A program made the position numbers and the translations under genes. A stretch of 64,000 bases of DNA, taken from positions 47,127 to 111,126 of the forward strand of contig JBNGCP010000002.1 of NCBI GenBank assembly GCA_049974845.1. The letters run 5' to 3'. Under the pieces are notes generated by a model. It was not told the origin of the DNA and did no database searches. It saw nothing but the letters and a program-made list of their open reading frames with translations. How positions within the stretch are numbered: position 1 is the first letter of the stretch; the number at the start of each line of letters is the position of its first letter. Shown one piece after another: positions 1-64,000 of the stretch. Origin of the DNA: Anaerolineae bacterium (GTDB taxonomy: Bacteria > Chloroflexota > Anaerolineae > B4-G1 > SLSP01).

Positions 1-1296
1 GTCATCGACGAAGCCTTCGACTGCTGGCGCGAGGGCAAGACACCCTATGATTACCATGTGGCGTTTGCTGACTGGTGGCAGCGTGACCTCGACAGCATGC
101 TCTACCGCGACCGCAACCATCCCTCGATCATCATGTGGAGCATTGGCAATGAGGTTGGCGAACGAAACGGTCGCTCACGGGGCGCCGAGATCGCCCGTGC
201 ATTGGCTGACCGCATTCGAGAGATCGATCCTACTCGCGCCGTCACCGCCGCCATCAACGGCGGTCACGATCGATGGCCGTGGGAAGAGACCGACGTCGTC
301 TTCGAGGCTCTGGATGTCGGCGGCTATAACTATCAAGAGAGGCAGTATCGACCCGATCATGAGCGCCACCCGCAACGGATCATGTATGGCTCTGAATCCA
401 CCGCGGGCGAAGCCTTCGAGCATTGGACCGCCGTTGAGGAGCTCCCATACGTCATCGGTGACTTCGTCTGGACTTCGCTTGACTACCTCGGCGAGGCCGG
501 CATAGGGCGTGTCCACTTCGAGGGTGAGACCCGTCAGTTCCTCGGCGAATACCCCTGGCATCAGGCCAACTGCGGCGACCTCGACCTGTGTGGCTTCAAG
601 CGACCCCAGTCCTACTATCGGGACGTCCTCTGGAACAGAGGGAGCAGAGTATGGATCGCCGTCCACGCACCCCTTCCTGTGGACAAAGAGCCGACGACCA
701 CCTACTGGGGTTGGCCGTTGGTCAGCCCAAGCTGGACATGGCCGGGGCACGAGGGTGAGACGTTCAAGGTCGATGTCTACTCACAGTGTGAGCGTGTGGA
801 GCTCTTCGTCAACGGCACATCGCTAGGTGTCCAGCCAACGGGCCCTGCCGAGCGGCACATCGCTTCTTTCGAGGTGCCCTACGAGGCCGGCGTGCTCCAC
901 GCCGCCGGCTACGATGGGGGTGAGAAGGTCGCCGAGTGGGAGCTGCAGACCGTCGGCAGCCCTGCCGGGCTCAGGCTGATCCCTGATCGCGAGGAGCTCA
1001 AGGCGGAGCCCGGCGATCTGAGTTTCGTCACCGTCGAGGTTGTCGACAAGATGGGACACGTGCATCCGGGCGCGGATAACATGATCTACTTCACCATCTC
1101 CGGTCCCGGCGTCATCGCGGCGGTGGGCAATGGTAATCCCGAAAGCGAGGAGGGCTATCGGGGCAACAGCCGTACCGCCTTCCAAGGCCGCTGCCTGGTC
1201 GTGGTTAAGACAACGGGCGCTCCCGGCAAGATCCACTTACGCGCGCAAGCCGATGGGCTGGCGATCACCGAAACGACGTTGACTGCAAAGGCTTAG
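1..1296 (+). CDS. Glycoside hydrolase family 2 (beta-galactosidase/beta-glucuronidase-like), 5'-truncated at the window edge
   Basis: Open frame from nt 1. GH2 catalytic-region motifs: DYH..F..WW, RDRNHPSIIMWSIGNE (acid/base Glu), C-terminal Ig-like/DUF4982-like tail. Stop at 1294-1296. Confidence 0.8.
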   Translation, partial: VIDEAFDCWREGKTPYDYHVAFADWWQRDLDSMLYRDRNHPSIIMWSIGNEVGERNGRSRGAEIARALADRIREIDPTRAVTAAINGGHDRWPWEETDVVFEALDVGGYNYQERQYRPDHERHPQRIMYGSESTAGEAFEHWTAVEELPYVIGDFVWTSLDYLGEAGIGRVHFEGETRQFLGEYPWHQANCGDLDLCGFKRPQSYYRDVLWNRGSRVWIAVHAPLPVDKEPTTTYWGWPLVSPSWTWPGHEGETFKVDVYSQCERVELFVNGTSLGVQPTGPAERHIASFEVPYEAGVLHAAGYDGGEKVAEWELQTVGSPAGLRLIPDREELKAEPGDLSFVTVEVVDKMGHVHPGADNMIYFTISGPGVIAAVGNGNPESEEGYRGNSRTAFQGRCLVVVKTTGAPGKIHLRAQADGLAITETTLTAKA

Positions 1297-1471
1297 TCAC
1301 AGCAATCCCTCGATTCAGCCGGCCCGCCCTAAACCTGATAGCATCCGGGGAGTGATCAACTTCCCGGATGCTGGCAGTACAGACCTCGTAGGATATGCGG
1401 TATAATCACGGTTCGCCCGTGGTGGCAAGCATTCCGGCTGATGGCCAACCCGAACCGAGGAGAACACCAAC

Positions 1472-3052
1472 GTGCGGATTCTAAAGATTGTCGTGATCGG
1501 CCTGGCCGTCTTACTTGTGATAAGCGTCGTGGGCGGGGCACTGCTCGTCGGTGCGCACTATCGCGACCGGATCATGCCCGGCGTCACGGTCGCCGGAGTT
1601 GACCTGAGCGACCACACGCGCGAGTCCGCTCGCGTCCGTGTCGCAGCGACCCTCCCCCCATCCCAGGAGCAGTCCCTCACCCTCGTCGTCGCTGATCGAA
1701 CCTGGCAACTGCCTTGGACCGAGGTCGGCCAGCGCTATGACATTGAGAGCGCCATCGACGCAGCGATGCAGGCCAAGCGGGAACGTCCGTGGTGGCTTAG
1801 CATTCTGATGGCGCTGGATCCGTCTGAAGTCGCGATCACCGTTCCCTTTATCTCTGCCGACCCCGAAGCCGTCGAGGCCTTCGTGGCACGAGTTGCCGCG
1901 GAGGCAGCCATCCCACCACGGGACGCGTCGCTGACCATCAAAGACGGGCAGGCCATCGGAGCTCCGGGGGAGAACGGGCGCGAGCTGGAGATTACCGCGG
2001 CTACTTCGCAAGTGCTAGATGCGCTTTCCGCGGGGGAGGCGCGCGTCGAGCTGGAACCTGACCCCATCTCTCCCGACATCACCACGCCCGAGCCTGCGCT
2101 CAGCCATGCTGAGGCGCTGCTATCGAGACCCTTTGTGCTCGTCGTGGAGGATCCGCTGACACGCGGTCCCGAGGAGGATCCCTACCGCGCCGAGTTTAGC
2201 GCTGAGCCCAAGCGGGTCTCCTCTTGGCTACAGCCCGTGCGCAGCGGCGACCATTTTGAGCTCCGCTACAATGCCGAGGCTGTCCGCCAGTGGCTTCAGG
2301 AGATCGCCCCGCTCCTGGGCGAGGAGCGGAGCCTGAAGATTGATGCGACCGCAAACCACATGCTGTCGGTGGCATTACCTGAGGGGAAGCACCGAGCGAC
2401 GGCTCAGCTCGAGCACCCGCCACGCATGTACGTAGTGCAGCCCGGCGATACCTTTTACGACATCGCCTTCAACCACGGCTTCCCCCAATGGCACCTGGAG
2501 CGCGCCAACCCGGACGTGGATCCGAGCGTCATCGACGTGGGTCAGGTGATCACCATCCCCTCCATCGATGTCCTCTTCCCCCATCCGCTCGTCGACGGCA
2601 AGCGGATCGAGATTGATCTCCCCACGCAGACGCTGCGAGCCTATGAGGACGATACCCTGGTCTTCGAATTCCGCGTCTCCAGCGGGATCTCCTCTACACC
2701 GACCCTAGCAGGACAGTTTCAGATCCTCTTTAAGGAGGAAATGGCCTTTGCCCAACGCTGGAGCCTCGACATGCCGTTTTTCATGGCCTTCTACGAGGAG
2801 GGTGAGGACTTCTACAATGGCATCCACGAGCTCCCTATCACCTCTTACGGAACCCGCCTCTCACCAGGCGTCCTGGGTTATCCGGCCTCCTACGGATGCG
2901 TGATCGTGGATGAAGGCGACGCTGAGGCGCTCTTCCGCTGGGCCGAAATCGGCACGCTGGTCAAGGTGATTGGGGTCGCCCCCGGCACGCCCTTTGGTCG
3001 ACAGACGCTATCAGATATCGCGCCGCCGACCCCGCCGGAAACTGAACCCTAG
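1472..3052 (+). CDS. L,D-transpeptidase (YkuD catalytic domain) with LysM peptidoglycan-binding domain and N-terminal membrane anchor
   Basis: GTG start preceded by GAGGAG. N-terminal TM helix. LysM motif YVVQPGDTFYDIA...VGQVITIP. YkuD motif H...SYGCVIV near the C-terminus. Confidence 0.75.
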   Translation: MRILKIVVIGLAVLLVISVVGGALLVGAHYRDRIMPGVTVAGVDLSDHTRESARVRVAATLPPSQEQSLTLVVADRTWQLPWTEVGQRYDIESAIDAAMQAKRERPWWLSILMALDPSEVAITVPFISADPEAVEAFVARVAAEAAIPPRDASLTIKDGQAIGAPGENGRELEITAATSQVLDALSAGEARVELEPDPISPDITTPEPALSHAEALLSRPFVLVVEDPLTRGPEEDPYRAEFSAEPKRVSSWLQPVRSGDHFELRYNAEAVRQWLQEIAPLLGEERSLKIDATANHMLSVALPEGKHRATAQLEHPPRMYVVQPGDTFYDIAFNHGFPQWHLERANPDVDPSVIDVGQVITIPSIDVLFPHPLVDGKRIEIDLPTQTLRAYEDDTLVFEFRVSSGISSTPTLAGQFQILFKEEMAFAQRWSLDMPFFMAFYEEGEDFYNGIHELPITSYGTRLSPGVLGYPASYGCVIVDEGDAEALFRWAEIGTLVKVIGVAPGTPFGRQTLSDIAPPTPPETEP

Positions 3053-3061
3053 CCCCCCGCG

Positions 3062-3856
3062 CTAGGCTGGTGAGTAGACGATGGCCGTGTTATAGGGAAT
3101 GACCACCGGCTTCGGACCGTCCGGTGGAAGCATCACCGCCCATTGATGTGGGTCGTAGGTACGCTTTGTGAAGCATTCGTAGTGAGCGGGCACGACCGCC
3201 TTGAGATCTAGCTTCATTGCCAGCGACACCGCACCCTCAAAATACGGGAACTCCCCCTCCGTCGGATGCATCGTCAGCAGACCGATGTCGGGTTCGAGAG
3301 CCGCGACTGGCTCCACCAGTTCATCGTGCTCGGCAAAGGTGTTGATCAGGTCCCCAGTGACGTAGATGCTGACAGGGCCGGCATCAATCACGTAGCCCAG
3401 GTGATCGACATCAGGCGGTGCGATGCCATCCTCCGGCGCCCCTTGCGGGGGTTTCGACCAGAGCGCTGTCGCCCGCATCGTGCCCAGATCCAGGGCCTCC
3501 CCCGCGTGGACCGTCATCAGACTCTGCTCAGGTATCCCACTGTCCAACATGCGCCGCACGCTCTCCGGAGGCCCGATCAGTTTGGCATCGGGATGTGCCG
3601 CATGGATCCTCTGCAGCGACTCGATGCACGTATGGTCGCCGTGATCGTGCGTTAGGAGAACGTAGTCCGGTCGCAGGTCGGCCTCATCCAGAGGCGGCTC
3701 CGGATGGATGAAGCGCTCCGGCGGTCGTTCGTGTGGAAAATAAGGATCGACCAAAACGATCGTGCCCCCCGCGTCCTTCAAGGCAAAGGAGTTCTGCCCA
3801 AACCAGTGGATACCGACGGATCCCTCCGAAACGGAAAGTGACTCAAAGGCGTGCAT
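3062..3856 (-). CDS. MBL-fold metallo-hydrolase
   Basis: THDHGDHT metal-binding motif. About 260 aa, beta-lactamase-fold pattern. Confidence 0.7.
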   Translation of the reverse strand: MHAFESLSVSEGSVGIHWFGQNSFALKDAGGTIVLVDPYFPHERPPERFIHPEPPLDEADLRPDYVLLTHDHGDHTCIESLQRIHAAHPDAKLIGPPESVRRMLDSGIPEQSLMTVHAGEALDLGTMRATALWSKPPQGAPEDGIAPPDVDHLGYVIDAGPVSIYVTGDLINTFAEHDELVEPVAALEPDIGLLTMHPTEGEFPYFEGAVSLAMKLDLKAVVPAHYECFTKRTYDPHQWAVMLPPDGPKPVVIPYNTAIVYSPA

Positions 3857-3961
3857 GAACCCTCCTCATCTTGCATAGATATGAAGTGAAAAGCTGCGCG
3901 CGTCAACGCTACGGAACGCGCCTCAGCATACCATCCGGCGCGGTGAAGAACAGCCGATCTC

Positions 3962-5365
3962 TCACACTTCCTCGGCCTGCGTCCACGGCGTCCGAATGTG
4001 GCCCCACTCACACGTGACTTCCTCATAGTGTGCAAGACCGTCACGCTGCACATAGGCGTCACCAGGCAGGAACTCATCACCCAGACGCGCCAACCATCCC
4101 TGCAGCTCTTGCTCCAGCGCGTCTTGCAGCCCGGCGTGCTGAGGATCACCGCACAGATTCTTAAGCTGGTAGGGATCTGCCTCATTGTCATAGAGCAACC
4201 AGGGCCCGCGCGTGCTCCGGACATAGGTATGGCGACGGGTCCTGACACCCCGGTAGGGCGGCAGGCCCTGGCTTCGCAGCATCCCATAGCTCACCGGCAC
4301 CGATAGAAACGCTGAGGACTTCACGTCCGGCGCGATTTCACCTCGGATTGCCGGCGAGAGATCCTCACCCTGCACGCCATTGGGTGCCACCAGCCCACAC
4401 AGGCCCAGGAGTGTCGGCATGATGTCCGGGGCATCGATGAGAAGGTCCAGCTCCTGACCCTCCCATCCAAGTAGGGCCGGATAGCGCAACAGAAACGGGA
4501 CGCGGATCGACTCATCCCACGGGCAGTGCTTGGTGCGCAGCCCTTGACTGTAATGCATGTCGCCGTGATCGGATGTGAAAACGAAGAGGGTGTCCTCGGC
4601 AATCCCAACCTCGCCGAGGGTATCCAGAAGCGCTGCCACACAGTCATCGAGCGCCGCAATATGCGCATAGTAACCCCTGAGCGTCTTGGTCGCCGCGGCG
4701 TGCCGTTCCGCGGGCACATTGGGCCGCAGGACTACATCCTCGCCCTTGAACCGCGCTGCATACGAAGCAGGAACCTGATCGTAGGGGTCATGCGGTGGCC
4801 CCCACGAAAGCATCAGAAAGAAAGGTGCGCCCTCATCAGCATGGGCTCGGATATACTCGCAAGCGTCCTTCGTCTGCGCGATTGCATCGTAACCCTCCCA
4901 CAGGTGTGGCTCGGGATCGTCACCCGCGTAGTAGGGTGAGTGCATGTAGTTGTGGCTGCACTCAAAGGCCTTCCAGTACTCGAAACCCTGCCGGCTTTCG
5001 GGCGGGATGTAGGCACTACGCCGGCCGTATGCACCATCGGGGCTGCCGTAGAGGTGCCATTTGCCGACATAGGCCGTGCCATATCCTGCCTCGGCGTAAA
5101 CCTCAGCGATGGAGACAAAATCGTTGCTCAGCGGCACGTCGTTGACGTAGACACCGCTGCTCAGTGGATATCGTCCGGTGAGCAGGCTGGCCCTGTAGGG
5201 ACAACACACGGGATGGCCCGAGACGGCATGGGTGAGATTAACGCTTTCACAGGCCAGATGGTCTAGTGTCGGGGTCCGGGCATTCGGATCGCCGGCATAG
5301 CCCGTGGCCTGCGCCCGCATCTGATCGGCAAAGACAAAGATGACGTTAGGCTGTGCGACTGCCAT
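3962..5365 (-). CDS. Cys-type sulfatase (formylglycine-dependent arylsulfatase family)
   Basis: N-terminal VIFVFADQ, signature CCPYRASLLTGRYP (C-x-P-x-R), sulfatase fold motifs GKWH and SDHGD. Confidence 0.85.
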   Translation of the reverse strand: MAVAQPNVIFVFADQMRAQATGYAGDPNARTPTLDHLACESVNLTHAVSGHPVCCPYRASLLTGRYPLSSGVYVNDVPLSNDFVSIAEVYAEAGYGTAYVGKWHLYGSPDGAYGRRSAYIPPESRQGFEYWKAFECSHNYMHSPYYAGDDPEPHLWEGYDAIAQTKDACEYIRAHADEGAPFFLMLSWGPPHDPYDQVPASYAARFKGEDVVLRPNVPAERHAAATKTLRGYYAHIAALDDCVAALLDTLGEVGIAEDTLFVFTSDHGDMHYSQGLRTKHCPWDESIRVPFLLRYPALLGWEGQELDLLIDAPDIMPTLLGLCGLVAPNGVQGEDLSPAIRGEIAPDVKSSAFLSVPVSYGMLRSQGLPPYRGVRTRRHTYVRSTRGPWLLYDNEADPYQLKNLCGDPQHAGLQDALEQELQGWLARLGDEFLPGDAYVQRDGLAHYEEVTCEWGHIRTPWTQAEEV

Positions 5366-5433
5366 GGTGATCCACCTCCCTTTCTACCGCTAACGCGAAA
5401 TCCAGGCGGTCGGCGAGGCCTACGACACAGGCC

Positions 5434-6513
5434 TCAGCGAGTCATCGGGAGCGTGACCGGCATCGCCGTCCGGCCCGATTCATACGCCGCAACGAAGACC
5501 TCCAGATCCTTGCGTCCCTCCTCAGCCGGCACGTCGGGCTCACGTCCTTCAAGCACAGCCTCGGCAAAGCGGTCGAGATAGGTGGCGTAGGCCAGCTGGT
5601 TCGCCTCTTGCGGAAACTCAAGTTGCACCCACTCACCGGCATCAAGGCCATCCCCTCCGACCTCACTGTAGACGAGAAGATCGTTGTCTGCAAACACGAT
5701 CTGCCCCTGCGTGCCGAAGATCCGGTTCCCAGCGGCCCGCGTGCCGCGGATACCGCTCTTCGCAGCACCCGGCGCGCAGGAACCGGCCATAAAGGTCCCT
5801 AAGGCCCCGTTCTCGTAGCGAAGCGTCACCGCGATAAAGTCCTCGACCTCCACCGGCGTTCGATACGTATCGTACTCCGCAAAGACACGCGTGACCTCCA
5901 GGCCGGTAATGTGACGCAGCCGGTAGATATCATAGATGTAGTTCATGATGAGGATGCCACCGCCGGACTCGTCCTTCGACTTGCGCCACTCCGTCTTGAC
6001 GCGCCCCGTGTACCCGCCGCTCCAGTAGCTCTCTGGCTTATTAGCGGCGCCGAAGACCTGCGTTGCCATCACCTCGCCGATGACGCCCTGCTCCACCAGG
6101 GCCTTTGCCTTGGCGGTCGCTGGCTGATAGCGCACACTCCCCTCTTTTGAGGAGCAGAGTACGCCTGCGCGCTGACACGCCTCGATAAGTGCGTCGGCAT
6201 CCACCAGCGTCGTGGCCATCGGCTTCTCAACGATGACGTGCTTGCCGGCTTCCGCGGCACGAATGCCCAACGGGGCGTGGAGGTTGTGAGGGGTCGAGAT
6301 GATCACGGCATCCACCTCGGGATGTTCCAGCACATCCTCCAGCGAGGTCGAGCAGGGGATTCCAAAACGCGCCTCAAAAGTCGTCGCCATCTCGGTGACC
6401 GGGTCCATCCCTGCGACCATCGTCGCCTTCGACGTCCGTTGAAAGAGTTCACCGGTGGATGTGTACGCAATCTCTCCAAGACCAATCAGACCAAAACGAA
6501 GCTTACGAGTCAC
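5434..6513 (-). CDS. Gfo/Idh/MocA family NAD(P)-dependent oxidoreductase
   Basis: Rossmann motif FGLIGLGEIA, EKP catalytic-region motif AGKHVIVEKPMA. GTG start at 6513 with AAGGAG 7 nt upstream. The longer ORF-track start at 6555 has no RBS. Confidence 0.8.
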   Translation of the reverse strand: MTRKLRFGLIGLGEIAYTSTGELFQRTSKATMVAGMDPVTEMATTFEARFGIPCSTSLEDVLEHPEVDAVIISTPHNLHAPLGIRAAEAGKHVIVEKPMATTLVDADALIEACQRAGVLCSSKEGSVRYQPATAKAKALVEQGVIGEVMATQVFGAANKPESYWSGGYTGRVKTEWRKSKDESGGGILIMNYIYDIYRLRHITGLEVTRVFAEYDTYRTPVEVEDFIAVTLRYENGALGTFMAGSCAPGAAKSGIRGTRAAGNRIFGTQGQIVFADNDLLVYSEVGGDGLDAGEWVQLEFPQEANQLAYATYLDRFAEAVLEGREPDVPAEEGRKDLEVFVAAYESGRTAMPVTLPMTR

Positions 6514-6585
6514 GGATACGCTCCTTGACGGGAATAGTGATGAAATCGAACACACAGTTGGCGAGCACTGTCATAGCGCGCCACG

Positions 6586-6616
6586 CCAAATAGGGAGGCG
6601 CGCTGAGCACGCCTCC
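6586..6616 (-). terminator. Possible weak intrinsic terminator or stem-loop between the isomerase and oxidoreductase genes
   Basis: 7-bp GC stem GGAGGCG/CGCCTCC with a 9-nt loop. On the minus strand it is followed by CTATTTGG (weak U tract). Confidence 0.25.
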
Positions 6617-6672
6617 CCAGGCTACTTCCACCTAGATAGGAGTCAACCTACGGGCCGCGACGGTGTATCCGG

Positions 6673-7476
6673 CTACCTCGCGCCGCAGGCCTGCAGCGAC
6701 GCTTGCATATGCCCGCGAGACTCCGCCGCGATCACACAGCACTGCTCGAGCGTATAGCCCATGCGCTTGGTGCCGATGATCTCGAGGTTGAGCGGCCCTT
6801 CATAGCCATGCTCGTGGAGGACACGCACATAACCGACCAGATCGATGTCGCCCCGCCCATTGGCCTGCATCGCCGGCTCGCCGGGTCGGGGTCCGCGGCC
6901 CTTACAATCGCGAATATGCACGTGCTTGACCCGCGAGATCACAGCCTCGATGGCCTCGACGGGATTCTCTCCGGCACGATAGATGTGGGAGGGATCCATG
7001 TCAATGCCAAAGGCCGACGAGGTCACCGCCTCCATCATACGCAGCGTGCTCTGCGTATCGTGGATCGCAGCACCAACGTGAGCCTTCACGCAGAGCGTCA
7101 CACCATACGACTCGGCCATCTCCGCCAAGGCGGATAGCGAGTCCGCAGTCTGCTGGAAGCTCTCCTCATCGTCCGCTTTACCACCTGGCCCGCAGTTCAC
7201 GATGGGGATTCCGAGCTCCGCCGCGGCCCTAAACGCCATCTTCATACGCTCCGGATCCTGCGATGGCTGCTCCATCGCCAGGAGCTCCAGGCCGTAGGTC
7301 GCTGACAGCCCCTTGATCTCGGGCACCAGCTCCTCCCACCGCTCCAGGACCAGGTGCTCACTCATACCGGGAATCGCCGACAGCTCGATGCCGTCGTAGC
7401 CCGCCATCGCTGTGTACTTGAAGGCCGTTTCCATATCGAAGGCGCCAAAGAGCACCGAATTCGCGCCAAGTCTCAT
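6673..7476 (-). CDS. Sugar phosphate isomerase/epimerase (xylose isomerase-like TIM barrel)
   Basis: AP-endonuclease-2/xylose-isomerase-like pattern across about 267 aa (GYDGIEL, HVHIRD-type metal-site motifs). Confidence 0.7.
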   Translation of the reverse strand: MRLGANSVLFGAFDMETAFKYTAMAGYDGIELSAIPGMSEHLVLERWEELVPEIKGLSATYGLELLAMEQPSQDPERMKMAFRAAAELGIPIVNCGPGGKADDEESFQQTADSLSALAEMAESYGVTLCVKAHVGAAIHDTQSTLRMMEAVTSSAFGIDMDPSHIYRAGENPVEAIEAVISRVKHVHIRDCKGRGPRPGEPAMQANGRGDIDLVGYVRVLHEHGYEGPLNLEIIGTKRMGYTLEQCCVIAAESRGHMQASLQACGAR

Positions 7477-7509
7477 ATTCTCTCCTCTCTATTGCCCAAG
7501 AAGCTCAGT

Positions 7510-8559
7510 CTACAGTGGAAACGCGACCCGCCGGCCCTCACGAGCCGATTGGTATGCCCCCAACACCATCTCCACAGAGACGCGACCGTCCTCGGCCGTC
7601 ACCGGCGGAGGCGTATCATTCTTTATGCAGTCGACAAAAGACCGAGGCACCCCCGCGATGCGTTCTCCATGCCGAGCAGGGATGGGGATCCCAAGATCCT
7701 CCCAGCCTTCTCCTCCGCGCCGGAACAGCTTTAGCGCCGCAGCGTCCGGCGGCGCCAGATGTGTCGAGACAGCATCGTCGTAATTCTGAATCAACACGCC
7801 CTGATCGCCGTAGATCTCGGTGGTATTCTCACCGGCCAACGTGACCGAGGAGTTGACCAAGACGACCATCGCACCGCTGGCGTAGCGGTAGATAGCCACC
7901 CCGGTATCGTCTGGGGCGATATCGGTGATCGTGTTGTCAATCTCCGCCATCACACTGACCGGGCGCCCCATCACCCAATGGATGAAGTCTGTAGCGTGGG
8001 AGGCGTCGTCCATCCACATGCCCATGTTTTTCTCGGGATCAATATGCCAACTGGTAAGGCCGTTGACGAAGCTGTCGCTGAAGAGCACGGGGATGCAGTG
8101 GCGACGGCGCATCCAGGCGATGTTGCCGAGAACTCCTTCCTCGACCAGGGCCTTGATCTTCTGATTCGACGAATCGTGGCGCATCTGATAGGCCATCACG
8201 AACTTGACGCCAGCTTTGTCGGCGGCCTCCGCCATTCGATCGCAGTCCTCAAGCGTCAAGGCCATCGGCTTCTGACAGAGGATGTCCTTGCCTGCCTCCG
8301 CTGCAACAATCGCCATCTCCGGATGCCGATTCGTCTCGCACGTGACGATGACGCCCTGGATCTCAGGGTCATCGAGCACGTCCTCCAAATGCGGCGTGTA
8401 GCGCATCCCGTAGTTCTCAGCGGCTTCCTTGCCGCGCTCTTCGTTATCGTCCCAACAGGAGACCAGCTTCACGTCGTCATACGTGAGCATACGCTGGCAG
8501 TAGGCCTGGGAATGGCCGTGGGCAAAGCTGATCACACCAATACCGATAGGAACCGTCAT
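7510..8559 (-). CDS. Gfo/Idh/MocA family oxidoreductase
   Basis: N-terminal Rossmann IGIGVISFAHGH, AGKDILCQKPMA motif. Confidence 0.8.
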   Translation of the reverse strand: MTVPIGIGVISFAHGHSQAYCQRMLTYDDVKLVSCWDDNEERGKEAAENYGMRYTPHLEDVLDDPEIQGVIVTCETNRHPEMAIVAAEAGKDILCQKPMALTLEDCDRMAEAADKAGVKFVMAYQMRHDSSNQKIKALVEEGVLGNIAWMRRRHCIPVLFSDSFVNGLTSWHIDPEKNMGMWMDDASHATDFIHWVMGRPVSVMAEIDNTITDIAPDDTGVAIYRYASGAMVVLVNSSVTLAGENTTEIYGDQGVLIQNYDDAVSTHLAPPDAAALKLFRRGGEGWEDLGIPIPARHGERIAGVPRSFVDCIKNDTPPPVTAEDGRVSVEMVLGAYQSAREGRRVAFPL

Positions 8560-8563
8560 TATC

Positions 8564-9559
8564 TCACCTCACGTAGACGATAGAGTTAGTTTCGAGCGAT
8601 TCGATGGCCGCCTGTAGCACTTTCTGCGCAGCGAGGCCATCGGCCCCGGATGCGTCGATCTCCTCAGGGGCCACGCCGTCGCTCACCTGCTGCAGGAAGG
8701 TATGGATGCGGTTACGGAATGTATCTACGAAGTCACGGTGACCGCCGAAGACCGGATTCGTGTACTGGAGCTTCTCGAAGTCACCAGCCGGATAGAGCGT
8801 CACCTGTCGCCACATGTCCTCGAGGACGAAGCGGCCCTTGGTGCCCGCGACCTCACAGCGCTCCATAGGATGGCCACGCTCGATGTCGTAGGAGCCGCTG
8901 AGCGTGCCGACAGCGCCGTTCGCGAACTTCATGTTGAAGGAGGCCGTCGACCAGATCTGGCGCCCGGGCGCCTTCGTCGCAAAGCACTGCACCGCTTCGA
9001 CATCACCGCAGAAATGCCGCATCACGTCGACCGTATGCGGATGTAGCGACTTGATCATATAGTACGGCGAGCTCTCGTTCGGGTTCATGATCCACATCGC
9101 CATATTGACGAAGAGCAGATCGCCAAGGCGTCCCTCGCCCTGCCAGCGCTTGGCGATTTGTGCAGCCTCGGTGAAGCGGTGGTTCAGGTCAATACCGTAG
9201 CAGAGGCCCGTTTCTTTCGCCTTCGCGACCATTTCCTCGGCCTTCGGTATCTCATTGCAGATCGGCTTCTCGCCCAGAACGTGACAACCCGCTTCGAAGG
9301 CTTGCAGGGTCGGTTCGTAGTGATCACTACCATTCTCGAAACCCGCCGTTGCAATGCTGCAGACATCCGGCGAGAGAGCGTCGAGCATCTCCTGAGCATC
9401 GTAGAACGCCGGCACGCCGAACCGCGCGGCGGCGGCATCAGCCCGCTCTTTGATGATATCGCAAACCCCAACCAGATCCGCCAGCGGGTCCTCCTGATGA
9501 ATCATGGCATGGCGGTTCCCAATCGGTCCCATCCCAATCACAGCTACACGTAATGTCAT
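8564..9559 (-). CDS. Gfo/Idh/MocA family oxidoreductase
   Basis: VAVIGMGPIGNRHA Rossmann motif, GCHVLGEKPI motif. 4-nt gap from the upstream gene. Confidence 0.8.
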   Translation of the reverse strand: MTLRVAVIGMGPIGNRHAMIHQEDPLADLVGVCDIIKERADAAAARFGVPAFYDAQEMLDALSPDVCSIATAGFENGSDHYEPTLQAFEAGCHVLGEKPICNEIPKAEEMVAKAKETGLCYGIDLNHRFTEAAQIAKRWQGEGRLGDLLFVNMAMWIMNPNESSPYYMIKSLHPHTVDVMRHFCGDVEAVQCFATKAPGRQIWSTASFNMKFANGAVGTLSGSYDIERGHPMERCEVAGTKGRFVLEDMWRQVTLYPAGDFEKLQYTNPVFGGHRDFVDTFRNRIHTFLQQVSDGVAPEEIDASGADGLAAQKVLQAAIESLETNSIVYVR

Positions 9560-9645
9560 TGTGTCACTCCTTGTCTCGTGAGCGCGTTCCCGTCGAGACG
9601 TGTTGGAACATGCTCACGCTGGAACGTTCAAACGTCTTCACACGC

Positions 9646-10413
9646 CTATAACGACACAGCTTCGCACTGCTGACGTTTCGGCGCTTCCTCAGGGATCTCA
9701 TACCCATAGCGCGCCATCGCCGGTGCGAGAAAGTGGAAGTAGTTTGTGCCATCGTCCTGCTTCCAGCGGTCAACGGCCTCGGCGCGCACCGGTATCCGGG
9801 CCAACTCGATCCCGAGAAAGTCCTCAAGCTCGACCAGCGTCTCGTCCCGACGAAGGACGAAATCCTCGAAGCGTACCTCCAGGTAGTGCGCGGGCTTCGG
9901 CGTGGAGGCCACAAGGTCGTATTGGTACTTCCAGGAGATGGCACGGCGGCGGCGCTCATCGTCGGTCGGCGGATACTCCACGCCGAAGTCACGAAGGTCG
10001 TCGGTCAGATGACGCCCGAGGATGCAATCGCGGGGATTTCGGACCCAGTAGATGTATTTGGCCTCAGGAAAGAGCCGGATGATCCACGGCAGAACCAACG
10101 TGGTCTCCGGAAGCTTCCATCCTTTGTGCTCCGAAGAGCTTTTTAGAACGCTCCTGAGATAGCCATAGAGCAGGTCGGTGAACGCCTCGGGAATCTCCGC
10201 CTCTCGTGCCGCATCCCAGTTCCACTGTAGGTCACCTTCCCAGCTCACGTAGGAGCCGAAGACGCGACAGGCTTCATACATGTCGTGGGCCGGCACGAGA
10301 TCGCCGGACCGGTTGAGCAGCCCCCCCATATAGACGCCGCTGGCATAGAGAGTATGGGATATCGCGCGCGTCCCTGAATGCCCGCGACCGACAACGATAA
10401 TGATCGACGACAT
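9646..10413 (-). CDS. PAPS-dependent sulfotransferase family protein
   Basis: Start MSSIIIVVGRGHSGT (5'-phosphosulfate-binding loop, PKSGTT-like) preceded by AAGGAG. RNPRD 3'-phosphate-binding-like motif. The ORF-track N-terminal extension (Arg/Cys-rich) has no RBS and looks spurious. Confidence 0.7.
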   Translation of the reverse strand: MSSIIIVVGRGHSGTRAISHTLYASGVYMGGLLNRSGDLVPAHDMYEACRVFGSYVSWEGDLQWNWDAAREAEIPEAFTDLLYGYLRSVLKSSSEHKGWKLPETTLVLPWIIRLFPEAKYIYWVRNPRDCILGRHLTDDLRDFGVEYPPTDDERRRRAISWKYQYDLVASTPKPAHYLEVRFEDFVLRRDETLVELEDFLGIELARIPVRAEAVDRWKQDDGTNYFHFLAPAMARYGYEIPEEAPKRQQCEAVSL

Positions 10414-10501
10414 AAGGTAACTCCTTGCCCACAAAGTCCTTGGCCTGCAACGGGCTCTGATGCGGCGCCTTCGCTCTACTGAAGACGCCGCGCGCGCTCG
10501 T

Positions 10502-11626
10502 TCAGGCCAGCAGGACTGGATCCCCGTGCACCGTCGGCAGCGGATGCGGCTGCACCAACGCGCCACCGTTTTCGTAGGACTGCATCGCCGCCCACGTGTA
10601 TTCGAGGGTCGCTAACGCATCTCGCCCAGAGGCCCGCAGCTTGTCCTTGGCAACACCGTTGGTCACGTCCTCCAGGAACGCGTGAATCCGGCGCGGGAAC
10701 GTCTGGCTGAAGTCCGTGATGCCAGATTCGGTGACAACCGGCGTCGGCGAGGCGCCGAGCACCAGGTTCTCAGGCTGTGCCGCTCCCTCCGTCCCGGGGG
10801 TCGGGAAGAACGTCACCTTCTCGATACAGTTCTCAATGCAGAAGGTGCCGCGGGTACCGGCGACCTCGACGCTCCACCACCCACCCAGGCCAAACGTCGC
10901 ATCGCCCCGCTGGCTCAGTAGGTATCCCACCGCGCCGTTTTGGAACCGCATGTGGATGCTGTTGATCGACAACATCAGGTCGCCTGCCGCTTTCCGATAG
11001 CTCGGTCGGTCGAAGAAGGCCTGGATATGGGTCACATCGCCACAGAAATAGCGCATAATGCTGAAAGGGTGCGCGAGGAACGCCTTGACGTGGAAGTAGG
11101 GGAATCCCTTGGAGCGTGGCGCGCTGGAATAGCTATACGTCCGCTCGCCGCCGGGGAAACCCATCTTATGGAGACAGTAGACGAGCTCGCCGATCTGCCC
11201 GTTGTCCATATACTCGCGCGCCTTCTCCGCCGGGGGTGTGAAGTAGTGGTTGAGATTGCATCCCAGGTAGAGATCCTCCTCGAAGGCCTTGCGCACCATC
11301 TGGCGCGCCTCGCCGATGTCGTTGGAGATTGGCTTCTCTACCAAAACATGCTTTCCGGCCTCGAGCGCCTGCATCACCGGCTCAAAATGCCAGCTCCCAT
11401 TCTCGTAGCCGCCGGTCGTGACGTCGACCACGTCCAGCTCCTCATTCCGCAGCATATCCTCGAGGTCGTAGTAGGCCGGAACGCCGTACTTCTCGGCCGC
11501 GTCATCGGCGCGCTCCTTGACGACGTCACAGACCGCCACCAACTTCGACAAAGGATCCTGGATATGCGCCTGAGCATGCGTATTCCCGATGCCTCGCATG
11601 CCCACTAATCCAACTCTAAGAGCCAT
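10502..11626 (-). CDS. Gfo/Idh/MocA family oxidoreductase
   Basis: Real start MALRVGLVGMRGIGNTHA at 11626 with GGAGGA upstream. The 185-aa ORF-track N-terminal extension is Arg/Ser-rich low-complexity and spurious. GKHVLVEKPI motif. Confidence 0.8.
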   Translation of the reverse strand: MALRVGLVGMRGIGNTHAQAHIQDPLSKLVAVCDVVKERADDAAEKYGVPAYYDLEDMLRNEELDVVDVTTGGYENGSWHFEPVMQALEAGKHVLVEKPISNDIGEARQMVRKAFEEDLYLGCNLNHYFTPPAEKAREYMDNGQIGELVYCLHKMGFPGGERTYSYSSAPRSKGFPYFHVKAFLAHPFSIMRYFCGDVTHIQAFFDRPSYRKAAGDLMLSINSIHMRFQNGAVGYLLSQRGDATFGLGGWWSVEVAGTRGTFCIENCIEKVTFFPTPGTEGAAQPENLVLGASPTPVVTESGITDFSQTFPRRIHAFLEDVTNGVAKDKLRASGRDALATLEYTWAAMQSYENGGALVQPHPLPTVHGDPVLLA

Positions 11627-11702
11627 TTTGTCCTCCGTGTTTTCGCTTGATGAGCTTGCTGCCTCGCTACTGTGACCTGTCCCAACCTTCAATCGTCCGT
11701 CG

Positions 11703-13181
11703 TCAATCGTCCGATCTTGCCTCCGCCTCGGTCGGAGCGTCAGCATCCTCCACCGCCCCAGCCTCTTCCACTGACGCTTCTTCATCTTCGTCCCCGGCCT
11801 GAAGCTTGGCTGCCTGTCGCGCACTCCCAATATGCAGTGTGTCGTAGGCCTGCTGCGACGTCTTAAAGGCCCCAACGCCCTCGTGACCGTGCCAATCCCC
11901 TTGGTGGTAGATCGGGTTTGGAAGTCCCGTCTCCTCCTCGCGCTTGGCGATCCACCGCTCCATCCGGCCCCGCAGCAGATCGACGACACCGGGCTCGCTC
12001 TCGGCAAGATTGTGGTCCTCGTGGGGATCCGCGACGAGGTCGTAAAGCTCGATCGGAGGCTTGAAATGAAAATCAGGCTCCAGGGCCACGATGAGCTTCC
12101 ACTGCGGCGTCCGCCATCCGTGCTTGCGCATCCACGTGCACTCGGTGAGGTAGACCTCGCTCTTGTGCGAGACCACTTCACCGTTAGCCATCGGCATCAG
12201 GCTCTTGCCATCGAAATCGATGCCAGGGTCGAGATCTAGCAACTCCATAATCGTGGGCACGAGGTCGTATTGCTGCGCGTACCCCGTCACCCTCTTGCCC
12301 GCCGGTACCTTGCCGGGATAGCGGATGATCAGGGGCACGTGGAGGGTGACGTCATAGATCCCATGGTGGTCGAAGTAGCAGTCGTGATCATACAGGGTCT
12401 CACCGTGGTCCGACGTGACGATAACGAGGGTCTCGTCAAGGATGCCGTGGGCCTCCAACGCTGTGAAGATCGATTGTATTGCTGCATCCATGTAGGCGAC
12501 GGCCCCGTCATACTGGGCCACAACGTAATCCTTGTCCGTGATCCCCTCCGGCATCCACGAAGCGAAGTAGTCCCGGAATGGCTTGAACGCCATCACGGGC
12601 TCCATCGACGTGTTCTCGGGATCGCATTCGTTGCCGTGGTAGAAGATGCGTTCGTACGGCTCCGGTGGCAGGTAGGGCGAGTGCGGGTCCATATGACGCA
12701 GGAACAACAGGAACGGATCGCCCTCCGCCACCAAGCGGTCTAGCTCCGGAATGGCGACCTCATTGAGGTTCTGGGCCTTAGGGGCGCGACCACCTTCCTC
12801 CCCTCCCCATCCACTAAAATGAAGGTAGGTGTCAAAGCCCCGCGAGGCGGGATTTCCCTCGAACCCAACAGAGGTACTCGTGTACCCGAACTCCCTCAAG
12901 ATCTCCGCCAGCGTCTTGACCTCTGAGCGCATCGGACCCTGGTGGCGCAACGCCACGACCTGTGTGCTGAAGACGTCCATCCCGGTCAACATATTGGCGT
13001 AGCCACTGGTCGTCGGTATGTGCGGGCTGTAGTAGCGCTCGAAAAGCGTACCCTCCTGAGCAAAGCGATCGAGGTGCGGTGTCGTCAATCGGTCGTACCC
13101 ATAGCAGCTCATGTGGTCGGCAAGCAGTGAGTCAATGCCTACCAGCACGATGTTGGGAAGCTTCTCCTTATTCGTCGGCAT
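11703..13181 (-). CDS. Sulfatase-like hydrolase/transferase (alkaline-phosphatase superfamily) lacking the canonical formylglycine motif
   Basis: Sulfatase fold (NIVLVGIDSLLADHMSCYG, SDHGE). The C/S-x-P-x-R position reads IPTTSGYANMLTG, so Thr replaces Cys/Ser and Tyr replaces Arg. Acidic C-terminal tail. ATG at 13181 with GGAGGA upstream. Confidence 0.7.
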   Translation of the reverse strand: MPTNKEKLPNIVLVGIDSLLADHMSCYGYDRLTTPHLDRFAQEGTLFERYYSPHIPTTSGYANMLTGMDVFSTQVVALRHQGPMRSEVKTLAEILREFGYTSTSVGFEGNPASRGFDTYLHFSGWGGEEGGRAPKAQNLNEVAIPELDRLVAEGDPFLLFLRHMDPHSPYLPPEPYERIFYHGNECDPENTSMEPVMAFKPFRDYFASWMPEGITDKDYVVAQYDGAVAYMDAAIQSIFTALEAHGILDETLVIVTSDHGETLYDHDCYFDHHGIYDVTLHVPLIIRYPGKVPAGKRVTGYAQQYDLVPTIMELLDLDPGIDFDGKSLMPMANGEVVSHKSEVYLTECTWMRKHGWRTPQWKLIVALEPDFHFKPPIELYDLVADPHEDHNLAESEPGVVDLLRGRMERWIAKREEETGLPNPIYHQGDWHGHEGVGAFKTSQQAYDTLHIGSARQAAKLQAGDEDEEASVEEAGAVEDADAPTEAEARSDD

Positions 13182-13412
13182 CCTTGTCCTCCTAATTGTG
13201 TGAGCTATCCCGGCGAGCAAAAACGAAATCTGATGTAGCGAAATTCAAAGGAACGGGCCTGGACGGCCAGCATGTGGAGCAACACAGCGTTGGTCTTCGT
13301 GGTCATTCTGGTGTTGAGTCTATCATAAATTTAGGACAATCGCCTTAAGAAAAGTGACGAATACTATAACAGAATTGCCAACTCACCGTCTATGCGCTAT
13401 AGTGAATAGACG

Positions 13413-14309
13413 ATGACCGAACAACGCGTGCTCAACGACTCATATTTCTCGGAGCCAGATCTTCCCCTGGCGATGCAGCATACCCATCAGCCGGACCTCG
13501 TCCATCATATGCACACGTTCATCGAGCTCGTCATGGTGGTGGAAGGCAGTGGCACCCACGTCTTTGAGTCCGAGCGCTATCCTATCACGGTTGGTGACGT
13601 CTTCGTCATCCCACCCTATACGCCCCACGGCTATGAAAACACCAGGGATCTCGCCATCTACAACATCCTCTTCAAGGAGGAGATGCTCGCGAGGTACCAG
13701 AGCGAGTTGGAGCTGATCCCCAGCTTCCACGGGCTAATCTATCTGGAGCCCTACTACCGGTCGGTCCGCGACTTCGCCGGACGCCTGACCCTCACGCCGG
13801 AGCAGATCGTGCAGGCCACTTCGCTTATCACACGGCTCGAGCACGAGAGCAAGCATCGCCTCGAAGGCCGGAGGATCATGGTCGAGACCCTCTTTGTCGA
13901 GCTGCTCCTCTTCTACTGCCGCAGATTCTCGGAGAACACGGGATCCTCAACACGGGTCATGCCGGTGGCGCGAGCGATTGGGTACATGAACCAGCGCTTC
14001 GCCGAGCCCATCTGCCTCGACGACCTCGTCAAGGTCTCGGGGCTCTCCAAGCGCAGTCTGATCCGGCACTTCAAGAACACCACCGGCTTCACGCCGATCC
14101 ATTACCTGCAAAAGGTGAGGGTGGCCAAAGCGTGTGCGATGCTCGAGCAGGACGACCAGTCGGTCACCCGCACGGCCCTCGACGCCGGCTTCAACGATCC
14201 CTCCTACTTTTCCACGGTCTTCCGAAGGCATACAGGCGTCACGCCCAGCCAGTACGCGAGGACGCGCGGCACTGAAGGCTTCGATGGCTCAGCAGGCAGT
14301 AGGAAGTAG
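13413..14309 (+). CDS. AraC family transcriptional regulator (cupin sensor domain plus C-terminal HTH)
   Basis: C-terminal AraC HTH pattern (LSKRSLIRHFKNTTGFTPIHYLQKVRVAKA...DAGFNDPSYFSTVFRRHTGVTPSQY). Divergent from the sulfatase/oxidoreductase locus. Confidence 0.85.
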   Translation: MTEQRVLNDSYFSEPDLPLAMQHTHQPDLVHHMHTFIELVMVVEGSGTHVFESERYPITVGDVFVIPPYTPHGYENTRDLAIYNILFKEEMLARYQSELELIPSFHGLIYLEPYYRSVRDFAGRLTLTPEQIVQATSLITRLEHESKHRLEGRRIMVETLFVELLLFYCRRFSENTGSSTRVMPVARAIGYMNQRFAEPICLDDLVKVSGLSKRSLIRHFKNTTGFTPIHYLQKVRVAKACAMLEQDDQSVTRTALDAGFNDPSYFSTVFRRHTGVTPSQYARTRGTEGFDGSAGSRK

Positions 14310-14373
14310 GATAGGAGATGAGAAGAAGCGAGGCAACGCTGCGGCGCAACGCTACTCCTTACTACCCTACTCC

Positions 14374-14910
14374 CTACTCCTGCTGATGGCTGAAGGCCGT
14401 GAACCCCAACTCCTTGTACCAGTCGACGTCATTGCCGGTGGCGTAGCAATAGATGCGGTCCTTCTGGGGCCCGCCCAAGAGCCGGTAGACGGGCTGCTCC
14501 AGCAGCTTGCCCTTGAGGTCCCATAGCGCCAGATCGATGGCGCTGATCGCATAGGAGGCCAGACCTGTCGATCCGTAAGGCTTGGTCATCCGGAACATCA
14601 TATCGGCGAGCTTATCCGTCGCCAGGCAGTCCTCACCCACCAGCTGCGACGCCAGGTGCTCGACAACCGGCGTGACCACCTCGGCGGAGCTCAGCGTGCC
14701 CAGCCCCCACGTGCCGTCCTCAGCCACGACCTGAACCCAGGCACCTTCCCACCGCGGTAGCCACAGACTGCGGTGCCGCTTCACCTTGGCGTAGCGTGAC
14801 ATGGGGTTGGCGACCTCGGCCCCCGCCGCCCAGCGGGGCCGTCGAGGCATCGTGCGGCTCTCCTTTGACGGTAGGTCAACTCGAACCGTACGGATGTCCG
14901 TGATCTTCAT
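14374..14910 (-). pseudogene. Truncated enolase-superfamily (mandelate racemase/muconate lactonizing enzyme) gene: N-terminal capping domain only
   Basis: MKITDIRTVRV...AISAIDLALWDLKGKLLEQPVYRLLGG is homologous to the N-termini of the intact enolases at 25514 and 39813. It ends after about 179 aa, against about 380-410 aa for intact members. The 3' end abuts the araC stop across a short microrepeat. Confidence 0.55.
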
Positions 14911-14929
14911 AGATACCCTCCCCTCATCA

Positions 14930-15076
14930 CTATTCGGTTGAGCGCGCTTCTGCAATCATCGCCTGCCGCGCCCGCAGCTTGCGTTCGACCTGACGGCGAC
15001 GCCAGGCAATGGAAACCGCCAGGCCCAGCGGGACAGTACAGAAGATCGCGTAGGCCAGGCCAAGATGGATCAGCAT
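14930..15076 (-). CDS. ccmD: Haem exporter protein CcmD (small single-TM protein)
   Basis: Not in the ORF track. A 48-codon ORF, ATG 2 nt after the ccmC stop with GGAGGAGG upstream. MLIHLGLAYAIFCTVPLGLAVSIAWRRRQVERKLRARQ: one TM helix followed by a basic tail, typical of CcmD. Confidence 0.6.
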   Translation of the reverse strand: MLIHLGLAYAIFCTVPLGLAVSIAWRRRQVERKLRARQAMIAEARSTE

Positions 15077-15078
15077 CG

Positions 15079-15777
15079 CTACACCTCCTCCCGCGTTAAG
15101 ACGTCATCCAGTGCCGCCAGTCGATCCCGAGCACGCTCCAAGGCGATGCGTTGCCGGAGCAGGGCCCCGTAGACGAGGGTAAAGGCCGCGATTGCAGCCA
15201 GGAGTGTGTGGAGCATGCGGGGCGTCAAGGCCATCTCTCCGCCTGCCAGAATCTGCGGATGTATCGTGCGCCACCACCGGATCGCAAACCAAGAGAGCGG
15301 GACGGTGACGAAAGCGAGCACACCGTAGACGGCAGCAAAGCGCGCGACCCGTTCCCCGTGCACCGTCGACGCGCGAAGCATCACATAAGCCACGTAGAGC
15401 AACCACTGCACCGCGGAGATCGTCAATCGGGGCTCCCATGTCCAGTACGTGCCCCAGACAGGCTTGGCCCACAAAGAACCTGTGACAACGGCCATCGTGA
15501 TAAAGGCAAGCCCGATCTCTGCGGAGGAAAGACTGAGGATGTCCCACTGCCGGCGTCCCTGCACAAGGTAGAGCACGCCTGCGACGAAAGTCACGAAGAA
15601 CGCAAAGAAACCGATCCACGCGGAGGCGACGTGGAAGTAGAAGATCCGCTGTATCTCCCCCATCGTCGCCTCGCGCGGCGCATAGGCAAAGACCATCACC
15701 AGAGCCACAGCAAACGCAGCGACACTGACAATGCTCAATAACCGGCCTGCCAACTGCTCTGGTCGCCTGCTATCCAT
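15079..15777 (-). CDS. ccmC: Haem exporter protein CcmC
   Basis: WWD domain WGTYWTWEPRLT, conserved His-containing loops, about 6 TM helices. GGGAGG RBS. Confidence 0.9.
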   Translation of the reverse strand: MDSRRPEQLAGRLLSIVSVAAFAVALVMVFAYAPREATMGEIQRIFYFHVASAWIGFFAFFVTFVAGVLYLVQGRRQWDILSLSSAEIGLAFITMAVVTGSLWAKPVWGTYWTWEPRLTISAVQWLLYVAYVMLRASTVHGERVARFAAVYGVLAFVTVPLSWFAIRWWRTIHPQILAGGEMALTPRMLHTLLAAIAAFTLVYGALLRQRIALERARDRLAALDDVLTREEV

Positions 15778-15856
15778 AGAACCTCCCAGCGCTCACGCTG
15801 CTCACGCAACGCGCGCTCAACCACCGCTCCGGGAATCCGCATCGATCATGACTTCC

Positions 15857-16528
15857 CTAGACCTCCACGACATATTCGAAGGTGAGCACCGAGACAGCCG
15901 TCATGACCAAATCGTAGACCACCAGAATCCGTATCCAGGCGCCCATCTCCCCCAATGGCAGCCCCTCCAGCAGCCCCGCCGTGGCTCTGGCAGCCGCGAT
16001 CAGCAGGGGAACCACGAGCGGCAGCAGGAGAATCGGCAACATCACCTCTCTGGCCCGCGTGTTGACAGCGATCGCAGCGAGCAGTGTACCGACCACAGCA
16101 TAACCAATCGTCCCCAGGACCAGCACCCAGATAATTCCTGCCCTGATCAGGCTGATGTTGAAGAAAACCGTTCCCAGCGGCAGGAGGACGATTTCCACAA
16201 GGAACATCAGAACCAGGTTGCCCAGCGCTTTACCAAAGAAGATCACGATGCGATCCGCCGCCGCGAGCAACAACCCGGACATGCCTCCACTGTGGTGCTC
16301 TCGGGCCATCGACCGGCTGAGGCCAAGCGTCCCGGAGAAGGCAATCGTCGTCCAAAGAACGCCCGGTGCTGCAGCCTTTCCAGCGGCCCCACGAAGATCG
16401 AGCGCAAAACTGAAGCTGAGGATCGCGATGATCGCGAAGACGAACATAGCGCTCAGGATCTCCCGGGTGTGGAGTTCAGCAGCTAGGTCCTTGTGCACGA
16501 TCGCGCCGATCTGACGGAGGCTATCCAT
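15857..16528 (-). CDS. ccmB: Haem exporter permease CcmB
   Basis: CcmB-like 6-TM permease, 223 aa from the internal Met (MDSLRQIGAIVHKDL). The longer ORF-track start would overlap ccmA by about 90 nt. Confidence 0.8.
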   Translation of the reverse strand: MDSLRQIGAIVHKDLAAELHTREILSAMFVFAIIAILSFSFALDLRGAAGKAAAPGVLWTTIAFSGTLGLSRSMAREHHSGGMSGLLLAAADRIVIFFGKALGNLVLMFLVEIVLLPLGTVFFNISLIRAGIIWVLVLGTIGYAVVGTLLAAIAVNTRAREVMLPILLLPLVVPLLIAAARATAGLLEGLPLGEMGAWIRILVVYDLVMTAVSVLTFEYVVEV

Positions 16529-17285
16529 CGTGTCCCCGCTCAGCGAAGCCACGCGAGGAAAGGGGCTCGCGCAGCAGCTCCCGATACCGGGCAGGAAAGG
16601 CCGCGGCATCTCCCAGCGACTCGTCGGTGATGATCCGACCCCTGCGCAAAACGATCACCCGCTCGGCCAGTCGCCCCTCGGCAGCCGGTTGATGGGTGGT
16701 CAACAGCAGCGTGCAGCCTGCGTCCACCAGCTCTGCGAGCAACTCAGTAAGGGTATCGACCGCGAGCGGATCCAACCCTGTGTAAGGCTCGTCTAGAAGC
16801 AGCAGCCTCGGCTTATGGATCAGCGCCCGCACGACGGCGAGGCGCTGCTGCATCCCGCGCGAAAACGTCCGAACCAGATCGTGGCGACGTCCCTCCAGCC
16901 CGACGCGGGTCAACAGCCCATCAATCCCGGCATGTTCCGGCGCCAACCCATACATCGTGGCGTAGAACCGCAGATTCTGCCACGCGGTGAGATCGTCATA
17001 GAGGAGCGTCTCGTGCGAGACGAAGCCGATCAACGAACGCACCTGCCCTCCCGCCACCCCAGGGTCCAAGCCGGAGATCCGCACGGTCCCGGCAGTGGGG
17101 CGGCTCAGCGTCGCCAGAATGCGCAGCAGCGTAGTCTTACCGGCGCCATTGGGACCGACGAGCATCACGCGCTCGCCCTCCTCGATAGCGAGGTCGACCC
17201 CGGCAAGCGCGACGTGAGGGCCAAAACGCTTCTCCAGCCCGTGGACCCGGATCACACGTGGCGGCCCTCCGCCCGACCCATCCAC
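16521..17285 (-). CDS. ccmA: Haem exporter ATP-binding protein CcmA (ABC ATPase)
   Basis: Walker A GPNGAGKTT, ABC signature FSRGMQQRL, Walker B LLLLDEP. Confidence 0.9.
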   Translation of the reverse strand: MDGSGGGPPRVIRVHGLEKRFGPHVALAGVDLAIEEGERVMLVGPNGAGKTTLLRILATLSRPTAGTVRISGLDPGVAGGQVRSLIGFVSHETLLYDDLTAWQNLRFYATMYGLAPEHAGIDGLLTRVGLEGRRHDLVRTFSRGMQQRLAVVRALIHKPRLLLLDEPYTGLDPLAVDTLTELLAELVDAGCTLLLTTHQPAAEGRLAERVIVLRRGRIITDESLGDAAAFPARYRELLREPLSSRGFAERGHDG

Positions 17286-18248
17286 TTACTCGCGACCACA
17301 CGACACTCCGCACTCATCCCAGCCCCCGCCGCCAACGTAATCCTGCAGCCGAGCTTTGAGCGCCTGCCGCTCCTCCAGATACGCGGCCTCTGACACCTCA
17401 CCCGCAGCATACCGCACGTCCAATTCCGCCATCGCCGTCACCGCCCGTCTTGCGCCCTCCGGCACGCGAGGAAGCGGCGGCGACCGCCAGAGCATCGCCG
17501 CAAGCCCTGCCCCGGCCAACACGGCGCCGGTACCCACAGCGATCTCGATCCCCACGGGAGGGCCTGCCGATGCTGCCACGGGACGCGCCTCCATTCCCTC
17601 GGCAACGGCACCAGAAGCGGGCGATCCGGGCACGAGCTGAAAGGCGACCGCCTCGCCGGCGGCAAGCGGATCGCCCCTGTAGGCGACCGCCGTCTGCCCC
17701 CCTACCTCCATCGGACCCATCGACGTCAGCCCCGGCCCCTCAAGCTGCCAGGCCTCGCCGACCAACAGGATCACGATGGAATGCACCGCCAGCGGAACGG
17801 TGCGGGAGATGGTTTCACGCGGCACCAGAGGCAGATCGTAGAGGAACCGCGTCTCCACCGTCCCGACCCCAGGCGAGATCGGTCGCGTGTCCGCAATAGA
17901 GTTCGCGCCAAGCCGGTATCGGTCGGGGGCCTCCGCGCTCTCGTCGACCCTGACGTTGGTAGCCTCCCTAGGCAGCGAGAAGACGACGGTCACGCCCTCC
18001 CCCGGGCCCTCTGACAGGCCAGTGTAGACCGTATCCCCGGTGTTGCCCAAAAGATAGTACTCAGATATCGTCAGGGTTTCCTCAGCCGGAAAGAGAAAGA
18101 GGTGCAACTGATCGATCACCGGGCCGCCATCGGGTTGCGGCTGGGCGAGGGTCGGCTGTCCCGTGCGTGCGCCGAGAAACCCAACGATCAACAGCACCAG
18201 ACCGGCCCATCGCAGACGGTGGAGACGAGAGGACCTATCCCGCTGCAT
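17286..18248 (-). CDS. Hypothetical membrane-anchored protein (signal peptide/anchor, extracytoplasmic domain, C-terminal TM and SHOCT-like tail) embedded in the ccm operon
   Basis: Hydrophobic N-terminus, Gly/Ala-rich TM near the C-terminus, then ELDVRYAAGEVSEAAYLEERQALKARL (SHOCT-like). Its stop abuts the ccmA start. Confidence 0.5.
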   Translation of the reverse strand: MQRDRSSRLHRLRWAGLVLLIVGFLGARTGQPTLAQPQPDGGPVIDQLHLFLFPAEETLTISEYYLLGNTGDTVYTGLSEGPGEGVTVVFSLPREATNVRVDESAEAPDRYRLGANSIADTRPISPGVGTVETRFLYDLPLVPRETISRTVPLAVHSIVILLVGEAWQLEGPGLTSMGPMEVGGQTAVAYRGDPLAAGEAVAFQLVPGSPASGAVAEGMEARPVAASAGPPVGIEIAVGTGAVLAGAGLAAMLWRSPPLPRVPEGARRAVTAMAELDVRYAAGEVSEAAYLEERQALKARLQDYVGGGGWDECGVSCGRE

Positions 18249-18254
18249 CCCGAC

Positions 18255-18515
18255 CTAGTCCTCCACCAGCCGAGCCCCGCAGTGGGGACAGTATCGGTGC
18301 TCGGGTTTGACCGGCTGGCCACATTGGTGGCAGAAGCCAGCCGAATCGACAGCGGCCGCGCGTCCTTCGCCCTGCTGCAGCGCACGTCGCTCGCGCGCGA
18401 CCCACGCCTCGATCAGAGCGTCGGCGTCCGTCGTTCCGCGACGAAAGGGCAACGCTACGTAGGCCGTCAGCACGATCAGCGTCCCCACCCCAATCAGCAG
18501 CGCCCCAATAGTCAT
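18255..18515 (-). CDS. Small membrane protein with C-terminal zinc-ribbon (CxxC...CPHC), embedded in the ccm operon
   Basis: N-terminal TM helix. FCHQCGQ...YCPHCGARL four-Cys ribbon. Confidence 0.5.
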   Translation of the reverse strand: MTIGALLIGVGTLIVLTAYVALPFRRGTTDADALIEAWVARERRALQQGEGRAAAVDSAGFCHQCGQPVKPEHRYCPHCGARLVED

Positions 18516-18520
18516 CGTCT

Positions 18521-20989
18521 TCAGTCTCCCAGGAGTGAGTCCAACTGCGCTGTCAGCTCCACCTGTGACACCGCGCCCACGTACACTGCCGCCACCTGTC
18601 CCTGAGCATCGATCACGAAGGTCTCCGGAACCTTGGTGACGCCATAGGCCTGGGCCGCAAGGTCGGAGGCATCAAGTCCGATGGGATAGCTCAATCCATA
18701 GGCCGACGCGATCTCCTCGACCGCCGCCCTGTCCGAATCGTAGGCAACACCCACGAACACGACACCCGCGCCCTGGTACGCTTCCCAGGATGCCTGCAGA
18801 TCAGGTAGCTCGTCCTTGCAGGTGGGGCACCAGGGAGCCCAGAAGTTGAGCACGACGACTTGTCCTCGCAAGTCGCTCAGCGCCAGCGCGTCCCCGCTCA
18901 GCGAAGAGAGCCGAAACTCGGGCGCCGCGTGACCGACGTGAGGGCGACCCAACGCCTTCACAGCCGTCCCGTGCCGCGCGCCCCACATCGCCCAGGCGCC
19001 CCCCGCCAGCAAGCCCACGATGACCATCGCAGCCACCGCGTTCCACGCGCCGGCAAGCCCCCTGGGCCAGAGCGCCAGCGCGCCGCCTGCCAGGAACACG
19101 AGCCCGCCCAGCCAGAGGAAATTCGCGAGGGCGTTGATCAGGATCCTGACGGTGATCGTCGTGCCGTCGCCACTCCAACCAGCCAGGATCACATAAAGAT
19201 CCTCACGCAGGGCAGGGCGCAGCGCCGGCACCGAGAACGTCTGCTCGTAGTTCTGATAGCGGTTGACCCGTGGCTCCAGCGTGACCAGATACTCATCCTC
19301 ACCATAGACACTGAGGCTGGCCCACGTGCTGAGATGGTCGCCGACCATCTCTTGCGAAAGCAGATCGAACACGAGCGTGTACTCTCCGATCTCGATCGGC
19401 TCGCCGGACGCCATCACCATCTCCTGTTCAAAGGGATAGAGGCGTGTCCCAATGACACCCACGGCCATGAATATCACGCCGAGATGGACGAGATATCCAC
19501 CATACTTGCGCCGCTGCGTCCGCAGCAGGTCCCAGAGCGCGTTCAGAGGCGCGAGATCGGTGCGTCGGCTTCGTTGTGCGACGCCCTCTCCGTACTCAAT
19601 CAGGACGGTCGTCGCGGATAGACCCACCAGCCCAAAGGCGATTAGCGACACCGGTTTGTCAAATCCAGCCACGAGCGCCGCCCCGACCGCCACGAGCGCA
19701 CCGAGGGCAATCAGCCACGCCCGGCGCTTCAGGCGACGCACCGTTGCAGCTGCACGACCCAGGAGCGGGCACACGCCAATGAGCAGGATCAGAAGGGCAA
19801 ACTGCGGCCCGGTGACGCGGTCAAACCACGCCGGACCAGCCTCAAACTGCTGCCCCAACGCCAGATCTGTGATCGTCGGGAGCACGCTGCCCACAAAGAC
19901 GGACAGCGTCAACGTCATAAATACGAGCAACGTGAGGAAGAAGGCGCCATCGCGGGACAGGAGCGGCGGCTCTGAAGATGCAGAGCTGAGGTCAGCGCTC
20001 CGCCACAGGATCAGACCCACGCTGACACCGAGGGATGCCAGAATACCGGCGAGATAATAGCCGCCAAGGTTTGACACCGCGTAAGCGTGGACCGACTGAA
20101 TGGCGCCGCTGCGGGTGGCGAAGGTGCCAAAGAGCACCAGCACGAAGGAGAGAGTCACGAGGACGTAGTTCCAAACCCGGAAGCCGCGTCGTTCCTCCTG
20201 CATGACGGCGCCGTGCAGCAACGCCGTCGTCGTAAGCCAGGGCATCAACCCAGCGTTCTCCACCGGATCCCATCCCCAGTAGCCTCCCCATCCCAGGACG
20301 TCATAGGCCCACCGCATGCCCAGCAACAACCCGAGGCTAAGACCGATCCACGCGACCAAGGTCCAGGGATGGACCACACGGGTCCAGAAGCGATCATTCT
20401 TGGTGATCAGCGCAGCGAGCGCAAAGGCGAACGGCACCGACAGGCCGACATACCCGACGTACATCGCCGGCGGATGGAAGATCATGCCCGGGTGACGCAG
20501 CAGCGGATTGAGGCCCTGACCGTCGGTGAGGGGCCGCGGAAGCTGGGTAAAGGGGTTGGAAAGCCACAGCATCGCCCCGACAAAAAGGGCCCCGATCAGC
20601 CCCAAGACGACCGTCGCCCACGGGATTAGAGGGGCGGCGCGCTCATCACGGATGCGGATGGCGAGCGCCGTGAAGACCGCCTGGAAGAAGCACCATAGCA
20701 ACAGAGAGCCCTCTTGACCGGCCCAGATCGCCGACAGCTTCAAGTAGATTGGCAGGGCTTGCGAGGAATGCTGGGCAACGTAGCGAATGCCGTAGTCTCC
20801 GCTGAGGAAGGCCTCTGTCAAAGCAATAAGGGCCAACCCCAGCAGCGCCGCTGCGCCGTACAGAGCGTTACGGGCGCTCTGCCACCACCTAACGTCTCGC
20901 CGGTAGATGCTGATGGCGCTCGCCAGAGCGCCATAGAGGGTCGCGGCCCACGCCAGGCCACTGAAGACCGTCCCGAGGTCCGCTAACAC
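18521..20989 (-). CDS. ccmF: Cytochrome c-type biogenesis protein CcmF fused to a C-terminal TlpA/CcmG(DsbE)-like thioredoxin domain
   Basis: CcmF WWD motif WGGYWGWDPVENAGLMPW over a multi-TM body of about 650 aa. C-terminal roughly 170 aa carry VVLNFWAPWCPTCKDELP (thioredoxin CxxC). The chosen GTG start at 20989 sits 1 nt after the ccmE stop with GAGGA upstream. The alternative ATG at 21055 overlaps ccmE by 64 nt. Confidence 0.85.
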   Translation of the reverse strand: MLADLGTVFSGLAWAATLYGALASAISIYRRDVRWWQSARNALYGAAALLGLALIALTEAFLSGDYGIRYVAQHSSQALPIYLKLSAIWAGQEGSLLLWCFFQAVFTALAIRIRDERAAPLIPWATVVLGLIGALFVGAMLWLSNPFTQLPRPLTDGQGLNPLLRHPGMIFHPPAMYVGYVGLSVPFAFALAALITKNDRFWTRVVHPWTLVAWIGLSLGLLLGMRWAYDVLGWGGYWGWDPVENAGLMPWLTTTALLHGAVMQEERRGFRVWNYVLVTLSFVLVLFGTFATRSGAIQSVHAYAVSNLGGYYLAGILASLGVSVGLILWRSADLSSASSEPPLLSRDGAFFLTLLVFMTLTLSVFVGSVLPTITDLALGQQFEAGPAWFDRVTGPQFALLILLIGVCPLLGRAAATVRRLKRRAWLIALGALVAVGAALVAGFDKPVSLIAFGLVGLSATTVLIEYGEGVAQRSRRTDLAPLNALWDLLRTQRRKYGGYLVHLGVIFMAVGVIGTRLYPFEQEMVMASGEPIEIGEYTLVFDLLSQEMVGDHLSTWASLSVYGEDEYLVTLEPRVNRYQNYEQTFSVPALRPALREDLYVILAGWSGDGTTITVRILINALANFLWLGGLVFLAGGALALWPRGLAGAWNAVAAMVIVGLLAGGAWAMWGARHGTAVKALGRPHVGHAAPEFRLSSLSGDALALSDLRGQVVVLNFWAPWCPTCKDELPDLQASWEAYQGAGVVFVGVAYDSDRAAVEEIASAYGLSYPIGLDASDLAAQAYGVTKVPETFVIDAQGQVAAVYVGAVSQVELTAQLDSLLGD

Positions 20990-20990
20990 G

Positions 20991-21470
20991 TCAGTCCTCG
21001 ACCTGCTCGGGAAGATCCTCAGCGTACTTGGAGGGACACTTAAGAAGGAGATCATCCGCGTAGAAGATGCCGTCCGCCCTCAACTGACCGCGGACAATCG
21101 CTTGCGCCTCGCTCTTGAGGAGATCAGGCTTTACCCCATCATAGGTGACCTGCAGTCGCGATCTGGATGGATCCTGAACCGCAGTACGTAGAACGCCGGC
21201 AAGCCCATCCGCCGCCTCGATCGCCTCAAGATCCCCCGGTATCTGTACCATCGTGAAGGTGACCCGGGGCGCGCTCTGATCATACTCAATGGTCTCGCCG
21301 ATGACAGCACCGGAGACGGTGAGCCTGCGCCCTTGCGCATCGGCACCTAACGCCTCAAGCTCCTCAATCGTCATGAAGAAGCTCGCGGTGCTTCCCGTGT
21401 TGCTGGCTATCAGGTAGATCACCGCAGTAATGATGAGAACACCTGCGATGAGGAAACTGCGTTTCTGCAT
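20991..21470 (-). CDS. ccmE: Haem chaperone CcmE, archaeal-type variant with CPSKY (Cys) haem-binding motif
   Basis: N-terminal TM anchor, OB-fold region (RLTVSGAVIGETIEYD...RVTFTM), and C-terminal KCPSKYAE in place of the canonical HxxxY. Confidence 0.8.
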   Translation of the reverse strand: MQKRSFLIAGVLIITAVIYLIASNTGSTASFFMTIEELEALGADAQGRRLTVSGAVIGETIEYDQSAPRVTFTMVQIPGDLEAIEAADGLAGVLRTAVQDPSRSRLQVTYDGVKPDLLKSEAQAIVRGQLRADGIFYADDLLLKCPSKYAEDLPEQVED

Positions 21471-21742
21471 CAAACACACTCCATCACCACGATATCAGTC
21501 GAATCAGGAAAAGCCCTGCTCGATCGCAGCCTGTATCAGGATACACGAGTAGTATACGAGTGTCACCCGGTGAGGCAACCTGCTGTTCGGGCTAGGGCAG
21601 TCGCAGTTGGCACCAAAGCGCCATCGGCATGACGAAGGCAAAGGTGCTGAACCTAGCTGCGATGATCCTCCCCTCAGCCTGGAACGCTAGTCTGGCACAC
21701 AGTACGCATGCAGAATAGCGTAGATAAGTGTATACTTAATAG

Positions 21743-21988
21743 GAGAAACATGAGCACGTCACCATCTCCGTGGAATACGACAATCAAGGTGTGCATCTAC
21801 GGATCGCGGATGACGGTGTCGGGTTCGTCCCGGCTTCGCACGGGGACGCCTACACACGCCAGGGACACTTCGGCCTTGTCGGTCTTCAGGAGCGGGTGCG
21901 TCAACTCGATGGCACCTTTGATTTCAGCACCGAGCCTGGCGAGGGAACCGTCCTCGACGTCTGGCTGCCCGATCATTCGTCATCGTGA
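21743..21988 (+). pseudogene. Remnant of a NarL/HisKA_3-type sensor histidine kinase (HATPase_c C-terminal domain only)
   Basis: In-frame ...VTISVEYDNQGVHLRIADDGVGF...GHFGLVGLQERVRQLDGTFDFSTEPGEGTVLDVWLP (G1/G2 boxes). It begins right after an in-frame stop. There is no dimerisation/His domain upstream and no response-regulator gene nearby. Confidence 0.55.
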
Positions 21989-22180
21989 CACCCCGGGAGG
22001 CTGACCGCCTCTCCCAGCAAGTGACGGAGCCTATAGCGCGGATGTGGTACAAGCACACAGCACACGACCCCACACCGACCTGCCATCTCGTGCGATTAGC
22101 CTGGGCCATCCCCGCCAAATAGCGGTGCCCGCCTCAGACCGTATAGCTCTCCACATCAGCCCACCCCTCGGGTACAGTGG

Positions 22181-22696
22181 ATGGCGATAACCTCGTGGAA
22201 GAGAGAAAGGGGTCCAGCGACGAAGGTCGGACTATGGTTTGCTGTGGGCGTCGGGGTGACGCTCGCCGTCGCCGCAGCCGTGCTGATGGGAGGGTGGTTG
22301 CTCTGGGTAGGTCGCGCATGGGAGATGCCCATGCTCCAGGGCACGGAATTGGGCGGGGCTCTGCGCGGCGGAGCTCCCTGCGAGGATCCCGCGGTCGGCT
22401 GGGGACCAAGCAGGATGATGGGAGGCTGGTCAAGCGCATCCGAACCGGCACTCTGTCCCCTCGGCGATAGCGATGAGGCCGAGACGCCATCGGACATCGA
22501 CGAAGCGCAGCGCGCATTTGAGCGTTACGTGGCGACGCTTGGCTACGAGGATCTCCTGATCGTCGAGGTGATGGAGTTCGAACACAACTACTACGCTATC
22601 GTAGAGGAGTCTGAGAGTGGTGTCGGTGCGATGGAGTTGCTTCTGGACAAGACCACGGGCGCCGTTGGCCCGGAGATGGGGCCCAACACGATGTAG
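22181..22696 (+). CDS. Hypothetical membrane-anchored protein with C-terminal PepSY-like domain
   Basis: One TM helix (GLWFAVGVGVTLAVAAAVLMGGWLLWV). C-terminal YEDLLIVEVMEFEHNYYAIVEES...AMELLLDKTTGAV fits the PepSY pattern. No clear SD. Confidence 0.45.
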   Translation: MAITSWKRERGPATKVGLWFAVGVGVTLAVAAAVLMGGWLLWVGRAWEMPMLQGTELGGALRGGAPCEDPAVGWGPSRMMGGWSSASEPALCPLGDSDEAETPSDIDEAQRAFERYVATLGYEDLLIVEVMEFEHNYYAIVEESESGVGAMELLLDKTTGAVGPEMGPNTM

Positions 22697-22711
22697 AACA
22701 CGAAATACGGC

Positions 22712-23002
22712 ATGCACCGACGCGGCATGATGGGCCGCTGGCAGGGCGAAGCCAACGCCCTATCCGAGGCAGAGGCCCTGGAGATTGCCCAAGCGTGGCT
22801 CGACGTTCGCGATGATGGCATCACCGTGGAGCAACACGCCGATCCCTTCTACCGGTACTACACGATCCACACCGAACGTGATGGAGAGATCGAAGGCATG
22901 CTCAGCATCCACGCCGCGACCGGTCAGGTCTGGTACCACACGTGGCATGGTGACTTCGTGCAGATGGTCGAGCACCAGGAGGAGGGTGCCACCGACCACT
23001 GA
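22712..23002 (+). CDS. Hypothetical PepSY-like domain protein
   Basis: LSEAEALEIAQAWL...YYTIHTERDGEIEGMLSIHAATGQVWY fits the PepSY pattern. Confidence 0.45.
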   Translation: MHRRGMMGRWQGEANALSEAEALEIAQAWLDVRDDGITVEQHADPFYRYYTIHTERDGEIEGMLSIHAATGQVWYHTWHGDFVQMVEHQEEGATDH

Positions 23003-23146
23003 CGACCTCACCCCAGGCAGCGCCCCGCGTCAGCGGCAGCGTCCAGGCCGTTAACTCACCGGGGCGCACGGCCCCGCCAAGATAGCACTGGATCCAGAGA
23101 TCTGCTATCATGGTTGCAGGACTGGACACAGCCGCGGGGGTGACCG

Positions 23147-24328
23147 TTGCTCTTCAACTTTCGGGAGTTTCTATCGTTTTCCCGGCGGGCGTTCCTGCCG
23201 GGGCGACAGACGCCGTGCCGGATGACGCCAAAACGCCTGGCGATTCTGACGGGGTTCTACCTCCTCTTCTTCGCCACAGAGGCGGCGACACGAGTAGCCT
23301 GTCACCTGGACGATCTCCTTTGCGGTGACTACCAGCAACAGCCTGTGAAGGAACCAGTCTTCATCGTCGGTAACCCTCGAAGCGGCACGACGTTTCTGCA
23401 GCATGTGCTCGCCAGGGACCGGCGCAACTTCAGCAGTATGAAACTATGGGAGATTCTCTTCGCACCTTCGGTCCTTCAGCGTCGCCTGGTGGCTCTGCTG
23501 GACGGCCTGGATCGGAGACTAGGGTCGCCCATCCAACACCTGGCACAGAAGCTGGATGCGACCCTGGACGAGGAAAACGAGCTGCACACGACCGGGCTTC
23601 TCAAACCCGAAGAGGACCAATATCTCCTAGTGCATGCCTGGTCGACGCTGGCGGTGTGGCAGTTCGCGGCAATCCTTGGAGAGGAGGCCATAAACTACAC
23701 CCATTTCGATAGAGCCATACCGCAACCAGAGAAGGAACGCATTCTGGCGTTCTATCGACAGATGATTCAGCGGCATCTCTACGCGCACCAAGACGACGCA
23801 GGGAGCGCACCCCACTACCTCAGCAAGAATCCATCCGCGACGCCCAAGATCGACAGCCTTCTATCCTGCTTCCCCGACGCTCACATCGTCTATCTGGTGC
23901 GCAATCCGCTGGATATGGTGCCCTCAATGATCAGCATACTCGACTTCACCTGGAGCCTGCTTGGGGACCCGCCGGAGCCCTACGCATGCCGTGAGTACGT
24001 CCTTGAGATGTCGAAGCACTGGTATCGATATCCGCTGGAACGCCTCGCACGCGAGCCGGAAGCTCGCTACGCCATCGTTCGCTTCGACGACATGGTTTGG
24101 GATCCAAACGAGACCGTTCGTAGGCTATACAACCGCTTTGGATTCACCGTGGATCCCACTTACGCACAGATTCTCGAGGAGGAGACCAGACGATCACGGA
24201 ACCACGTCAGCCACCATACCTACAGCCTCGCGGAGATGGGCCTAACCCGCCAGCGCATCGTGACCGAGTATCGCGACATCTTCGATCGCTTCGATTTCGA
24301 TACACGAGAACAGGTCGGCCCATCTTAG
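23147..24328 (+). CDS. Sulfotransferase family protein (PAPS-dependent type)
   Basis: 5'-PSB loop FIVGNPRSGTTFLQHV and 3'-PB region YLVRNPLDMVPS. TTG start at 23147 is uncertain; alternative ATG at 23222. Confidence 0.7.
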   Translation: MLFNFREFLSFSRRAFLPGRQTPCRMTPKRLAILTGFYLLFFATEAATRVACHLDDLLCGDYQQQPVKEPVFIVGNPRSGTTFLQHVLARDRRNFSSMKLWEILFAPSVLQRRLVALLDGLDRRLGSPIQHLAQKLDATLDEENELHTTGLLKPEEDQYLLVHAWSTLAVWQFAAILGEEAINYTHFDRAIPQPEKERILAFYRQMIQRHLYAHQDDAGSAPHYLSKNPSATPKIDSLLSCFPDAHIVYLVRNPLDMVPSMISILDFTWSLLGDPPEPYACREYVLEMSKHWYRYPLERLAREPEARYAIVRFDDMVWDPNETVRRLYNRFGFTVDPTYAQILEEETRRSRNHVSHHTYSLAEMGLTRQRIVTEYRDIFDRFDFDTREQVGPS

Positions 24329-24410
24329 CTTGACGCGCGATCCTCCCTCGCGCGGGCACCATAACTGCCGCCGTCAGCGGTTCCTGAGCTCGCGCTGTGC
24401 CGGGCCCGTC

Positions 24411-25301
24411 TCAGTCAGAGCTACAGAGTGGGCCCAGCGTGCGAATATGGTTCCGCAGTTCTTCCTCTGTGGCTTGCGTGCAAGGAACCCACCGGGTGAG
24501 CAGAATGCCGGTCCCGCCCACCTCTAGCAACGCATCCCGCATGTCGGTCACCAGATGGGGCTCGCGACCGGGCGCTCCCCAGACCTCAAGACCGGCATCG
24601 GCCACGCGTTTCAGCGCATCGAGGTCGGCCCCGCTGTAGTCCCAGACGATGTGAATGACATCCCGAGGGCCACGCTTCTCCGCCTCGAGGGACTTGTCGC
24701 GATGGATGGCAGCCTGAGGCCACAGGCACGCCGAGTCATTCCAGATCAGCGTACGGAGCCCCCGCGCCTTCACGCCTGCGCGCAGCCTGCGGATCGCTGC
24801 CACGTACTGGTCGTAGCTACGCCAGTGATCCTCATCCATTCCGACGTGGAAGAAACGTGCAGGCTGCACGATCTCGATCACCTCATCGATGATCTCGAAG
24901 GCCAACTCCCAGTAGCGGTCACTGTCAAACAGGTTGTGATGGGGACGGAACCAATGATTGTGGCGATGCAAGCCGCTCTGGGCGAAGTTGAGCTTGGGCA
25001 CAATCTCGATCTCATTCGCACGGGCACGCTCGGCGAGCGCCACCAGCACCTCTTTTGGAACGGTGTAGTGACGCGCCAGCTCGGGATGGGTCGCGTACTC
25101 GATCCCATCGGCGCAGTCCACGACCAACAAATTGAGGCCCGCCTTCGCCATCTCATCGACAAGGGCCAACCCGACCTCCAGATCAAACGGGCTCTCATCA
25201 GGCTTGGCCTCCCACCACCGCGGATCGTAATGCGTGATGTGCAGCAGAAATCCACGGATTGGTAGAATGTTTCGACGCCCAATCTCTAGCTTGTCAGACA
25301 C
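24411..25301 (-). CDS. Hypothetical protein, possibly a GH20-like (beta-N-acetylhexosaminidase catalytic-core-like) TIM barrel
   Basis: IEIVPKLNF...GLHRH and FHVGMDEDHW resemble the GH20 V(I)PEID..GH and H-G-G-D-E motifs. Only 296 aa, so function is speculative. Confidence 0.4.
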   Translation of the reverse strand: MSDKLEIGRRNILPIRGFLLHITHYDPRWWEAKPDESPFDLEVGLALVDEMAKAGLNLLVVDCADGIEYATHPELARHYTVPKEVLVALAERARANEIEIVPKLNFAQSGLHRHNHWFRPHHNLFDSDRYWELAFEIIDEVIEIVQPARFFHVGMDEDHWRSYDQYVAAIRRLRAGVKARGLRTLIWNDSACLWPQAAIHRDKSLEAEKRGPRDVIHIVWDYSGADLDALKRVADAGLEVWGAPGREPHLVTDMRDALLEVGGTGILLTRWVPCTQATEEELRNHIRTLGPLCSSD

Positions 25302-25513
25302 GGTGTCTCTCCTTTTCGACTCAGTCTGCCTAAAGCGCGGTCTGCGCCCCCCTCTATGCTGCTTGCGTCAGACCTTAACCAACGATAGTTATAGGCCAAT
25401 CTCGGCTGCCTGGGAAGTGCGCGGTACCATCCGTGGCTTGACGACTGCAGCAAACCGGCCTATAGTGCTCCATGAACCAACTGACTGCCAAATTAGCCGG
25501 GAGGACACCCCCA

Positions 25514-26710
25514 ATGAAGATAACCGATCTCAAATGCACCGTCCTTGGCCACAATCCCGTCGTCCGCATCACCACCGACGCCGGCATCAGCGGGCTTGGT
25601 GAGGTGGAGGCCTCGAAAGCCTATCTCAAGCCTCACATCATGTTCTACAAGCCGTATATCCTCGGCGAGGATCCCACCGATGTCGAACGCGTGATGCTTA
25701 GGATCCGGCGGCTGGGGGGCTTCAAGCCGTGGGGCAGCGCCGTCAGCGCCATTGAGATGGCGCTATGGGACATCGCAGGCAAGGCAGCCGGGGTGCCGGT
25801 GTACAAGCTCCTCGGTGGCAAGGTCCGTGATCAGGTCCGGGTCTACAATGGCGCCGTGCGGTTCTCGATGGAGGGACGACGCAGCCCGGAGGCCTATGCC
25901 GAGACCGTGGCCAAAATGAAGGCCTCACCGGAAAACTTCTCGATCATCAAGCAGGGAATCTCGTTCCATGGCGGCATCTCGGAGGAGAGCCCTGATTTCT
26001 TCTACGGCACGCTGCAGCCCGGCGGCTTCCATCCCGACCGCGGCCTCCTGACCGAGCGCGGGCTGAAGCACGTGATCGCCTGCGTCGAAGCAATGAAGGA
26101 CGTGCTCGGGGACGAGGTTGGGCTGGCGCTCGATTGCGGACCGGGTTGGACGGTGCCCGACGCGATCCGGCTGGCGAAGGCCTTGGAGCCGCTCAACATC
26201 ATGTGGCTCGAGGATCTGATCACCGGCGATTACACCCCCTACGTGCTCGCCGACCTCTACCGTGAGGTCACGACCAGCACCTCGACCCCCATCCACACCG
26301 GCGAGCAGATCTATCTACGCCAGAACTTCAAGGCCCTCATCGAGAGCCACGCCGTCAACGTGATCGGCCCGGACCCCTGCGACATCGGCGGCATCGCCGA
26401 GCTGAAATGGGTGGCCGAGTACGCGGACCTGCACGGCATTCTGATGGCGCCCCACGGCACCGGCGACGGCCTCATCGGCCTGGCAGCGCTCGTCCAGGTC
26501 GCCGCCACCCTTCCGGCGAACTACATCGCCTTCGAGTACCCCGTCGGCAAGCCCGATTGGTGGTATGACATTGTCGAGGGACTGCCTGATCCGATCGTCA
26601 AGGATAGCATGATCGACGTATGGGATCGCCCCGGCCTGGGCATCGAGTTCGATATCGACGCCGCCAGTGCCTATCTGCCCGAAGGCGACAAGGATTTCTT
26701 CGACGATTAG
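25514..26710 (+). CDS. Enolase superfamily protein (mandelate racemase/muconate lactonizing enzyme family; acid-sugar dehydratase-like)
   Basis: MKITDLKCTVL... capping domain with AIEMALWDIAGK. Barrel domain with LALDCG...LEDL...HTGEQ metal-ligand pattern. GGGAGGA RBS 9 nt upstream of ATG 25514. Confidence 0.8.
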   Translation: MKITDLKCTVLGHNPVVRITTDAGISGLGEVEASKAYLKPHIMFYKPYILGEDPTDVERVMLRIRRLGGFKPWGSAVSAIEMALWDIAGKAAGVPVYKLLGGKVRDQVRVYNGAVRFSMEGRRSPEAYAETVAKMKASPENFSIIKQGISFHGGISEESPDFFYGTLQPGGFHPDRGLLTERGLKHVIACVEAMKDVLGDEVGLALDCGPGWTVPDAIRLAKALEPLNIMWLEDLITGDYTPYVLADLYREVTTSTSTPIHTGEQIYLRQNFKALIESHAVNVIGPDPCDIGGIAELKWVAEYADLHGILMAPHGTGDGLIGLAALVQVAATLPANYIAFEYPVGKPDWWYDIVEGLPDPIVKDSMIDVWDRPGLGIEFDIDAASAYLPEGDKDFFDD

Positions 26711-26733
26711 CCTCTCGCTACTAGAGCAAGGGC

Positions 26734-27552
26734 TCAAAGCGGTTTATGTGCCACGACCAATAGATGGTTGGAGATCCCGACAATCGAGGGCTCGCTGCAG
26801 GACTCCAGGATGATGTCGCGCCAGACCGGCCAACGTCTGGGGTCCTGCTCCAGGGCTTCGAGGTGCGCCATCGGCAGATGGGTAGCCAGGCTCTCGCAAC
26901 CCACGACTTCGATGACGTCGAGTGCAGCCTCGCGAACCAACCCCTCGAGCTCACCCGGCGCAAACAAATACCAGAGCTGCGAGCCGTCGAGGAGCCCGCG
27001 GGCGCGGTCTCCGGCGACCAGTTGCCCGTCGAAGGTCTCCCAGTCTCCCCAATAGACGACACCGCGGTAGGCAGCGATGCGTCCCAACCCGGTCACCAGA
27101 GCCTTGCCTCCGGGCCTTAGGACCCGAGCCGCCTCCGAAATCGCACGGTGACGGAGTTGAGGATCCGTGATGTGTGAGAGCGGCGCCCCCAGGCTGACGA
27201 CCGCGTCGAACGACCCATCGCCGTAGGGCAACGCCGCCAGGTCCCCCTCAATCGGCGCCGCCACCCGGGCCTCGACGCCCGACTCGATCACCTTCTCCCG
27301 ACCGAAGCGCAGCATCTCGCGCACCAGGTCCAGCATCACGAGGCGATACCCACGCCGTGCCAGGTCAATTGCGTACCGGCCAGGGCCGCACCCCGCATCT
27401 AGGATCAGGCCGGTCGGTGGCAAGTGACGTGCTAGGCAGTGCGACGTCACGAGATACTCAATCCGCGTGATCGGGGTTGCCTGTAGGCGGTCCCACTCCT
27501 CTCCCGCCTTCCCGGCGTATCGTCCCCGAACGTTCTCATCATCGCGCATCAC
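26734..27552 (-). CDS. Class I SAM-dependent methyltransferase
   Basis: SAM motif I ILDAGCGPGRYAIDLARRG, post-I LVMLDL, motif II region. Confidence 0.75.
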   Translation of the reverse strand: MMRDDENVRGRYAGKAGEEWDRLQATPITRIEYLVTSHCLARHLPPTGLILDAGCGPGRYAIDLARRGYRLVMLDLVREMLRFGREKVIESGVEARVAAPIEGDLAALPYGDGSFDAVVSLGAPLSHITDPQLRHRAISEAARVLRPGGKALVTGLGRIAAYRGVVYWGDWETFDGQLVAGDRARGLLDGSQLWYLFAPGELEGLVREAALDVIEVVGCESLATHLPMAHLEALEQDPRRWPVWRDIILESCSEPSIVGISNHLLVVAHKPL

Positions 27553-27657
27553 GGCTCCCCCTTTTGCTCAACAGGGTAGATAGGGCGCGCAGCTTGGCAG
27601 CCGTCTGCTTTGGCCTACAATGCACACTGTGCTCTAGGACGGCACAAGGAGGGAAGG

Positions 27658-28197
27658 ATGGCAAATCTCTGGCACGACTTACCACCGGGCACCAACGCTC
27701 CAGACATTATCTATGTGATCGTGGAGATTCCTAAGCGGTCCCGGAACAAATACGAATATGATAAACAGGGCGGGTTCGTGAAGCTGGACCGGGTCCTTTA
27801 CTCCTCGCTCCACTACCCGGGTGATTACGGCTTCATCCCACGAACGCACTATGATGATGGTGATCCGATGGACGTCCTCGTGATGGTCAACGAACCGTCC
27901 TTTCCGGGATGTGTGATTGAGGCTCGACCGATCGGGATCTTCCGAATGCGCGATCGCGACGTGCCCGACGACAAGATCCTGGCCGTGCCGGCCACCGATC
28001 CGATGTACGATGGTTACGAGAGCCTCGACGACGTTGCCCCGCACTTCCTCGACGAGGTCACCCACTTCTTCTCAGTCTACAAGGACCTCCAACACGTCCG
28101 CGTCGAGACGCTGGGATGGGAGGGCCGCGAAGCAGCCCTCGCTGAGATCGACCGGTCCATCGCGCTCTATGCACAGTACCCCCGCACGGGGGCCTAG
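27658..28197 (+). CDS. ppa: Inorganic pyrophosphatase
   Basis: Family I PPase signature (EIPKRSRNKYEYD, DGDPMDVLV). AGGAGGGAAGG RBS before ATG 27658. Confidence 0.9.
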   Translation: MANLWHDLPPGTNAPDIIYVIVEIPKRSRNKYEYDKQGGFVKLDRVLYSSLHYPGDYGFIPRTHYDDGDPMDVLVMVNEPSFPGCVIEARPIGIFRMRDRDVPDDKILAVPATDPMYDGYESLDDVAPHFLDEVTHFFSVYKDLQHVRVETLGWEGREAALAEIDRSIALYAQYPRTGA

Positions 28198-28259
28198 CAC
28201 GGACGCCCTACCCAGGCGTCTCGGCGCCGACGCACCGGGTCACCCGCACACCTCACGGG

Positions 28260-30002
28260 CTACGGCAGACGCTCGACGTACACGTAGTAGGCGCCCACCT
28301 CGGTGCCGTCCTCGAGCGCCAGGGTTGTCGCCAGCTGCACCTCGCCTGCGTTTAGGTCGACGACAAACGTCACCGCCTGATCGTCGCGCCCAATCGGCTT
28401 TCGCGCCTCGTAAGCGCCGATGCGTAGGCTGGCACTCTGAAGGGCCAGGGCCCGCCCGCCGCCCCATCCCTCTTTGATCTCGGTTCGAAACGGCTTGAGC
28501 GGCCCCGGGATCCCTTCCACCAGCGCCCGCGCCTCCTCGCAGGGCCACCGGCGGAGTTCAAACCGGTAGCGACCGGCCTCCGCCACTTCGATCTCCCAGG
28601 ACCCGTTGCAGAGGTGCCCGGCCCGGATCATCGCCTGGTTCCAGGCGCAGTCCACGGGATCGTTCCGCCAGTCATGGGTGGTCAGACGGACCGCCTCGCC
28701 CACCTCAACGCCAATTGGTATGGGAATCGTCTCATCGAACTGCCGCGAGACCTTTTCCCACCACGCTTCATAGCCCTCTCGAAGGCGCGCGACCACATCG
28801 GGATGGGCATCGGCCACGTCAAACTGCTGCGCAGGGCTCTGCTGGATATCGTAGAGCTCCTTCCCATTGATCAGGCGCCAGCGCTGCGTCATCGTCGCGC
28901 TCTTTCGCCACTTGATCGGATAGGCGACGCGCTGAGAGTCAGTGACGAGGATGCGATCGGGCCACTCGGCGGCCTCTCCCCGAAGCAGCGGCGCGAGGCT
29001 CATGCCGTCGAAGGTATGACCACCGGGATCGATACCACAGAGATCCAGGAGCGTAGGCATAATGTCGACGTTGGCCGTCAGCTGGCTCACGTCCCTTCCT
29101 CCGACTACGCCGCCCGCCGGCCAGCGGATGAAGAAGGGCACACGATGCCCGCCTTCGTACTCCGATCCCTTGATGCCACGCATGCCGGCGTTATACCCGG
29201 CAACCACGAACTGATCCTCGTCCAGCGTCGCACCGCCGGACGTGCCGTTGTCCGTCATGAAGATCATAATCGTGTTCTCGGTCAGCCCCCAGCCTTCCAG
29301 CCTCTCGAGCAACACACCCAGGTTCTCATCGATGGCCGTGATCATGCCGTAGAAGTTGGCCCGGTCCTGATGCTCGACGGCGTCGACGTAGGGCGCGCTG
29401 TACCCATCGTCGACGATGTAGGGGGAATGGGGTGCATTGGTGCTGAGATAGCAGAAGAACGGATGCTCGCGATGACGCTCGATGAACGCCAGCGCCTCGT
29501 CGAACCAGATGTCGGTGCAGTACCCCTCGAAGGGCGTCCACCTGCCGTTCACGGCATAGACGTCGTCGTTGTAGTTGTTCCCCCAATAGTCCGGTGTCTG
29601 CCCCACCCCGCCGCCGCCGTGAGCGACCACGTGCTGAAATCCTCGATCCTGTGGACGATAGGGCGCGTTGTCGCCCAGGTGCCACTTCCCGAACAGGCCC
29701 GTCACGTAACCCGACTCTGAGAGTGCGGTCGCCAGGCTCCATTCGTCCCGGCGCAGCAGTGACCGCCCCCCGATCGTGTGCCAGACGCCCGTGCTATTGT
29801 GATAGTGTCCGGTCAGCAGGCCTGCCCGCGTGGGAGCACACGTGGGCCCCACGTGATAATCCGTCAGGCGGACGCTCTCCTCATAGAGTGCGTCCATATG
29901 CGGCGTCTTGATCACGGGGTTGCCGTGGCAGCCCAGATCACCATATCCTTGATCGTCAGTCAGCACGAAGACGATGTTGGGTCGACGTTGCCGGTCGGGC
30001 AT
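28260..30002 (-). CDS. Cys-type sulfatase (arylsulfatase family) with C-terminal extension domain
   Basis: NIVFVLTDDQGYGDLGCHG, signature CAPTRAGLLTGHY, GKWH and TDNG motifs. 580 aa. Confidence 0.85.
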   Translation of the reverse strand: MPDRQRRPNIVFVLTDDQGYGDLGCHGNPVIKTPHMDALYEESVRLTDYHVGPTCAPTRAGLLTGHYHNSTGVWHTIGGRSLLRRDEWSLATALSESGYVTGLFGKWHLGDNAPYRPQDRGFQHVVAHGGGGVGQTPDYWGNNYNDDVYAVNGRWTPFEGYCTDIWFDEALAFIERHREHPFFCYLSTNAPHSPYIVDDGYSAPYVDAVEHQDRANFYGMITAIDENLGVLLERLEGWGLTENTIMIFMTDNGTSGGATLDEDQFVVAGYNAGMRGIKGSEYEGGHRVPFFIRWPAGGVVGGRDVSQLTANVDIMPTLLDLCGIDPGGHTFDGMSLAPLLRGEAAEWPDRILVTDSQRVAYPIKWRKSATMTQRWRLINGKELYDIQQSPAQQFDVADAHPDVVARLREGYEAWWEKVSRQFDETIPIPIGVEVGEAVRLTTHDWRNDPVDCAWNQAMIRAGHLCNGSWEIEVAEAGRYRFELRRWPCEEARALVEGIPGPLKPFRTEIKEGWGGGRALALQSASLRIGAYEARKPIGRDDQAVTFVVDLNAGEVQLATTLALEDGTEVGAYYVYVERLP

Positions 30003-30030
30003 CGGTCACCGCCTGTGAGCTACAGAAGGC

Positions 30031-31299
30031 TTACGCATTCTTGATCCGATCGAGATCCCCATCCCGAGCCGCATAGAGGACGGAGCCCATATATTCGTCG
30101 ACCATCTCCGGCATCAGCGGCACCGGCATGTTCTCCAGCTTCATCTTGAGCTGGGGGTTCTTCGCAGCGGTCAAAGCGCGCTCAATGTGCGCGTCGCTGA
30201 AGCCTTCCACCTCGCGCAAGGTCGTCGGCAGCCCAATCGCATCCTCAAAGGCGATCATCGCCTCGGCCACGGCCTCCCCCAGCGCGCGACCGCTGAGTCG
30301 CTCCAAATCCGCATCGGTATAGCCGGCCTCCTTGAAGAGCCTGCCCACGACCTTGAGCGGGCGCTCGATAGCCGGCGCAAAGAAGACCGTGTAGTAGGGA
30401 TTCATCAGCGCGCAGGCGCGCCCGTGGGGCAGCACGTCGACGAGAGAAAAGCTCGTCAGGTGCCCACCATTGGTGCCGCCCAGCATAATCGCGTAGCCGC
30501 CCAGATCGGTCGCCAGTCCCAACGCCTCTCTACCCGGCGCGTCCGCAAGGTTGTCCAGGACCGACGGCAGGTACTCAACGACGAGCCGGATGCTCTCTGT
30601 CGCGACCCCCTCGATCCTGCCGTAGTCGGGACGGTCCACTGCCCCATAGAGCACCTCCAGCGAATGGGACACGCCATCCATTGCGCCATCAGCCGTCAGC
30701 GACGCTGGCGCCGTGAACGTCACAGCGTAATCGAAGATCGGCTGCTGGGGCACGATGGCGTCATCGACGATAAGCTTCTTCTGACCCGTCTCAAGATTCG
30801 TGATGTTCGAGTACTTGGTCAGGTGCGCGGCAGAGCTGGCAGCGGTCTGAACCGCCACGTGGGGCGTGAGCGCGCGCCCTTGGCGCTTCATCGTCTCGGT
30901 GACCAGCCCCGTGCCAAAGTAATCCTCGATATCGCCCCCGAGGTCGTGAAGCACGATCGCAGCTTTAGCGGCGTCGATGTTGCTCCCCCCGCCGAAGCTG
31001 ACCACCACGTCAGGCGCCAGCTCACCTAGCTGCTCGGTGATGCGCACCAGGTCCTCCACCGGCGCGTTGGGCGCCGGGCTGTCGATCTCATCCACGACCT
31101 CGACCCCGGCCCGATCGAGTGAGTGTCGAATCGTCCAGACGAAGCCATCCGAACCACGGAAGCCGCTCCGGATCAGGGCAGCCCGCGTGCCTTGCGGGGC
31201 CGTCACCTCCCCCACGCCGGACAGCACGCCCAAGCCGTAGCGATAGCTTCCCTGCTTGAACTCGTCGAGCAAACGCCTTGCCTTCTCAAAACCTACCAC
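30031..31299 (-). CDS. Iron-containing (group III) alcohol dehydrogenase family protein
   Basis: Fe-ADH GGGS motif VVVSFGGGSNIDAAKA. Metal-binding His region DGVSHSLEVLYG. It sits 28 nt upstream of the sulfatase gene on the same strand. Confidence 0.8.
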   Translation of the reverse strand: MVGFEKARRLLDEFKQGSYRYGLGVLSGVGEVTAPQGTRAALIRSGFRGSDGFVWTIRHSLDRAGVEVVDEIDSPAPNAPVEDLVRITEQLGELAPDVVVSFGGGSNIDAAKAAIVLHDLGGDIEDYFGTGLVTETMKRQGRALTPHVAVQTAASSAAHLTKYSNITNLETGQKKLIVDDAIVPQQPIFDYAVTFTAPASLTADGAMDGVSHSLEVLYGAVDRPDYGRIEGVATESIRLVVEYLPSVLDNLADAPGREALGLATDLGGYAIMLGGTNGGHLTSFSLVDVLPHGRACALMNPYYTVFFAPAIERPLKVVGRLFKEAGYTDADLERLSGRALGEAVAEAMIAFEDAIGLPTTLREVEGFSDAHIERALTAAKNPQLKMKLENMPVPLMPEMVDEYMGSVLYAARDGDLDRIKNA

Positions 31300-31455
31300 G
31301 GTGACCTCCCATCGATGGCTACGGTAAGATCAGAGACAGCCCACATCGCCGCGTTCACGAGCGGCGCTCCACAGCGAATTGACACGTCGCGCTGGCCTCA
31401 GTATAGTGGGCGTGCATCACGTTTCAAGTTTAGGTGTGCGGGAGGACAAACATCG

Positions 31456-32784
31456 ATGAAGCAGCTCAAGGTATCCGAGAACCACTACTATCTGACCTAC
31501 GCCGATGGCACACCCTTCTTCTACCTGGGCGACACGGCGTGGGAGCTCTTCCACCGTCTCGATCACGAGGAGGCCCGGCACTATCTTGAGAACCGCGCAG
31601 CCAAGGGATTCACCGTCATCCAGGCGGTCGTCCTCTCGGAGCTGAACGGGCTCACGGAGCCCAATCCCTACGGCGAGCTTCCATTGGTCGATGAAGACCC
31701 GACGCGGCCCAACGAGGCCTACTTTGGGCACGTCGACGCCATCGTCGAGCAGGCGGAGGAGCTTGGACTCTTCATTGGGATGCTGCCGACCTGGGGGAGC
31801 AAGTGGAAGCAGGTCGACGCCCGCTCGCGTCCGATCTTCGACGTCGATAACGCCTTCACCTACGGGAGGTTCGTCGGCGGCAGATACCGGGACGCAGACA
31901 TCATCTGGATTCTCGGCGGAGATCAGAACATCGAAAGCCCGGGCGAGGCTGCTGTCATCGAAGCGATGGCGCGCGGCCTACGGGAAGGTGACAGCGGCGC
32001 TCACCTGATCACCTACCATCCGCGCGGCCCCGGCCTCTCATCCGATTTCCTCCACGACGCCTCATGGCTGGACTTCAATATGATCCAGTCCTCCCACGGC
32101 GCTCGGGACCACGACAACGGTGTCTTTGTCGAGCGCGACCGCCAGCGGTTACCGCCCAAGCCGACGATCGACGGGGAGCCCCGTTACGAGACGATCCCGG
32201 CGGGCTTTTACAACGCCGGGGTTGCCCATAACATCCGCTTCGACGCCTACGATGTGCGGCAAGCCGCGTATTGGGCGCTCCTGGCCGGTGCCTGCGGTCA
32301 CACCTACGGAAACAATAACATCTGGCAGATGTGGCAACCGGGCCGGGAGCCCGTCATTCACGCGGCGATTCCCTGGTATGAGGCTTTGGATCATCCCGGC
32401 GCCTTCCAAATGGGGTTGGCGCGCCGGCTCTTCGAATCCCGACCCTATCAGCGGCTCGTTCCCGATCCCTCCATCATCGTCAACGGACCCCGGGACGGGG
32501 GCGCCAAAATCCGAGCTGCCCTGGCGGACGATGGCTCATTTGCCTTCGTCTATAGCCCGCGCGGCGAACGCTTCACCATCAGAACCGATGTGATCGGCAA
32601 ACGGAAGGTCCAAGCCACGTGGTTCGATCCCCGCTACGGAATCACCACGCCTATCCACATCGGCGGCAACCAGGGTTTCCAGACCTTCGTGCCGCCCACG
32701 AGCGGACGGGGATATGACTGGGTCCTCGTGCTTGACGATCCTGAGCGCGGCTTTCCGCCTCCCGGTTCGCAGCCGTTCAGCTAG
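31456..32784 (+). CDS. DUF4038/GH140-like putative glycoside hydrolase
   Basis: N-terminal YLTYADGTPFFYLGDTAWELFHRL...GFTVIQAVVL matches the DUF4038 (GH140 apiosidase-type) pattern. GGAGGA RBS before ATG 31456. The ORF-track upstream extension is spurious. Confidence 0.6.
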   Translation: MKQLKVSENHYYLTYADGTPFFYLGDTAWELFHRLDHEEARHYLENRAAKGFTVIQAVVLSELNGLTEPNPYGELPLVDEDPTRPNEAYFGHVDAIVEQAEELGLFIGMLPTWGSKWKQVDARSRPIFDVDNAFTYGRFVGGRYRDADIIWILGGDQNIESPGEAAVIEAMARGLREGDSGAHLITYHPRGPGLSSDFLHDASWLDFNMIQSSHGARDHDNGVFVERDRQRLPPKPTIDGEPRYETIPAGFYNAGVAHNIRFDAYDVRQAAYWALLAGACGHTYGNNNIWQMWQPGREPVIHAAIPWYEALDHPGAFQMGLARRLFESRPYQRLVPDPSIIVNGPRDGGAKIRAALADDGSFAFVYSPRGERFTIRTDVIGKRKVQATWFDPRYGITTPIHIGGNQGFQTFVPPTSGRGYDWVLVLDDPERGFPPPGSQPFS

Positions 32785-35033
32785 TACGCCAGAGGAAGCA
32801 CGATGGCGTCATCCTGAAGCCGCTCGCCGTTGGCGTTATAGGCCGGCAGACGCTCTCCGGAGTCGAGTACGTAGGTACCCACGAGGAGCTTCATCCCGCT
32901 GTCGGACGCAGGCGCGGACGGAATCTCATGGGTGTCCGGCACGATCTCCCCTGGTCTCCACCATGAGGTGGGATAAGCGCCGCCGCGTGGCGGGCCGTCC
33001 CCCTGAGCGATCAACGTATCCGTCCCGTCCAGGAGATGGACGAAGACGGTGTAGTCGGCCGATGGGCCTTCGGTGGCATGCCAATAGAGCGTCACCAGGA
33101 GCGCATTGTCATCCCGCCTGATTTCATACGCCGACAGCTCGATGGCCGGACCAAGGCGATACTCTAGGGGAACAGCGGAGGCGGGAATGTCCTGTTCCTC
33201 TCGGATGGCCCACGGGCCGATGGTCGCGTGATCATCGCCGTCCGTCGTCATCGCCAGCCGATCCCTTTCCTCGTCCAGCAACCCCACTCTCAGCCAGTAG
33301 AGCGCGGGGGCGGGCGTCCACGCTGGCACCTCCAGGGTCACGGAATGGGCCACGACATCGCCCGGCTGCCACAACTGACATGGATAGAGCGTACCTCCAA
33401 GCCAGCGACTGTCGCCGGCAACGCGCGCGGTGGGGTCGAGGCCGCTCAACTGGACCCACGCGGCAAGCAGTGTCAAGGGACTCTCGTCCGCCTGCCAATA
33501 GAGCGTCACCGGCAGTTGTGCTCCCGGCTCTAGATCCTGTTCACCGAGCTCATATCCCACCAAGCGCACCGCGCCAAAGTCCGTCTCCACGACCGTCGTC
33601 GCGGAGGACGGCACGCCCTTTTGTAGATACGGGGTCGCGAAGGCCGGGCGGATGAGCAGCCAAGGCGCCAACGCGGCAAAGGTAAGACCGAGACCGCATG
33701 CCACGCAGACCAGCACACGCCGTCTGGGCAGCGGCAACTGAGATACGCCCCAGGCACCCCACACACCGATCGCAGCGAGTGTAGGGAAGAGCAGACGCCC
33801 GTAGGGGGCGCCGGTGGCGCTAGCCCACCGGGTCAGGGCTAAGAAGTTCATCACGAAGGCCAGTCCGAGGAAGAGCATGCCGAACCGGCTGTTTCGAGTC
33901 TGCTGCCAGAAGGCACCGCCCGGCAGCAGCGACCTCACGATCCCGACCAGCGCCAGAGCTCCAAAGCTCCCCACAACCCCGTAGACCCATTTCGGCGCGG
34001 TGATGAGCGTCCAGCCGAAGGCCGCCCAGAACGACTGAAACGTAGCCCCCAGCGCCTTCCAGTCATATCGTGTCAGCGGCACCTGAATCTGATAGTGCGG
34101 GACCGTTCCAAGCGGATCTTGGTGACGCAGAAGGTTCACCCAATACCAGCTCCCGCCCACAACGAGGGCGGCCAGTCCGAAGGCCGCCGCGCGCCTGAAA
34201 AGACACCAAAAACCACGAGAGCCACGGGGCCTCTGGGTGTGGTTCGTACAGCCATGCAGAGCCGCCAATCCGCCCAGCGGGAGCAGCATCAGGCCGCTCT
34301 GCTTGGTCAAGAGACCTAAGCCCACCAACGCACCCACCAACGCCCACCGTTGCCACGAGGCGTCATCGTACGCCAGCCGCAGCATAGCGTAGAGTGATAG
34401 GGTAGAGAGAGCGATGATCAAGGGGTCGTTGCTCACCGCGGCACTCCCGGCGAGAAACTGCGGCGTCAACATCACAACCGCTACTGCGCCCAGGCGAAGC
34501 AGCGGGCGTCCGGGCCAGAGAAGGTCGGCGATCAAATAGATGCCGACTAAGGCCGCAGCCCCGAGAAGCATGGAGACCACCCGCAGCAACGCCGTCGCGC
34601 GCACCATAGCGCTTTCCGTCAGGCTCTCGCCCGGCAGGTGGACAAAGACATTCTTGTTCCACGCCTCGGAGCCCCGCTGCGGCGCAAAACCAACCTCCCA
34701 GCTCGGGCTCGGCACAAGCCGGCCCGGAAGATCCTCCATCGTCGTCCAGCACGTCAGCAAGGCGCCGAGCGCGTGATAGAGCGGCGGTGCGTAGTAGAGC
34801 GGTGGGTCGTGATAGCTAACCAGCCACGCCATATTCGGCCCGGTATCGGCGCGCCGTGGGGGGATCTGGTAAGGGACAAGCCTGCCCGTGCGCCGGATGT
34901 AGCGAATGACCTGCAGATGCGACGACTCATCCGGCGCCTCGAACACAGGCGTCACAACCGCGTAGGTCACGCTCAACGCCACGTAGACCGCCAGCATCAG
35001 GCCCAGCGCGACCCGGTGGGCTCGATCGATCAT
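32781..35033 (-). CDS. ArnT/PMT-family membrane glycosyltransferase (GT39/GT83-like) with large C-terminal extracytoplasmic domain
   Basis: More than 10 TM helices. N-terminal loop motif EAPDESSH (D-E-x-x-H type). 750 aa. Confidence 0.6.
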   Translation of the reverse strand: MIDRAHRVALGLMLAVYVALSVTYAVVTPVFEAPDESSHLQVIRYIRRTGRLVPYQIPPRRADTGPNMAWLVSYHDPPLYYAPPLYHALGALLTCWTTMEDLPGRLVPSPSWEVGFAPQRGSEAWNKNVFVHLPGESLTESAMVRATALLRVVSMLLGAAALVGIYLIADLLWPGRPLLRLGAVAVVMLTPQFLAGSAAVSNDPLIIALSTLSLYAMLRLAYDDASWQRWALVGALVGLGLLTKQSGLMLLPLGGLAALHGCTNHTQRPRGSRGFWCLFRRAAAFGLAALVVGGSWYWVNLLRHQDPLGTVPHYQIQVPLTRYDWKALGATFQSFWAAFGWTLITAPKWVYGVVGSFGALALVGIVRSLLPGGAFWQQTRNSRFGMLFLGLAFVMNFLALTRWASATGAPYGRLLFPTLAAIGVWGAWGVSQLPLPRRRVLVCVACGLGLTFAALAPWLLIRPAFATPYLQKGVPSSATTVVETDFGAVRLVGYELGEQDLEPGAQLPVTLYWQADESPLTLLAAWVQLSGLDPTARVAGDSRWLGGTLYPCQLWQPGDVVAHSVTLEVPAWTPAPALYWLRVGLLDEERDRLAMTTDGDDHATIGPWAIREEQDIPASAVPLEYRLGPAIELSAYEIRRDDNALLVTLYWHATEGPSADYTVFVHLLDGTDTLIAQGDGPPRGGAYPTSWWRPGEIVPDTHEIPSAPASDSGMKLLVGTYVLDSGERLPAYNANGERLQDDAIVLPLAY

Positions 35034-35057
35034 ATCCCTAAAGAACGTGCCTGGGAC

Positions 35058-35750
35058 TCAAGCGCGGTACGACACCTCTGCCACGCTCGCGCGCAGCGCG
35101 GCGACGTTCTCTGCCACGGATCTCGGGCCACCGTAGATGCTGGAACCGGAGATCAAGACCGTCGCCCCGGCCTCGACAAGGCGGGGCGCTGTCTCGGCAT
35201 CGACGCCGCCGTCTACCGCGATGGGCACCCAGCGCTCACCCTGATCAAGCCACTCACGAAGACGGTGGATCTTGTCAAGCTGCGTCTCGATCAGCGCTTG
35301 ACCGCCCCATCCAGGACTGACCGTCATGATCTGGATGAGATCCACCATATACAGGACCTCCTCCAGCGTCACCAGCGGCGTCCCCGGATTGAGCGTCACG
35401 CCGGCCTCGATCCCCAGCTGACGGATTTGCGTCAGGACGAGATGAAGGTCGCGGCAGGCCTCCTGATGCACGATCAGGCGATCGGCGCCCGCCTTGGCGA
35501 AAGCCTCAAGATGGCGCTCCGGTTCGACAATCATCAGATGCACATCCAGCGGCAGACTTACGCGGGAGCGAAGCGCCTTCACCACACCAGGGCCAAAGGT
35601 GATGTTCGGCACAAAGACACCATCCATCACGTCGATCTGAATGACGTCGACGCCTGCCGCCTCGGCCTCCTGCGCGTCCTCGCCCAGACGCGCAAAGTCT
35701 GCCGAAAGGATCGAAGCCTCCAGGATAACCGACCGTCGCGCTTCCGTCAT
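35058..35750 (-). CDS. rpe: Ribulose-phosphate 3-epimerase
   Basis: ILSADFARLGED, HLMIVEP, DGGV motifs of Rpe. Confidence 0.9.
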   Translation of the reverse strand: MTEARRSVILEASILSADFARLGEDAQEAEAAGVDVIQIDVMDGVFVPNITFGPGVVKALRSRVSLPLDVHLMIVEPERHLEAFAKAGADRLIVHQEACRDLHLVLTQIRQLGIEAGVTLNPGTPLVTLEEVLYMVDLIQIMTVSPGWGGQALIETQLDKIHRLREWLDQGERWVPIAVDGGVDAETAPRLVEAGATVLISGSSIYGGPRSVAENVAALRASVAEVSYRA

Positions 35751-35753
35751 CGT

Positions 35754-38519
35754 CTAGTCTCTCCTTTCGCTTTCCATCAGCCGGTTCAGGTCCCCAAGCA
35801 CATCTCGGAGATGGAAATGGAGCACCCGACGCCCCGCATCACGCAGGGCCTGGCGATCACCCAGCGCTTGGGCGCGCTCCAGCACGCCGAAGCTCACCGA
35901 GGACCCCGCCTTGCCAGCCTCATCCGGAATGGGAGCATCCTCCGCGGCCTCGGCGGTGAACTGCACGAACAGCCCGTTCCCGGCATCGCCCTTGTGCAGT
36001 TGGCCGGTGGAGTGCAGGTAGCGAGGGCCATAGCCCATGGTAGTCGCCACCTTGTAGCGATCCCGAACGCGCGTTCGCAACGCCTGCAATGCCGCTGTGG
36101 TCGCCTCGTTCGGCTTGACGTAGGCCTGCAAGGCCACGTAGTCACCGGGCCGTGCCTGAGAAAGGAAGTGATGAAGTGTGGCCGCGTCCACCGCAGCGGC
36201 CTCGCCTTCGGGCAACGCGCCCGTCTCTTTGTAGGTGGAGATCATCTTACGCGCCTGGGCTTTTGCTGCCTCCACATTGGGCTGATTGAAGGGATGGATT
36301 CCCAGCCGATGCCCGGCGACGGAGACTGCAAGGCACCAAATCAGCATCTGCTCACCCAGGTCGTAGCGATCGCGGAGCGCCAGCCGAGCCAGCGGATACC
36401 CCGCTTCGCGGAGCACGTCGAGCGACCCCAGGTCGCTCTCGTCGCCGTTGAGGCGCAGGTCGACGAAGAAGCGGTCATTGCCGTAGACCTCTGGCTCGCC
36501 GAGGGGCTCGCCGACAACAGGGAGCACACCGGTACCGGACTTGCCTGTGCTCTCGGCGACAAGCTGCTCAATCCAGTCGCCCAGCTTTGCGATCTTGGGC
36601 GAGGCGATGAGCGTCAGTTTGTCGCGACCTGCTTTGGCCAACTCCCCCATCGCCGCCCCGAGCTCGGCGCTCAACACGTTGCCGACCCCGGTGCAGCCCG
36701 GACAAGTATAGGTGAGTCCCAGTGCCCCATCCAGCAACCTCGCCAGATCCACGCCCATCAACGCGGCGGGAACGAGCCCGAAGTAGGAAAGCGCGGAGTA
36801 GCGTCCCCCGATCGTCGGGTTGTTCTGAAAGATGGCCCGGAAATCAAGACGCCGACCCATCGCCGCCAACGGAGTGTCGGGATCCGTGATCGCCACAAAG
36901 TGCTCGCCGGTAGCCGCTTCGCCCAGCTCCTCGCGCACACGATTGTAGAAGTATCGGAAGAAGGACAAGGTCTCGGTCGTCGTCCCGGACTTGCTGGCAA
37001 CGATGAAAAGCGTTTTGGCGAGGTCCAGACTACGATCGTAGGCCAGAACAGCACCGGGATCGGTGCTGTCCAGCACCTCCAGCCGCAGGTATCCCTTCCG
37101 CGTCCCGAAGACGTGGCTAAAAACCTCAGGCGCGAGGCTGGAGCCGCCCATCCCAAGCAGTAGCGCATGCGTATATCCTGCGCCCCGAACCTCTTCGGTG
37201 AAGGGCTTGATTGTACTCAGGTGCCGCCGCATCACGGCGGGCTCCTCCAGCCATCCGAGGCGATCGGCAATGCCCGTGGGGTCCGGGCGCCATACGAAGT
37301 AGTCATGGCCCCAGATGCGCGTCAACACCTCATCTCGGCGCATCTCCTCCAGCGCCGCTTCAATGCGCCCCTCAGTGTCTCCGAAATCTGCCTGCCACGT
37401 CTTCGCGACCATGCGCTGACACTTGTCGCGGATGCTTTCCATAAGGGACGCAAAGGGCTGGGCAAACTTCTCAACCCCTTCGGCGAGCAATTCGTCGGTC
37501 ACCATGTCGAGGTCGATCCCCAGCTCGTCCAACTTCGCCAGCTGCGAACGCGCCCGGTCCAGGTCCGCCGTGACCGTCGGAGCGACGGTGCCGTGGTCGA
37601 GAAAGGCCTCCAGCGTCTCCGGCGGGAGCGTGTTGACCGTATGGGGCCCGATCAGAGCGTCAGGATAGAGCGTGTCCGGATAGTCTGGATCCTTCGTGCT
37701 GGTGCTGGCCCAGAGCGGTCGCTGGAACCGCGCGCCTTTATCCGCCAGCTTCTGCCATCGTGGGCCCATGAAGGTGTCCTTGAAGCGCTGATAGGCCAGC
37801 TTGGCGCTGGCAATGCCGATCGTTCCCCTCAGCGCCCGTGCCTCGGATGTCCCCAGCCCGTCGAGCATCGCGTCGACCTTGACGTCGATGCGGCTGACAA
37901 AGAACGACGCGACTGAGGCAACGGACGCAAGATCGCCCCCCGCCGCGTCCAACGCCTCGAGGCCTGCGATGTACGCCTCCGCCACAGCATCGTACTGGTC
38001 GAGCGAGAACATCAAGGTGACGTTGACGTTGATGCCCTCACCAATCAACGTGCGAATCGCAGGCATCCCTGCGGGCGTCGCCGGTACCTTGATAAAGACG
38101 TTAGGCCGACCCACGGCCACGAAAAGGCGCCGGGCCTCCGCGATCGTGCCCTCGGCGTCGTGGGCCAACTCCGGGTTCACCTCCAAGCTGACGTATCCAT
38201 CGCGCCCCCCGGTCGCCTCGTACACTGCCCGCATCATATCCGCTGCCATCTGAATGTCGCGCACGGCAAGCGCCTCGTACATCTCCAGGGGCGTTCGACC
38301 TGATGAGCAGAGATCCTGCAGTTGCTCGTCGTAATCGTCACTCCCGGCGATGGCCTTCTCGAAGATCGAGGGGTTCGATGTGACGCCTCGGACACCGGCG
38401 TTCACAAGCCTCGCCAACTCGCCATCTACAATGAGGGAGCGCCGTATGTAGTCCAACCACACGGACTGCCCAACCTCAGCCAACTCCGAAAGCTTCTTGT
38501 GCACGCTCTCCCTCCTCAT
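35754..38519 (-). CDS. Bifunctional transaldolase / glucose-6-phosphate isomerase (Tal-Pgi fusion)
   Basis: N-terminal transaldolase (VWLDYIRR...GVTSNPSIFEKAI...FIKVPAT). C-terminal PGI (SKSGTTTETL, LGGRYS). ATG at 38519 with GGGGAAAG upstream is preferred over TTG at 38531. Confidence 0.85.
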   Translation of the reverse strand: MRRESVHKKLSELAEVGQSVWLDYIRRSLIVDGELARLVNAGVRGVTSNPSIFEKAIAGSDDYDEQLQDLCSSGRTPLEMYEALAVRDIQMAADMMRAVYEATGGRDGYVSLEVNPELAHDAEGTIAEARRLFVAVGRPNVFIKVPATPAGMPAIRTLIGEGINVNVTLMFSLDQYDAVAEAYIAGLEALDAAGGDLASVASVASFFVSRIDVKVDAMLDGLGTSEARALRGTIGIASAKLAYQRFKDTFMGPRWQKLADKGARFQRPLWASTSTKDPDYPDTLYPDALIGPHTVNTLPPETLEAFLDHGTVAPTVTADLDRARSQLAKLDELGIDLDMVTDELLAEGVEKFAQPFASLMESIRDKCQRMVAKTWQADFGDTEGRIEAALEEMRRDEVLTRIWGHDYFVWRPDPTGIADRLGWLEEPAVMRRHLSTIKPFTEEVRGAGYTHALLLGMGGSSLAPEVFSHVFGTRKGYLRLEVLDSTDPGAVLAYDRSLDLAKTLFIVASKSGTTTETLSFFRYFYNRVREELGEAATGEHFVAITDPDTPLAAMGRRLDFRAIFQNNPTIGGRYSALSYFGLVPAALMGVDLARLLDGALGLTYTCPGCTGVGNVLSAELGAAMGELAKAGRDKLTLIASPKIAKLGDWIEQLVAESTGKSGTGVLPVVGEPLGEPEVYGNDRFFVDLRLNGDESDLGSLDVLREAGYPLARLALRDRYDLGEQMLIWCLAVSVAGHRLGIHPFNQPNVEAAKAQARKMISTYKETGALPEGEAAAVDAATLHHFLSQARPGDYVALQAYVKPNEATTAALQALRTRVRDRYKVATTMGYGPRYLHSTGQLHKGDAGNGLFVQFTAEAAEDAPIPDEAGKAGSSVSFGVLERAQALGDRQALRDAGRRVLHFHLRDVLGDLNRLMESERRD

Positions 38520-38664
38520 CTTTCCCCACAACTAGACATGTCGGCGGTATCTTCGCTTCGGAATAACCCGCGCTCCTCCCATTATAGCACGACGCACCGT
38601 GGCACGCCATGGCACGAGAAACACCGCACCGACGTGAGCGCGAGGGCGCCTCAGAAGCCCTAAC

Positions 38665-39813
38665 TCAGTACGAAGTCACGAGATGCTCGCGAACGTACTC
38701 GAAGTCGATGTCCCAGCCGAGCCCCGGCTCGGGAGAGACGTGGACGTGTCCTTCCTCATCCATCGGGTCCTCAAGCTGGCGTAGCCAGGGTCGTGGCGCT
38801 TCGTAATCGATGAAGGGATGAAGCAGGCCCCGCTCGTAATACTGACCTGGGATACCCATGGCGCAGAGCACGTGGAGGTTCGCCGCACCCCCACCGTGAA
38901 CTTCCATGCGCATGCCGAATGCCTCGGCCAGATGCGCGATCTTGATCAACGGTGTGATGCCGCCCACATCGGCCACCCCACCGCGGACGATGTCCGCGGC
39001 GCCCTGCTTGATCCACTCAGCGCGGGTGAACATCTTCCCCTCGGCCGTCTCCGGTCCGCAGATCGGCAGATCGAGCTGCTGGGCCAGCCAAACATACGAC
39101 GAGAGGCTGTGTTCGTCCATCGGCTCCTCCATCCACAGGAAGTCTAGCTTCTCCAACTCACGCCCGAGGTAGAGGGATTCCTCACGCCCGTAGTAGTGGT
39201 AGGGATCCAGTATCAGCGGCACGTCCGGCCCTACCGCCTCACGGACGGCGGTGCAGGCGGCGATATCCCGCTTGGGATCGGGCGCTCCAGGCATCGGGGG
39301 CTGCCACGTGTGGAGCTTGAACGCCGGGTAGCCCCGTGCGAGGCACGCAAGCGCAAACTCGGCGTAGGCCTCCGGCGAGTCCAGACCTCCCTCGAGATCG
39401 TCGCCACACATGGTGCTGGCGTAGGCCGGTACTTTGTCGCGATAGGCACCCAGCAGCCGGTAGACAGGCTGGCCCAGCGCACGCCCGGCCAGGTCCCAGA
39501 GCGCGATGTCGACGAGGGCCAGTATCCGATCGCCCAGAGATCCCAGATTGAGACGTTGGCGTTCCTTGAGGGCCTGCCAAATACGCTCCCGGTAGAACGG
39601 ATTCTCTCCCACCAATATCGGCTTGACCAAGCGCTCAAGCGTAGGCTGTGGGATCGAGCCAAAAGCATAACCCTCGCAATCCTCGTCGGTCTGGATCGTC
39701 AGGATCCCCTGCTGTGATGCGTGGGATGGGCCCGGATGGGAATGGCCCTCCGAATCCCGGATGATCTGCGAGGTCGTTCGGAACAGCCGCATGGTGATAT
39801 CGGTGATCTGCAT
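38665..39813 (-). CDS. Enolase superfamily protein (MR/MLE family)
   Basis: Capping domain LVDIALWDLAGRALGQPVYRLLG. Barrel metal ligands (ILDPYH, LWMEEP, ICGPETA). GGAGGA RBS. Confidence 0.8.
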   Translation of the reverse strand: MQITDITMRLFRTTSQIIRDSEGHSHPGPSHASQQGILTIQTDEDCEGYAFGSIPQPTLERLVKPILVGENPFYRERIWQALKERQRLNLGSLGDRILALVDIALWDLAGRALGQPVYRLLGAYRDKVPAYASTMCGDDLEGGLDSPEAYAEFALACLARGYPAFKLHTWQPPMPGAPDPKRDIAACTAVREAVGPDVPLILDPYHYYGREESLYLGRELEKLDFLWMEEPMDEHSLSSYVWLAQQLDLPICGPETAEGKMFTRAEWIKQGAADIVRGGVADVGGITPLIKIAHLAEAFGMRMEVHGGGAANLHVLCAMGIPGQYYERGLLHPFIDYEAPRPWLRQLEDPMDEEGHVHVSPEPGLGWDIDFEYVREHLVTSY

Positions 39814-40081
39814 AGAACGCGTCCTCCATGTTGCAGTGGGTTAACTAAAGAATCGGCCATCAACGTCATGGCGTCGACCAGCGACGCAGATTCTCCTTCA
39901 CAAGAGCACCATCGTTCAGCACCCAGGAAGCTCCACCCAGCATACACCGAAGCAATGAGGTCACAAGATACACAAGGAGCCGGCGCTTGATGTCCTGGAC
40001 ATACGACGTATACTAGGAGATTGAGCGATGCGTGCGCGGCCTATGGCCTGCGCCCTTACAAGAGGAGCGACAGAGAAGGAT

Positions 40082-40882
40082 ATGAGCGAACCGTTGAATC
40101 CAGCGCCATCCAGCGAGGAACGCCAGGTGAAGTCGATGAGCGTCGCCGCTATCGACGGCACGCCTGTCGCATACATCGTGAGTCTTGCCGCAGTGGTAGC
40201 CGTCCTCGCGATGATCCCCATCCCCATCTCCGTGGTCCTGGGATCGGGCAGGAACTTTCCGATGAGCCAGAGCATCTATCCGCTGGTGGGTTGGCTGCTC
40301 GGACCGATCGCCGGTGCGCTTGCCGATGGAATCGGAGCTCTGATCGGCGTCATCATCGCCCCACATACCACAAGCTCTGCACCGGCCACGATCTTCGGTG
40401 CAGCGATGGGTGGACTTGCCGCCGGCGCGATGGTAAACTCCGGCGCTCGTCGCTATTGGTGGATTCCGCTTTCGCTCCTTTTCGCAGGGTTGTACGTTCT
40501 GTATGCAGGCCGCGCCGTCTGGGTGAACCAGGTCAGTTGGACCAGCGTCTTGCTGGGTTCTTTCATCAACTGGTCCGCCCTGTTGCTGTTCGTCTTGCCC
40601 ACCCGAACCGTTCTGGCCGGATTCCTTCAGGCCTCAGAGATGAAAAGAGTTGGCGCAGGTCTCTTTGTCGGTACCTGGATGATCGCGGGGCTCGTTCATC
40701 TGAGCACCGGGGCGATTGTCTACACGATCATCAACTGGCCAAATGAGCTCTGGTTGGCCATAGCACCTCTGGCACCCATCGAGCACCTGATCCGCTGCAT
40801 CGCCGGCACGGGGATCGGCCTCGGGGTGATCGGCGGTCTGCGAGCCACGGGGCTGGTGAAACCCCTTCACGCGCGCTATTAG
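40082..40882 (+). CDS. Multi-TM membrane protein, possibly a transporter substrate-binding component (ECF S-component-like); function uncertain
   Basis: Six to seven predicted TM helices rich in Gly/Ala. ATG 40082 preceded by GAGAAGGA. Confidence 0.45.
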   Translation: MSEPLNPAPSSEERQVKSMSVAAIDGTPVAYIVSLAAVVAVLAMIPIPISVVLGSGRNFPMSQSIYPLVGWLLGPIAGALADGIGALIGVIIAPHTTSSAPATIFGAAMGGLAAGAMVNSGARRYWWIPLSLLFAGLYVLYAGRAVWVNQVSWTSVLLGSFINWSALLLFVLPTRTVLAGFLQASEMKRVGAGLFVGTWMIAGLVHLSTGAIVYTIINWPNELWLAIAPLAPIEHLIRCIAGTGIGLGVIGGLRATGLVKPLHARY

Positions 40883-41442
40883 CGTCCGATCCGCGCACGC
40901 GCTATCCTTGCCCAAGCCCAAACCCAACGTGTCAAACGAAGGCCACCGCCAAACCCAACGAGGGCCAGTGGCGCATTGATGGAACTTGTGCTAATATAGT
41001 AGACGAAAACACTATGATATCAGTGCAAGCACAGTGGACTCGAACGCCTCGGAAGCCCATATGCGATGTCGTGGGTGAGCACTCGTGGGTTTCAGTGCGC
41101 TGGTTCGGTCGCTTACACGTTATCAACTCATCGATCCCGTCGGAGGATCGATTGTTGCGCAATGCTCGAGTAGACCATTGACTATACAGCATATCAGACA
41201 AGCAGCGTTGGACGCCTACCGTGACGGAGGCCCCAAGTATAATGATTACATGCGCTGAAACACGCGTGACCGGTTTCGGCGGTCTCCAGGCCTGTGAGTG
41301 GATCAACCACAGGACAGAGTGCAGGTAAGGGGCACAGCCATATGTAGACGGATGAGCAAACCGTTTTGGGCCTGATACGGCCCCCCGTAAGCCAACAACT
41401 TCGGGGATGAGGCGGTTTCCTCATCCCCGAAATGCTGTCTTT

Positions 41443-42291
41443 ATGAATAGGAGGGAGACTTTGCCTGAGGTGAGCGAATCTCTGCAGGATCTACTGGCTG
41501 AGCTAATCGATTTCATCCCAGAATTGATTGTGGCGCTTATCACGTTCGGCGCCACGCTGCTGGCAGCCAAGCCCATAGCCAAAGCCGTCGAGCGGGCGGC
41601 CAGGCGCCGGATTGGGAAGGAAGAGACGGTGCATATCCTTTCCAGGATCGTCCGGTGGACCGTGCTGGTCATCGGCACCATTATCGCTTTGGACCAGGTG
41701 AACTTTGACGTCACCGGATTCCTTGCCGGTCTAGGCGTCGCTGGGATCACGATTGGGTTTGCGCTTCAGGATATCGCCCGCAACTTCGTCGCTGGCATCC
41801 TGTTGCTCGCCCGTCGGCCGTTTGAGATCGGTGATACTGTAGAAACGGTGGGATATACCGGAGAGATCGAGGATATCACAACTCGGGACACTGTGGTGAG
41901 AACGCTGGACGGTGAGAGGGTCATACTGGCGAATATCGATATACTCAGCAACCCCATTACGAACTACACCGCCTCGCCTCAGCGTCGTCGCACCATTTAC
42001 ATCGGTCTGGGCTATGGCCAAGACGTGCCGCAGGCGCTTCAGGTTTTTCAGGACACAATTGCAGGCGTGCCCGGTGTGCTTGAGGAGCCTGCGCCCAGCC
42101 TGCTCGCAGAGGAGTTGGGCGATTCAGCCATCACCCTGGCGGCGCGCTTCTGGGTCGATCCAGAGACCCATAGCCTGTTGGATGTGCACTCAAACGTCGT
42201 ACTGGCAGTGAATGCAGCCGCGGAACGGGAAGGCATCGACCTTCCGTACCCGATCCAGACGGTTCGTCTCGTGGAGAGAGTCCAAGCTTGA
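41443..42291 (+). CDS. Mechanosensitive ion channel MscS family protein
   Basis: MscS pore/beta-domain motifs (GVAGITIGFALQDIARNFVAGILLLARRPFEIGDTVE...GEIEDITTRDTVVRT...ILANIDILSNPITNY). Start ambiguous: ATG 41407 lies inside the upstream hairpin, ATG 41443 lacks an SD, TTG 41461 follows AGGAGGG. Confidence 0.75.
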   Translation: MNRRETLPEVSESLQDLLAELIDFIPELIVALITFGATLLAAKPIAKAVERAARRRIGKEETVHILSRIVRWTVLVIGTIIALDQVNFDVTGFLAGLGVAGITIGFALQDIARNFVAGILLLARRPFEIGDTVETVGYTGEIEDITTRDTVVRTLDGERVILANIDILSNPITNYTASPQRRRTIYIGLGYGQDVPQALQVFQDTIAGVPGVLEEPAPSLLAEELGDSAITLAARFWVDPETHSLLDVHSNVVLAVNAAAEREGIDLPYPIQTVRLVERVQA

Positions 42292-42366
42292 GCTTGTGCG
42301 CCCAGCCTGGCTCTGTTCGGCGCTTAGGGGCGGCAAATCCGCCAACTGGGCGCGGAGGAAGGATCA

Positions 42367-42681
42367 ATGGAGCGTCAGAAGGAAGTGCTGCAGAGGGAAC
42401 TTGACGAGCTCGAAGAGCAGATTACAGGTCTCGAGGAAGCTCTGCAGGTGAAGCCGGACTATGGTATGGGCAAGGGCGACCCCGCCGTCACGCAGTGGGA
42501 GCTGGATCAAGCGATGTTGGAGCGGCTCCGGGGACACGCCGATAAGTTACGCCAGGCCCTGGCTCGCCTGGACGAGGGCACCTACGGGATCTGTGAGCGT
42601 TGCGGCAAGCGTATTGATCCCAATAGGCTCGCCGTTCTGCCGGACACGACGCTGTGTGTGGAGTGCGCGCGAAAGGGATGA
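42367..42681 (+). CDS. DksA/TraR family C4-type zinc-finger protein
   Basis: Coiled-coil N-terminus then CERCGKRI...CVECA four-Cys finger. GGAGGAAGGA RBS. Confidence 0.75.
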   Translation: MERQKEVLQRELDELEEQITGLEEALQVKPDYGMGKGDPAVTQWELDQAMLERLRGHADKLRQALARLDEGTYGICERCGKRIDPNRLAVLPDTTLCVECARKG

Positions 42682-42844
42682 GGTCACCTTGGTATTCGAA
42701 GCAGTCACTCGTTCAGGCGCTCGAAACGCTCCATCAAGAGAGACCGGATCCGACCGAGAGCATCTGGCGATGGCTGGGACGCGGTGGACGGCCCGCGAGA
42801 GGTAAGAATCGGACGTAGAACCCCATCTATAACATGGGGATATC

Positions 42845-42873
42845 TTGGCTAACTATTGAGCGCGGCGTAGAAT
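42845..42873 (+). promoter_or_regulatory. Putative sigma70-type promoter for rpoD (-35 TTGGCT, 17-nt spacer, -10 TAGAAT)
   Basis: TTGGCT-N17-TAGAAT in an AT-rich stretch about 50 nt upstream of the preferred rpoD start. Confidence 0.4.
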
Positions 42874-42923
42874 ATCATGCTGCAGTGGATAATGGAAAAA
42901 AGGAGAAATTGATAGGAAAAACT

Positions 42924-44060
42924 ATGGAAGCTCTACGATTTCGCGAAGACCTTGAGAAATTCGACAACATCAAAGAGGAAAATGAGGACTACGAGGAGGA
43001 GCTTCTCTCCCTCGACGAAATCTTTGGCACTGACGTCGAGGAGGAAGACCTTGAGGGAGATCCTCTTGATGACTTTCACGCGTTCTTCGAAGAGGGCGAA
43101 GACGAGGATGAGTACGCAGACGAGGAGGAAGAGGAGCTCGTAGATATTGACAGCATCTCCTCAAGCGACTCGTTGAGCCTCTACCTTCAAGCAATGGGAC
43201 AGGTCCCACTCCTCTCACGTGAGGAAGAGATCGACCTGGCAAAGACGATGGAACGCGGGCGCGAGGCACAGCGCAAGCTCACCACCGGTGACTATGAGCC
43301 AGACGAGATCGACGCATTGGAGGAACGCATCCGGGAGGGTGAGGAGGCACGCAGTCACCTGACCGAAGCGAATACGCGTCTTGTCGTCAGCGTTGCTAAG
43401 AAATACCGTGGGTACGGCCTGCCGTTCCTCGATCTGATTCAGGCGGGTAATGTGGGATTGATCAAGGCCGTCGATAAGTTCGATTACCGCCGGGGTAACC
43501 GATTCAGCACCTACGCGACCTGGTGGATCCGCCAGGCTGTGACCCGGTCACTGACACAGCACGGACGGGGTATTCGCATCCCCATTCATATGAGCGATTA
43601 CCTTCGGAAGCTGGACAAAGTGTCACAGAATATGGAGCAGAAGCTCGGTCGCCGTCCGACCTATGAGGAGCTTGCCGAGGAGGTCAACGAGGACCCGCAT
43701 AAGCTTCGCCGGATGCTCCGACAGTCCCAGAGACCGGTCTCGCTTAACAAGGAGGTCGGTGATGAGGATACGTCAGAGCTCGAGCAGTTCATCGAGGACG
43801 AAAACGTCCCGGCGCCGGATGAGACTGCCGAACAGCGCATGATGCGGGATCAGCTGGAGCAGCTCCTGACCACGCTCGAACCGCGGGAAGCCTGGATTCT
43901 CAAGATGCGGTTTGGCCTGCACGGAAGCCGCACGCACACACTCAAGGAGCTAGGACAGAAGCTCGGCATCTCGAAGGAGCGCGTGCGTCAGATTCAGGGA
44001 CAGGCGCTGCGCAAGCTACGCCACCCCTACCACCGACGGCAGCTTCAGGACTTCCGGTAA
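42924..44060 (+). CDS. rpoD: RNA polymerase primary sigma factor (sigma-70, RpoD/SigA)
   Basis: Acidic region 1.1. Region 2 (FLDLIQAGNVGLIKAVDKFDYRRGNRFSTYATWWIRQAVTR), region 3, region 4 (LKELGQKLGISKERVRQIQGQALRKLRH). The start at 42924 is chosen because the promoter lies inside the longer ORF-track frame. Confidence 0.9.
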   Translation: MEALRFREDLEKFDNIKEENEDYEEELLSLDEIFGTDVEEEDLEGDPLDDFHAFFEEGEDEDEYADEEEEELVDIDSISSSDSLSLYLQAMGQVPLLSREEEIDLAKTMERGREAQRKLTTGDYEPDEIDALEERIREGEEARSHLTEANTRLVVSVAKKYRGYGLPFLDLIQAGNVGLIKAVDKFDYRRGNRFSTYATWWIRQAVTRSLTQHGRGIRIPIHMSDYLRKLDKVSQNMEQKLGRRPTYEELAEEVNEDPHKLRRMLRQSQRPVSLNKEVGDEDTSELEQFIEDENVPAPDETAEQRMMRDQLEQLLTTLEPREAWILKMRFGLHGSRTHTLKELGQKLGISKERVRQIQGQALRKLRHPYHRRQLQDFR

Positions 44061-44136
44061 TCGCACGGCCAGGGCGGAGCAGCCCTCCGCACCTGGACAC
44101 GGTAGGTCGGATCTTGCCGCACCCTTGACGTAGATC

Positions 44137-44172
44137 AAGAAAAGCCAGGCGCCGCACGGCGCCTGGCTTTTG
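44137..44172. terminator. Bidirectional rho-independent terminator between rpoD (+) and the S8 peptidase gene (-)
   Basis: AAGAAAA-GCCAGGCGCC-gcac-GGCGCCTGGC-TTTTGC: a perfect 10-bp GC stem flanked by an A run and a T run. Confidence 0.75.
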
Positions 44173-44205
44173 CATTGGAAGTTGCCAAGGGAAGTTGCCA
44201 AGCTG

Positions 44206-47200
44206 TCAGGGAGCAGGTGTTACTCCGTCCACGACAACCGGCAGATAGATCAGCCGTTGTAGGCAGAGATCCACGTCAACGTCGGCGCTGCCCACCACTC
44301 GGTTGCCCCAGCTATCCACCGCTTCCACCCTCACCGTGTACGTCCCGCACGTGGCATACGTGTGGCTGGCGTCCGCTGTCGCGTAGGCTGGCGTGTAGGA
44401 GCTGCCGTCACCGAAGTCCCACCTGAAGCTGACGCCGTGGGTGTCGGTGATATTCGAGGTAAGCTCCGCTTCAAAGACCGTAAGGCTGCTGGCATTATCC
44501 GGCGTGACGTTGTTGATTGTCACCATCGGCTCGTCAGCGGCCCAGGCAAGGAAGCCGGAGAGCAGCTCCGAGCGGCTCGTGCCGCCGTGGACATCATTTA
44601 CCCCCTCCAGCCCAAAGGTCGTGTAGACCGACCGGCCCAGGTAAGTGATACCGGGGCGCTCCAGGGTGGGCTGATCACGATGCGCCATTGCCACCACACC
44701 TTCGTCGATGTTGTTGGCGCCGGGATACATAAGAAGCGGCGTGTAGGCCAGCGGACCCTCCGTATCACCCGGCGAGGCCCAAGGTTGGGGAGCGATCTCG
44801 TCAACGTACCATTGGTTGCCCGCACCATCCTTGATGACGTGGGGCACAAGCTGCGCCCTCACTTCGCCGGCGGGGTTGTCGGTCGAGTGCACGTTGACGT
44901 ACAGATTGCCGGCCAGGTAGAGATTCAACAGCTGTTGTGTGAAGGTCAGATCCCCGCTCCAGCTCAACGTCTCCGTCACTACCTGGGTCTGGGTGAAGGG
45001 GAAGATCGGAACGAGCGCAGGCCCGTTCACGTCCACCGTGCCACTGTGAATGTGAGCGGCGGTGATGGACACCGTATCGCTGACGGCGAGCATCACCTGG
45101 TAATCAAAGGTGTTGGTATTCTGCTCGTAGCCGTAGACGATCTCACCTGAGGTGGTGGTCGCTACCGGCGGCACTTCGTTGTAGCCCGCCAGCACCGACC
45201 TGGTGAACATCGGGACGCCGATGTCCACGTCGAGGTCGGCCAGCGCCGCCGGGGCAGCGTCGTGCGGCACGATGCGCCGGCCCGGAGCGCCGAATGCCGT
45301 CACGCTGTCCTGCAGCCAGTTTCCGCCCAGCACAGCGCTGTAGAAGAACTCACCGCTGTCGGGAGCAGCGGAGCCGAGAACACTGGACAGATCCTGGCCC
45401 ATCGCGATGATGGTGCCGCCGGCATTCGCATACTCGGTCAGGATATTCATATCCAGCGAGGTGAGCGGTGTCGACACGGTGAAAGTCCCATCAGGGTAGA
45501 AGTTGTCGCCGGTGAAGATGAGGATCGTGTCGTAGGCCATCAGCGTTGCGGCGTCGGGGATCGTGGTAGCACGCCCGTAGTAAAGCCCGGCGTCCCACAC
45601 GTCGTACGTCAGGCCAATGTCATCCAGCGCATTGGTGTAGTAGGCGAGATAGTCAGGGAAGCCGAGCAACGAGTTGGCGCCGACATCGATGATCAACACA
45701 TCAGCTTCAGCGGGCATCGCCGTTGTGCGTGCCCACGCCGGTGCGTGCGCCTCATGCTGCTGATCGCCGGCGAGGATGATGAAGCCCTGATTGTCGCCGA
45801 TACCTGCGCTCGTCGTGCTGTCGAAGGTCACCGAGATTGTCGTCGACGCTCCCGGCGCCAGCGTGACCGAGCTCGGCGCCACAGAGAAGCCGGGCAGCGT
45901 CGTGGTCACATTCTCAAAACCGTCCCCGGTGTAGAGCGTGCTCAGCTCGTAGGTCTCCGTCGCATCGGTGATGTTCCTGACCGCGACGGTGAGCGTTTTG
46001 CTCGTCCCCGTCATCACAAGGCCGAAGCTCAGGCTTGGTGGGTCGAGGATGACGCCCGGGTCTGCGGCCTTCCCTACATCGATCCGCCCGGCGCCCATAT
46101 CCAGCGGCTGGGCGGGCGAGCCATCGGCGTTGTAGACCTCCAGATACTTGGACGTGGACATCAACGCCGACTTGATGTCGGCATTGGACCAGTCAGGATG
46201 GAGCGCCCGCAGCAGGGCCGCCGCGCCCGCAACGTGCGGCGCGGCCATCGAGGTACCGGAGGCCTGGCCATAGCCCAGGTGCCGATCCTCGCCGACGGCG
46301 CCGGGCGTAAAGCCTTGCGCTATGATGTTGACGCCAGGCGCAGCGACGTCGGGCTTGAGCACGTTGCCGACGCCAGGCCCGCGACTGCTGAAGTTGGCGA
46401 TGACGTCCGGAACGTTGCCAGCCTGGAAGGCGATGGTGTTGAGCTCGAGCACCGCATCGACGCCAGCCGTCTCGGCTTCGGCCTGCTTGTCGACCATCGC
46501 CTCGCCGGCCGTCTGGCCAATGAAGACCGAGGAGATAGTCACCTGGTCGGCGAAGTCGGCTCCAGCCATATTGATCAACTCATCGCCGTCATTATTATAG
46601 ATGACCGCGAATTCGGCACCGGCCTCTTGAGCGTAGTAGACCTTCGTACTGAAGGTGCAGCCACCCCGGCTGATGACGGCCGCGTGGCCTGTGAAGGCGT
46701 CAGCCGGGAACGGATCACACCCCGTAGTGTTTGCGGGGGTCACATTGGCAGCCGACAGGTACGTGTGCGTGATGACCGTGGCCTGCGGCAGCGGCGCGCC
46801 GAAATCAGCCGTTCCATAGGCGACGTTCTGTAACGTCGGTGAGATGGGTTCCGGCGCGATCACGCTCAACCGCCCGGCTCTATAGGTGCCGCCGGTCGAG
46901 CTCGCCGCCACATTGATGTAATCCGGGGAGGGATGGTCACCCGTCCCCAATCCGGGTCCGGCGTTGCCGTTGGACATTGAGACAAAGATCCCGGCCTCCG
47001 CGGCGTTGATCAGCGCCGCGTCCAGTGCGTCGAACTCACCTCCCAGGCTTCCCGGACCGCCACCCCAGGAGTTGTTGAGGACATCAGCGCCGTCGGCGAC
47101 GATATCCTCAAGGGCAGCGAGACCCTCTGCCGTGTAGAAGGAGCCGTCATTCGTCACGCTATTGTAGAAGACGCGATAGCTCATCAGCCACGCGCCCGGC

Positions 47201-48114
47201 GCAACGCCGCTCAGCGGCGGCACGTCAGCCCCCAGATATGTGACGTCCGTCATCACGTTGCCCGCGGCTATCGAGCCGGTGTGGTTACCGTGCGGCGTAC
47301 CTCTGGTGCCCGGCCAGGGATTCTCATCGCCAGCCGACGGGGGATCCCACTCACGGAAGTAGACGCGCGAGGCGATGATCTTGCCGTTGTTGTTCTCGGT
47401 AAAGCCCAGGCCGTTGGGTGGAAAATCGGCCGGATAGTCGAAACCCGTGCCGTCGAACATCGGGGCGGCGTGATGCAGCCCGCCATCCATGGAGGCGACT
47501 TTCACTCCGGCCCCGGCATCCGCCTGTCCGCCCAGCTCGCTCCACAGCACCGGAGCGTTGATCAGGTGTGTGCTGGTATACACTTGGGGCGTATAGGCAT
47601 AGTCCAGATAGACGCGCTTGACGCCGGGAAGGCCTGCCAAGGCGCGCCGGGCAGCTTCGGGACCCACCTCACCGGGATCGACCGCCAGGCCGTTGAAAAG
47701 GATCTGATAGGTGGCGGTTTCTCGGGCGCCAAACTCGTTAATGTAGCCACTGACAGACGCTTGCGGGAGGACCGATTGCATCGCGGTGCGGAACGCGGCT
47801 TGCTCGGTCTCCAGCCGCGATACGTAGGCCTGCGCAGCGGGAGCATCGACGTTCAGACGCCCGCCGACCGACTGTAAGGAGGGAACACTCTGAGACCATA
47901 CGGACAACGGAGGCGACTCCAACTCGACAATCAGCCGGTGCGATGTCCGAGGTGTCGAGGGCTCAAGCTCAGCGGGAGAGTCGGCAGCTTGTCTGATCGG
48001 AGCTGCCAGCTCAACCGTCTCCGATCCGTCCGGTGCCTGAGCGGCAACGGGCGTGATCGCCAGCAACATCGCAAACAGAAGCAGAATATTCAGCCAACGT
48101 AGCTTTGTCATCAT
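44206..48114 (-). CDS. Secreted S8 family subtilisin-like serine peptidase with PA, CHRD and PKD domains
   Basis: Signal peptide MMTKLRWLNILLLFAMLLAITPVAAQA. Catalytic triad motifs: Asp (VASMDGG), His (HGNHTGSIAAGN), Ser (GTSMAAPHVAGAAALL). CHRD (AAHIHSGTVDVNGPALV...NLYVNVHST). C-terminal PKD (FRWDFGDGS). AAAGGA RBS. Confidence 0.85.
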   Translation of the reverse strand: MMTKLRWLNILLLFAMLLAITPVAAQAPDGSETVELAAPIRQAADSPAELEPSTPRTSHRLIVELESPPLSVWSQSVPSLQSVGGRLNVDAPAAQAYVSRLETEQAAFRTAMQSVLPQASVSGYINEFGARETATYQILFNGLAVDPGEVGPEAARRALAGLPGVKRVYLDYAYTPQVYTSTHLINAPVLWSELGGQADAGAGVKVASMDGGLHHAAPMFDGTGFDYPADFPPNGLGFTENNNGKIIASRVYFREWDPPSAGDENPWPGTRGTPHGNHTGSIAAGNVMTDVTYLGADVPPLSGVAPGAWLMSYRVFYNSVTNDGSFYTAEGLAALEDIVADGADVLNNSWGGGPGSLGGEFDALDAALINAAEAGIFVSMSNGNAGPGLGTGDHPSPDYINVAASSTGGTYRAGRLSVIAPEPISPTLQNVAYGTADFGAPLPQATVITHTYLSAANVTPANTTGCDPFPADAFTGHAAVISRGGCTFSTKVYYAQEAGAEFAVIYNNDGDELINMAGADFADQVTISSVFIGQTAGEAMVDKQAEAETAGVDAVLELNTIAFQAGNVPDVIANFSSRGPGVGNVLKPDVAAPGVNIIAQGFTPGAVGEDRHLGYGQASGTSMAAPHVAGAAALLRALHPDWSNADIKSALMSTSKYLEVYNADGSPAQPLDMGAGRIDVGKAADPGVILDPPSLSFGLVMTGTSKTLTVAVRNITDATETYELSTLYTGDGFENVTTTLPGFSVAPSSVTLAPGASTTISVTFDSTTSAGIGDNQGFIILAGDQQHEAHAPAWARTTAMPAEADVLIIDVGANSLLGFPDYLAYYTNALDDIGLTYDVWDAGLYYGRATTIPDAATLMAYDTILIFTGDNFYPDGTFTVSTPLTSLDMNILTEYANAGGTIIAMGQDLSSVLGSAAPDSGEFFYSAVLGGNWLQDSVTAFGAPGRRIVPHDAAPAALADLDVDIGVPMFTRSVLAGYNEVPPVATTTSGEIVYGYEQNTNTFDYQVMLAVSDTVSITAAHIHSGTVDVNGPALVPIFPFTQTQVVTETLSWSGDLTFTQQLLNLYLAGNLYVNVHSTDNPAGEVRAQLVPHVIKDGAGNQWYVDEIAPQPWASPGDTEGPLAYTPLLMYPGANNIDEGVVAMAHRDQPTLERPGITYLGRSVYTTFGLEGVNDVHGGTSRSELLSGFLAWAADEPMVTINNVTPDNASSLTVFEAELTSNITDTHGVSFRWDFGDGSSYTPAYATADASHTYATCGTYTVRVEAVDSWGNRVVGSADVDVDLCLQRLIYLPVVVDGVTPAP

Positions 48115-48301
48115 GACTGTCCTTTCGGGAACCTGGAATCGGGTACTCTGAAGCACCTCAGACTCAAGCCTTCTGAAGCTTCCGCGACTTCGCTGACACC
48201 TCCTTCTAGACTCAAGACACACCCCGTACCCCCAAAGGGCAGGAACACCGGATCATAGATGTTCCCGCCCTTTGACATCCCTCACGATCCACTCCACTGC
48301 G

Positions 48302-48655
48302 TCAGTCGCTGCCCTGATAGATGCGGTCGGTCTTGGCTGCAGCGATGAAGTCGTTGCGATGCAGCCCGCCTATCTTGTGAGTCCACCAGGTAACGGTCAC
48401 GCGTCCCCACTCCAAGACAATCTTGGGATGATGGTCCTGTTCCTCCGCCATCTCCCCCACGGCGTTCGTGAACGCGAGAGCCTGCACAAAGTCGGGAAAC
48501 GAGAGATCGCGTTCCAGCCGCTTGATCCCTTCTCGCTCCACCACCTCCCACTCCGGCACCTGCGAGTGCAGTTCGGAGATCGCGTCCTCCCCTAGCGGCG
48601 TGCCACCCTCCTTACAGGGCGTGCACGTCTCCACGGCAAGGTCCAGATCGGTCAT
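48302..48655 (-). CDS. Pterin-4a-carbinolamine dehydratase (PCD/DCoH) family protein
   Basis: EEQDHHPKIVLEWGRVTVTWWTHKIGGLHRNDFIAAAKTD is the classic PCD motif. ATG at 48655 with GGAAGGAGGG 5 nt upstream; the ORF-track start is a GTG with no SD. Confidence 0.8.
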   Translation of the reverse strand: MTDLDLAVETCTPCKEGGTPLGEDAISELHSQVPEWEVVEREGIKRLERDLSFPDFVQALAFTNAVGEMAEEQDHHPKIVLEWGRVTVTWWTHKIGGLHRNDFIAAAKTDRIYQGSD

Positions 48656-48692
48656 AGGCACCCTCCTTCCAGATGTCACCGTGTGGTGACGA

Positions 48693-49442
48693 TCACGCCA
48701 GCTTGCAGATCGCGCCCGCCTGCTTGATCCGCAAGGCTATCGTCTCCAACACCCTGAAGCTGTGATCCAACCCTTCGTTTCCTTGGTACGCCGCGATGAG
48801 ATCTTGACCGACGACCAGATCGAAGTTATAGGCGCCTAGCGATAGGACCAGTCCCTGCTGACCCTCCAACAATGGCGAGCGGAAGAGCCCACCCTCAGCA
48901 ACATCCTGAACGAGGTGACGGACCAGTCGCCCCATGCCCTGCATCATCTGTTGCGTCTTGGTATAGAGCGCCGGGCTTAGCACCACAGCATAGGGGCCGA
49001 AGAAACCATCGGCAAAGAGCTGTTCGGTCGCCGATACGATGTCCGTCAACGCCCCGCCCCGCTCATCCCAGTCGCCCAACTCGACGCTCTTATCGGCGGC
49101 GTCCAGGAGCTCATTGAGGATCATCCGATCCTCAGCCTGCGCACAGGCCATCGCGGCATGCGCTGCTGCCCCTGTCTCCAGGGGAAGACCGGTCTTGCGG
49201 CTGGCTTCGATGGCTTGCCAGTACAGCATAAAAGACTCTTCGATGACTTCCAGCCGGACAAACTCACGATCCGCGCCCGTCCCAACAGGTACGAGCTCAA
49301 CCCCTGGGCCCATAGGCCCCTTCAAATCGAGGAAGCGCCGCCCCACCAGGAACTGACGGGCTGTCGCGACCACGGTCTCATCAACCCGCTCCCACTCCGA
49401 ATCCGTCAAAGGTGCATCACCCCGCATCAAATACTCACTCAT
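48693..49442 (-). CDS. Family 1 encapsulin nanocompartment shell protein (Linocin M18-like, HK97 fold)
   Basis: 249 aa. N-terminal APLTDSEWERVDE...LVGRRFLDLKGPMG and C-terminal LVVGQDLIAAYQGNEG...FRVLETIALRIK are collinear with characterised encapsulins such as the T. maritima shell protein. Confidence 0.8.
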   Translation of the reverse strand: MSEYLMRGDAPLTDSEWERVDETVVATARQFLVGRRFLDLKGPMGPGVELVPVGTGADREFVRLEVIEESFMLYWQAIEASRKTGLPLETGAAAHAAMACAQAEDRMILNELLDAADKSVELGDWDERGGALTDIVSATEQLFADGFFGPYAVVLSPALYTKTQQMMQGMGRLVRHLVQDVAEGGLFRSPLLEGQQGLVLSLGAYNFDLVVGQDLIAAYQGNEGLDHSFRVLETIALRIKQAGAICKLA

Positions 49443-49451
49443 GGTTTCCTC

Positions 49452-50441
49452 CTATTCTTCTCTTAACCTTAGGCTACCTACTGTGAATTGGCCTGCTGAC
49501 GGCTTCGGCTCCTTGTCTGGTTTCGATTCCACCGGCTGCGGTGGCGTGGGAGCCGGCGCCTTCTTTGCTGCGGCTTCCTCGGCCTCCTCCATCAACTCTC
49601 TCGTCACCGTGGCCAGGAGCCCATTGCGAGTCACCATGTTATCGATCTCGATGACCAGATCAGGGTGATCCTCGAGCTCAGGATCCTGGGCCAGCACGGT
49701 GAAGCGCTCGCGGGCTTCCTCGGTGAGCTCCAAGTCGGACGCCAGCGCGGGCAGAACTGCACGACTCATATCCACACCAGGATAGTCGAAGGGCAGCTCC
49801 TCCCCCATCTCGCTCAACTCCTCGGCAAAGTGAGACATATGCTTCATATGGCGCATCGCCGAGAGCTCCACCTCACTTCCCACCGGGCAGATGAAGTCCT
49901 CAAAAACGAAGGCGTGACGAAGCTGCTGGAGCACCAGTTTGTACTGCTCGTCAACCTCTTTGTGGAAGCGCTGCATCATATCGGGCGAAAACGCAGCCTC
50001 TTCGAACTCCAGCGGCTCCTCACCCTCAGGTCCGAGCTTCTCCAGCCAGCTCTGGAAGCGACGACGGTGTGTCAAAGACTCCCATCCAAGCTGCAGCAGA
50101 ATGCGCTTCAGCTCTCGGTCCTCCACCCCCGCCGCTTGCTCCTCGTACATCTTGATGAGATCCTCCTCAAACTCGATGTAGGAGCGCAGCAACGCGGCGT
50201 TGGACGTGCCCTCGTACGGATAGTCCGCCTTCCGCATGTCGGGCTCCGCACCCATCTCCCCGATCTCATCCCCAAGCCAGTTCATATGCCACATCTCCTC
50301 CCGCGCAGTGGAGAGCAGCATTTGACCCAGAGGCGTGTCTTCGCCAACCTGGTAGGCGTGAATGAGGTAGCGGAGAATGGATGCATGTTCGTCGGCAAGA
50401 TCCTTGTTGAGCATCTCTATGAGCCCTTCTCGATCCATCAA
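49452..50441 (-). CDS. Encapsulin cargo protein: tandem bacterioferritin/ferritin-like four-helix-bundle domains with C-terminal encapsulin targeting peptide
   Basis: Domain 1 carries the Bfr-like di-iron ligand pattern (LNKDLADEHASILRYL, REEMWHMNWLGDEIGEMG, EEDLIKMYEEQ, ESLTHRRRFQSWLEKLG). Domain 2 is the same fold with the ligands largely lost. A Pro/Lys/Ala-rich linker is followed by ...GQFTVGSLRLREE (GSL-type targeting peptide). It lies 9 nt upstream of the shell gene. Confidence 0.7.
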   Translation of the reverse strand: MMDREGLIEMLNKDLADEHASILRYLIHAYQVGEDTPLGQMLLSTAREEMWHMNWLGDEIGEMGAEPDMRKADYPYEGTSNAALLRSYIEFEEDLIKMYEEQAAGVEDRELKRILLQLGWESLTHRRRFQSWLEKLGPEGEEPLEFEEAAFSPDMMQRFHKEVDEQYKLVLQQLRHAFVFEDFICPVGSEVELSAMRHMKHMSHFAEELSEMGEELPFDYPGVDMSRAVLPALASDLELTEEARERFTVLAQDPELEDHPDLVIEIDNMVTRNGLLATVTRELMEEAEEAAAKKAPAPTPPQPVESKPDKEPKPSAGQFTVGSLRLREE

Positions 50442-50544
50442 TGACCCTCCTTGTCACGTCTCGAGATACCGAAGCCGGTGCACATAGATTAACACCAGAC
50501 GGCCAGCTCTGCAAGCTTAGTCTATGTCGCTTCTCTGCCGGCGC

Positions 50545-51792
50545 TCAGTGCTTGAAGCTCCGCTGGCCCGTGAATACCATCGTCGCGCCGGCCTCGTTCA
50601 CCGCTTCAATGACCTCGTAGTCGCGAATCGAACCACCTGGTTGGATGACAGCGGTGACGCCTTCCCTGAGGCCCACGTCAACCCCATCGCGGAAAGGGAA
50701 GAAACCGTCAGAGACCATAGCGGCGCCCTTGAGACCGCCATGTGCTTCCGCGACCTCGCGATCGATCTCCTCGGCATACTCGGGCTCCAGAAAGCGATAG
50801 GGCGTCTGATAACGCATGTAGGCAAGACGCTCGCCCATGTTGCGGTAAGCCTTGTCCCGCGCGATCACCGCCACGCCCACGCGATCCTGCTCGCCGCCCC
50901 CGATCCCCACCGTGACCCCATTCTTCACGTACAGAACCGAATTCGAGGTCACGCCGGCCTCAACCATCCAGCCGAAGAGCATGTCGTCGATTTCGCTCTC
51001 CGTTGGCGCTCGCGCGACCCTGTAAGTCTCACCCTTCCGTGTGGTCTCCGCCGGTATCAGGTCCTCCGCCGTGCGAACGGAGGGCACGAACGACAGCTGC
51101 GCGATCACGGCGCCGTCAATCAACGACTTGAAGTCAATATACTGCTCCGTCGCGAAGCTCCTGAGCCGCTCGAGCGCCCGGATCCGCATAATCCGCAGGT
51201 TCTTGCGCCCAGCCAGAATCTCGATAGTCCCCTCCTCGTACTCAGGCGCGACGACCACCTCCGCATACCGGCACGCGATAGCCTCTGCCGTCCCCTTGTC
51301 CACGGCACGGTTGAGCCCGATGCATCCACCGAAGGCCGCGATATGGTCTGCCAGGTCCGCCTTAATGTAAGCATCCTCCAAGCTATCCCCGATCGCCACC
51401 CCAGCCGGGTTGTTGTGCTTCATCACCGCCGCCGCCGGTCGATCGGGCAGATAGCGCAGGATGTTCAGGGCGTTGTCCGCATCGGTCAGATTGATCTTCC
51501 CCGGATGTTTGCCGAACTGCAGCAGCTCGGCATCGGAGACCAGATAGCGACCGGGCGCGATCGTCGTCACGTCACCCAGCGTCAGGTTGCCGTTGATCAG
51601 CCTATAGAGCGCGGCCTCCTGACCGGGATTCTCCCCATAGCGAAGGCCTTTGCGCTCACCCTCGATCTCCCACGTCACCTTCTCGTAGATCAGCGTCGAT
51701 CGACGCTCATCAAAGACGAAACTGATCTCCATCCGTGGTGGGAAGTTGTCCTCTAGGATCGTCCGGTAAGCCTTCTTGAGGTCGGTTGTCAT
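50545..51792 (-). CDS. purH: AICAR transformylase domain protein (PurH C-terminal half as a separate gene)
   Basis: AICARFT motifs [38 protein letters not shown]. Own start MTTDL at 51792 with GGGGGAGAGAG SD directly upstream. The N-terminal extension in the ORF track is out-of-frame read-through. Confidence 0.75.
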
Positions 51793-51844
51793 CTCTCTCC
51801 CCCTCTGTTCTCCCGTGTCTGCATCGTTGCTGGTCCAAGCGTTG

Positions 51845-52525
51845 CTACAAAAGCGTATAGAGCTGCGGCACCTGGGTGTGCTCCTGCTTGCCAAGGTAGT
51901 CGGCGATAGCGGCGTCGTACGCCGCCGTATGGCGAAACGCCTTGCGCGCGTAGACGAACCGGGTCTCGAGGTTCAGCGCCCCATCTCCCAGCCGAAGTGC
52001 GCCCAGCAAAGCCACGTAGTCCGCCGGATCCACCACCGGTGTGACCCGAAGGTAGTTCTTGGCCGCTGCACGCAGCATGCAAGGCCCCCCTATGTCGATG
52101 TTGGCCCGAGCCTGCTCGACCGTCACACCCGCACTAGCCACCGTCGCCTCGAACGGATAGAGGTTCACCACCACCATGTCGATCGGGATGGCGCCAGTCC
52201 GCGCCAAATCGGCCTGATGCGCATCGTTGTAGGTCTCGGTGAGCAACCCCAGGTAGACGCGAAAGTCCAGTGTCTTCACCAGCCCTCCCTGTGTCTCCGG
52301 TTGCCCCGTGTACTCGGCAACGGCCGTGAGCGTCCCCTCCGCGACCTCAGGGCCCAGAATCTCCGTAATCGCACGATAAGTCCCTCCGGTCGAATAGATG
52401 CGGACATCGGGATTGATCTCCAGTAGGCCGGGAATCAGGGCCTCAAGCCCGGACTTATCCGACACGCTGACCAGCACCCGTCGGATCTGCACCCAATCAT
52501 CGACCCTGTCTACGAAGTTCACCAT
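51845..52525 (-). CDS. purH: IMP cyclohydrolase (MGS-like) domain protein (PurH N-terminal half as a separate gene)
   Basis: RVLVSVSDKSGL, GGTYRAI, VVVNLYPF, IDIGGPCMLRAAAKN. Ends with its own stop. Start at M19 (52525) has AAGGAG 9 nt upstream. Confidence 0.75.
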   Translation of the reverse strand: MVNFVDRVDDWVQIRRVLVSVSDKSGLEALIPGLLEINPDVRIYSTGGTYRAITEILGPEVAEGTLTAVAEYTGQPETQGGLVKTLDFRVYLGLLTETYNDAHQADLARTGAIPIDMVVVNLYPFEATVASAGVTVEQARANIDIGGPCMLRAAAKNYLRVTPVVDPADYVALLGALRLGDGALNLETRFVYARKAFRHTAAYDAAIADYLGKQEHTQVPQLYTLL

Positions 52526-52658
52526 AGAGTACATCTCCTTCGCCTTGATATCTCTTGCTTCAATGACAGTGAGAAGCACAACCCAACATCATCTGGTGAG
52601 CACTGGGCAAGCGGCTGGCAGCAAGCACTGCGAGGCGGACGTCAAGCGGCACAACTGC

Positions 52659-53147
52659 CTACTCTACCTTCACAGCAAGCACGGAACAATGTGCATACTG
52701 AATAACCCGTGCTGTCAGGGTCCCACTCAACCCCCGTCGTGCGCTTTCAAGTTGAGCCTCGCCGATCACGATGAGATCTGCACCCAACTCACGGGCTACA
52801 TCCGCGATCTGGGCGTGCGGTATTCCGCGTCGCACAACCCGACTGCAGCTCACGCCCTGCGCTTTGGCGATTCCAGCTACGTGCGCGAGATAGTACCAGC
52901 CCTTTTGCTCCAGGCTTCGACGCACGGCTTCCTCAGTCTCGTCGGATGTTGCCACGACCTCATCCACAGCTCGATTGTCCACGATGTAGATAGCGGTCAG
53001 CGGCAGCCTATGAATCGCCGCCATATGGATGGCTATCCGACCGGCCCGAATCGAGGCGTCCGACCCGTCAATCGGCACCAAGATACGTGTGAATGGGCTG
53101 TCCGGCGCCTGTCTGTCGTGCTTCGCAACCTCTGAGTTATCCTGCAC
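52659..53147 (-). CDS. Universal stress protein (UspA family)
   Basis: ILVPIDGSDAS...GADLIVIG...GS...HCSVLAV Usp pattern. Confidence 0.75.
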   Translation of the reverse strand: MQDNSEVAKHDRQAPDSPFTRILVPIDGSDASIRAGRIAIHMAAIHRLPLTAIYIVDNRAVDEVVATSDETEEAVRRSLEQKGWYYLAHVAGIAKAQGVSCSRVVRRGIPHAQIADVARELGADLIVIGEAQLESARRGLSGTLTARVIQYAHCSVLAVKVE

Positions 53148-53183
53148 CGTTCACCTCCGGGCTTGTCCCCGTGCAACAACGAG

Positions 53184-53828
53184 TCACCGGTTACCCTCGC
53201 CCTGACGATTGATGCCGTGCTCGGCTTTGATGCGCTTGAGCCGAAAGAGCTCTTCGCGCTCTCTCTCCTCTAGGACGCTCTCGATATAGTCGACCCGCTC
53301 TTCATATTCCAGTATGAAGACATGCTCCAACGCGTTGACCCTGCGTTGTGTTTTCTGTAGCTCCCTTGCCAGGCGCCACACCGTCGTGATCAGCTCCGCC
53401 AGCTCCGGTATCTCATCAAGCACATTACGAAAGCGAGTGGCTGCTTCATCAAGGGAGACCGTCGTGTTCCCCATTCCGTACGGGATTTCGGGAGGGGCGC
53501 CCTTTGCTGATACCTGTGGCACCGGAACGCCCATTATGCTACTGAGTCTGACCTCGACCTCGGTAGTCTTGTTCACAGAGAGAGCAGCCCATACCAGGTG
53601 CTCGCGACCCATGACGAGCCGCGCCAGCTGCAACGCGTCATATGCATCTGCCAGCAACTTCTCAACCCTAGAGCGCATCCTCCGCGCATCATCAGCAACC
53701 CGCAGAAGCTCACTGGTCAAGACTTCGCGCTTTCGGTCGAGGATGTCGTGCCCCTCCCTGGCCAGCTCCAAGGTCTCACGGGCACGGATCAGGTTGCTCT
53801 TTGTCGGCGCGACTGACCACTGACTCAT
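53184..53828 (-). CDS. atpD: V/A-type ATP synthase subunit D
   Basis: Coiled-coil [37 protein letters not shown] and later conserved D-subunit pattern. Overlaps atpB by 4 nt. Confidence 0.8.
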
Positions 53829-55273
53829 GACTCCTCCTCGTGCTGACTGCTCTCCCTAGGAGCGCTCGCCTGCGTACGTTTTCGATAGTGTTCGTCGATC
53901 TCCTCCTCCCGCAACCGCGTGAGCTCGGATCGTGGCAGAACTGACAAGACCCGCCAGCCAGTGTCGAGCGTCTCTTCAATGGATCGCTTCTCCCGCTCTC
54001 CCTGCCCCAAGAACTGCTTCTCGAAATCCTCACCGAACTTCAAATAGGCCTGGTCGACGGGGCTCAGCTCTTCCTCACCGATCACCGAAGCTAGCGACCG
54101 CGCATCCTGGGCCTCGCCATAGGCGGCATACAGCTGCGAGGCCAGATGAGGATGATCCGCTCGCGTGTATCCCGGCCCAATGCTGTCCTTCATCAGACGG
54201 GAGAGCGAAGGCAAGATATCGACCGGAGGATAGATCCCCTGCTGAAACAGCTCGCGGCTCAGGACAATCTGTCCCTCGGTAATATACCCCGTTAGATCCG
54301 GAACCGGATGTGTGATGTCATCGTTAGGCATCGTCAGGATTGGTATCTGGGTGATGCTGCCCTCGGACTCCTTGATCTTACCTGTTCGCTCATACATAGA
54401 GGCCAGATCGCTATAGAGGTAGCCAGGGTATCCTTTACGGCTGGGTATCTCACCGCGCGCGCTGGAGACCTCGCGTACGGCCTCGCAGTAGTTGGTCATA
54501 TCAGTCAAAATGACCAGAACATGCATCCCCTCCTCGAAGGCCAGAAACTCAGCCAAGGTCAGGGCGGCCCGCGGTGTGATGATTCGCTCGACGGCAGGAT
54601 CATCCGCCAGATTCAGGAACATGGCAACTCTGCTAAGCGCACCCTCGCTCCTGAGGGCGTCCTGGAAAAACGCTGCCACATCATGCTTCACACCCAGCGC
54701 CGCAAAGACAATCGCGAACTGATCCTGACCACCATCGGCGAGCAGGCCGGCCTGGCGCGCGATCTGCGCCGCAATCTGATCATGAGGCAGCCCACTCCCG
54801 GAGAAGATGGGGAGCTTTTGTCCCAGCACGAGCGTGTTCATTCCATCTATCGCGGAGATGCCGGTGTAGATGGGGTCGTGAGGATAGCGTCGCGCCGTCG
54901 GGTTGATGGGTTGACCGTTGACGTTAGCCCACGTTTGAGCGATAGGATCAGGCAGCCCATCGATTGGGTTGCCTAAGCCGTCGAAAACCCGACCAAGCAT
55001 CTCCGCAGCTACAGGGATATGCATCGGACTACCGGTTAGCCGGACCCGCGTTTCGTCGATCGACAGGCTTGTCGTGCCGGCAAACACCTGCACAACCGCT
55101 GTCTGCTGTCCAACCTCAAGAACGCGACCTGGCCGCACCTGGCCGCTGGCATCGATGACTTCTACCACCTCATCATAGCTGACATCGGAGATCCCCTCAA
55201 TCACCACAATAGGGCCCTCAATGCCCGCAATCCCCTTGATCTCTCGACCCGCAGACATACCCAACTCGGTCAT
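53825..55273 (-). CDS. atpB: V/A-type ATP synthase subunit B
   Basis: Non-catalytic B-subunit pattern ([29 protein letters not shown]). 482 aa. Confidence 0.9.
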
Positions 55274-57054
55274 GCGTACTCCTGGGCCAGATCATCCATC
55301 TGCTGATGGAGAACCTCTTCGATCTCATCAAGCTGTTCAAGCTCATCATTGGCAACCGTAGCCTTCATCCTGACAAGCAGATCCACAATGGACTGTTCCC
55401 GCAGGACGACAATCGGGCATCCCTGCTCTATCAGGTCGGCGGCCCGGTCATGAAACGCCAGGATAAGTTGCAGCAACCGGATCTGCTTCTCAGCGGTCGT
55501 GAACGTATCGATATCGTCCATTGCGTCTTGCTGTAGAAAGCCTTCGCGCAGCAGACGTGCCACTTCGAGGACAAGCCGTTGGTCGTCCGGCAACGCATCT
55601 GCACCAATAAGCTGCACGATTTGCTGGAGCCGACTCTCTCTCTGAAGGATACTCAGGGCACGACTGCGAACCTTCTCCCAGTCGCCGTAACCCTGTTCCG
55701 TCCACCAGGCGCTCATCTCATCGACGTATTGGCTATAACTACCAAGCCAATCGACCGCAGGAAAGTGTCGCTCCGACGCCAACTCCTTGTCCAGCGCCCA
55801 AAAGCAGCGCACAAAACGACGTGTATGCTGGGTGACCGGCTCCGAGAAATCCCCCGCGGGTGGGCTGACAGCGCCGATCAGGCTGACAGAACCCAGACTC
55901 CCGCTCAACGTCGTGACCCGGCCCGCACGCTCATAGAACTCCGCGAGGCGCGTCGGCAGATAGGCGGGGAAGCCCTCCTCAGCCGGGAGTTCCTCCAGGC
56001 GGCCAGAGATCTCCCGCAGTGCCTCAGCCCACCTCGACGTTGAGTCCCCCATCAAGGCAACATCGTATCCCATATCTCGATAGTACTCCGCCAAGGTCAC
56101 GCCGGTGTAGATGCTGGCCTCACGTGCCGCCACAGGCATATTGGACGTGTTGGCGATGAGAATTGTGCGCTCCATCAAGGAGTGATCTGACCATGGATCG
56201 CGCAACTCCGGGAACTGACGCAGCACATCCGCCATCTCATTGCCACGCTCCCCGCAGCCTACGTAGATAATGACATCAGCGTCGCTCCACTTGGCAATCT
56301 GATGCTGGAGCACCGTCTTTCCCGCGCCAAAACCGCCGGGAATCGCCGCCGCCCCGCCCTTTGCCAAGGGAAAGAATGTGTCGAGAACGCGCTGTCCCGT
56401 CACAAGCAGATCGTTTGGAGGCTGTCGCTCGGCATAGGGCCGAGGTTTTCGCACCGGCCACTGCTGCAACATCGTGACGCCCTGCTCGCCCCGATCACAA
56501 GCGATCTTCGCGATCTCGTCCTCGAGCGTGTAGATGCCTTCTGGCGCAAGCCACGTGAGTTCGCCAGCAAGCCCAAGAGGAACCATCACGCGGTGCTGAA
56601 CCAAGGGTGTCTCCGGCACCTCACCCACGATCGCACCACCCGAGACCTGCTGGCCCACCTCGACGCTCGGATGAAACTCCCATTCCTTTTTGCGATAGAG
56701 GGGTGTGAGCCGCACACCACGTCCGATGAAGGTCCCGGAGCGCATCTCCATTACGGGCAACGGACGCTGAATGCCGTCGAAGATGCTTGACATCAACCCG
56801 GGCCCAAGCTCGACCGAGAGAGGCGCACCGGTGCGGTAGATCGCCGCCCCGGGCTTGAGACCCGATGTCTCCTCATAGACCTGGATGGTTAGCTCATCGC
56901 CATTAAGCTCGATCACCTCGCCGACGAGATGGTCAGCGCCGACCTCCACCACCTCCTGCATACCAATCTGCCGCGACCCACGAGCGCGCACGACTGGCCC
57001 ATTGATCCAGGTAATCGACCCGGCGCGCTCACGCGTGATCTCGGTCCCGATCAT
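55270..57054 (-). CDS. atpA: V/A-type ATP synthase catalytic subunit A
   Basis: Walker [10 protein letters not shown]. 594 aa with the A-subunit non-homologous insert region. Confidence 0.9.
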
Positions 57055-57671
57055 GCATCCCTCTCCTCAGTCAATATGTCATAGATGCGCGACCGCAGCG
57101 TGAGCCGTCGGCGGTCCAACCGTGTCTGTAGCGTATTGTCGTATCGGAAACGCCCATCAGAGCTCTCGACCACAACGCCGATTCTTTCCGAAAGATCGTC
57201 ACCAAAGGCTATCTCCACCTCGGTTGCCTCTGCCAGCCGAGTCAAAGCATCTTCATCGAACATTCCGCGGGTTTGCGGATCAGCTCGCACCAGAACACTT
57301 GCGACGCCGGGCAGATGCTCGACGGCGTCCTTCACGAGCGCCTCGGTGATTTCTGTCCAGCCTTCGAGCTTGGCAGCATCTTGTAGTCGTTCCTCCGCTA
57401 AGCCGAACACTTCGCTCAGAAGCTCCTCGCGTTTTTGCAGCCGGTGCGCGGTCGCCTCGGATTGCCCCTCCGCGATTGCGCTTCGATGAATCTGGTCCAC
57501 TTCTTTGCTAGCATCGCTGATGATTCGCGCCCGGAGAGCCTCAGCTTCGACCTTCGCCCGCTCCCGAATAGTACGAGCCGTTTTCTGTGCGTCGCTAAGA
57601 ATCCGCCATCGGTCACCTTCGGCTTCGGCCTTGGCCGCTGCCCTCAGTGCGCCAACACCACTCTCGTTCAC
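57051..57671 (-). CDS. atpE: V/A-type ATP synthase subunit E
   Basis: Long coiled-coil N-terminus and globular C-terminus typical of subunit E. 206 aa. 4-nt overlaps with both neighbours. Confidence 0.7.
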   Translation of the reverse strand: MNESGVGALRAAAKAEAEGDRWRILSDAQKTARTIRERAKVEAEALRARIISDASKEVDQIHRSAIAEGQSEATAHRLQKREELLSEVFGLAEERLQDAAKLEGWTEITEALVKDAVEHLPGVASVLVRADPQTRGMFDEDALTRLAEATEVEIAFGDDLSERIGVVVESSDGRFRYDNTLQTRLDRRRLTLRSRIYDILTEERDA

Positions 57672-57973
57672 AGTCTCACTCCCAATGTGCGTCGCAGAAT
57701 CTCTCCGATGGACGGCCGATCAGGGTCAGGCCCCTCTGGCCCCGGTATCTGGACAAAGAGCGGTAGCTCGCTTCGCGCCATCAGATCGGCAATGCGATCT
57801 TGAGCCAGCTTCGCTACATCCTCGGTGATCAGAACAACCCCCACGTCACGCTGCTCCAGCACGTCATCCAAGGCAGCTCGTAGCTCAGACGCTGTCTCAG
57901 CTACCTGGCCATGGACACCCGTGAGCGCAAAACCCCAGACGGCCGGCCGCGAGCCAATCACGACAACCTTCAT
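57668..57973 (-). CDS. atpF: V/A-type ATP synthase subunit F
   Basis: MKVVVIGSRPAVWGFALTGV...VGVVLITEDVAKL pattern. 101 aa. Confidence 0.75.
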   Translation of the reverse strand: MKVVVIGSRPAVWGFALTGVHGQVAETASELRAALDDVLEQRDVGVVLITEDVAKLAQDRIADLMARSELPLFVQIPGPEGPDPDRPSIGEILRRTLGVRL

Positions 57974-57981
57974 AAGGAGAC

Positions 57982-58416
57982 TCAGCCAAGGATAATGAAA
58001 GCGATAATCAAACCGTAGATGGCCACACCCTCGGCCAGTCCCACGAAAATCAGCGCGCGGCCAAAGATCTCGGGTCTCTCAGCGATTGCTCCCACCGCGG
58101 CCGACCCTACCGTGCTAACCGCATACGCTGCTCCTAACGATCCCGCGCCCACCGCGATGGCTGCCGCTATGTAGGCCATGGAATCAGTCCCCGTCCCTTG
58201 CTGTCGCAGCCCCATAGCATAGACGACATCAGGGGCCAGGAGCCATACCAGCCCGAGCCCCGCTACGCACAGGGCGATCACTAGATGCGCCAGGCTTATG
58301 CCAAGAACCATCGGGCGCGCAGAGCTGCTATGCCCACGCCAGCGTCTGATAGCCCACAGAAGCGCCGGCAAGAAGGGAAACAATCCTGGTATCACAACCA
58401 TCAATCCTCTTAACAT
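57982..58416 (-). CDS. atpK: V/A-type ATP synthase proteolipid subunit K (c-ring)
   Basis: Gly/Ala-rich helices AVGAGSLGAAYAV and GLAEGVAIYGLIIAFI with conserved Glu. The true start may be the internal Met (MVLGISL). Confidence 0.75.
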   Translation of the reverse strand: MLRGLMVVIPGLFPFLPALLWAIRRWRGHSSSARPMVLGISLAHLVIALCVAGLGLVWLLAPDVVYAMGLRQQGTGTDSMAYIAAAIAVGAGSLGAAYAVSTVGSAAVGAIAERPEIFGRALIFVGLAEGVAIYGLIIAFIILG

Positions 58417-58462
58417 ATCGAAACCTCCTCATTGAGGACTAGCTATGCGGAATCGACGTGCA

Positions 58463-60415
58463 CTAAGGCCGCTGCTCCGCTCCCAGCAGCGTCAACGGCT
58501 GGTACTGCTCTCCACCGCCTGAGAAGAACTTATCGAAAAGCTCATAGTATTCCAACCTTAGTGTCTGGATGACCACAATAAGTCCCTCAAAGCCGATCAC
58601 AAGTACATTACCCAACACCACGGTTGCCCAGTAAGCAGGGCTTCCACTGGAGCCCACCCTGCGAGCCAAAATAAACACCACAAGGCTGAGAGCTCCATGC
58701 GCAACGGCGAAGGCCCCCATCCGCACGTAGGATAGCGTGTTGCTTAAGAGACCGATGACGGCCTCAAACAGCTCGAAGAATCCCTCAAGGAGCGCCAGGC
58801 CCACATCGACATCTTCCTCCCCGCCAGAGTAGACTACGCGCGCCAAGGGCTCGTGGACCACCACGGCCAGAGCGGACACCACCGCGACCGGGACAAGCAA
58901 CCCCATGCTGACCGGCACCTTCGAGGTGAGCAGGCCGGCCCCTAACCCGATCAGCGACCAGTAGAAGGCCAGCCCTGCAAGACCCTTTCGGTCCAGTGCG
59001 AGATCCACCCACTGACCTCGAATTCCCGCTCCAACTACATTGTAGATCATCCCTAGCGTCAGCACCGCGATACCAAACCCCACTGTCGCCAGCAGCACGT
59101 CCATCGTCCGTTCAATCGGGTTGAGCCAAAGAGCCGGAATGACATCCTCAAAACCAAAGAGACTGCCGTAAAGAAACCCAAAGGCTGCGGATACGACCCC
59201 GCACGCCACCGCGATACCACCAAGTCCTGAGAAGCTCTTGAGAGCGCGGATCCTTCCGCTTAGCAGTAACGCGCCAAGGACAACCAACACAAACCCGTGG
59301 CCAACATCACCAAACATCACCCCGAAAATCAAGGGAAAAGTCAACGCCAGCAATGGCGTCGGGTCGAGCTCCTCGTACCGAGGGAGAGCATAGTTGGAGA
59401 CCAATTGCTGGAAAGCCCTGAGCGCTGGAGGATTGTTGTACTCAAACGGCGCCCGAGAGCGCTCCTCAGGTGTAGGTTCGGTGATATCGATCGTCAAGCC
59501 CGAGGAAGCCTCCGCGATAAGGCGGCGAAACTCCTCGGCTTTGGACGCCGGCACCCATCCCGTGACCACGTAGCTGTAGCGAAGCCGCTCATATTGGGCG
59601 ATCGTCTCTGCCACTCTGCGGCTCGCCCGCACCTGCCACAACAACTGACGAAGCTTGCGGATGCGCGTCTCATGAAAGTGATGAATCGCCGCCTGGCCCT
59701 GCGCGATCCCCTCCCGGGTTTCATTTAGCTCTCTATCAAGCCTATCGAGTATCTCGTCCGGCGTCCCTTGGTATTCGTCAGGCAATTCGAGGCTGTTCAG
59801 GTAAGCGCTCCGGGCCGCTCGACGAAGGATATCGCTGTCGCGCCGAAGTCCGAAAAGACCCACGGTGGCCAGGCGGTCACGCTCGTCAAGGGTGACCAGG
59901 ACTGACGGCACATGTTCCAGACTGGTCCTGAGCCGCTCAACATTGCTGAGCGGCATAGAACCGAACATCGAGAAGATATACGTAGAACTGCGAAACGTCT
60001 CAAGCTCAATGCCTAGATCAGTGAGAGGCTCGATCTGGCTTCGCAGTCGCTGAAGCTGCGCCATCCGCTCTCGTGCTTGCTCGAGCTCTCCAACGGGTCC
60101 CCGAGCCTCTTCTTCAAGGGTCTCAATCTCGCGCGCCGCCTGATCCTCCGAGATCAGATGCGGCGTACCCCCGGGCGGTTCGCCTTCCTCTACCCCCAGC
60201 AAGTCCCTGACATCCGCGATTCGCTGGATCAAACGCGCATAAGTGTTGGCTCGCTCGCGCCAGCTGCCGGGGCCCAGGTCTGCAGCCTCTTGCTCTGCTT
60301 GAGGCGGTCTCGCCAGATGGAAGACGCCAGAAGCAGCCAACGCTTCGGTCACAGCGACAATATCATGTTCAGGTACAACAAGCTCAACCTTATACATTGG
60401 CTGAGATCGGAACAT
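58463..60415 (-). CDS. atpI: V/A-type ATP synthase subunit I (a-subunit)
   Basis: 650 aa. Hydrophilic coiled-coil N-terminal half and multi-TM C-terminal half with the conserved Arg-containing helix. Confidence 0.8.
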   Translation of the reverse strand: MFRSQPMYKVELVVPEHDIVAVTEALAASGVFHLARPPQAEQEAADLGPGSWRERANTYARLIQRIADVRDLLGVEEGEPPGGTPHLISEDQAAREIETLEEEARGPVGELEQARERMAQLQRLRSQIEPLTDLGIELETFRSSTYIFSMFGSMPLSNVERLRTSLEHVPSVLVTLDERDRLATVGLFGLRRDSDILRRAARSAYLNSLELPDEYQGTPDEILDRLDRELNETREGIAQGQAAIHHFHETRIRKLRQLLWQVRASRRVAETIAQYERLRYSYVVTGWVPASKAEEFRRLIAEASSGLTIDITEPTPEERSRAPFEYNNPPALRAFQQLVSNYALPRYEELDPTPLLALTFPLIFGVMFGDVGHGFVLVVLGALLLSGRIRALKSFSGLGGIAVACGVVSAAFGFLYGSLFGFEDVIPALWLNPIERTMDVLLATVGFGIAVLTLGMIYNVVGAGIRGQWVDLALDRKGLAGLAFYWSLIGLGAGLLTSKVPVSMGLLVPVAVVSALAVVVHEPLARVVYSGGEEDVDVGLALLEGFFELFEAVIGLLSNTLSYVRMGAFAVAHGALSLVVFILARRVGSSGSPAYWATVVLGNVLVIGFEGLIVVIQTLRLEYYELFDKFFSGGGEQYQPLTLLGAEQRP

Positions 60416-60464
60416 CCAGCCCTCCTCACCTCAACAGACCAGCGTTCGCTAGGGCTCCAGGCCC

Positions 60465-61538
60465 CTACAGGGCGGGCATCAGTAACCGCGACGTGAACAC
60501 TTGCGCGGGTACGCCTGATGCCTTGGCCTCAACCACTACCGTCAGGTCGCGGATCTCATACTCGTTGAGCCACACATACGCCAGCGGGAGACCAATATGA
60601 AAGGGTGAGCCGCGGAACATGTGTCGGCATCGCGTGACAAGGATCTTTAGGAATGCCTCCTCAAGCTTCTCCAACTCCTTACCTGAGACAATCTCATCTG
60701 CGGGAAGCACCTCATCAAGCTCTGGATATACGCGGACGACAACCTCTCGAATCGCATCACCCCGCGCGATGGCGCGAATATCCGCATCTTCAACCTCATA
60801 CCCCAGAGGAAGCGTGTAGTTGATGATCTCCTCCTCTGACAGATGGTGATAGATCCGATAGCGGATCGCCCAAAGCAGATTATCGGTGTCCAACGCGGTC
60901 CCCACGGTCTTCATCGCCATTTCGCGATCCGGCTGGTGAAGCCCCTCGATACAGGCCCAGAGCTCTCGACGATAGCCCAGATCAAGCGCCATCTCCAGGG
61001 GAAAAAGGCTCTGCTCTTCCTCGTAGCGAGTGACGGCATGCCGCAGTAACTCGTAGTACGGTGTTCCTTCTAGTATCTCTACGGCCTCAGGGACGGTATC
61101 TGCACCAACCACGCGCTCAAGTCGGTCTGTCCCGACGCTGATGAAGCGCTCCATTGGATAGAGAAGATGGAGAACGTAGTCCCAGGACGCAGCCGTCTCT
61201 ACTCCCCTGAGGGCTGCCTTCACGTTGTCCACCTCATAGTGATGCCATAGCTGGCGTAAGAGCTCACGCCCTGCCCCGCGCAACACCTGAATAAGCCCCT
61301 CGTACACGTCGGCGAGATGCCAACGGACCTGGTAGACGCTCCGGCGAGGAGTCAGCAAGCTTCGGTCGATCTCCAGATAGGGCCCGTAGATCGTGTCGGA
61401 AAGCAACGCCAGAACCGCGTCCAGATCCGCCGCGTGGATCAGCGACTCCCAGATTTCGTGTGAGAGCAGATCCGCATAGAGCGCACGCACCTTGGCCTGA
61501 ACCAACGCGTATTTGCTTACCGCCGCGAGGCCAAGCAT
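60465..61538 (-). CDS. atpC: V/A-type ATP synthase subunit C (d-subunit)
   Basis: 357 aa all-alpha protein with subunit C/d pattern. Confidence 0.7.
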   Translation of the reverse strand: MLGLAAVSKYALVQAKVRALYADLLSHEIWESLIHAADLDAVLALLSDTIYGPYLEIDRSLLTPRRSVYQVRWHLADVYEGLIQVLRGAGRELLRQLWHHYEVDNVKAALRGVETAASWDYVLHLLYPMERFISVGTDRLERVVGADTVPEAVEILEGTPYYELLRHAVTRYEEEQSLFPLEMALDLGYRRELWACIEGLHQPDREMAMKTVGTALDTDNLLWAIRYRIYHHLSEEEIINYTLPLGYEVEDADIRAIARGDAIREVVVRVYPELDEVLPADEIVSGKELEKLEEAFLKILVTRCRHMFRGSPFHIGLPLAYVWLNEYEIRDLTVVVEAKASGVPAQVFTSRLLMPAL

Positions 61539-61540
61539 CC

Positions 61541-61858
61541 CTAGAGGACCCTTAAGACCTCGTCGACAACGGCGTCGACGGCTTCTGCTATGCGTGCACG
61601 TGCTTCTTCGCCAAACAGCTCCGCTTCCTCGTCAGCCTCGGCCACGATGCGAGCACGCTCGGAAGCCGCGGACGCCTCCCCCGCCCGGATGATACGTGCA
61701 GCTTGCTCCTGCGCCTGCTTTCTCACCTCCTCACGCGTGGCGGCTGCATCCGCCCTAGCCTCTTCAAGGATTTTGTCCGCCTCCGCCTGCGCTTCAGAGC
61801 GGATCCTGTCCGCTTCCTGCTCGATCGTCAGGATCGCCCTCACGGTCTCCTCGTTCAT
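61541..61858 (-). CDS. V/A-type ATP synthase peripheral-stalk subunit (G/H-like)
   Basis: About 105 aa coiled-coil rich in A/E/R (ILTIEQEADRIRSEAQAEADKILEEAR...), first gene of the operon. Start chosen at the internal Met at 61858. Confidence 0.55.
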   Translation of the reverse strand: MNEETVRAILTIEQEADRIRSEAQAEADKILEEARADAAATREEVRKQAQEQAARIIRAGEASAASERARIVAEADEEAELFGEEARARIAEAVDAVVDEVLRVL

Positions 61859-62084
61859 CGTTGAACCCGCTCTCCAAGCTGTATGGCTGACATCGCAGCC
61901 GTTGAGGTACCAGCACACCATTGATCCAAGCACATTATAGACCTCGACCAAGACAATGCGAGCTTCGGCTCCAGTCTGTCGGTTGACCGGGGAGAAGCGG
62001 ATCCCCGGCCTCGAGATTTGTGATGCCTCTGTGAGGGACTATACTGACAATGCTCAAGGATGAAGGAGGAGAGAGGGGACCATA

Positions 62085-62360
62085 ATGACCAGAAAAGTAT
62101 CCGCATTGCTGGACGCCACCGACAGCGTAGCCACAGCGCTGCAGAACATGAAGGCTGGTGACACAATCACTGTACAGCGAGATGACGTGATATACCCCGT
62201 TATCCTGCGCGAAAACATCCCACTCGGGCGCAAATTCGCCGTGCGGGATATCGTGAAGGGGACGGAGATTCGCGAATATGGCTTGCCCATCGGCAGAGCG
62301 CTCAGAGACATCCGAGCTGGTGAGTTGGTGGATGCTCACAACTGCAGTATCTATTCATGA
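62085..62360 (+). CDS. Stand-alone SAF domain protein homologous to the N-terminal domain of altronate dehydratase UxaA
   Basis: LLDATDSVATALQNMKAGDTITV...PLGRKFAVRDIVKGTEIREYGLPIGRALRDIRAGELVDAHN aligns with the UxaA N-terminus (HALDNVAVAL...GHKFALTDIAKG...KYGLPIG..A..I..GE.VH.HN). It ends after 91 aa, and its stop overlaps the next ATG (ATGA). Confidence 0.65.
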   Translation: MTRKVSALLDATDSVATALQNMKAGDTITVQRDDVIYPVILRENIPLGRKFAVRDIVKGTEIREYGLPIGRALRDIRAGELVDAHNCSIYS

Positions 62361-64000
62361 ACGAGCAAGCCGCCCACCCTTCGGTCGAGATCCGCGTCGA
62401 TGTCGCGTCACAGGCCCCCCTGCGTCGCATATGGCGCTACGTCGGCTACGACGAGCCGAACTACACCTATACCGAGAACGGTCGCGAGTTGCTCGCAAAG
62501 CTGGGGCGCATGCAGGACGGACCCTATTACATCCGCTGCCACTTCCTCCTCTGCTCCGGCAACGGATCGGGCGAGCCGAAATGGGGCTCGACGAACGTCT
62601 ACACCGAGGACGAAGCCGGACGTCCGGCCTTCGATTGGCACATCATCGATCGCATCTTCGACACCATCATCGAATGCGGGTGCACCCCCTTTGTCGAGCT
62701 GGGCTTCGTGCCTGAGGCCCTCACGTCCGCGCCACCCGGTACGCCGTACATGGGCGCCACGGCCGAGGGATGGCGATACCCTCCCCGGGATTACGGCCGG
62801 TGGATGGAGTTAATCCGCGCTTTGGCAGCGCACTGCCTGGCCCGTTACGGCCTGCGCGAGGTGAGCTGCTGGTACTGGGAGCTCTGGAACGAGCCCGATA
62901 TCTTCTATTGGCGCGGTACCGTCGAGGCATACTGCCGTCTCTACGACTATACCGTCGCCGCGTTGGTCTCGGTGCTCCCCCAGGCCAAAGTCGGTGGGCC
63001 GGGCACGACCAGCCCGGGCAACGAGAACGCCGGTGCCTTCTTGCGCGATTTCCTGGCGCATTGCACCGGCGAGGAGAACGCGGTCACGGGCGAGATGGGA
63101 ACCCGCCTCGACTTCATCAGCTTCCATACAAAGGGGGGCGGATACGGGCGCGAGCCGGGCGCGCCCAAGAAAACCCCCACCCTTCACACGCTGATGCGCC
63201 ACGTCGCCGCCGGTCTGGAGATCGTCGCCGGCTTCCCGGCTCTCCGCCAGCACGAAGTCATCCTGTCGGAGTGCGATCCCGACGGCTGGGCTGCTGGCAG
63301 CATCCGCGAGAACCCCAACCTCTTCTATCGCAACACCGAGTACTACGCCAGCTACGTCGCCAGCGCTGCCTGCCAGCTTCTCGCAGCCGGCCATCCGCAA
63401 GGGCCGCGCGTCGATGGCATGCTGACGTGGGCCTTCCAGTTCGAGGACAGGGAGGCCTTCGCAGGGCTGCGCACGCTCAGCACCCAAGGCGTCGACAAGC
63501 CCATCCTCAGCGTCTTCAGGCTACTGGCTACGATGGGGGGCGCCATGGTGGACCTGACCAGCAATGGTGCCCGTGATCCCGTAGCGCAGGGCCGTGGGGA
63601 CCTCCCGGGAGATCCACCGAACGTCTCGGGCATCGCGTCGGTCGACGCTCTAGGCATCCTTCGTCTTTTCCTGGTCAGTCACCACGATGACTGGGACGTC
63701 GAGGGACTCACAGAGCTGCGCGTTCGAATAGCCGGCCTCGACAAGGACACGCGTTATGAGGCGAAGCAGATCCGCATCGATGGCGATCACGCCAACGCGC
63801 ACACAACCTGGACTCATCTGGGGAAGCCAGCCTGGCCATCCGAGGCGCAGCTTGTCCGTCTCCGTGAGGCCTCGCGGCTGAGATCGACGCCGCTGGATCA
63901 GATCGAGACCGAGGATGGCCTCCTCTCGCTATCGTTGACCCTGCCGACGCACGGCATCTGCCTTGTAGAGCTGCAACCGGTTTGGCAGCCCTCCGAGATA
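62357..64000 (+). CDS. GH39-like glycoside hydrolase (beta-xylosidase/alpha-L-iduronidase family), 3'-truncated at the window edge
   Basis: Not in the ORF track because there is no stop within the window. My translation from ATG 62357 is open to nt 64000. Motif WYWELWNEPDIFYWRGTVEAYCRLYDYTVAALVSVLPQAKVGGPG matches the GH39 acid/base region. Confidence 0.6.
   Translation, partial: MNEQAAHPSVEIRVDVASQAPLRRIWRYVGYDEPNYTYTENGRELLAKLGRMQDGPYYIRCHFLLCSGNGSGEPKWGSTNVYTEDEAGRPAFDWHIIDRIFDTIIECGCTPFVELGFVPEALTSAPPGTPYMGATAEGWRYPPRDYGRWMELIRALAAHCLARYGLREVSCWYWELWNEPDIFYWRGTVEAYCRLYDYTVAALVSVLPQAKVGGPGTTSPGNENAGAFLRDFLAHCTGEENAVTGEMGTRLDFISFHTKGGGYGREPGAPKKTPTLHTLMRHVAAGLEIVAGFPALRQHEVILSECDPDGWAAGSIRENPNLFYRNTEYYASYVASAACQLLAAGHPQGPRVDGMLTWAFQFEDREAFAGLRTLSTQGVDKPILSVFRLLATMGGAMVDLTSNGARDPVAQGRGDLPGDPPNVSGIASVDALGILRLFLVSHHDDWDVEGLTELRVRIAGLDKDTRYEAKQIRIDGDHANAHTTWTHLGKPAWPSEAQLVRLREASRLRSTPLDQIETEDGLLSLSLTLPTHGICLVELQPVWQPSEI

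Follow-up and report, generated by a model that had tools for sequence, protein, structure and literature searches.

Does a protein that is built like a sulfatase, with threonine where sulfatases carry the Cys or Ser that becomes formylglycine (FGly), act on sulfate esters or on something else? The question is raised by a gene in the window, a 64,000-nucleotide stretch of contig JBNGCP010000002.1 (Anaerolineae bacterium). Its product, hereafter referred to as ThrSulf (Thr-type sulfatase-fold enzyme), most likely cleaves phosphate esters.

A two-domain sulfatase fold

The gene and the C-terminal features of its product are as follows:

11703..13181, minus strand: ThrSulf gene, 492 amino acids (open reading frame and translation)
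11826..11909, minus strand: family-specific C-terminal motif YHQGDWHGHEGVGAFKTSQQAYDTLHIG, conserved in 120 close homologues, of moderate pLDDT
11706..11795, minus strand: acidic low-complexity tail, residues 463-492, 47% Asp/Glu

The open reading frame is genuine, starting with an ATG at 13181 that has a Shine–Dalgarno sequence, TAGGAGGA, just 5' of it. Pfam searches returned PF00884 (Sulfatase; 7e-49) and SGSH_C (3e-16), giving ThrSulf the architecture of a two-domain sulfatase fold in which the N-terminal Asp and the D-[NH]-G metal ligands are present. The protein is cytoplasmic and soluble, the latter as the preliminary description had proposed: neither a signal peptide nor a transmembrane segment was found in its sequence (maximum 19-residue hydropathy 1.24), and the catalytic domain begins at residue 9. 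The AF2 model, computed from an alignment of 148 sequences, has a pLDDT of 90.6 and a pTM of 0.90. It replaces a poor model built on 29 close homologues (pLDDT 69), and the Foldseek results obtained with that earlier model are read at the level of the fold only. The acidic tail is the part of lowest confidence (block means of ~55 and 44-46), with pLDDT below 50 for residues 484-492 only. Although the tail is indeed there, it is not conserved, its median length being 4 residues among 96 homologues and at least 20 residues in 19 of them; it is lineage-specific and probably without relevance. The motif YHQGDWHGHEGVGAFKTSQQAYDTLHIG may possibly have a role in oligomerization.

Threonine at the nucleophile position

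Two bona fide sulfatases lie in the window, as reported before, and provide internal references for the active site:

3962..5365, minus strand: canonical sulfatase of Cys type (CCPYR), signal peptide absent, co-directional with ThrSulf in one string of genes
28260-30002, minus strand: second bona fide sulfatase (CAPTR)

The relevant segments of ThrSulf are:

12981..13019, minus strand: nucleophile motif I55-PTTSGYANMLT-G67, IPTTSGYANMLTG (alignments, conservation, secondary structure)
13128..13133, minus strand: Asp17-Ser18 (Asp17 invariant in 148 sequences)
12681..12695, minus strand: H163-M-D165-P-H167 (His167 invariant, Asp165 at least 90% conserved in 148 sequences)
12399..12410, minus strand: D258-H259-G-E261 metal-binding motif, invariant, the DHG of the alkaline-phosphatase superfamily
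12363..12371, minus strand: D271-H272-H273 (H272 invariant, H273 at least 90% conserved in 148 sequences)
12096..12143, minus strand: basic hairpin E347-CTWMRKHGWRTPQW-K362 of the C-terminal subdomain, invariant in the tight family

The preliminary description had placed Thr at the FGly position and Tyr at that of the signature Arg, and this register holds. In IPTTSGYANMLTG, Thr57 (codon 13011-13013) occupies the Cys/FGly position, Ser59 the Pro position and Tyr61 (codon 12999-13001) the position of the signature Arg. This register is returned by HMMER against PDB sulfatases, by BLASTP against both in-window sulfatases and by hhalign against Escherichia coli EptA, that is, by four alignments in all (HMMER, hhalign and BLASTP twice). 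It is the first Thr, T57, that takes the nucleophile position; residue 58 is variable in distant relatives, and helix 57-66 of the AF2 model begins at Thr57. A regular-expression search over the entire protein found no C/S-x-P/A-x-R, in agreement with the earlier remark that C-x-P-x-R is missing, and a shifted alignment that would hide a canonical C/S-x-P-x-R was rejected on the same grounds and on the agreement of the four alignments. With no such motif, maturation to FGly is impossible (cf. PMC5066984), and the ThrSulf family almost certainly cannot be an FGly sulfatase.

Each of 84 orthologous genes keeps Thr57, and all four synonymous codons are in use for it (ACA 29, ACC 26, ACG 25, ACT 4). 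Its retention is thus due to selection, and to neither chance nor sequencing error. Across the 148-sequence alignment (31-83% identity), Asp17, Thr57, His167, Asp258, His259 and His272 are invariant. An inactive paralogue, as had been considered in the preliminary description, would be a catalytically dead sulfatase kept for binding or scaffolding; we give this reading next to no weight, since no residue at a metal or nucleophile position varies in the 148 sequences, identity is 70-86% across phyla, and purifying selection acts on Thr57 at the codon level.

The remaining positions can be read against the in-window sulfatases and EptA. Asp17 aligns by BLASTP with the 'ADQ' of an in-window sulfatase and would be the N-terminal metal ligand, the counterpart of the first Asp in the sulfatase DD/DQ motif. 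The H163-D165-H167 segment pairs with 'PHDPY' and 'PHSPY' of the two sulfatases, both without the Asp. His167 is the counterpart of the sulfatase PH-x-P His, and Asp165 would be a clade-specific addition and a candidate ligand of a second metal. D258-H259-G-E261 aligns with SDHGES of EptA (hhalign) and with SDHGD of an in-window sulfatase (BLASTP). His272 stands opposite the K of 'TKHC' in BLASTP, so that the sulfate-binding Lys of FGly sulfatases is replaced by His; hhalign sets H273 opposite the H of 'YLHG' in EptA, and it is the His272/His273 pair that fills this position. The GKWH Lys/His pair of sulfatases is deleted (BLASTP against an in-window sulfatase). Clade-wide, K353, R357 and K362 of the basic hairpin are at least 90% conserved (148-sequence alignment), making the hairpin a candidate anion- or substrate-binding element.

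Sulfatase scaffold and phosphotransferase-like residues

ThrSulf shares its PF00884 + SGSH_C architecture, the N-terminal Asp, the DHG metal motif and the PH-x-P His with FGly-type S1 sulfatases and phosphonate monoester hydrolases (PMHs; PDB 7EBP, 4UPH, 4UPK, 2VQR and 7OZ8; SulfAtlas S1/S1_0), and its overall sequence and fold lie nearer to those of true sulfatases than to those of any phosphotransferase. It differs from them in having Thr57 for the Cys/Ser-derived FGly, Tyr61 for the FGly-stabilizing Arg and His272 for the sulfate-binding Lys, in the loss of the GKWH pair and in the additional conserved Asp165. In PAS, sulfate and the FGly hydrate are bound by Arg55, Lys113, His115 and Lys375; these binding residues of S1 enzymes are not kept in ThrSulf, where Tyr61 stands for the Arg and His272 for the Lys, and GKWH is deleted.

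The catalytic residues compare best with the LtaS/EptA-like branch of Thr phosphoryl-transfer enzymes, as had been suggested at the outset. EptA/MCR-1, EptC, LtaS/LtaP and PbgA likewise have a Thr nucleophile at a helix N terminus, an acidic ligand and an Asp-His metal site, plus two more His. The hhalign alignment with E. coli EptA (88% probability) covers Thr57, DHGE and the His272/273 segment; Asp17 falls one position off the EptA Glu, and the His167 region is left unaligned, so that the likeness of His167 to the His of 'SHGP' in EptA/MCR-1 is one of motif only. We take E246, T285, H395, D465, H466 and H478 of MCR-1 to be the counterparts of Asp17, Thr57, His167, Asp258, His259 and His272. 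By contrast with EptA, MCR-1 and LtaS, ThrSulf is soluble and cytoplasmic, has no signal peptide or N-terminal membrane domain, and carries a large C-terminal subdomain of sulfatase type; the LtaS-type T-x-N-x-E motif is missing. Scores against NCBIfam phosphotransferase models (1e-7 to 1e-10) lie far behind that against an arylsulfatase model (5e-46), and EptA/MCR-1/LtaS-type models are matched at 28-40 bits, against cut-offs of 400-970.

This match of catalytic residues to transferases would also suit a phosphomutase or phosphotransferase, in which the phosphate on Thr57 moves back to a different hydroxyl of the sugar it came from or on to an acceptor; phosphopentomutase, iPGM and LtaS/EptA work in this way. 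Within the alkaline-phosphatase superfamily, those Ser/Thr members that are cytoplasmic are typically mutases, and ThrSulf is cytoplasmic. However, its similarity to mutases is far below that to hydrolases, and it has neither a mutase-type cap domain nor a membrane domain that could bind a lipid donor, which leaves such a transfer improbable.

NPP and PafA (PF01663) also combine a Thr nucleophile with a DHG motif, and distant relatives of ThrSulf carry T-x-P-x-H, resembling the nucleophile motif of NPPs, T-F-P-N-H. ThrSulf could accordingly be an NPP-like nucleotide pyrophosphatase or phosphodiesterase acting through a nucleotidyl-Thr intermediate on a nucleotide sugar, PAPS/APS or PAP, a proposal with which its many conserved basic residues would agree. 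The PF01663 match is local (residues 224-264, 35.5 bits), whereas that to PF00884 is full-length; the second domain is a different one, and only ~250 residues superpose. Residues of Zn2 type (Asp, Thr, Asp, His) are present. The candidate Zn1 ligands Asp165, His167 and His272 are conserved as well, in a spacing other than that of NPPs: the D-x-x-x-H of NPP/PafA is absent, and the candidate second-metal ligands of ThrSulf form D-x-H.

Conserved gene neighbourhood

The genes around ThrSulf, assigned by Pfam where so marked, are:

13413..14309, plus strand: AraC-family regulator, divergently transcribed (Pfam)
13182..13412, no strand: intergenic region between ThrSulf and the divergent AraC regulator, with hexamers resembling promoter elements in either direction at 13363-13403 (consensus matches only)
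10502..11626, minus strand: GFO1, Gfo/Idh/MocA oxidoreductase (Pfam), directly downstream of ThrSulf after a 76-nt gap, with a GGAGGA ribosome-binding site
9646..10413, minus strand: sulfotransferase-like protein (Sulfotransfer_3; Pfam) with GHSGTR and RNPRD motifs
8564..9559, minus strand: GFO2, Gfo/Idh/MocA oxidoreductase (Pfam), best solved relatives sugar C3 and inositol dehydrogenases
7510..8559, minus strand: GFO3, Gfo/Idh/MocA oxidoreductase (Pfam)
6673..7476, minus strand: xylose-isomerase-like TIM barrel (AP_endonuc_2; Pfam), orthologues of which, 67-82% identical, accompany ThrSulf
5434..6555, minus strand: GFO4, Gfo/Idh/MocA oxidoreductase in the same-strand string, present only in the closest relative
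3062..3856, minus strand: metallo-beta-lactamase-fold hydrolase, the gene that ends the string, with a terminator-like hairpin at 3048-3066

The regulator keeps its position in close Anaerolineae/Thermoflexales relatives, with orthologues of 71-72% identity in loci L007 and L009; upstream of ThrSulf, a search for a riboswitch or RNA leader gave no Rfam match. Conservation of the order ThrSulf-GFO-(SULT)-GFO-(GFO)-TIM extends from Anaerolineae to KSB1, and at least one of the GFO, SULT and TIM genes lies within 8 kb in 35 of 43 non-poribacterial loci. By synteny, GFO1 ranks among the two partners that are conserved most often. The TIM-barrel gene has an orthologue of at least 60% identity in 28 of these 43 loci, and the sulfotransferase-like gene has one within 8 kb in 16; in unbiased clustering, TIM was found at 26 loci. 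Unbiased clustering puts GFO, TIM and PhyH at the top of the recurrent neighbours, PhyH being the oxidizing partner of ThrSulf in Poribacteria. The preliminary description had spoken of a sulfatase cluster. One canonical sulfatase does belong to the co-directional string, but it is not a conserved partner (matches in other loci are only 28-30% identical), and the term misleads because the conserved partners are Gfo/Idh/MocA dehydrogenases, a TIM-barrel enzyme, a sulfotransferase-like protein or PhyH.

Sugar 3-dehydrogenases, inositol dehydrogenase, IolE and 3-keto-glucal hydratase come closest to the GFO and TIM proteins. Neither kinases nor phosphate-related genes nor transporters recur among the neighbours, so that the context gives no independent pointer to a phosphorylated substrate; a PfkB gene, considered as a kinase partner, occurs near ThrSulf in two loci and is not recurrent. 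The motifs GHSGTR and RNPRD of the sulfotransferase-like protein are presumably of the PAPS-binding type. Together, a PAPS-type sulfotransferase that is often in the cluster and a canonical sulfatase in the window indicate sulfur-ester chemistry somewhere in the pathway, which counts against a phosphate ester as the substrate.

These neighbours bear on several readings of ThrSulf. In one, Thr57 or a metal-bound water would cleave a sugar sulfate ester without FGly (or transfer the sulfuryl group) within a sulfation/desulfation pathway that includes the co-encoded sulfotransferase. The nearest relatives in sequence and fold, all sulfatases or PMHs, agree with this, as do the sulfotransferase-like gene in 16 of 43 loci and the sulfatase in the same string. 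However, neither of these genes is a constant partner, and every FGly- or sulfate-specific residue is replaced or deleted. Moreover, sulfate esters are disfavoured at Ser/Thr bimetallo sites, the factor amounting to many orders of magnitude, and a sulfo-Ser/Thr intermediate is a dead end; arylsulfatase A with Ser in place of FGly is trapped as such a sulfo-enzyme. We therefore regard FGly-independent sulfatase activity as rather unlikely. For the NPP-like alternative, GFO1 and GFO2 score second best to UDP-GlcNAc 3-dehydrogenase models, and the sulfotransferase, as a putative PAPS user, would produce PAP. No recurrent nucleotide-sugar biosynthesis genes lie nearby, however, and this reading, which we hold to be unlikely, is in any case a sub-case of phosphoryl transfer and no true alternative to it. 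Finally, ThrSulf is consistently paired with an oxidizing enzyme (GFO or, in Poribacteria, PhyH), which recalls the phosphonoacetate hydrolase PhnA: the dehydrogenase or PhyH would first add a carbonyl or hydroxyl beta to a phosphonate, and the Thr/metal site would then break the C-P (or a C-S) bond. In NCBIfam, the PhyH neighbour matches methylphosphonate hydroxylase best, though very weakly (38.8 bits against a cut-off of 500). The argument is wholly by analogy, PhnA is only a distant relative, and no phosphonate transporter, PhnW/X/Z or PEP mutase gene recurs nearby; C-P hydrolysis thus seems very improbable.

Proposed reaction

To our knowledge, all characterized alkaline-phosphatase-superfamily members with a Ser/Thr nucleophile carry out phosphoryl or phosphonyl transfer. 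We consider it probable that ThrSulf is an active, cytoplasmic, metal-dependent enzyme of this superfamily, with a sulfatase/PMH scaffold, Thr57 as the nucleophile and a phosphate ester as the substrate. A divalent metal on Asp17, Thr57, Asp258 and His259 would activate the Thr57 hydroxyl at the helix N terminus, which would attack a phosphate monoester or diester at phosphorus and so become phosphorylated, as a covalent intermediate. The non-bridging oxygens would be held, and the leaving group aided, by His167 and the His272/His273 pair, perhaps together with Asp165 and a second metal; water or an acceptor would then resolve the phospho-Thr. The likely substrate is a small anionic compound of sugar or cyclitol type, the carbon skeleton of which would pass to the co-encoded Gfo/Idh/MocA dehydrogenases and the TIM-barrel enzyme for 3-keto-sugar or inosose-type chemistry; in some lineages the sulfotransferase or the PhyH dioxygenase may join the pathway. 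The conserved ThrSulf-GFO-SULT-GFO-TIM operon offers a testable way into an undescribed cytoplasmic sugar-modification or catabolic pathway.

A large Thr clade of PF00884

ThrSulf is no isolated oddity: its motifs place it as one subfamily of a very large Thr clade of PF00884. Close homologues, 70-86% identical, occur in Chloroflexota, Poribacteria, Armatimonadota, KSB1, Gemmatimonadota, Latescibacterota, Zixibacteria and Deinococcota, and the family is found in at least 591 species-level genomes. That many PF00884 proteins have Thr was remarked on in the SulfAtlas paper (PMC5066984), the sole find of our literature search on the operon and on Thr-type sulfatase-fold enzymes. The source names of 240 homologues are all generic, with no characterized member among them; PDB sequence and fold searches for a solved Thr-clade member returned only FGly enzymes as top matches, and no NCBIfam model reached its cut-off with ThrSulf. 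The 'manganese-dependent arylsulfatase' EfAS, a candidate for a characterized Thr-type member, was ruled out as a Cys/FGly enzyme (PMC12421950).

PF00884 matches are counted as 'sulfatases' in genome and metagenome surveys. Because the ThrSulf family is almost certainly non-FGly, and is itself only part of a far larger Thr clade, these numbers are inflated, and so are the ecological conclusions drawn from them. The effect weighs most in genomes of Poribacteria, Chloroflexota, Planctomycetes-like bacteria and sponge symbionts, for which the degradation of sulfated glycans is inferred from the number of sulfatases. With a Thr phosphotransferase-like active site on a sulfatase/PMH scaffold, the clade is a natural intermediate, suited to the study of nucleophile and specificity switches in the alkaline-phosphatase superfamily. 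There is a small chance that it holds the first FGly-independent sulfatases or sulfuryl-transfer enzymes on a sulfatase scaffold, or C-P/C-S hydrolases that act after oxidation by GFO or PhyH. Either would be a new reaction class for the superfamily, and many 'sulfatase' genes of Chloroflexota, Poribacteria and Armatimonadota would then perform undescribed chemistry.

The site table of the clade covers those of the best 150 representatives that are full-length, and the 148-sequence alignment was read along with it. ThrSulf has the clade signature, T-x-[PS]-x-[HFY]...[TS]G with DHGEH and D-H-H on the sulfatase + SGSH_C scaffold. It shares its invariant residues and the motifs FY-G-..-DP and E-TW-.K...RT..WKLI with the other members ('sulfatase-like hydrolase/transferase'; T-x-P-x-[H/F/Y], DT, DHGEH, DHH), of which distant ones also have genes for GFO, sugar ABC transporters and URO-D-like proteins nearby. 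The ThrSulf subfamily is set apart from the rest of the clade by Ser59 in place of Pro, 'DS' in place of 'DT', unusually high conservation across phyla, an operon of its own and, in this subfamily only, the C-terminal HQGDWHGHEG...YDTLHIG motif.

Gene, product and gene string

ThrSulf, a protein with Thr57 at the FGly position of a sulfatase fold, is encoded at 11703-13181 (-) by 492 codons, with TAGGAGGA ahead of the ATG; a longer TTG-initiated ORF in a mechanical listing is unneeded. Pfam places PF00884 Sulfatase at residues 9-316 (7e-49) together with SGSH_C (3e-16), and no NCBIfam model reached its cut-off (arylsulfatase, 157 bits versus 481). The identical protein is recorded publicly as 'sulfatase family protein [Anaerolineae bacterium]'. 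ThrSulf has neither a membrane segment nor a signal peptide and is cytoplasmic. The acidic C-terminal tail of the preliminary description exists (residues 463-492, 47% Asp/Glu), though it is unconserved (median tail of 4 residues in 96 homologues), and it is the lowest-confidence stretch of the structure model.

ThrSulf is the first gene of a co-directional string with gaps of at most 120 nt:

Gene string, in order
11703-13181 (-), ThrSulf
10502-11626, GFO1, a Gfo/Idh/MocA oxidoreductase
9646-10413, SULT, sulfotransferase-like (motifs GHSGTR and RNPRD)
GFO2, then GFO3
TIM, a xylose-isomerase-like TIM barrel
GFO4
Cytoplasmic canonical sulfatase
MBL-fold hydrolase, last gene

ThrSulf is preceded by promoter-like sites and a divergently transcribed AraC regulator; a terminator-like hairpin lies 3' of the final gene. 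The true start of GFO1 is the ATG at 11626, preceded by a GGAGGA RBS; a 559-aa ORF at 10502-12181 (-), which overlaps the ThrSulf 3' end, is an artefactual upstream extension of it. GFO2 is nearest to DgpA and to WlbA-type, inositol and levoglucosan dehydrogenases, and the TIM protein to 3-keto-glucal hydratase, IolE and IolI (all weak similarities).

Fold and active site

The fold of ThrSulf is of the sulfatase type, as seen in the comparison below; none of the solved structures comes from the Thr clade.

Fold comparison figures for ThrSulf
FGly sulfatases and PMHs: 30-38
PbgA, VP1736, EptC, LtaP, EptA, MCR-1, LtaS: 25-31
NPP, PafA: 22-25
Phosphopentomutase, iPGM: about 19.7
PhnA: 16.5

The two bona fide sulfatases to which the protein had been compared are present at 3962-5365 (CCPYR) and 28260-30002 (CAPTR). 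In alignments with PDB sulfatases (HMMER) and with both of these (BLASTP), Thr57 faces the FGly-forming Cys, Ser59 the Pro and Tyr61 the signature Arg, and C/S-x-P/A-x-R has zero matches over the entire protein (regex); the reported Thr and Tyr substitutions and lack of a C-x-P-x-R signature are thus confirmed. Relative to the in-window sulfatases, ThrSulf has Thr57 as its nucleophile, Tyr61 for the FGly-stabilising Arg and His272 for the sulfate-binding Lys, while the GKWH Lys/His pair is deleted and Asp165 is gained two residues ahead of the conserved His167. All FGly- and sulfate-specific residues are lost; the metal ligands are kept, and His/Asp residues typical of Thr phosphotransferases are gained.

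Profile-profile alignment with Escherichia coli EptA (88% probability, 266 columns) pairs the EptA nucleophile Thr (GTAT) with Thr57, SDHGES with DHGE, and the YLHG His with His273. We take Asp17, Thr57, His167, Asp258, His259 and His272/273 to correspond to MCR-1 E246, T285, H395, D465, H466 and H478 (published MCR-1 numbering), the His167 equivalence being one of motif similarity only (PH-sPY versus SHGPtY) in a region unaligned by hhalign, and Asp17 falling one position off the EptA Glu. In this family, then, a Thr-phosphotransferase-like catalytic centre sits in a sulfatase/PMH body.

Conservation of Thr57 and the Thr clade

ThrSulf shares at least 72% identity with each of its best 120 homologues, even though these come from Anaerolineae, Armatimonadota, Chthonomonadaceae and KSB1, and 119 of them carry [IV]-P-T-[TS]-[SP]-[GA]-Y-x-x-M-[LF]-T-G. 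With one genome scanned per species, at least 591 ThrSulf-encoding loci came up, in Chloroflexota classes, Poribacteria, Chthonomonas calidirosea, KSB1, Zixibacteria, Latescibacterota, Gemmatimonadota and Trueperaceae. In 84 orthologous genes the Thr57 codon varies among ACA (29), ACC (26), ACG (25) and ACT (4), indicating purifying selection on the amino acid; Thr at this position is conserved and selected. This identity, motif retention and codon pattern show that the gene is not a decayed copy, and the conservation across distant taxa makes the suggested inactive paralogue very unlikely.

HMMER, run exhaustively over 1.84 billion representatives, returned 11,117 proteins below 1e-30. Active-site columns were compared for the 115 members of the best 150 that reach 400 aa or more; truncated fragments aside, nearly every domain aligned at the nucleophile position (30-66% identity) has Thr there. 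This Thr clade shares T-x-P-[SAG]-[HFY]-x-[ST]-x-x-[TS]-G, a first metal ligand in the form 'DT', and the motifs DHGEH and D-H-H. When 148 close and distant members are aligned, Asp17, Thr57, His167, Asp258, His259, Gly260, Glu261 and His272 are the catalytic-region residues that never vary; conservation is at least 90% for Asp165, His273, Arg114, Lys353, Arg357 and Lys362.

Source names of clade members are all generic (sulfatase, arylsulfatase A-like enzyme, sulfatase-like hydrolase/transferase, DUF4976). The SulfAtlas paper found Thr in 30 of 59 PF00884 seed sequences and cautioned against assuming sulfatase function for them (PMC5066984), so the phenomenon is already known in general terms; the clade of ThrSulf is uncharacterised, and we found no paper on the family or its gene cluster. 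ThrSulf belongs neither to S1 sulfatases (motif and sulfate-binding residues differ), nor to EptA/LtaS (no membrane domain, scores far below cut-offs), nor to NPP (a local match only). The most fitting description is of a subfamily, tightly conserved and with its own operon, within a large and unnamed Thr clade built on the sulfatase scaffold. The proposed mechanism is unsurprising, but family size and conservation, systematic 'sulfatase' mis-annotation and a defined operon make the family a worthwhile target.

Five Caldilineaceae loci (L045, L064, L073, L075 and L078, several from sponge-associated MAGs) hold a tandem second ThrSulf copy (~11300-12900, 63-65% identity) directly downstream of the first, with the TIM-barrel orthologue and then a distantly PhyH-like gene after it; the two second copies that have a clean N-terminus (crude ORF calls) carry the same IPTTSAY motif.

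Genomic neighbourhood

The operon that ThrSulf shares with sugar-type dehydrogenases and a TIM-barrel enzyme is conserved. A KSB1 genome repeats the order ThrSulf-GFO-SULT-GFO-GFO-TIM with proteins 68-79% identical. Of 43 non-poribacterial loci whose flanks were long enough, 35 have one or more cluster genes within 8 kb; a TIM orthologue lies within that distance (at least 60% identity) in 28, a GFO in 27 and SULT in 16; a GFO is directly downstream in 18. None of these cluster genes is present at the poribacterial loci (n = 26), where the immediate upstream neighbour is a PhyH-family dioxygenase and the downstream one a PEP_hydrolase-like TIM protein. Unbiased clustering of all neighbours ranked GFO (27 loci), TIM (26), PhyH (24) and PEP-hydrolase-like (23) highest, with no recurrent transporter or kinase. 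ThrSulf had been placed inside a sulfatase cluster: one canonical sulfatase does share its string, but such an enzyme is not a conserved partner.

The poribacterial trio, whose TIM member matches PF09370, is kept in about 23 genomes (for example L041, 9152-12390) and sits upstream of purL/purQ-like genes (read from sequences); the top NCBIfam match of its PhyH protein, far below cut-off, is methylphosphonate hydroxylase. Distant clade members have sugar ABC transporters, GFO and URO-D-like genes as neighbours. At L005, L087 and L089, multiple URO-D (uroporphyrinogen decarboxylase-like) paralogues recur around Thr-clade sulfatase-like genes, alongside sugar ABC transporter and GFO genes. In Chthonomonadaceae (L003/L004, 10420-17881), ThrSulf and two GFO genes precede GT2, hexapeptide acyltransferase, DegT aminotransferase and PMT_2, a string resembling a nucleotide-sugar 3-amino-sugar pathway and raising the possibility of nucleotide sugars as substrates for the GFO partners.

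Proposed reaction

ThrSulf most likely works like Thr phosphoryl-transfer enzymes. Metal-activated Thr57 would attack a phosphate (di)ester to give phospho-Thr, because, to our knowledge, the Ser/Thr members of the superfamily characterised so far all perform phosphoryl or phosphonyl transfer; the substrate is probably small, anionic and sugar- or cyclitol-like. We regard this overall reading as somewhat favoured. The alignment of Thr57, DHGE and His273 with EptA agrees with the phosphatase or phosphotransferase role proposed earlier; the phosphoryl chemistry itself is inferred.

The remaining probability falls first to NPP-like nucleotide chemistry and then to mutase or transferase variants. 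Less probable still is a Thr-based sulfatase: a sulfo-Ser/Thr intermediate would be a dead end, for which arylsulfatase A C69S is reportedly a precedent. A PhnA-like C-P hydrolase follows, and a dead paralogue comes last. The main observation that the phosphate model leaves unexplained is the recurrent sulfotransferase.

Other loci in the window

A second, larger Sulfotransfer_3/Sulfotransfer_1 protein (393 aa) is encoded at 23147-24328 (+); together with the two canonical sulfatases and the operon sulfotransferase, it suggests active sulfate-ester metabolism in the organism. The CAPTR sulfatase (580 aa, no signal peptide) adjoins an Fe-alcohol dehydrogenase and an apiosidase-like glycoside hydrolase in a separate glycan-related locus (28260-32784). 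A 193-aa ORF at 14374-14955 (-), flanked by the AraC gene and the ccm operon, resembles a truncated remnant: of a mandelate racemase/enolase-superfamily enzyme it retains just the N-terminal domain, and intact paralogues are found at 25472-26710 and 38665-39813. Within the ccm cytochrome-c maturation operon (15079-21055), CcmF is fused to a C-terminal AhpC/TSA-thioredoxin domain (18521-21055 (-), 844 aa), and a 925-aa transaldolase-phosphoglucose isomerase fusion protein is encoded at 35754-38531 (-).

Follow-up and report, generated by a model that had tools for sequence, protein, structure and literature searches.

System I of cytochrome c maturation is known in a variant, System I*, in which CcmE is of the Cys type and CcmH is optional (Allen 2006 FEBS Lett; Goddard 2010 JBC; Stevens 2011 review, PMC3601427). 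Reports of it come from delta-proteobacteria, Chloroflexi, Firmicutes and archaea, and the archaeal version has been described separately (PMC9084895). About a third of the bacteria with System I* have CcmH; its absence is frequent but not defining (PMC3601427). For Desulfovibrio and Methanosarcina, functional systems are reported that consist of CcmABC(D)EF, with CcmI or without it (PMC3601427, PMC9084895). The release of haem from the CcmE thioether has been flagged as chemically puzzling, and bioinformatics had revealed no compensatory System I* component (PMC3601427).

The DNA analysed here, a 64-kb stretch from an Anaerolineae bacterium referred to as the window, contains eight co-directional ORFs on the minus strand (14930-21479). 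Their order is ccmE, ccmF::thioredoxin, an 86-aa Zn-ribbon gene, a 320-aa gene, and ccmA-B-C-D. The features of the locus are as follows.

21538..21578, minus strand: promoter-like region 5' of ccmE, with two overlapping sigma-70-like hexamer pairs
20991..21470, minus strand: ccmE, Cys-type haem chaperone with an N-terminal membrane anchor (Pfam CcmE 73.9 bits, 1.4e-20)
18521..20989, minus strand: ccmF fused to a C-terminal CcmG/ResA-like thioredoxin (Cytochrom_C_asm 3.8e-34, CcmF_C 7.7e-41, TIGR00353 397 bits)
18540..18937, minus strand: thioredoxin domain of the CcmF fusion, with WCPTC (AhpC-TSA 2.8e-28, Redoxin 9.3e-25, ResA NF002854 5.3e-31)
18255..18515, minus strand: 86-aa membrane Zn-ribbon protein, reduced CcmI-N-terminal-like, here named CcmI' (Zn_Ribbon_1 33.2 bits)
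17286..18248, minus strand: 320-aa bitopic membrane protein (no Pfam or NCBIfam match)
16521..17285, minus strand: ccmA, ABC ATPase (TIGR01189 141.5 bits, cut-off 131.6)
15857..16528, minus strand: ccmB (Pfam CcmB 2e-26)
15079..15777, minus strand: ccmC (TIGR01191 2.3e-35; Cytochrom_C_asm 1.3e-30)
14930..15076, minus strand: ccmD, 48 aa, single helix (TIGR03141 1.6e-5, 24.9 bits, cut-off 25.95)

The genes overlap or are separated by 0-6 nt, except for a gap of 79 nt between ccmB and ccmC. The start and stop codons of the 86-aa and 320-aa genes are tightly coupled with those of their operon neighbours, and the ccmA start codon directly follows the stop codon of the 320-aa gene. The ccmE ORF reaches a GTG at 21479, and its probable start is the ATG at 21470, which gives 159 aa and matches L001 and L002. 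By comparison with relatives, the ccmF ORF (18521-21055) probably starts at the GTG at 20989 to give 822 aa, as in L002. The ccmB ORF, which extends to 16609, probably starts at Met28 (16528) to give 223 aa, as in relatives. Pfam and NCBIfam matches make the System I* set of CcmA, B, C, (D), E and F complete; ccmD scores 1 bit below its cut-off but is syntenic, since an ORF of 48-53 aa lies 3' of ccmC in all relatives compared. The same gene order was found in two closely related Anaerolineae MAGs and in relatives at 25-28% identity. A chance arrangement is excluded, because the eight-gene order recurs in independent MAGs and dozens of genomes. The eight ORFs, their family matches and the recurring synteny confirm the initial annotation of a variant System I operon whose CcmE is of the Cys type.

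The CcmE motif (...LLLKCPSKYAEDLPEQVED) sits 13 residues ahead of the C-terminus. CcmE carries KCPSKY, in which CPSKY replaces HxxxY, and so belongs to the Cys type of System I*; the earlier description of a protein ending in KCPSKYAE was right about the Cys motif but not about its very C-terminal position. The operon thus falls into System I*, a known variant. It shares with published systems CPSKY in place of HxxxY, the CcmABCD/E/F set and an order that begins ccmE-ccmF; CcmH, which is dispensable or absent in System I*, was not found in the 64 kb. Unlike these systems, for which nothing beyond CcmABC(D)EF and an optional CcmI, H or G has been described, most sampled bacterial operons hold an extra conserved gene pair, and in the window the thioredoxin is fused to CcmF. 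The combination of a Cys-type CcmE with no CcmH is not new, because it has already been published as System I*; the gene pair conserved in these operons is so far unannotated.

HMMs built from relatives found no CcmH, CcdA or TPR-CcmI in the 64-kb window (E<=10), and the absence of CcmH noted at the outset thus holds within it. A CcmH-like gene is also missing from the operons of the nearest relatives L001, L002 and L004-L007. Among 53 Cys-type loci, a CcmH-like CxxC gene was present in 34, 29 of which also hold CcmI'-like and 320-aa family genes; these CcmH-like genes of relatives match NrfF (TIGR03147, 3.4e-10) and bear the RefSeq name CcmH. Neither the 86-aa nor the 320-aa protein gave a Pfam or NCBIfam match to CcmH/NrfF (PF03918, the LRCxxC three-helix domain).

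The thioredoxin domain occupies about residues 707-839 of the CcmF ORF, with AhpC-TSA/Redoxin matching residues 707-830, and is preceded by an extra hydrophobic helix. It resembles CcmG/ResA/TlpA in its matches to ResA and DsbE, its WCPTC and its own preceding membrane helix, and differs from them in being fused to CcmF and in having no CcdA or DsbD reductant supplier within the window. The fusion was also found in L001 and L002, and probably occurs in L008 and L040, judged by ORF lengths of 825 and 828 aa. In most relatives the thioredoxin is encoded by its own gene, between ccmH and the Zn-ribbon gene.

The distribution of the gene pair was examined in the 80 genomes nearest by CcmF, counting loci whose flank extended at least 3.5 kb. 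Among 53 such loci of the Cys type, 43 carry the pair between ccmF and ccmA, the 320-aa family lying downstream of ccmF; none of the 4 His-type loci does, these four being the only informative His-type loci in the sample. Co-occurrence with Cys-type ccmE, as the initial annotation had suggested checking, was thus observed; the 320-aa family is missing from the other 10 Cys-type loci. The pair was found in Chloroflexota, Bacillota, Acidobacteriota, Planctomycetota, Thermodesulfobacteriota and Eisenbacteria, and it keeps the ccmF-ccmA slot in at least six phyla, at identities of 23-45% and with different flanking genes. A metagenome scan that started from the family found adjacent ccm genes in 20 of 24 contigs. 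All family members are labelled 'hypothetical protein' in RefSeq. The proposal that the two genes are lineage-specific is not supported, given this spread, and close relatives were found to carry both. As candidate Ccm components, on the other hand, they fared well: the kept slot and the association with Cys-type CcmE make it very likely that they are genuine Ccm-associated components.

The 86-aa protein consists of an N-terminal hydrophobic helix, followed by ALPFRR and a Zn ribbon (PF13240, 33.2 bits against a cut-off of 25) with two CxxC knuckles. Its cysteines C62, C65, C76 and C79, in the CxxC...CxxC ribbon context, are invariant in six homologues, and are predicted to be cytoplasmic from their position after the helix and a positively charged stretch. 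Longer members of the family bear ELDFDxxxGKIxxEDY. CcmI (TIGR03142) was the top NCBIfam match in 16 of 43 family members, with a best E value of 1.9e-6, although every score falls below the curated cut-off of 29.3 bits. In the reverse direction, the family HMM matched canonical CcmI or CcmH-CcmI proteins (L075 1.2e-14, L080 2e-11, L054 6.6e-9, L066 9.8e-8), over the membrane-helix and loop region of proteins that bear TPR_CcmH_CycH or Ig_CycH. On these profile matches, we consider the Zn-ribbon family a divergent homologue of the CcmI N-terminus, which comprises the first membrane helix and the cytoplasmic loop. The initial statement that CcmI is lacking is therefore correct for TPR-CcmI but not for this divergent homologue of the N-terminal module. 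The window copy, judged by its sequence, has lost the central CcmI-loop motif, and it gave no TIGR03142 match at E<=0.1; this, with the sub-cut-off scores of the family, speaks against a split CcmI.

The 320-aa protein has a signal/anchor helix, a beta-sandwich ectodomain (about residues 40-210), a membrane helix (236-255) and a cytoplasmic helical tail. The tail carries the motif LD-x5-G-x6-Y-x3-R, whose residues L276, D277, G283, Y290 and R294 are each 83-95% conserved in 225 sequences, and the family HMM cross-matches Zn-ribbon-family ORFs. This tail had been called SHOCT; SHOCT (PF09851) gave no match to the window copy at E<=0.01, and was matched by 10 of 59 homologues (GvpG by 14 of 59), with a weak match in the L001 orthologue. 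Among the same 225 sequences, only N69, P93, P126, G127 and A96 of the ectodomain reach at least 92% conservation, with H49 at 84% and Y190 at 85%. No conserved Cys or His was found in the family; the core is free of Cys in 175 of the 225 members, and the window ectodomain has none. A scaffold or chaperone fits better than an enzyme or thiol reductase, because residues of the kind needed for chemistry are not conserved. N-terminal cytochrome c domains, mono- or dihaem, occur in about one third of the family; they hint at a redox role that a chaperone model leaves unexplained.

The ectodomain, modelled at pLDDT >90, was confidently modelled as a beta-sandwich of the ribophorin I/OST1-like fold. 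Ribophorin I, too, has no catalytic role in its complex, a membrane enzyme that modifies unfolded polypeptides translocated by Sec. The 320-aa protein shares with ribophorin I/Ost1 of the eukaryotic oligosaccharyltransferase an extracytoplasmic (there luminal) beta domain, one membrane helix and cytosolic helices. It differs in having only 10-14% sequence identity, at which homology is unproven, and ribophorin I belongs to another enzyme in another domain of life and has two luminal domains; Pfam Ribophorin_I matched neither the protein nor its family members. The modelled likeness is not proof of polypeptide binding.

Taken together, operon position, co-occurrence with Cys-type CcmE, homology to CcmI, a natural gene fusion, the modelled fold and the lack of conserved Cys or His form the basis on which we regard it as fairly probable that the pair is a split, TPR-less CcmI that assists the CcmF haem lyase as an accessory subunit. 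The pair would thus probably replace the usual CcmI helper subunit. CcmI is built of a helix, a cytoplasmic segment, a helix and an ectodomain (PMC3884852), and P0025 (459 aa), in which a Zn-ribbon protein is naturally fused to the N-terminal side of a 320-aa family protein, gives the same topology. Canonical CcmI/CycH proteins (R. capsulatus, P. aeruginosa, the C-terminal half of E. coli CcmH, NrfG) share with the pair an N-terminal helix followed by P-[FL]-[RL]-R and a location beside ccmF and ccmH. The motif L-[DE]-x5-G-x6-Y-x3-R is common to canonical CcmI (L054, L066, L075, L080), long Zn-ribbon members and the 320-aa tail. Unlike CcmI/CycH, the pair is encoded by two genes and adds a cytoplasmic Zn ribbon, a third membrane helix and a tail. 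No TPR or Ig_CycH match was found in the 86-aa protein, the 320-aa protein or 59 family members, whereas canonical CcmI of His-type loci does match these models.

In the mechanism that we propose, CcmABCD would load haem onto the CcmE cysteine, and CcmF, to which a CcmG-like thioredoxin is joined here through an additional membrane helix, would attach it to apocytochromes. The 86-aa protein would supply the first membrane helix and cytoplasmic segment of CcmI, ending in the Zn ribbon. The 320-aa protein would supply the second membrane helix and the extracytoplasmic domain, in which a ribophorin I-like beta-sandwich takes the place of TPR repeats; beyond this domain it adds one more membrane helix and, on the cytoplasmic side, a tail with the CcmI-loop motif. 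The membrane and cytoplasmic parts of the pair may dock on CcmF, while the ectodomain may bind unfolded apocytochrome (or holo-CcmE) and keep it at the active site of CcmF, the task of the TPR domain of CcmI in canonical systems. The pair is not universally required, because the Desulfovibrio and Methanosarcina systems were reported to work with CcmABC(D)EF. The 10 Cys-type loci that lack the 320-aa family also speak against a split CcmI.

Other readings of the pair were weighed against the split CcmI. From its position, the initial annotation implied that it replaces the missing CcmH; on this view it would be a thiol-redox or apocytochrome-reducing component peculiar to operons that have lost CcmH, and it does occupy the place of ccmH in other operons, in a window and nearest relatives that have no operon CcmH-like gene. 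The pair does not stand in for CcmH, because most relatives have CcmH too and the 320-aa family has no conserved cysteine; the Zn-ribbon cysteines, moreover, are predicted on the cytoplasmic side. The co-occurrence with CcmH and the lack of cysteine largely refute this reading, to which we give hardly any credence. Scarcely more credible is a pair of unrelated passengers, such as an envelope-stress or regulatory membrane pair in which the Zn ribbon and the SHOCT-like tail would serve for oligomerisation or signalling. Such modules are generic across unrelated membrane proteins, and the Pfam matches are to generic Zn-ribbon families, GvpG and SHOCT; however, the slot conserved in at least six phyla, the tight start/stop coupling, the homology to the CcmI N-terminus and the almost exclusive ccm context in the family-first scan all argue otherwise.

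It seems unlikely, if less so, that the 320-aa family acts chiefly in electron transfer or as a cytochrome scaffold anchored in the membrane, encoded beside the maturation machinery as its client or redox partner instead of being a maturation factor; the window copy would then be a derived form without haem. Among the Chloroflexota members, many are lipoproteins of 600-700 aa in which two CxxCH cytochrome c domains precede the core, Thermodesulfobacteriota members carry one, and multihaem cytochrome genes lie near some loci. Most members, however, including the window copy and all those of Bacillota, Acidobacteriota and Planctomycetota, have no CxxCH, although their position between the CcmI'-like gene and ccmA is unchanged; conservation lies in the haem-free core and the CcmI-like tail, and the window has no CxxCH ORF of at least 100 aa. 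We judge similarly doubtful a System I*-specific factor for Cys-CcmE chemistry, which might assist in making or resolving the thioether between haem and CcmE, or in passing holo-CcmE on to CcmF, rather than chaperone apocytochromes. The strict Cys-type association in the sample and the puzzle of haem release from the thioether with no compensatory component found agree with it, but the association is set against four informative His-type loci only, residues of a catalytic type are not conserved, the minimal System I* sets were reported functional with no extra protein described, and 10 Cys-type loci lack the 320-aa family. There is likewise only a small chance that the pair represents unrecognised System I*-specific subunits of holocytochrome c synthase, a 'compensatory feature' for thioether-haem handover with or without CcmH, shared from Chloroflexota to Bacillota and Acidobacteriota. 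If true, the pair would be a new core component in one of the three major routes of cytochrome c biogenesis.

Upstream of ccmE, the hexamer pairs TTGCCT-16-TATACT and GTGACA-17-TATCCT were found as matches to the consensus only, and region 21538..21578 may function as a promoter of the operon. Positions 21549-21579 are 97% identical to locus L002, while the flanking DNA is about 76% identical.

Profile searches with Pfam and NCBIfam identified eight close-packed ORFs on the minus strand of the window (14930-21479), and confirmed the eight-gene Cys-type ccm operon with two inserted membrane-protein genes that the initial annotation had described.

ORFs of the ccm operon (window coordinates, strand, identity)
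20991-21470/79, minus: ccmE; Pfam CcmE, 73.9 bits; C-terminal end ...KCPSKYAEDLPEQVED
18521-20989/21055, minus: ccmF; Cytochrom_C_asm and CcmF_C, followed by an extra hydrophobic helix and an AhpC-TSA/Redoxin/ResA-like domain with WCPTC
18255-18515, minus: 86-aa protein; N-terminal helix, Zn_Ribbon_1 at 33.2 bits against 25
17286-18248, minus: 320-aa protein; matched by neither Pfam nor NCBIfam
16521-17285, minus: ccmA; TIGR01189 above cut-off
15857-16528/16609, minus: ccmB; Pfam CcmB
15079-15777, minus: ccmC; TIGR01191 and Cytochrom_C_asm
14930-15076, minus: ccmD; 48 aa, TIGR03141 at 24.9 against 25.95 bits

Adjacent genes overlap or are separated by 0-6 nt, except for 79 nt before ccmC. Upstream of ccmE, two promoter-like hexamer pairs (21538-21578) overlap a 31-nt stretch (21549-21579) that is 97% identical to L002, a locus from another Anaerolineae MAG, versus about 76% for the neighbouring DNA. 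This stretch may be a conserved promoter or operator. HMMs built from relatives gave zero matches to CcmH or CcdA in the 64-kb window at E<=10, which bears out, over this range, the absence of CcmH noted initially. An ORF at 53314-53823 with the motif LRCVFC was rejected as CcmH, being Ser-rich, probably spurious and not matched by the CcmH HMM. The window also contained no TPR-type CcmI by the HMM of the family of the 86-aa protein, no ORF of at least 100 aa with CxxCH, no Rfam match, and no more terminator-like sites than expected by chance. A weak match to the Zn-ribbon family, the 104-aa ORF at 42367-42681 on the plus strand, was found to be a DksA/TraR-type C4 zinc-finger protein unrelated to the ccm operon.

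The combination of a Cys-type CcmE with a missing CcmH is not novel, because this operon type is already published as System I*. In this variant, Cys replaces the haem-binding His of CcmE and CcmH is often missing; CPSKY is the majority CcmE motif, carriers include Chloroflexi and Firmicutes, CcmH is present in about one third of the bacteria, and CcmI enhances maturation without being absolutely required (2011 FEBS J review, PMC3601427). In Methanosarcina, CcmABCEF suffices (eLife 2022, PMC9084895). How the Ccm machine uses a cysteine-linked CcmE, often without CcmH, has been an open puzzle since 2006, and bioinformatics had found no compensatory component (PMC3601427). The inserted pair bears directly on this stated question.

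Word-indexed searches with the single proteins gave 3 and 6 relatives, as for a rare lineage-specific gene, and a 59-sequence profile gave 20 matches. That impression was overturned when an HMM from three sequences was run against all 1.84 billion representatives: 2817 sequences passed E<=1e-3 as members of the 320-aa family, 103 of them E<=1e-30. Two loci from other Anaerolineae MAGs (L001 and L002) have the identical eight-gene order with different flanking genes, and a third (L003) is a 1.2-kb contig without neighbouring genes. In four loci whose members are only 25-28% identical (L004-L007), the order is ccmE, ccmF, Zn-ribbon gene, family member, ccmA-B-C-D, then ccdA, and a thioredoxin gene also follows ccmA-B-C-D/ccdA in two of the three distinct loci among them.

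For the association with CcmE type, a CcmF alignment was used to scan 185,579 species genomes, and the 80 nearest loci were kept and annotated with HMMs built for this analysis. Loci were counted only if at least 3.5 kb of sequence followed ccmF, and CcmE was classed as Cys-type when it carried CP[ST][KR]Y, CAS[KR]Y, CGSRY or C...F/M. The 320-aa family was present in 43 of 53 Cys-type loci and in none of the four His-type loci, an association with Cys-type CcmE in this sample. CcmI'-like small proteins (CcmI' denotes the 86-aa protein and its homologues) were found in 47 Cys-type loci and, as canonical TPR-CcmI, in three His-type loci; for CcmH-like CxxC proteins the counts were 34 and four. 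In Cys-type loci the genes run E, F, (H), (G), I', X, A, B, C, (D), where X is the 320-aa family, and in His-type loci they follow the classical ABC(D)EF(G)H(I). Carriers among the 80 loci include many Chloroflexota, Neobacillus species and Bacillus sp. DNRA2, Acidobacteriota (Bryobacterales, Terriglobia, Vicinamibacteria), Planctomycetota (Phycisphaeraceae, Tepidisphaeraceae), Thermodesulfobacteriota and Ca. Eisenbacteria. A family-first metagenome scan, seeded from the 320-aa protein with a narrower alignment (A2), gave 24 loci at 23-51% identity, and ccm genes adjoin the family in 20 of them; of the other four, two are short or fragmentary, one retains a CcmI'-like gene alone, and L109 has no ccmA in its 2.7 kb of downstream sequence. 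The two genes had been proposed as lineage-specific Ccm components: they are conserved operon members, but multi-phylum synteny shows that they are not lineage-specific.

Complete System I* operons were seen in Neobacillus spp. and Bacillus sp. DNRA2 (L028, L030, L033, L038), in the order ccmE (CPSKY), ccmF, ccmH-like, CcmI'-like without Zn ribbon, 320-aa family gene, ccmABC. Since bacilli normally use System II, this operon may be a dedicated second maturation system in Bacillota.

In most relatives, a gap of roughly 1 kb between ccmF and the Zn-ribbon gene holds a CcmH-like gene and a separate ResA-like thioredoxin gene. The CcmH-like protein (...LYCPVCEN...YFVxQYGxRVLxEPP...) matches NrfF TIGR03147 at E 3.4e-10, and its copy in Bacillus sp. 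DNRA2 is named CcmH in RefSeq. In the lineage of the window, ccmH was lost from the operon and the thioredoxin was fused to CcmF. A 479-aa ORF in L004 (7565-9004) joins the C-terminal part of CcmF to a double Zn ribbon, a possible CcmF-Zn-ribbon fusion. It is likely a frameshift artefact, because this long-read contig has many split genes, with ccmA, ccmB, ccmC and ccmF in pieces.

We then aligned 43 proteins occupying the Zn-ribbon slot (alignment A7). The usual CcmI' form begins with a membrane helix that ends in P-[FL]-x-R, followed by the cytoplasmic motif ...L-x-E-L-D-F-D-x3-G-K-I-x2-E-D-Y-x2-Q-R..., a variable linker, an IExxIAxRR-like segment and, at the C-terminus, a Zn ribbon. The ribbon is missing from Neobacillus copies; those of the window, L001 and L002 lack the central motif and keep the helix, PFRR, IEAWVARER and the ribbon. 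The top NCBIfam match was TIGR03142 (CcmI) for 16 of the 43 members, with a best E of 1.9e-6 and all scores below the 29.3-bit cut-off. The A7 HMM matched the membrane-helix and loop region of canonical CcmI/CcmH-CcmI proteins in His-type loci (L075, 1.2e-14; L080, 2e-11; L054, 6.6e-9; L066, 9.8e-8). Three of these four proteins carry Pfam TPR_CcmH_CycH, L080 also Ig_CycH, and L075 has general TPR matches in NCBIfam. By its sequence, the Zn-ribbon family is therefore CcmI-N-terminal-like, and the original statement that CcmI is missing holds only for the TPR part, not for the N-terminal part. An anti-sigma-like regulator was rejected as an identity for the Zn-ribbon protein; its ribbon follows the helix, and neither neighbouring gene encodes a sigma factor.

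Besides a single natural fusion described below, the 320-aa family occurs in three forms. The form of about 300 aa consists of a signal/anchor helix, core, membrane helix and tail; that of about 400 aa adds an N-terminal CarboxypepD_reg-like domain; that of about 600-700 aa starts with a lipoprotein signal and a pair of CxxCH cytochrome c domains, followed by CarboxypepD_reg and then the core, membrane helix and tail. AlphaFold2, given a 21-sequence alignment, modelled the 320-aa protein with a mean pLDDT of 76, predicting an all-beta ectodomain at residues about 40-210 (pLDDT >90), a membrane helix at 236-255 and cytoplasmic helices at 264-281 and 287-307. Among 225 non-identical members, the ectodomain residues conserved in at least 92% are only of structural type (N69, P93, A96, P126, G127), Y190 reaches 85%, and the core lacks Cys in 175. 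H49 and Y137, invariant in 59 sequences and considered as haem ligands, fell to 84% and below 80%, respectively, and such a role is therefore unsupported. The tail motif (L276, D277, x5, G283, x6, Y290, x3, R294) is 83-95% conserved in the same members, and its spacing, read from the sequences, is that of the loop motif of CcmI'-like proteins and canonical CcmI. The family HMM also matches CcmI'-like ORFs, and in 10-14 of 59 members Pfam recognises the tail as SHOCT or GvpG-like. The two proteins are fused in one natural case, P0025 (459 aa), with the Zn-ribbon protein N-terminal; its layout of helix, cytoplasmic segment, helix and ectodomain is the topology of CcmI (PMC3884852).

In many Chloroflexota members, a lipoprotein signal at the N-terminus is combined with a dihaem cytochrome c domain, and members of 600-700 aa were seen in L009, L010, L012, L013, L016, L018, L021, L024, L026 and L035. 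Cytochrome-fused members also occur in L032 and L037; Thermodesulfobacteriota members have one haem motif.

On balance, we favour as the probable explanation that the pair is a split CcmI with a ribophorin-like beta-sandwich in place of the TPR domain. Both proteins would be anchored to CcmF through their helices and cytoplasmic elements, the ectodomain would hold unfolded apocytochrome, or position holo-CcmE, at the CcmF WWD site, and the thioredoxin fused to CcmF would keep the CxxCH thiols reduced. The 320-aa ectodomain resembles ribophorin I, a subunit without catalytic activity that brings Sec-translocated polypeptides to a modifying enzyme embedded in the membrane, but this resemblance is suggestive only. 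Against a split CcmI stand the sub-threshold CcmI scores, the missing loop motif in the small protein of the window, the 10 of 53 Cys-type loci without the 320-aa family, the minimal System I* sets reported to work without the pair, and the cytochrome c fusions, which it leaves unexplained.

Those fusions would suit a cytochrome or electron-transfer scaffold, an unlikely role for a family whose majority is haem-free. That the pair is a factor for the haem-CcmE chemistry of System I* would fit its association with Cys-type CcmE, but no catalytic residues are conserved, and we judge this improbable too. An unrelated passenger or regulator is highly unlikely in view of the multi-phylum synteny. 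A substitute for CcmH, as the CcmH-less window might suggest, is scarcely credible: 29 of 53 Cys-type loci carry both genes alongside CcmH, and no cysteine is conserved across the 320-aa family, and therefore the pair cannot be CcmH surrogates.

The conserved pair of CcmI'-like and ribophorin-like proteins in System I* operons appears to be undescribed so far. Its members are hypothetical proteins in RefSeq and UniProt, apart from one SHOCT domain-containing protein, no Pfam family covers the 320-aa core, and full-text literature searches gave no publication that connects ccmF to proteins of this kind. Most of the bacterial System I* operons sampled contain a conserved, unannotated two-gene module, one half tied to CcmI by profile evidence and the other given a confident predicted fold. 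Its recognition would help to annotate thousands of proteins now called hypothetical (2817 representative clusters). The hypothesis lends itself to direct tests by deletion or heterologous reconstitution, since carriers of the module include cultivable species: Neobacillus cucumis, N. niacini, N. vireti, N. novalis, Bacillus salipaludis and Bacillus sp. DNRA2.

Some relatives encode a further protein of about 300 aa directly upstream of ccmE (L005 3447-4358, L006/L007 1804-2760, L017 8421-9323, L018 69-1019), absent from the window. This protein has a signal peptide, an ectodomain rich in beta structure (WPEYDQP...), a membrane helix and, at its C-terminus, a Zn ribbon. In L034 (4215-5675) it has 486 aa and a duplicated ectodomain. 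It matches the 320-aa family weakly (hhalign probability 63%, E 7e-5), and could represent a distantly related paralogue or a third accessory component.

The flanks of the operon differ from those of L002. At 21579-21752, the window lacks about 2 kb (L002 2946-4965) encoding a GerE-type response regulator and most of a HisKA_3 histidine kinase, of which only a 72-aa HATPase_c fragment ORF remains (21770-21988, plus strand); the cause is a deletion accompanied by gene decay, or else a gap in the assembly. Downstream of ccmD, an enolase-superfamily (MR_MLE) gene (14374-14955, minus strand; 193 aa) retains the N-terminal domain only, and is probably a pseudogene, because about 0.67 kb encoding the C-terminal domain in L002 (12091-12780) is absent at 14366-14391.

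Follow-up and report, generated by a model that had tools for sequence, protein, structure and literature searches.

The window, by which we mean the whole 64,000-nucleotide stretch of Anaerolineae DNA that was analysed, carries a cytochrome c maturation (ccm) operon, one gene of which joins two proteins in one open reading frame: CcmF, which catalyses the attachment of haem to c-type cytochromes, and CcmG, a thioredoxin-like helper that prepares the cysteines of the cytochrome (Table 1). This gene follows ccmE and is itself followed by genes for a zinc-ribbon protein, a membrane protein, CcmA, CcmB, CcmC and a CcmD-like peptide. The membrane protein has its homologue in a 655-aa protein from another operon, L011, where it corresponds to the C-terminal half (E 2e-24), and small ORFs at the CcmD-like position are also found in loci L081, L083, L084, L086 and L089.

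Table 1. Features of the ccm operon in the window. Positions are those of the window and residues those of the fused protein.
Feature	Positions	Strand	Basis or remarks
ccmE, Cys-type haem chaperone (LKCPSKY)	20991..21479	minus	PF03100; motif
ccmF::ccmG fusion ORF	18521..20989	minus	822 aa, GTG start, TGA stop 18521-18523
CcmF haem-lyase core, residues 1-642	19064..20989	minus	Pfam, 6zmq match, invariant columns, AF2, Foldseek
WWD haem-handling motif WGGYWGWDPVENA, residues 234-246	20252..20290	minus	invariant in 16 homologues
Predicted cytoplasmic loop PRGLAGAWN and extra TM16 (~residues 647-670)	18980..19063	minus	AF2 helix, hydropathy, alignment with L011 CcmG anchor
ResA/CcmG-like thioredoxin domain, residues 685-822	18524..18937	minus	Pfam, NCBIfam, PDB matches, Foldseek
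Redox-active C721-P-T-C724	18818..18829	minus	Glu727 at +3; cis-Pro P788 in VPETF
86-aa TM and zinc-ribbon protein	18255..18515	minus	position kept in Anaerolineae ccm operons with and without the fusion
320-aa membrane protein (P320)	17286..18248	minus	no Pfam family; C-terminal SHOCT-like helix
ccmA (ABC ATPase)	16521..17285	minus	Pfam
ccmB	15857..16609	minus	Pfam
ccmC	15079..15777	minus	Pfam
CcmD-like 48-aa single-TM ORF	14930..15076	minus	PF04995 E 6.3e-5, 23.4 bits, below cutoff 25.6

The ORF call at the fused gene is an uninterrupted 844 aa frame (18521..21055, minus strand) starting from an upstream ATG. This start at 21055 was rejected, as it would overlap ccmE by 65 nt and in all homologues the first residue coincides with the GTG at 20989. 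Both the homologue alignments and the sequence itself place the start of the fusion at this GTG, one nucleotide past the ccmE stop (...GAG GAC TGA c GTG TTA GCG...). The frame was checked in the sequence and is unbroken across the junction of the CcmF and thioredoxin parts, so that the continuous ORF reported in the preliminary description stands, with its start where it had been placed.

The CcmF part was recognized by Cytochrom_C_asm (PF01578; residues 89-294, E 3.7e-34, 118.7 bits against a gathering cutoff of 29.9) and by CcmF_C (PF16327; residues 317-641, E 7.3e-41, 140.9 bits against 28.7). It misses the trusted cutoff of NCBIfam TIGR00353 (397 against 569 bits), yet covers positions 1-574 of the 578 of that model; because the match runs over the full length, it is a divergent member of this family and not a partial one. 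Residues 1-644 align with PDB 6zmq (E 2.5e-92), and the AF2 model of the fusion (pLDDT 87, pTM 0.83) displays a core of 15 TM helices with a periplasmic beta-domain at residues 519-620, matched to 6ZMQ by Foldseek with an E-value of 4.7e-28 and a TM-score of 0.88 normalised to the target. His172, His259, His301 and His502 are invariant in 117 homologues and align with conserved His columns of the Thermus thermophilus CcmF (6ZMQ); we take them to be P-His1, TM-His1, P-His2 and TM-His2, respectively, by correspondence with E. coli H173, H261, H303 and H491. The protein thus shares with CcmF/NrfE the WWD motif, the four His ligands, the helices, the beta-domain and the position of its gene after ccmE in a ccm operon, and differs from it by an additional C-terminal TM helix, a 140-residue thioredoxin fold and a Cys-type CcmE partner. 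The CcmF body with a WWD motif that had been read from the letters is in this way recovered by families, motif and fold alike.

Beyond the core, AhpC-TSA (residues 685-801, E 2.7e-28) and Redoxin (residues 685-808, E 8.9e-25), families of the PF00578/PF08534 type, also score above their gathering thresholds; the domain search proposed at the outset, now run on the fusion ORF, returns all four Pfam families above gathering scores, and the TlpA/CcmG-type thioredoxin with FWAPWCPTCKDE that it was meant to look for is confirmed, in a ResA fold. The two Cys codons of FWAPWCPTCKDE lie at 18827-18829 and 18818-18820, WCPTC corresponds to residues 720-724 and VPETF to residues 787-791, and W717, C721, C724, P788 and E789 are invariant among 117 sequences. 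When superposed on ResA (1ST9), the thioredoxin part of the model gave a TM-score of 0.94 and an rmsd of 1.1 A (Foldseek). By NCBIfam scores it lies nearer to ResA than to DsbE or TlpA while remaining below all cutoffs (NF002854 ResA 107.9 against 170, TIGR00385 DsbE 64.7 against 123 and NF047696 TlpA 39.1 against 230 bits). Since it falls below those of ResA and DsbE, the role of this domain in cytochrome maturation is argued from its context.

In the AF2 model TM15, the last helix of the core with its periplasmic beta-domain, is followed by TM16 and then by the thioredoxin fold. The C-terminal 179 aa align with the free-standing CcmG of the L011 operon over both anchor and thioredoxin (37% identity, E 3e-36). 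TM16 thus corresponds to the N-terminal anchor of CcmG, kept in the fusion, and would bring the chain back to the periplasm, and the loop that precedes it is Arg-rich in other fused members. Oriented by the topology of CcmF, the thioredoxin domain is predicted to be periplasmic. The end-to-end alignment with a free-standing ccmG and the predicted topology thereby support the earlier idea of a CcmG tethered to CcmF on the periplasmic side. As in CcmG/DsbE and ResA, a single N-terminal anchor helix leads into a periplasmic thioredoxin fold, with Glu at +3 and VPETF supplying the cis-Pro; these elements, together with WCxxC, are ResA/CcmG features, and WCPTC is identical to the CxxC motif of E. 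coli CcmG. Unlike in these proteins, the thioredoxin is not a separate polypeptide, its anchor being continuous with TM15 of CcmF.

A survey for the same fusion in related lineages, as suggested beforehand, found the fused architecture in 118 of the 120 best homologue clusters, drawn from assemblies of NCBI, JGI, ENA and Logan, and also in a cultured organism, Pelolinea submarina, whose genome encodes it at 45% identity. The independent record MGC9520311.1 contains an identical protein, and 117 full-length fused homologues with an invariant CxxC were retrieved at 54-82% identity from many independent assemblies, one cultured isolate genome among them. These observations bear on the concern that a lost stop or a frameshift introduced by sequencing or assembly had merged two genes, for which nothing speaks except the general possibility raised in the preliminary description. 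Moreover, only about 8 residues separate TM15 from the anchor, too few to accommodate a start codon for an independent ccmG. As the same architecture recurs in independent assemblies and in cultured P. submarina, such an artefact is excluded. The fusion is real, and we judge it likely that it is selectively maintained: a full CcmF holocytochrome-c synthase is extended at the cytoplasmic end of its chain by the entire CcmG-type thiol-disulfide oxidoreductase of its operon, membrane anchor included. It is not confined to the genome of the window and is fixed in a whole Anaerolineae clade.

In a neighbour-joining tree of the CcmF core, built without support values, the fused sequences cluster apart from those of ccmF-ccmH-ccmG operons, except that the unfused L017 is nested among them. 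L017 and P0123 (56% identity), both close relatives, have the arrangement ccmE-ccmF-ccmABCD with no thioredoxin, so that some lineages can do without the domain. A further CcmF::CcmG fusion at locus L090 is independent, lying in a canonical operon with a His-type CcmE and with ccmH and ccmI directly downstream. The fusion arose at least twice, and as L090 retains ccmH it can exist without the loss of that gene.

The window and nine other fused loci share the order ccmE-ccmF::ccmG-(Zn-ribbon)-(membrane protein)-ccmABC(D). In related Anaerolineales operons the order is ccmE-ccmF-ccmH-ccmG-(Zn-ribbon)-(membrane protein)-ccmABC, and 43 unfused loci read ccmF-ccmH-trx-Zn ribbon-P320-ccmABC. The flanking genes of one operon type have homologues in the other, and the junction of the fusion occupies the spot where the related operons hold a separate ccmH. 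A CcmH match was found in none of the 10 fused loci, as against 64 of 80 unfused loci, and the CcmH profile matched no frame of the 64-kb window; ccmH may be absent from the genome as a whole. Because the operons are collinear and differ by ccmH at the junction, the fusion most likely arose by deletion of this gene, the anchor of CcmG being kept as TM16. From an ancestral Anaerolineae order ccmE-ccmF-ccmH-ccmG, the deletion would have taken ccmH together with the C-terminal tail of CcmF and the N-terminal tail of CcmG, leaving an in-frame join.

The CcmE of the window carries CxxxY and not HxxxY (LLLKCPSKYAED), and all related loci in which a CcmE motif was found are likewise of the Cys type. 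This is the mark of System I*, the Ccm variant described in Desulfovibrio, archaea, some Chloroflexi and Firmicutes (Stevens 2011, PMC3601427; also Allen 2006 and Goddard 2010), so that the phylum was already named as a carrier; one third of Cys-type systems do have CcmH (Stevens 2011, PMC3601427). The operon of the window resembles System I* in its CPSKY-bearing CcmE and in the lack of ccmH within the operon. It differs from that of Desulfovibrio, which is without CcmH and CcmG, in keeping CcmG, fused to CcmF, and from System I* in adding two conserved genes, those of the Zn-ribbon protein and of the 320-aa membrane protein. It is to be noted that the clade-wide fusion, the missing ccmH, the System I* CcmE and the ResA-leaning thioredoxin all go beyond the preliminary description.

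The joined parts might work as follows. TM16 would recross the membrane and hold the thioredoxin on a periplasmic linker of about 20 residues beside the WWD/P-His haem-ligation site, where the WCPTC dithiol could reduce the CxxCH disulfide of the apocytochrome right before thioether formation by CcmF. CcmF would then form the two thioether bonds with haem brought by the Cys-type CcmE, and the oxidised CxxC would be re-reduced by an unlinked membrane reductant carrier of the CcdA/DsbD type encoded outside the window. This redox function and this direction of electron flow are those we infer for the fused thioredoxin. For E. coli CcmFGH, modelling with AF2Complex has put CcmG against CcmF next to the haem site (PMC8975832). 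Neither the window nor the 8-10 kb flanks of the other fused genes (shorter at contig ends) yielded a CcdA/DsbD partner, and window ORFs of at least 100 aa contained no CxxCH cytochrome c substrate. An ORF at 40028-40882, with about five TM helices and two Cys and no Pfam match, was not accepted as CcdA/DsbD, and the other candidates in the window proved to be MscS or PMT_2.

CcmH normally pairs with CcmF as a CxxC subunit in charge of the apocytochrome, and in this clade the tethered thioredoxin may also have taken over this job, one chain then forming a complete synthase-plus-thioreductase. We regard this as a genuine possibility without favouring it. That ccmH is missing just where the two genes join, in an operon that is collinear elsewhere, and the distribution of CcmH matches given above both point in this direction, as does the fact that System I* functions without CcmH and CcmG (Stevens et al. 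2011, PMC3601427; Goddard et al. 2010 as reported by a citing paper). Minimal relatives that have neither CcmH nor CcmG argue the other way, for CcmH may be dispensable in Cys-type systems and require no replacement, and the fusion at L090, with ccmH and ccmI in place, separates fusion from CcmH loss and weakens the notion that the one necessarily replaces the other. Only tentatively, then, would we propose that deletion of ccmH and tethering of CcmG were one event, producing a single-chain synthase whose thioredoxin both reduces and presents the apocytochrome in place of CcmH. An equally doubtful proposal is that the fusion is a neutral compaction of the operon, CcmG working as usual, ccmH being located elsewhere or unneeded, and the linkage ensuring nothing but equal stoichiometry. 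Precedents with no obvious functional novelty are at hand in the CcmF::CcmH fusions of P0148, P0153, P0202 and L055, in the CcmA::CcmB fusions of L081, L084 and L089 and in the CcmH::CcmI fusion of E. coli (PMC3601427). Against neutrality, the fusion persists throughout a clade in which identity has fallen to about 45%, its active site unchanged and its anchor helix conserved, and it arose at least twice; this retention and repeated origin suggest some advantage of proximity.

It is improbable that the thioredoxin serves another purpose altogether, for instance as a TlpA-like reductant of Sco/CoxB copper centres or, in the manner of a peroxiredoxin, in protecting haem or the Cys-CcmE thiol. 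AhpC-TSA is indeed its best Pfam family, an equivalog-level match to CcmG or ResA is lacking, and the cysteine of CcmE could itself need to be kept reduced. The nearest structures and families are nevertheless ResA and CcmG, reductases of cytochrome maturation, whose features fit the motifs of the domain (WCxxC with Glu at +3, and the cis-Pro VPETF), and its unfused orthologue lies within ccm operons, adjoining ccmH. A maintained CcmF::CcmG fusion acting in cytochrome c maturation remains our preferred reading.

Natural fusions in cytochrome c biogenesis include CcsBA of Helicobacter and CcmH-CcmI of E. coli. As in these and in CcmF::CcmH, interacting operon neighbours are here united in one chain, whose correct topology is ensured by a TM helix that was either added or retained; the difference is that the joined partner is the thioreductase CcmG. 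Full-text literature searches for CcmF-CcmG, CcmF-TlpA or CcmF-thioredoxin fusions, or for Ccm in Anaerolineae, retrieved no description, the matches to 'CcmFG' being instances of 'CcmFGH'. Public databases already list the proteins, but with generic labels only ('CcmF C-terminal domain-containing protein' or 'CcsA') that overlook their thioreductase half, and we conclude that they represent a known system in a variant whose domain architecture is new.

Whether the reductant of System I reaches the apocytochrome CxxCH directly from CcmG or through a CcmH relay is debated (PMC3601427; Verissimo 2017, cited in PMC10663686), and that CcmG physically joins the CcmF/H synthase is so far a proposal from the computed CcmFGH model (PMC8975832). 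For a contact between both proteins as they act, the CcmF::CcmG fusion, natural and conserved, is evidence of the 'Rosetta-stone' kind, and its presence in cultured Pelolinea submarina could provide a single-chain construct for cryo-EM or heterologous reconstitution. The loss of ccmH beside the fusion in the Anaerolineae clade suggests that the relay can be bypassed. If CcmH was indeed replaced in a single event, the fused protein would offer a single-polypeptide target for the structure of the synthase-thioreductase-substrate complex, and these bacteria would represent a natural experiment in which a direct route from CcmG to the apocytochrome, without the CcmH relay, is sufficient.

A single unbroken minus-strand open reading frame with its 3' end at position 18521 of the window encodes the fused protein. 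Its longest version begins with an ATG at 21055; a GTG at 20989, located 1 nt past the ccmE stop codon (…GAG GAC TGA c GTG TTA GCG GAC…), coincides with the start of 116 out of 116 aligned homologues, and the boundaries given in the preliminary description (18521-20989, 822 aa) are therefore right. The two parts named there, a CcmF haem lyase and a TlpA/CcmG-type thioredoxin domain, were both recognized by Pfam, NCBIfam and solved structures, and the reported thioredoxin motif FWAPWCPTCKDE was found in the protein. The NCBIfam CcmF/NrfE match is full-length (397 bits, under the 569 cutoff), and the C-terminal part scored higher with ResA (108 bits) than with DsbE (65) or TlpA (39), each under its own cutoff. 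Comparison with solved structures paired residues 5-644 with Thermus thermophilus CcmF (6ZMQ, E 2.5e-92) and residues 686-809 with ResA and further TlpA-like thioredoxins.

An AlphaFold2 model built from a 117-sequence alignment was confident (mean pLDDT 87, pTM 0.83) and displayed, in order, 14 TM helices, a beta-rich domain (519-620), TM15 (623-639), a 7-residue loop, an extra helix (647-670) and, after a linker of about 20 residues, a thioredoxin fold (693-821). By Foldseek, the core superimposes on 6ZMQ with a TM-score of 0.88 and the C-terminal domain on oxidised ResA with a TM-score of 0.94 (rmsd 1.1 Å). The beta-domain of CcmF is periplasmic; this places the end of TM15 in the cytoplasm, from which the extra helix leads the chain back to the periplasm. 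The intervening loop is short in the window protein (PRGLAGAWN) and Arg-rich in other fused members (…PEARRRAVG…, ARRRRRVRAGR), which fits a cytoplasmic location. Together, the model and the known CcmF structure predict a periplasmic thioredoxin domain that shares its membrane face with the WWD/P-His haem-ligation site.

The CcmF plus thioredoxin architecture was observed in 118 of the best 120 homologue clusters, which were drawn from NCBI, JGI, ENA and Logan assemblies (54-100% identity, complete members of 814-879 aa); one of the two remaining clusters is annotated as partial. Invariant in the 117-sequence alignment are H172, H259, H301, H502 and the WWD motif of the CcmF part, W669 of the extra helix, and W717, C721, C724, P788 and E789 of the thioredoxin part. 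An Anaerolineae MAG carries an identical protein (MGC9520311.1) and the cultured Pelolinea submarina a fused orthologue 45% identical (WP_116224918.1, UniRef100_A0A347ZQR1). A frameshift or stop between the domains, which the preliminary description had said would refute the fusion, is excluded by this shared architecture and by the Pelolinea orthologue; the survey of related lineages that it proposed recovered the fusion in the same 118 clusters. By sequence comparison, the fusion is thus not an artefact. Among the top 150 CcmF relatives of a 50%-identity library, about five clusters are full-length and fused (P0121, P0122, P0124, P0125, P0174), and by this sampling the fused family forms a narrow clade and its architecture is uncommon. 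A 787-aa fused CcmF::Trx (L091 8001-10364, GCA_034432595.1; 48% identity) is not part of a recognisable ccm operon; it is preceded by a gene for a 178-aa protein with a PAPPA-domain match only; no ccmABC was found within 8 kb of it.

CcmF-core, thioredoxin-domain and CcmH profiles were built and mapped on the six frames of each locus in a sample of at least 80 CcmF loci from GTDB species-representative genomes. Among the loci listed, 43 unfused ones (mostly Anaerolineales, such as L011) display the order ccmE-ccmF-ccmH-trx, usually followed by a TM plus zinc-ribbon gene, a membrane-protein gene and ccmA-ccmB-ccmC. The window and the nine other fused loci (L001-L003, L081-L085 and L089, the latter from Pelolinea) display ccmE-ccmF::trx-Zn ribbon-membrane protein-ccmA-ccmB-ccmC-(small ccmD-like ORF), and no CcmH profile match was detected in any frame of these ten loci or across the entire 64-kb window. 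Over anchor and fold, the free-standing L011 thioredoxin aligns with the C-terminal 179 residues of the window protein (37% identity, E 3e-36), and the downstream 320-aa protein matches the C-terminal half of the 655-aa protein of L011 (E 2e-24). Gene order is therefore shared by the two operon types, save that ccmH is lost and its two neighbours are joined, and a deletion spanning ccmH would be the simplest history of the fusion. In a CcmF-core neighbour-joining tree without support values, fused sequences cluster away from ccmF-ccmH-ccmG operons, with the unfused L017 nested within the fused group. Close relatives (P0123, 56% identical; L017, L019, L035, L043, L048) have a third, minimal type, ccmE-ccmF-ccmA-B-C-D, without CcmH, thioredoxin or accessory genes, which suggests stepwise reduction.

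Coordinates of ccm features in the window, its fused protein and comparison loci
Feature	Location	Coordinates	Strand	Remarks
Cytochrom_C_asm	window protein	residues 89-294		Pfam, far over gathering threshold
CcmF_C	window protein	residues 317-641		Pfam, far over gathering threshold
AhpC-TSA/Redoxin	window protein	residues 685-808		Pfam, far over gathering threshold
ccmE	window	20991-21479	-	CPSKY in place of haem-binding HxxxY
TM plus zinc-ribbon protein	window	18255-18515	-	within ccm operon; uncharacterised
320-aa membrane protein	window	17286-18248	-	within ccm operon; SHOCT-like C-terminal helix; uncharacterised
CcmD-like 48-aa single-TM ORF	window	14930-15076	-	directly past ccmC; PF04995 E 6.3e-5, just below gathering score
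ccmF	L011	8001-10046
ccmH	L011	10056-10535		LYCPVC
Anchored thioredoxin, 190 aa	L011	10532-11104		WASWCGPC
CcmA::CcmB	L081	14407-15900
CcmA::CcmB	L084	13987-15441
CcmA::CcmB	L089	13890-15329

By its motif we classify the window CcmE as a Cys-type System I* chaperone. Every CcmE with a motif found in these loci is of this type (CxxxY), including loci keeping ccmH and ccmG, and System I* is already on record for Chloroflexi (Stevens et al. 2011, PMC3601427). Small ORFs of 39-60 aa occupy the CcmD-like position in L081, L083, L084, L086 and L089; the 48-aa ORF of the window is one that gene callers easily overlook. The zinc-ribbon and 320-aa genes are conserved at this place whether the Anaerolineae operon is fused or unfused, and the minimal operons lack them; two CxxCH motifs occur in the N-terminal half of the L011 homologue of the 320-aa protein; both products may be accessory factors of cytochrome c maturation. 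Beside the operon, a 193-aa minus-strand ORF with a TTG start (14374-14955) matches PF02746 only (N-terminal domain, mandelate racemase/enolase superfamily) and appears to be a gene fragment or truncated gene. The + strand AT skew is unusually high over the operon (0.16-0.20, 14001-22000), which fits the T-rich codons of minus-strand membrane-protein genes.

The joining of adjacent ccm genes is a recurrent theme. The distant fused cluster P0174 (L090 8001-10511, JGI 3300008952; 35% identity to the window protein) belongs to a canonical operon, ccmA-B-C-D-E(His-type, VKHSNEY)-F::G-ccmH-ccmI, in which ccmF and ccmG were already neighbours and ccmH is kept. This fusion is independent; CcmF::CcmG fusion therefore arose at least twice and does not by itself entail CcmH loss. 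CcmF proteins of 825-928 aa (P0148, P0153, P0202; L055 8001-10487; L012 86-2587) carry a C-terminal CcmH domain (PF03918) instead of thioredoxin, with CcmF and CcmH sharing one stop-to-stop frame in L055 and L012; these look like natural CcmF::CcmH fusions. Several fused-clade operons, including that of Pelolinea submarina, encode a CcmA::CcmB fusion (ABC_tran plus CcmB, 479-497 aa); ccmA and ccmB are separate genes in the window. In an Armatimonadetes MAG (L050 7770-10585, order trx-ccmF-ccmH), a thioredoxin ORF lies directly upstream of ccmF, overlapping it in another frame, and tblastn merged the pieces as though spanning residues 33-819; this is a different gene order or possibly a frameshifted N-terminal fusion.

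The thioredoxin domain carries WCPTC, identical to the CxxC of E. coli CcmG, followed at +3 by Glu727, and a cis-Pro in VPETF, features characteristic of ResA/CcmG. Because of these motifs, the place of the unfused orthologue in ccm operons and the strictly conserved active site, the best-supported and probable reading is that the operon's CcmG forms the tethered domain: it would reduce the CxxCH disulfide of the apocytochrome directly at the active site of CcmF and would be recharged by an unlinked CcdA/DsbD. Independently, AF2Complex modelling of E. coli CcmFGH places CcmG on CcmF, beside the haem site (PMC8975832), consistent with a fusion of interacting partners. That the tethered CcmG also stands in for CcmH in the fused clade is less probable: the lack of CcmH matches in the fused loci and the window would agree with it, but the minimal relatives appear to need neither CcmH nor CcmG and the L090 fusion retains ccmH. 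Methanosarcina can dispense with ccmG and ccdA under reducing conditions (PMC9084895).

A full-text literature search found no paper on a CcmF-thioredoxin fusion or on the Ccm system of Anaerolineae, and public-database labels are generic ('CcmF C-terminal domain-containing protein', 'cytochrome c biogenesis protein CcsA'). Each component is well known and the fusion is no new type of system; the novelty lies in the domain architecture and in its association with the loss of ccmH in a Cys-type System I. The fused protein would be useful as a single-chain target for structural work, and the fusion as Rosetta-stone evidence for contact between CcmF and CcmG.

Follow-up and report, generated by a model that had tools for sequence, protein, structure and literature searches.

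A cysteine-type CcmE at the head of an Anaerolineae ccm operon with no ccmH and a CcmG-like thioredoxin domain fused to CcmF

An open reading frame of an Anaerolineae bacterium was initially annotated as the haem chaperone CcmE with a cysteine instead of the canonical haem-binding histidine, which raises the question of whether this cysteine does lie at the haem-binding position and what kind of cytochrome c maturation system such a protein would serve. In this study, the gene and its neighbours were analysed within the window, namely the whole 64-kb stretch of DNA under study. The gene coordinates (20991-21470) and the CPSKY motif given in the initial annotation were exact, and the gene region contains the following features.

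20991..21470, minus strand: ccmE, encoding a membrane-anchored haem chaperone of the Cys type (System I*); ATG start, 159 aa
21024..21038, minus strand: CPSKY motif (Cys145...Tyr149), the predicted haem-attachment Cys and axial Tyr, from alignment to E. coli His130/Tyr134
21171..21239, minus strand: two-helix insertion in the CcmE OB fold, ~22 aa, at about aa 78-100; sequence PGDLEAIEAADGLAGVLRTAVQD
21538..21578, minus strand: two overlapping sigma-70-like promoter matches, which are consensus matches only, ~70-100 nt upstream of ccmE

The ATG start of ccmE is preceded by the Shine-Dalgarno sequence GGAG 8 nt upstream, with a GTG at 21479 as an alternative start codon, and the C-terminal end of the ORF translation reads ...LLLKCPSKYAEDLPEQVED / ...DDLLLKCPSKYAEDLPEQVED / ...FYADDLLLKCPSKYAEDLPEQVED. 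Upstream of the gene, three promoter-consensus matches were found against 1.2 expected, and the candidate promoters sit within the 290-nt gap that separates ccmE from its divergent neighbour gene.

The encoded protein is a member of the CcmE family in both sequence and fold. It scored 74 bits (E=1.3e-20) against Pfam PF03100, for which the gathering cut-off is 24.6, and it is 100% identical to the NCBI entry 'cytochrome c maturation protein CcmE [Anaerolineae bacterium]'. In the AF2 model, which was built on a 28-sequence alignment and reached a mean pLDDT of 80, a TM helix at residues 2-27 is followed by the OB fold and a disordered tail (residues 149-159, pLDDT below 50), and the top PDB matches of this model by Foldseek were all CcmE structures, namely 8ce8_E (E=3.6e-8), 1lm0, 1j6q, 1sr3, and 2kct. 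Together with the PF03100 score, the TM anchor, and the OB fold, the [H/C]xxxY motif before a flexible tail and the presence of ccmABC(D) and ccmF as neighbours identify the protein as a CcmE. It scored below every NCBIfam CcmE equivalog cut-off (PRK13254, PRK13150, PRK13165, and others; best 60 bits vs at least 126), indicating that it is distant from the characterised proteobacterial CcmE proteins; with this low equivalog score and a Cys instead of His, the window protein is not a canonical His-type CcmE.

The insertion in the OB fold, a lineage-specific feature, was modelled by AF2 as two helices (81-86 and 90-99). In a MAFFT alignment with 10 diverse Cys-type CcmEs, it was shared by the Chloroflexota-type CcmEs and by a small number of others, and missing from the CcmE proteins of E. 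coli, S. putrefaciens, and D. vulgaris as well as from many other Cys-type CcmEs.

Concerning the position of the cysteine, HMMER comparison with solved CcmE chains placed 'llkCpskY' of the window protein over 'lakHdenY' of E. coli (8ce8_E, 1sr3) and of S. putrefaciens (1j6q) and over 'mtkCP' of D. vulgaris (2kct); in its longer form, the match set 'LLLKCPSKYAE' over 'VLAKHDENYTP' (E. coli), 'VLAKHDENYM' (S. putrefaciens), and 'LMTKCP' (D. vulgaris). In the MAFFT alignment of the solved CcmEs and the 10 diverse Cys-type proteins, Cys145 (codon 21036-21038, TGT on the minus strand) shares a column with E. coli His130 and with the D. vulgaris cysteine, and Tyr149 (codon 21024-21026, TAC) shares one with Tyr134. 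The AF2 model places CPSKY directly after the last beta strand (E136-144). The possibility, raised in the initial annotation, that the Cys might align outside the haem-binding position was checked with both HMMER and MAFFT, and the pairwise and multiple alignments agree in putting Cys145 on His130. The claim that a Cys stands in place of the haem-binding His is thereby upheld, and Cys145 occupies, as judged from these alignments, the haem-binding position of CcmE.

Both residues are invariant in the 28-sequence CcmE alignment (58-77% identity) and over hundreds of Chloroflexota homologues, down to 30-50% identity. The pattern C-P-x-[KR]-Y (CP[STA][RK]Y) was found in 119 of the 120 closest CcmE cluster representatives (59-100% identity), the tail of the remaining one being uninspected, and in the CcmE of all 84 related loci. 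Because Cys145, Tyr149, and C-P-x-[KR]-Y are conserved in homologues, a chance occurrence of CPSKY is excluded. At the sequence level, this conservation also effectively refutes the notion that ccmE is a decaying or non-functional relic in which the His-to-Cys change marks a loss of function. Nothing except the low scores against the proteobacterial equivalog models speaks for such decay; the reading frame is unbroken and preceded by a Shine-Dalgarno sequence, the Cys and Tyr stay invariant even among distant homologues, and the gene belongs to a complete operon that is syntenic in 80 species, so that we attach next to no probability to a relic.

The initial annotation called the variant uncommon in bacteria, which overstates its rarity. 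A motif-pattern scan of one genome per GTDB species gave at least 590 species-representative genomes with confirmed CcmE relatives, and the best 80 of these at least 590 relatives all belong to Chloroflexota (Anaerolineae and Thermoflexia), including the cultured Anaerolinea thermolimosa. An exhaustive HMMER search with CcmE over 1.84 billion representatives (50% identity) returned 1155 matches at E<=1e-3, of which 231 reached E<=1e-10; a clear C[PAS]xx[YF] was seen in 105 of the 150 best representatives, the others being fragments or having odd tails, and the His-type motif was seen in none of the 105 that could be scored. In the literature, the review by Stevens et al. in 2011 names the Cys-for-His CcmE variant 'System I*', lists delta-proteobacteria, chloroflexi, and firmicutes as its hosts, and gives CPSKY as the majority motif of System I* CcmEs, at 25 of 36 (PMC3601427). 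The archaeal type assigned in the initial annotation agrees with this name, since System I* was first described in archaea and Desulfovibrio (PMC3601427, PMC9084895). A Cys-for-His CcmE is thus already in the literature, where both CPSKY and the occurrence of the variant in Chloroflexi are reported, and the NCBI entry for this protein carries the name CcmE. As the Cys type is, in addition, the standard form in Anaerolineae, its finding here is an ordinary one and alone adds nothing new. More unusual is the operon behind it, which has no ccmH and in which the CcmG thioredoxin is fused onto CcmF. The other features of this operon are as follows.

18521..20989, minus strand: ccmF fused to a CcmG/ResA-like thioredoxin domain; likely GTG start at 20989, 822 aa
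18818..18832, minus strand: active site WCPTC in the thioredoxin part of the fusion, a motif read from the sequence
18255..18515, minus strand: 86-aa protein combining an N-terminal TM helix with a 4-Cys zinc ribbon at the C-terminus (Pfam Zn_Ribbon_1, E=4e-8)
17286..18248, minus strand: 320-aa membrane protein, a conserved operon member with no family assignment
16521..17285, minus strand: ccmA (ABC ATPase); TIGR01189, 141.5 bits vs cut-off 131.6
15857..16528, minus strand: ccmB (Pfam CcmB, E=2e-26); likely start ATG 16528
15079..15777, minus strand: ccmC (WWD protein, loads haem onto CcmE); TIGR01191, E=2.3e-35
14930..15076, minus strand: ccmD-like 48-aa single-TM ORF directly downstream of ccmC

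ccmE heads a complete, tightly packed ccm operon, in which the co-directional genes on the minus strand run in the order ccmE, ccmF::thioredoxin, Zn-ribbon gene, 320-aa gene, ccmA, ccmB, ccmC, and ccmD-like gene. The operon is conserved and syntenic in 80 species-level genomes, which are the best 80 of at least 590. The longest ORF of ccmF (ATG 21055; 18521-21055, 844 aa) overlaps ccmE by 65 nt and that of ccmB (ATG 16609) overlaps ccmA by 89 nt, and both of these starts are, from comparison with homologues, probably wrong. The GTG at 20989 lies 1 nt after the ccmE stop and has GAGGA 5 nt upstream, and the ATG at 16528 was placed from the homologue N-terminus; as both match the N-termini of homologues, tight translational coupling is implied.

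The fusion protein contains the Pfam domains Cytochrom_C_asm, CcmF_C, AhpC-TSA, and Redoxin. Its residues 26-666 align to T. thermophilus CcmF 6zmq (E=1.3e-92), and it keeps the WWD motif WGWDPVEN and the His residues in IFHPP, LLHG, SVHA, and LVHL. The WWD domain, the conserved His ligands, and the CcmF_C domain identify this part as a CcmF/NrfE protein, with a TIGR00353 score of 397 that is under the trusted cut-off of 569. An extra TM helix joins the CcmF part, in frame, to the C-terminal thioredoxin domain, which matched ResA-type proteins at E=1e-22 to 2e-26. CcmC carries the WWD motif WGTYWTWEPRL and the His residues in FYFHV and RTIHP. The CcmD-like ORF came just under the cut-offs of both Pfam PF04995 (E=6.3e-5, 23.4 bits, cut-off 25.6) and TIGR03141 (24.9 bits, cut-off 25.95), and a counterpart was found at the same place after ccmC in 16 other loci. 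At 48 aa, this ORF is too short for default ORF lists.

Based on this evidence, the ORF is most probably a functional Cys-type CcmE, acting as the periplasmic haem chaperone of System I* and heading a complete ccm operon, a reading to which we assign a probability of roughly 0.88. In such a system, CcmC would present haem to CcmE by means of its WWD motif and two His; Cys145 would bind the haem covalently, in analogy to Desulfovibrio and Methanosarcina, by a thioether formed with a vinyl group, and Tyr149 would be the axial ligand; and CcmAB with the CcmD-like protein would release holo-CcmE, using ATP. CcmF, with its WWD domain and conserved His ligands, would then take the haem and attach it to the CXXCH of the apocytochrome, the cysteines of which would be kept reduced by the CcmG/ResA-like thioredoxin domain tethered to the CcmF C-terminus by its own TM anchor.

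Several reports bear on the bond that Cys145 would form. The review's passages on Desulfovibrio describe that the Cys-type CcmE of D. desulfuricans binds haem covalently in vivo and that the ccm operon of this organism supports cytochrome c maturation in E. coli with neither CcmH nor CcmG (PMC3601427). For CcmE of M. acetivorans, C120 was required for haem staining; the C120A variant no longer binds haem, and C120H is unstable (PMC9084895). Such data run counter to the alternative that Cys145, instead of forming a stable thioether, serves as an axial thiolate ligand or binds haem in a non-covalent or transient way, in which case the handover to CcmF would differ from both the His-type and the Desulfovibrio model; besides, the conserved Tyr four residues downstream already gives an axial ligand. 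In line with this alternative, an NMR study of D. vulgaris CcmE reportedly saw haem bound in vitro through the Cys with no covalent link. A different chemistry would also fit the difficulty of breaking a thioether by a reverse Michael reaction, the bond having been assumed by analogy (PMC3601427), and the behaviour of E. coli H130C, which binds haem and cannot pass it on (PMC9084895). The His and Cys of CcmE are not interchangeable either way (PMC3601427, PMC9084895). Weighing both sides, we consider a ligand-only, non-covalent, or transient role of Cys145 unlikely and predict, by analogy, covalent attachment of haem, presumably by a thioether, for the window CcmE.

With respect to CcmH, there was no PF03918 match among the operon proteins in the Pfam search and no phmmer match to CcmH of A. 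thermolimosa when the ORFs of all six frames of the 64-kb window were searched. A six-frame scan of the window for CXXCH, CXXCK, [LIVM]RCxxC, and WCxxC gave no cytochrome c and no CcmH, its sole matches being the thioredoxin site of CcmF and out-of-frame or implausible segments. Likewise, neither a c-type cytochrome substrate nor CcdA/DsbD was seen among the part of the ORFs in the 64-kb window that was searched with Pfam. The initial annotation had stated that the Cys type usually accompanies loss or divergence of CcmH; this fits the operon and the window, both of which are without ccmH, but the link is a loose one, as 31 Anaerolineaceae-type operons keep ccmH and about one-third of the bacteria with a Cys-type CcmE keep CcmH (PMC3601427). 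A missing CcmH belonged to the original definition of System I*, and the 2011 review calls it not characteristic (PMC3601427).

The window proteins were mapped onto 84 related loci, among which 73 show both ccmF and the thioredoxin. The gene order is the same in nearly all of the 84 loci, but two architectures were distinguished: in 42 of the 73 loci, ccmF and the CcmG-like domain form a fusion with ccmH missing, and in the other 31, ccmH lies between separate ccmF and ccmG genes, with no exceptions. No ccmH was found within +/-10 kb of any of the 42 fused-type loci. Both architectures have a Cys-type CcmE, indicating that the substitution predates the loss of ccmH and can be separated from it. 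In a neighbour-joining tree of the CcmF core, one split parts the two types (23 of the ccmH type vs 38 fused), which fits one evolutionary event. As read from these sequences, the event would most simply be a loss of ccmH by a deletion that joined ccmF to ccmG in frame, in the direction that we infer.

The ccmH-keeping architecture is represented by A. thermolimosa IMO-1 and other Anaerolineaceae (L076, L051, L070, and others), which have the same Cys-type CcmE and the same gene order as the window. In A. thermolimosa, ccmF, ccmH, and ccmG are three separate genes, whereas the window has no ccmH and carries ccmF and ccmG as one ORF. The order of genes in A. thermolimosa is ccmE (CPTRY), ccmF (685 aa), ccmH (173 aa; PF03918 E=3e-24, motif LYCPVC), a ccmG-like thioredoxin gene (191 aa), the Zn-ribbon gene, the homologue of the 320-aa gene, ccmA, ccmB, and ccmC, followed by a small, weakly CcmD-like ORF (PF04995 E=0.012).

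As our data cover 64 kb of the genome, a ccmH gene might be encoded elsewhere, and a normal CcmFH synthetase would then work with the Cys-type CcmE; the sister Anaerolineaceae do have ccmH, and the share of about one-third cited above points the same way. This explanation has to face the fact that the slot between ccmF and ccmG, which holds ccmH in the sister clade, is closed by in-frame fusion in all 42 fused loci, that ccmH was found neither within 10 kb on either side of these loci nor in the 64-kb window, and that the types are parted by the one split in the CcmF tree. A distant ccmH is thus improbable in our estimation, and we favour a system in which the fusion of CcmF with CcmG may make CcmH dispensable.

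The active site of the thioredoxin differs between the two architectures, being uniformly WCKPC in the ccmH type and varied in the fused type (WCPPC, WCPSC, WCPTC, WCAPC, and others). A simple pattern search recovered WCxxC from 31 of the 38 fused-type loci and WCKPC from all 23 ccmH-type loci. One possible reason for the variability is that the fused thioredoxins acquired another redox partner once CcmH had been lost. The searchable literature returned nothing relevant on a CcmF-CcmG fusion or on Anaerolineae ccm systems.

Two further genes are embedded in the operon. In most loci, the Zn-ribbon homologue is flanked by the thioredoxin and the 320-aa gene, and in A. thermolimosa it is 183 aa long. 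For the 320-aa protein, the model (7-sequence alignment, pLDDT 71) suggests a signal/TM segment, a confident extracytoplasmic beta-sandwich at residues 43-207, a TM helix, and a cytoplasmic tail of two helices. Homologue searches gave at least 3 matches with the single sequence and at least 8 with a 32-sequence profile. In this family, one His never varies (His49 of the window protein), and the cytoplasmic tail holds a conserved motif. The A. thermolimosa homologue is about 670 aa long and contains a CarboxypepD_reg-like domain besides two cytochrome c domains, unlike the window protein, in which CXXCH is absent. In its modelled fold, the 320-aa protein resembles OST1/ribophorin I, with no sequence-family match and with M1-aminopeptidase N-domains scoring nearly equally.

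The tail motif IAALD..F.AG..E..Y..RR.LK, shared by the 320-aa protein and the Zn-ribbon protein of A. thermolimosa, has a possible likeness to the cytoplasmic loop of CcmI. HMM searches gave the Zn-ribbon and 320-aa proteins no match to CcmI/CycH (TIGR03142) or TPR at E<=10, so that a CcmI-like reading is at most a tentative lead. In three fused-type loci (L021, L026, and L030), ccmF::thioredoxin is directly followed by ccmA, with neither the Zn-ribbon nor the 320-aa gene, which indicates that both genes are dispensable in some lineages. The idea that these two proteins substitute for CcmH was likewise rejected: both genes are conserved in most loci of both architectures, including the operons that keep ccmH, and both are missing from the three fused-type loci; hence, they do not replace CcmH. 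It is a tentative suggestion, to which we give rather little weight, that the tethering of CcmG to CcmF is the compensatory feature that allows Ccm without CcmH, and that the Zn-ribbon protein and the ribophorin-I-like protein with its invariant His are hitherto unrecognised accessory components that would handle the unfolded apocytochrome or organise the complex.

Compared with known systems, the window CcmE shares with the proteins of Desulfovibrio desulfuricans and D. vulgaris (PDB 2KCT; Allen 2006 and Goddard 2010, via PMC3601427), in the review's passages on these organisms, a Cys at the His130 position followed by Pro, a Tyr four residues on, and an OB fold with a flexible tail (PMC3601427). 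Identity to D. vulgaris CcmE is ~20-35% over the aligned part, and of these two proteins, only that of the window has the two-helix insertion of ~22 aa. The same passages present the Desulfovibrio operon as being, like the window operon, without ccmH and also without CcmG (PMC3601427), whereas the window operon has a CcmG-like domain on CcmF and two extra conserved genes. The window system thus has the Cys-for-His exchange of System I* and departs from its lack of CcmG, as a ResA/CcmG-like domain with WCPTC is fused to CcmF.

With archaeal CcmE, compared here by its description for Methanosarcina acetivorans (C120), the window protein shares the CxxxY motif and the lack of CcmH (PMC9084895). 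The archaeal systems are without CcmD and can dispense with CcmG and CcdA, whereas both a CcmD-like gene and a CcmG-like domain occur in the window operon. E. coli CcmE (H130xxxY134; 1SR3, 8CE8) has in common with it the N-terminal TM anchor, the OB fold, and a haem residue that starts the C-terminal tail, and the partners CcmABCD and CcmF occur in both; the difference is the residue itself, His in E. coli and Cys in the window CcmE.

According to the 2011 review, bioinformatics found no compensatory feature for the System I* variants that are free of CcmH (PMC3601427). In the Anaerolineae, two operon types that share the Cys-type CcmE can be set side by side as a matched pair, the first having CcmH and the second lacking it but having CcmF fused to CcmG, and two conserved genes with no assigned function are embedded in this cytochrome c maturation operon. 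The CcmF-CcmG fusion is therefore a concrete and testable candidate for how System I* may manage without CcmH, and the pair of operons offers a natural experiment on this question.
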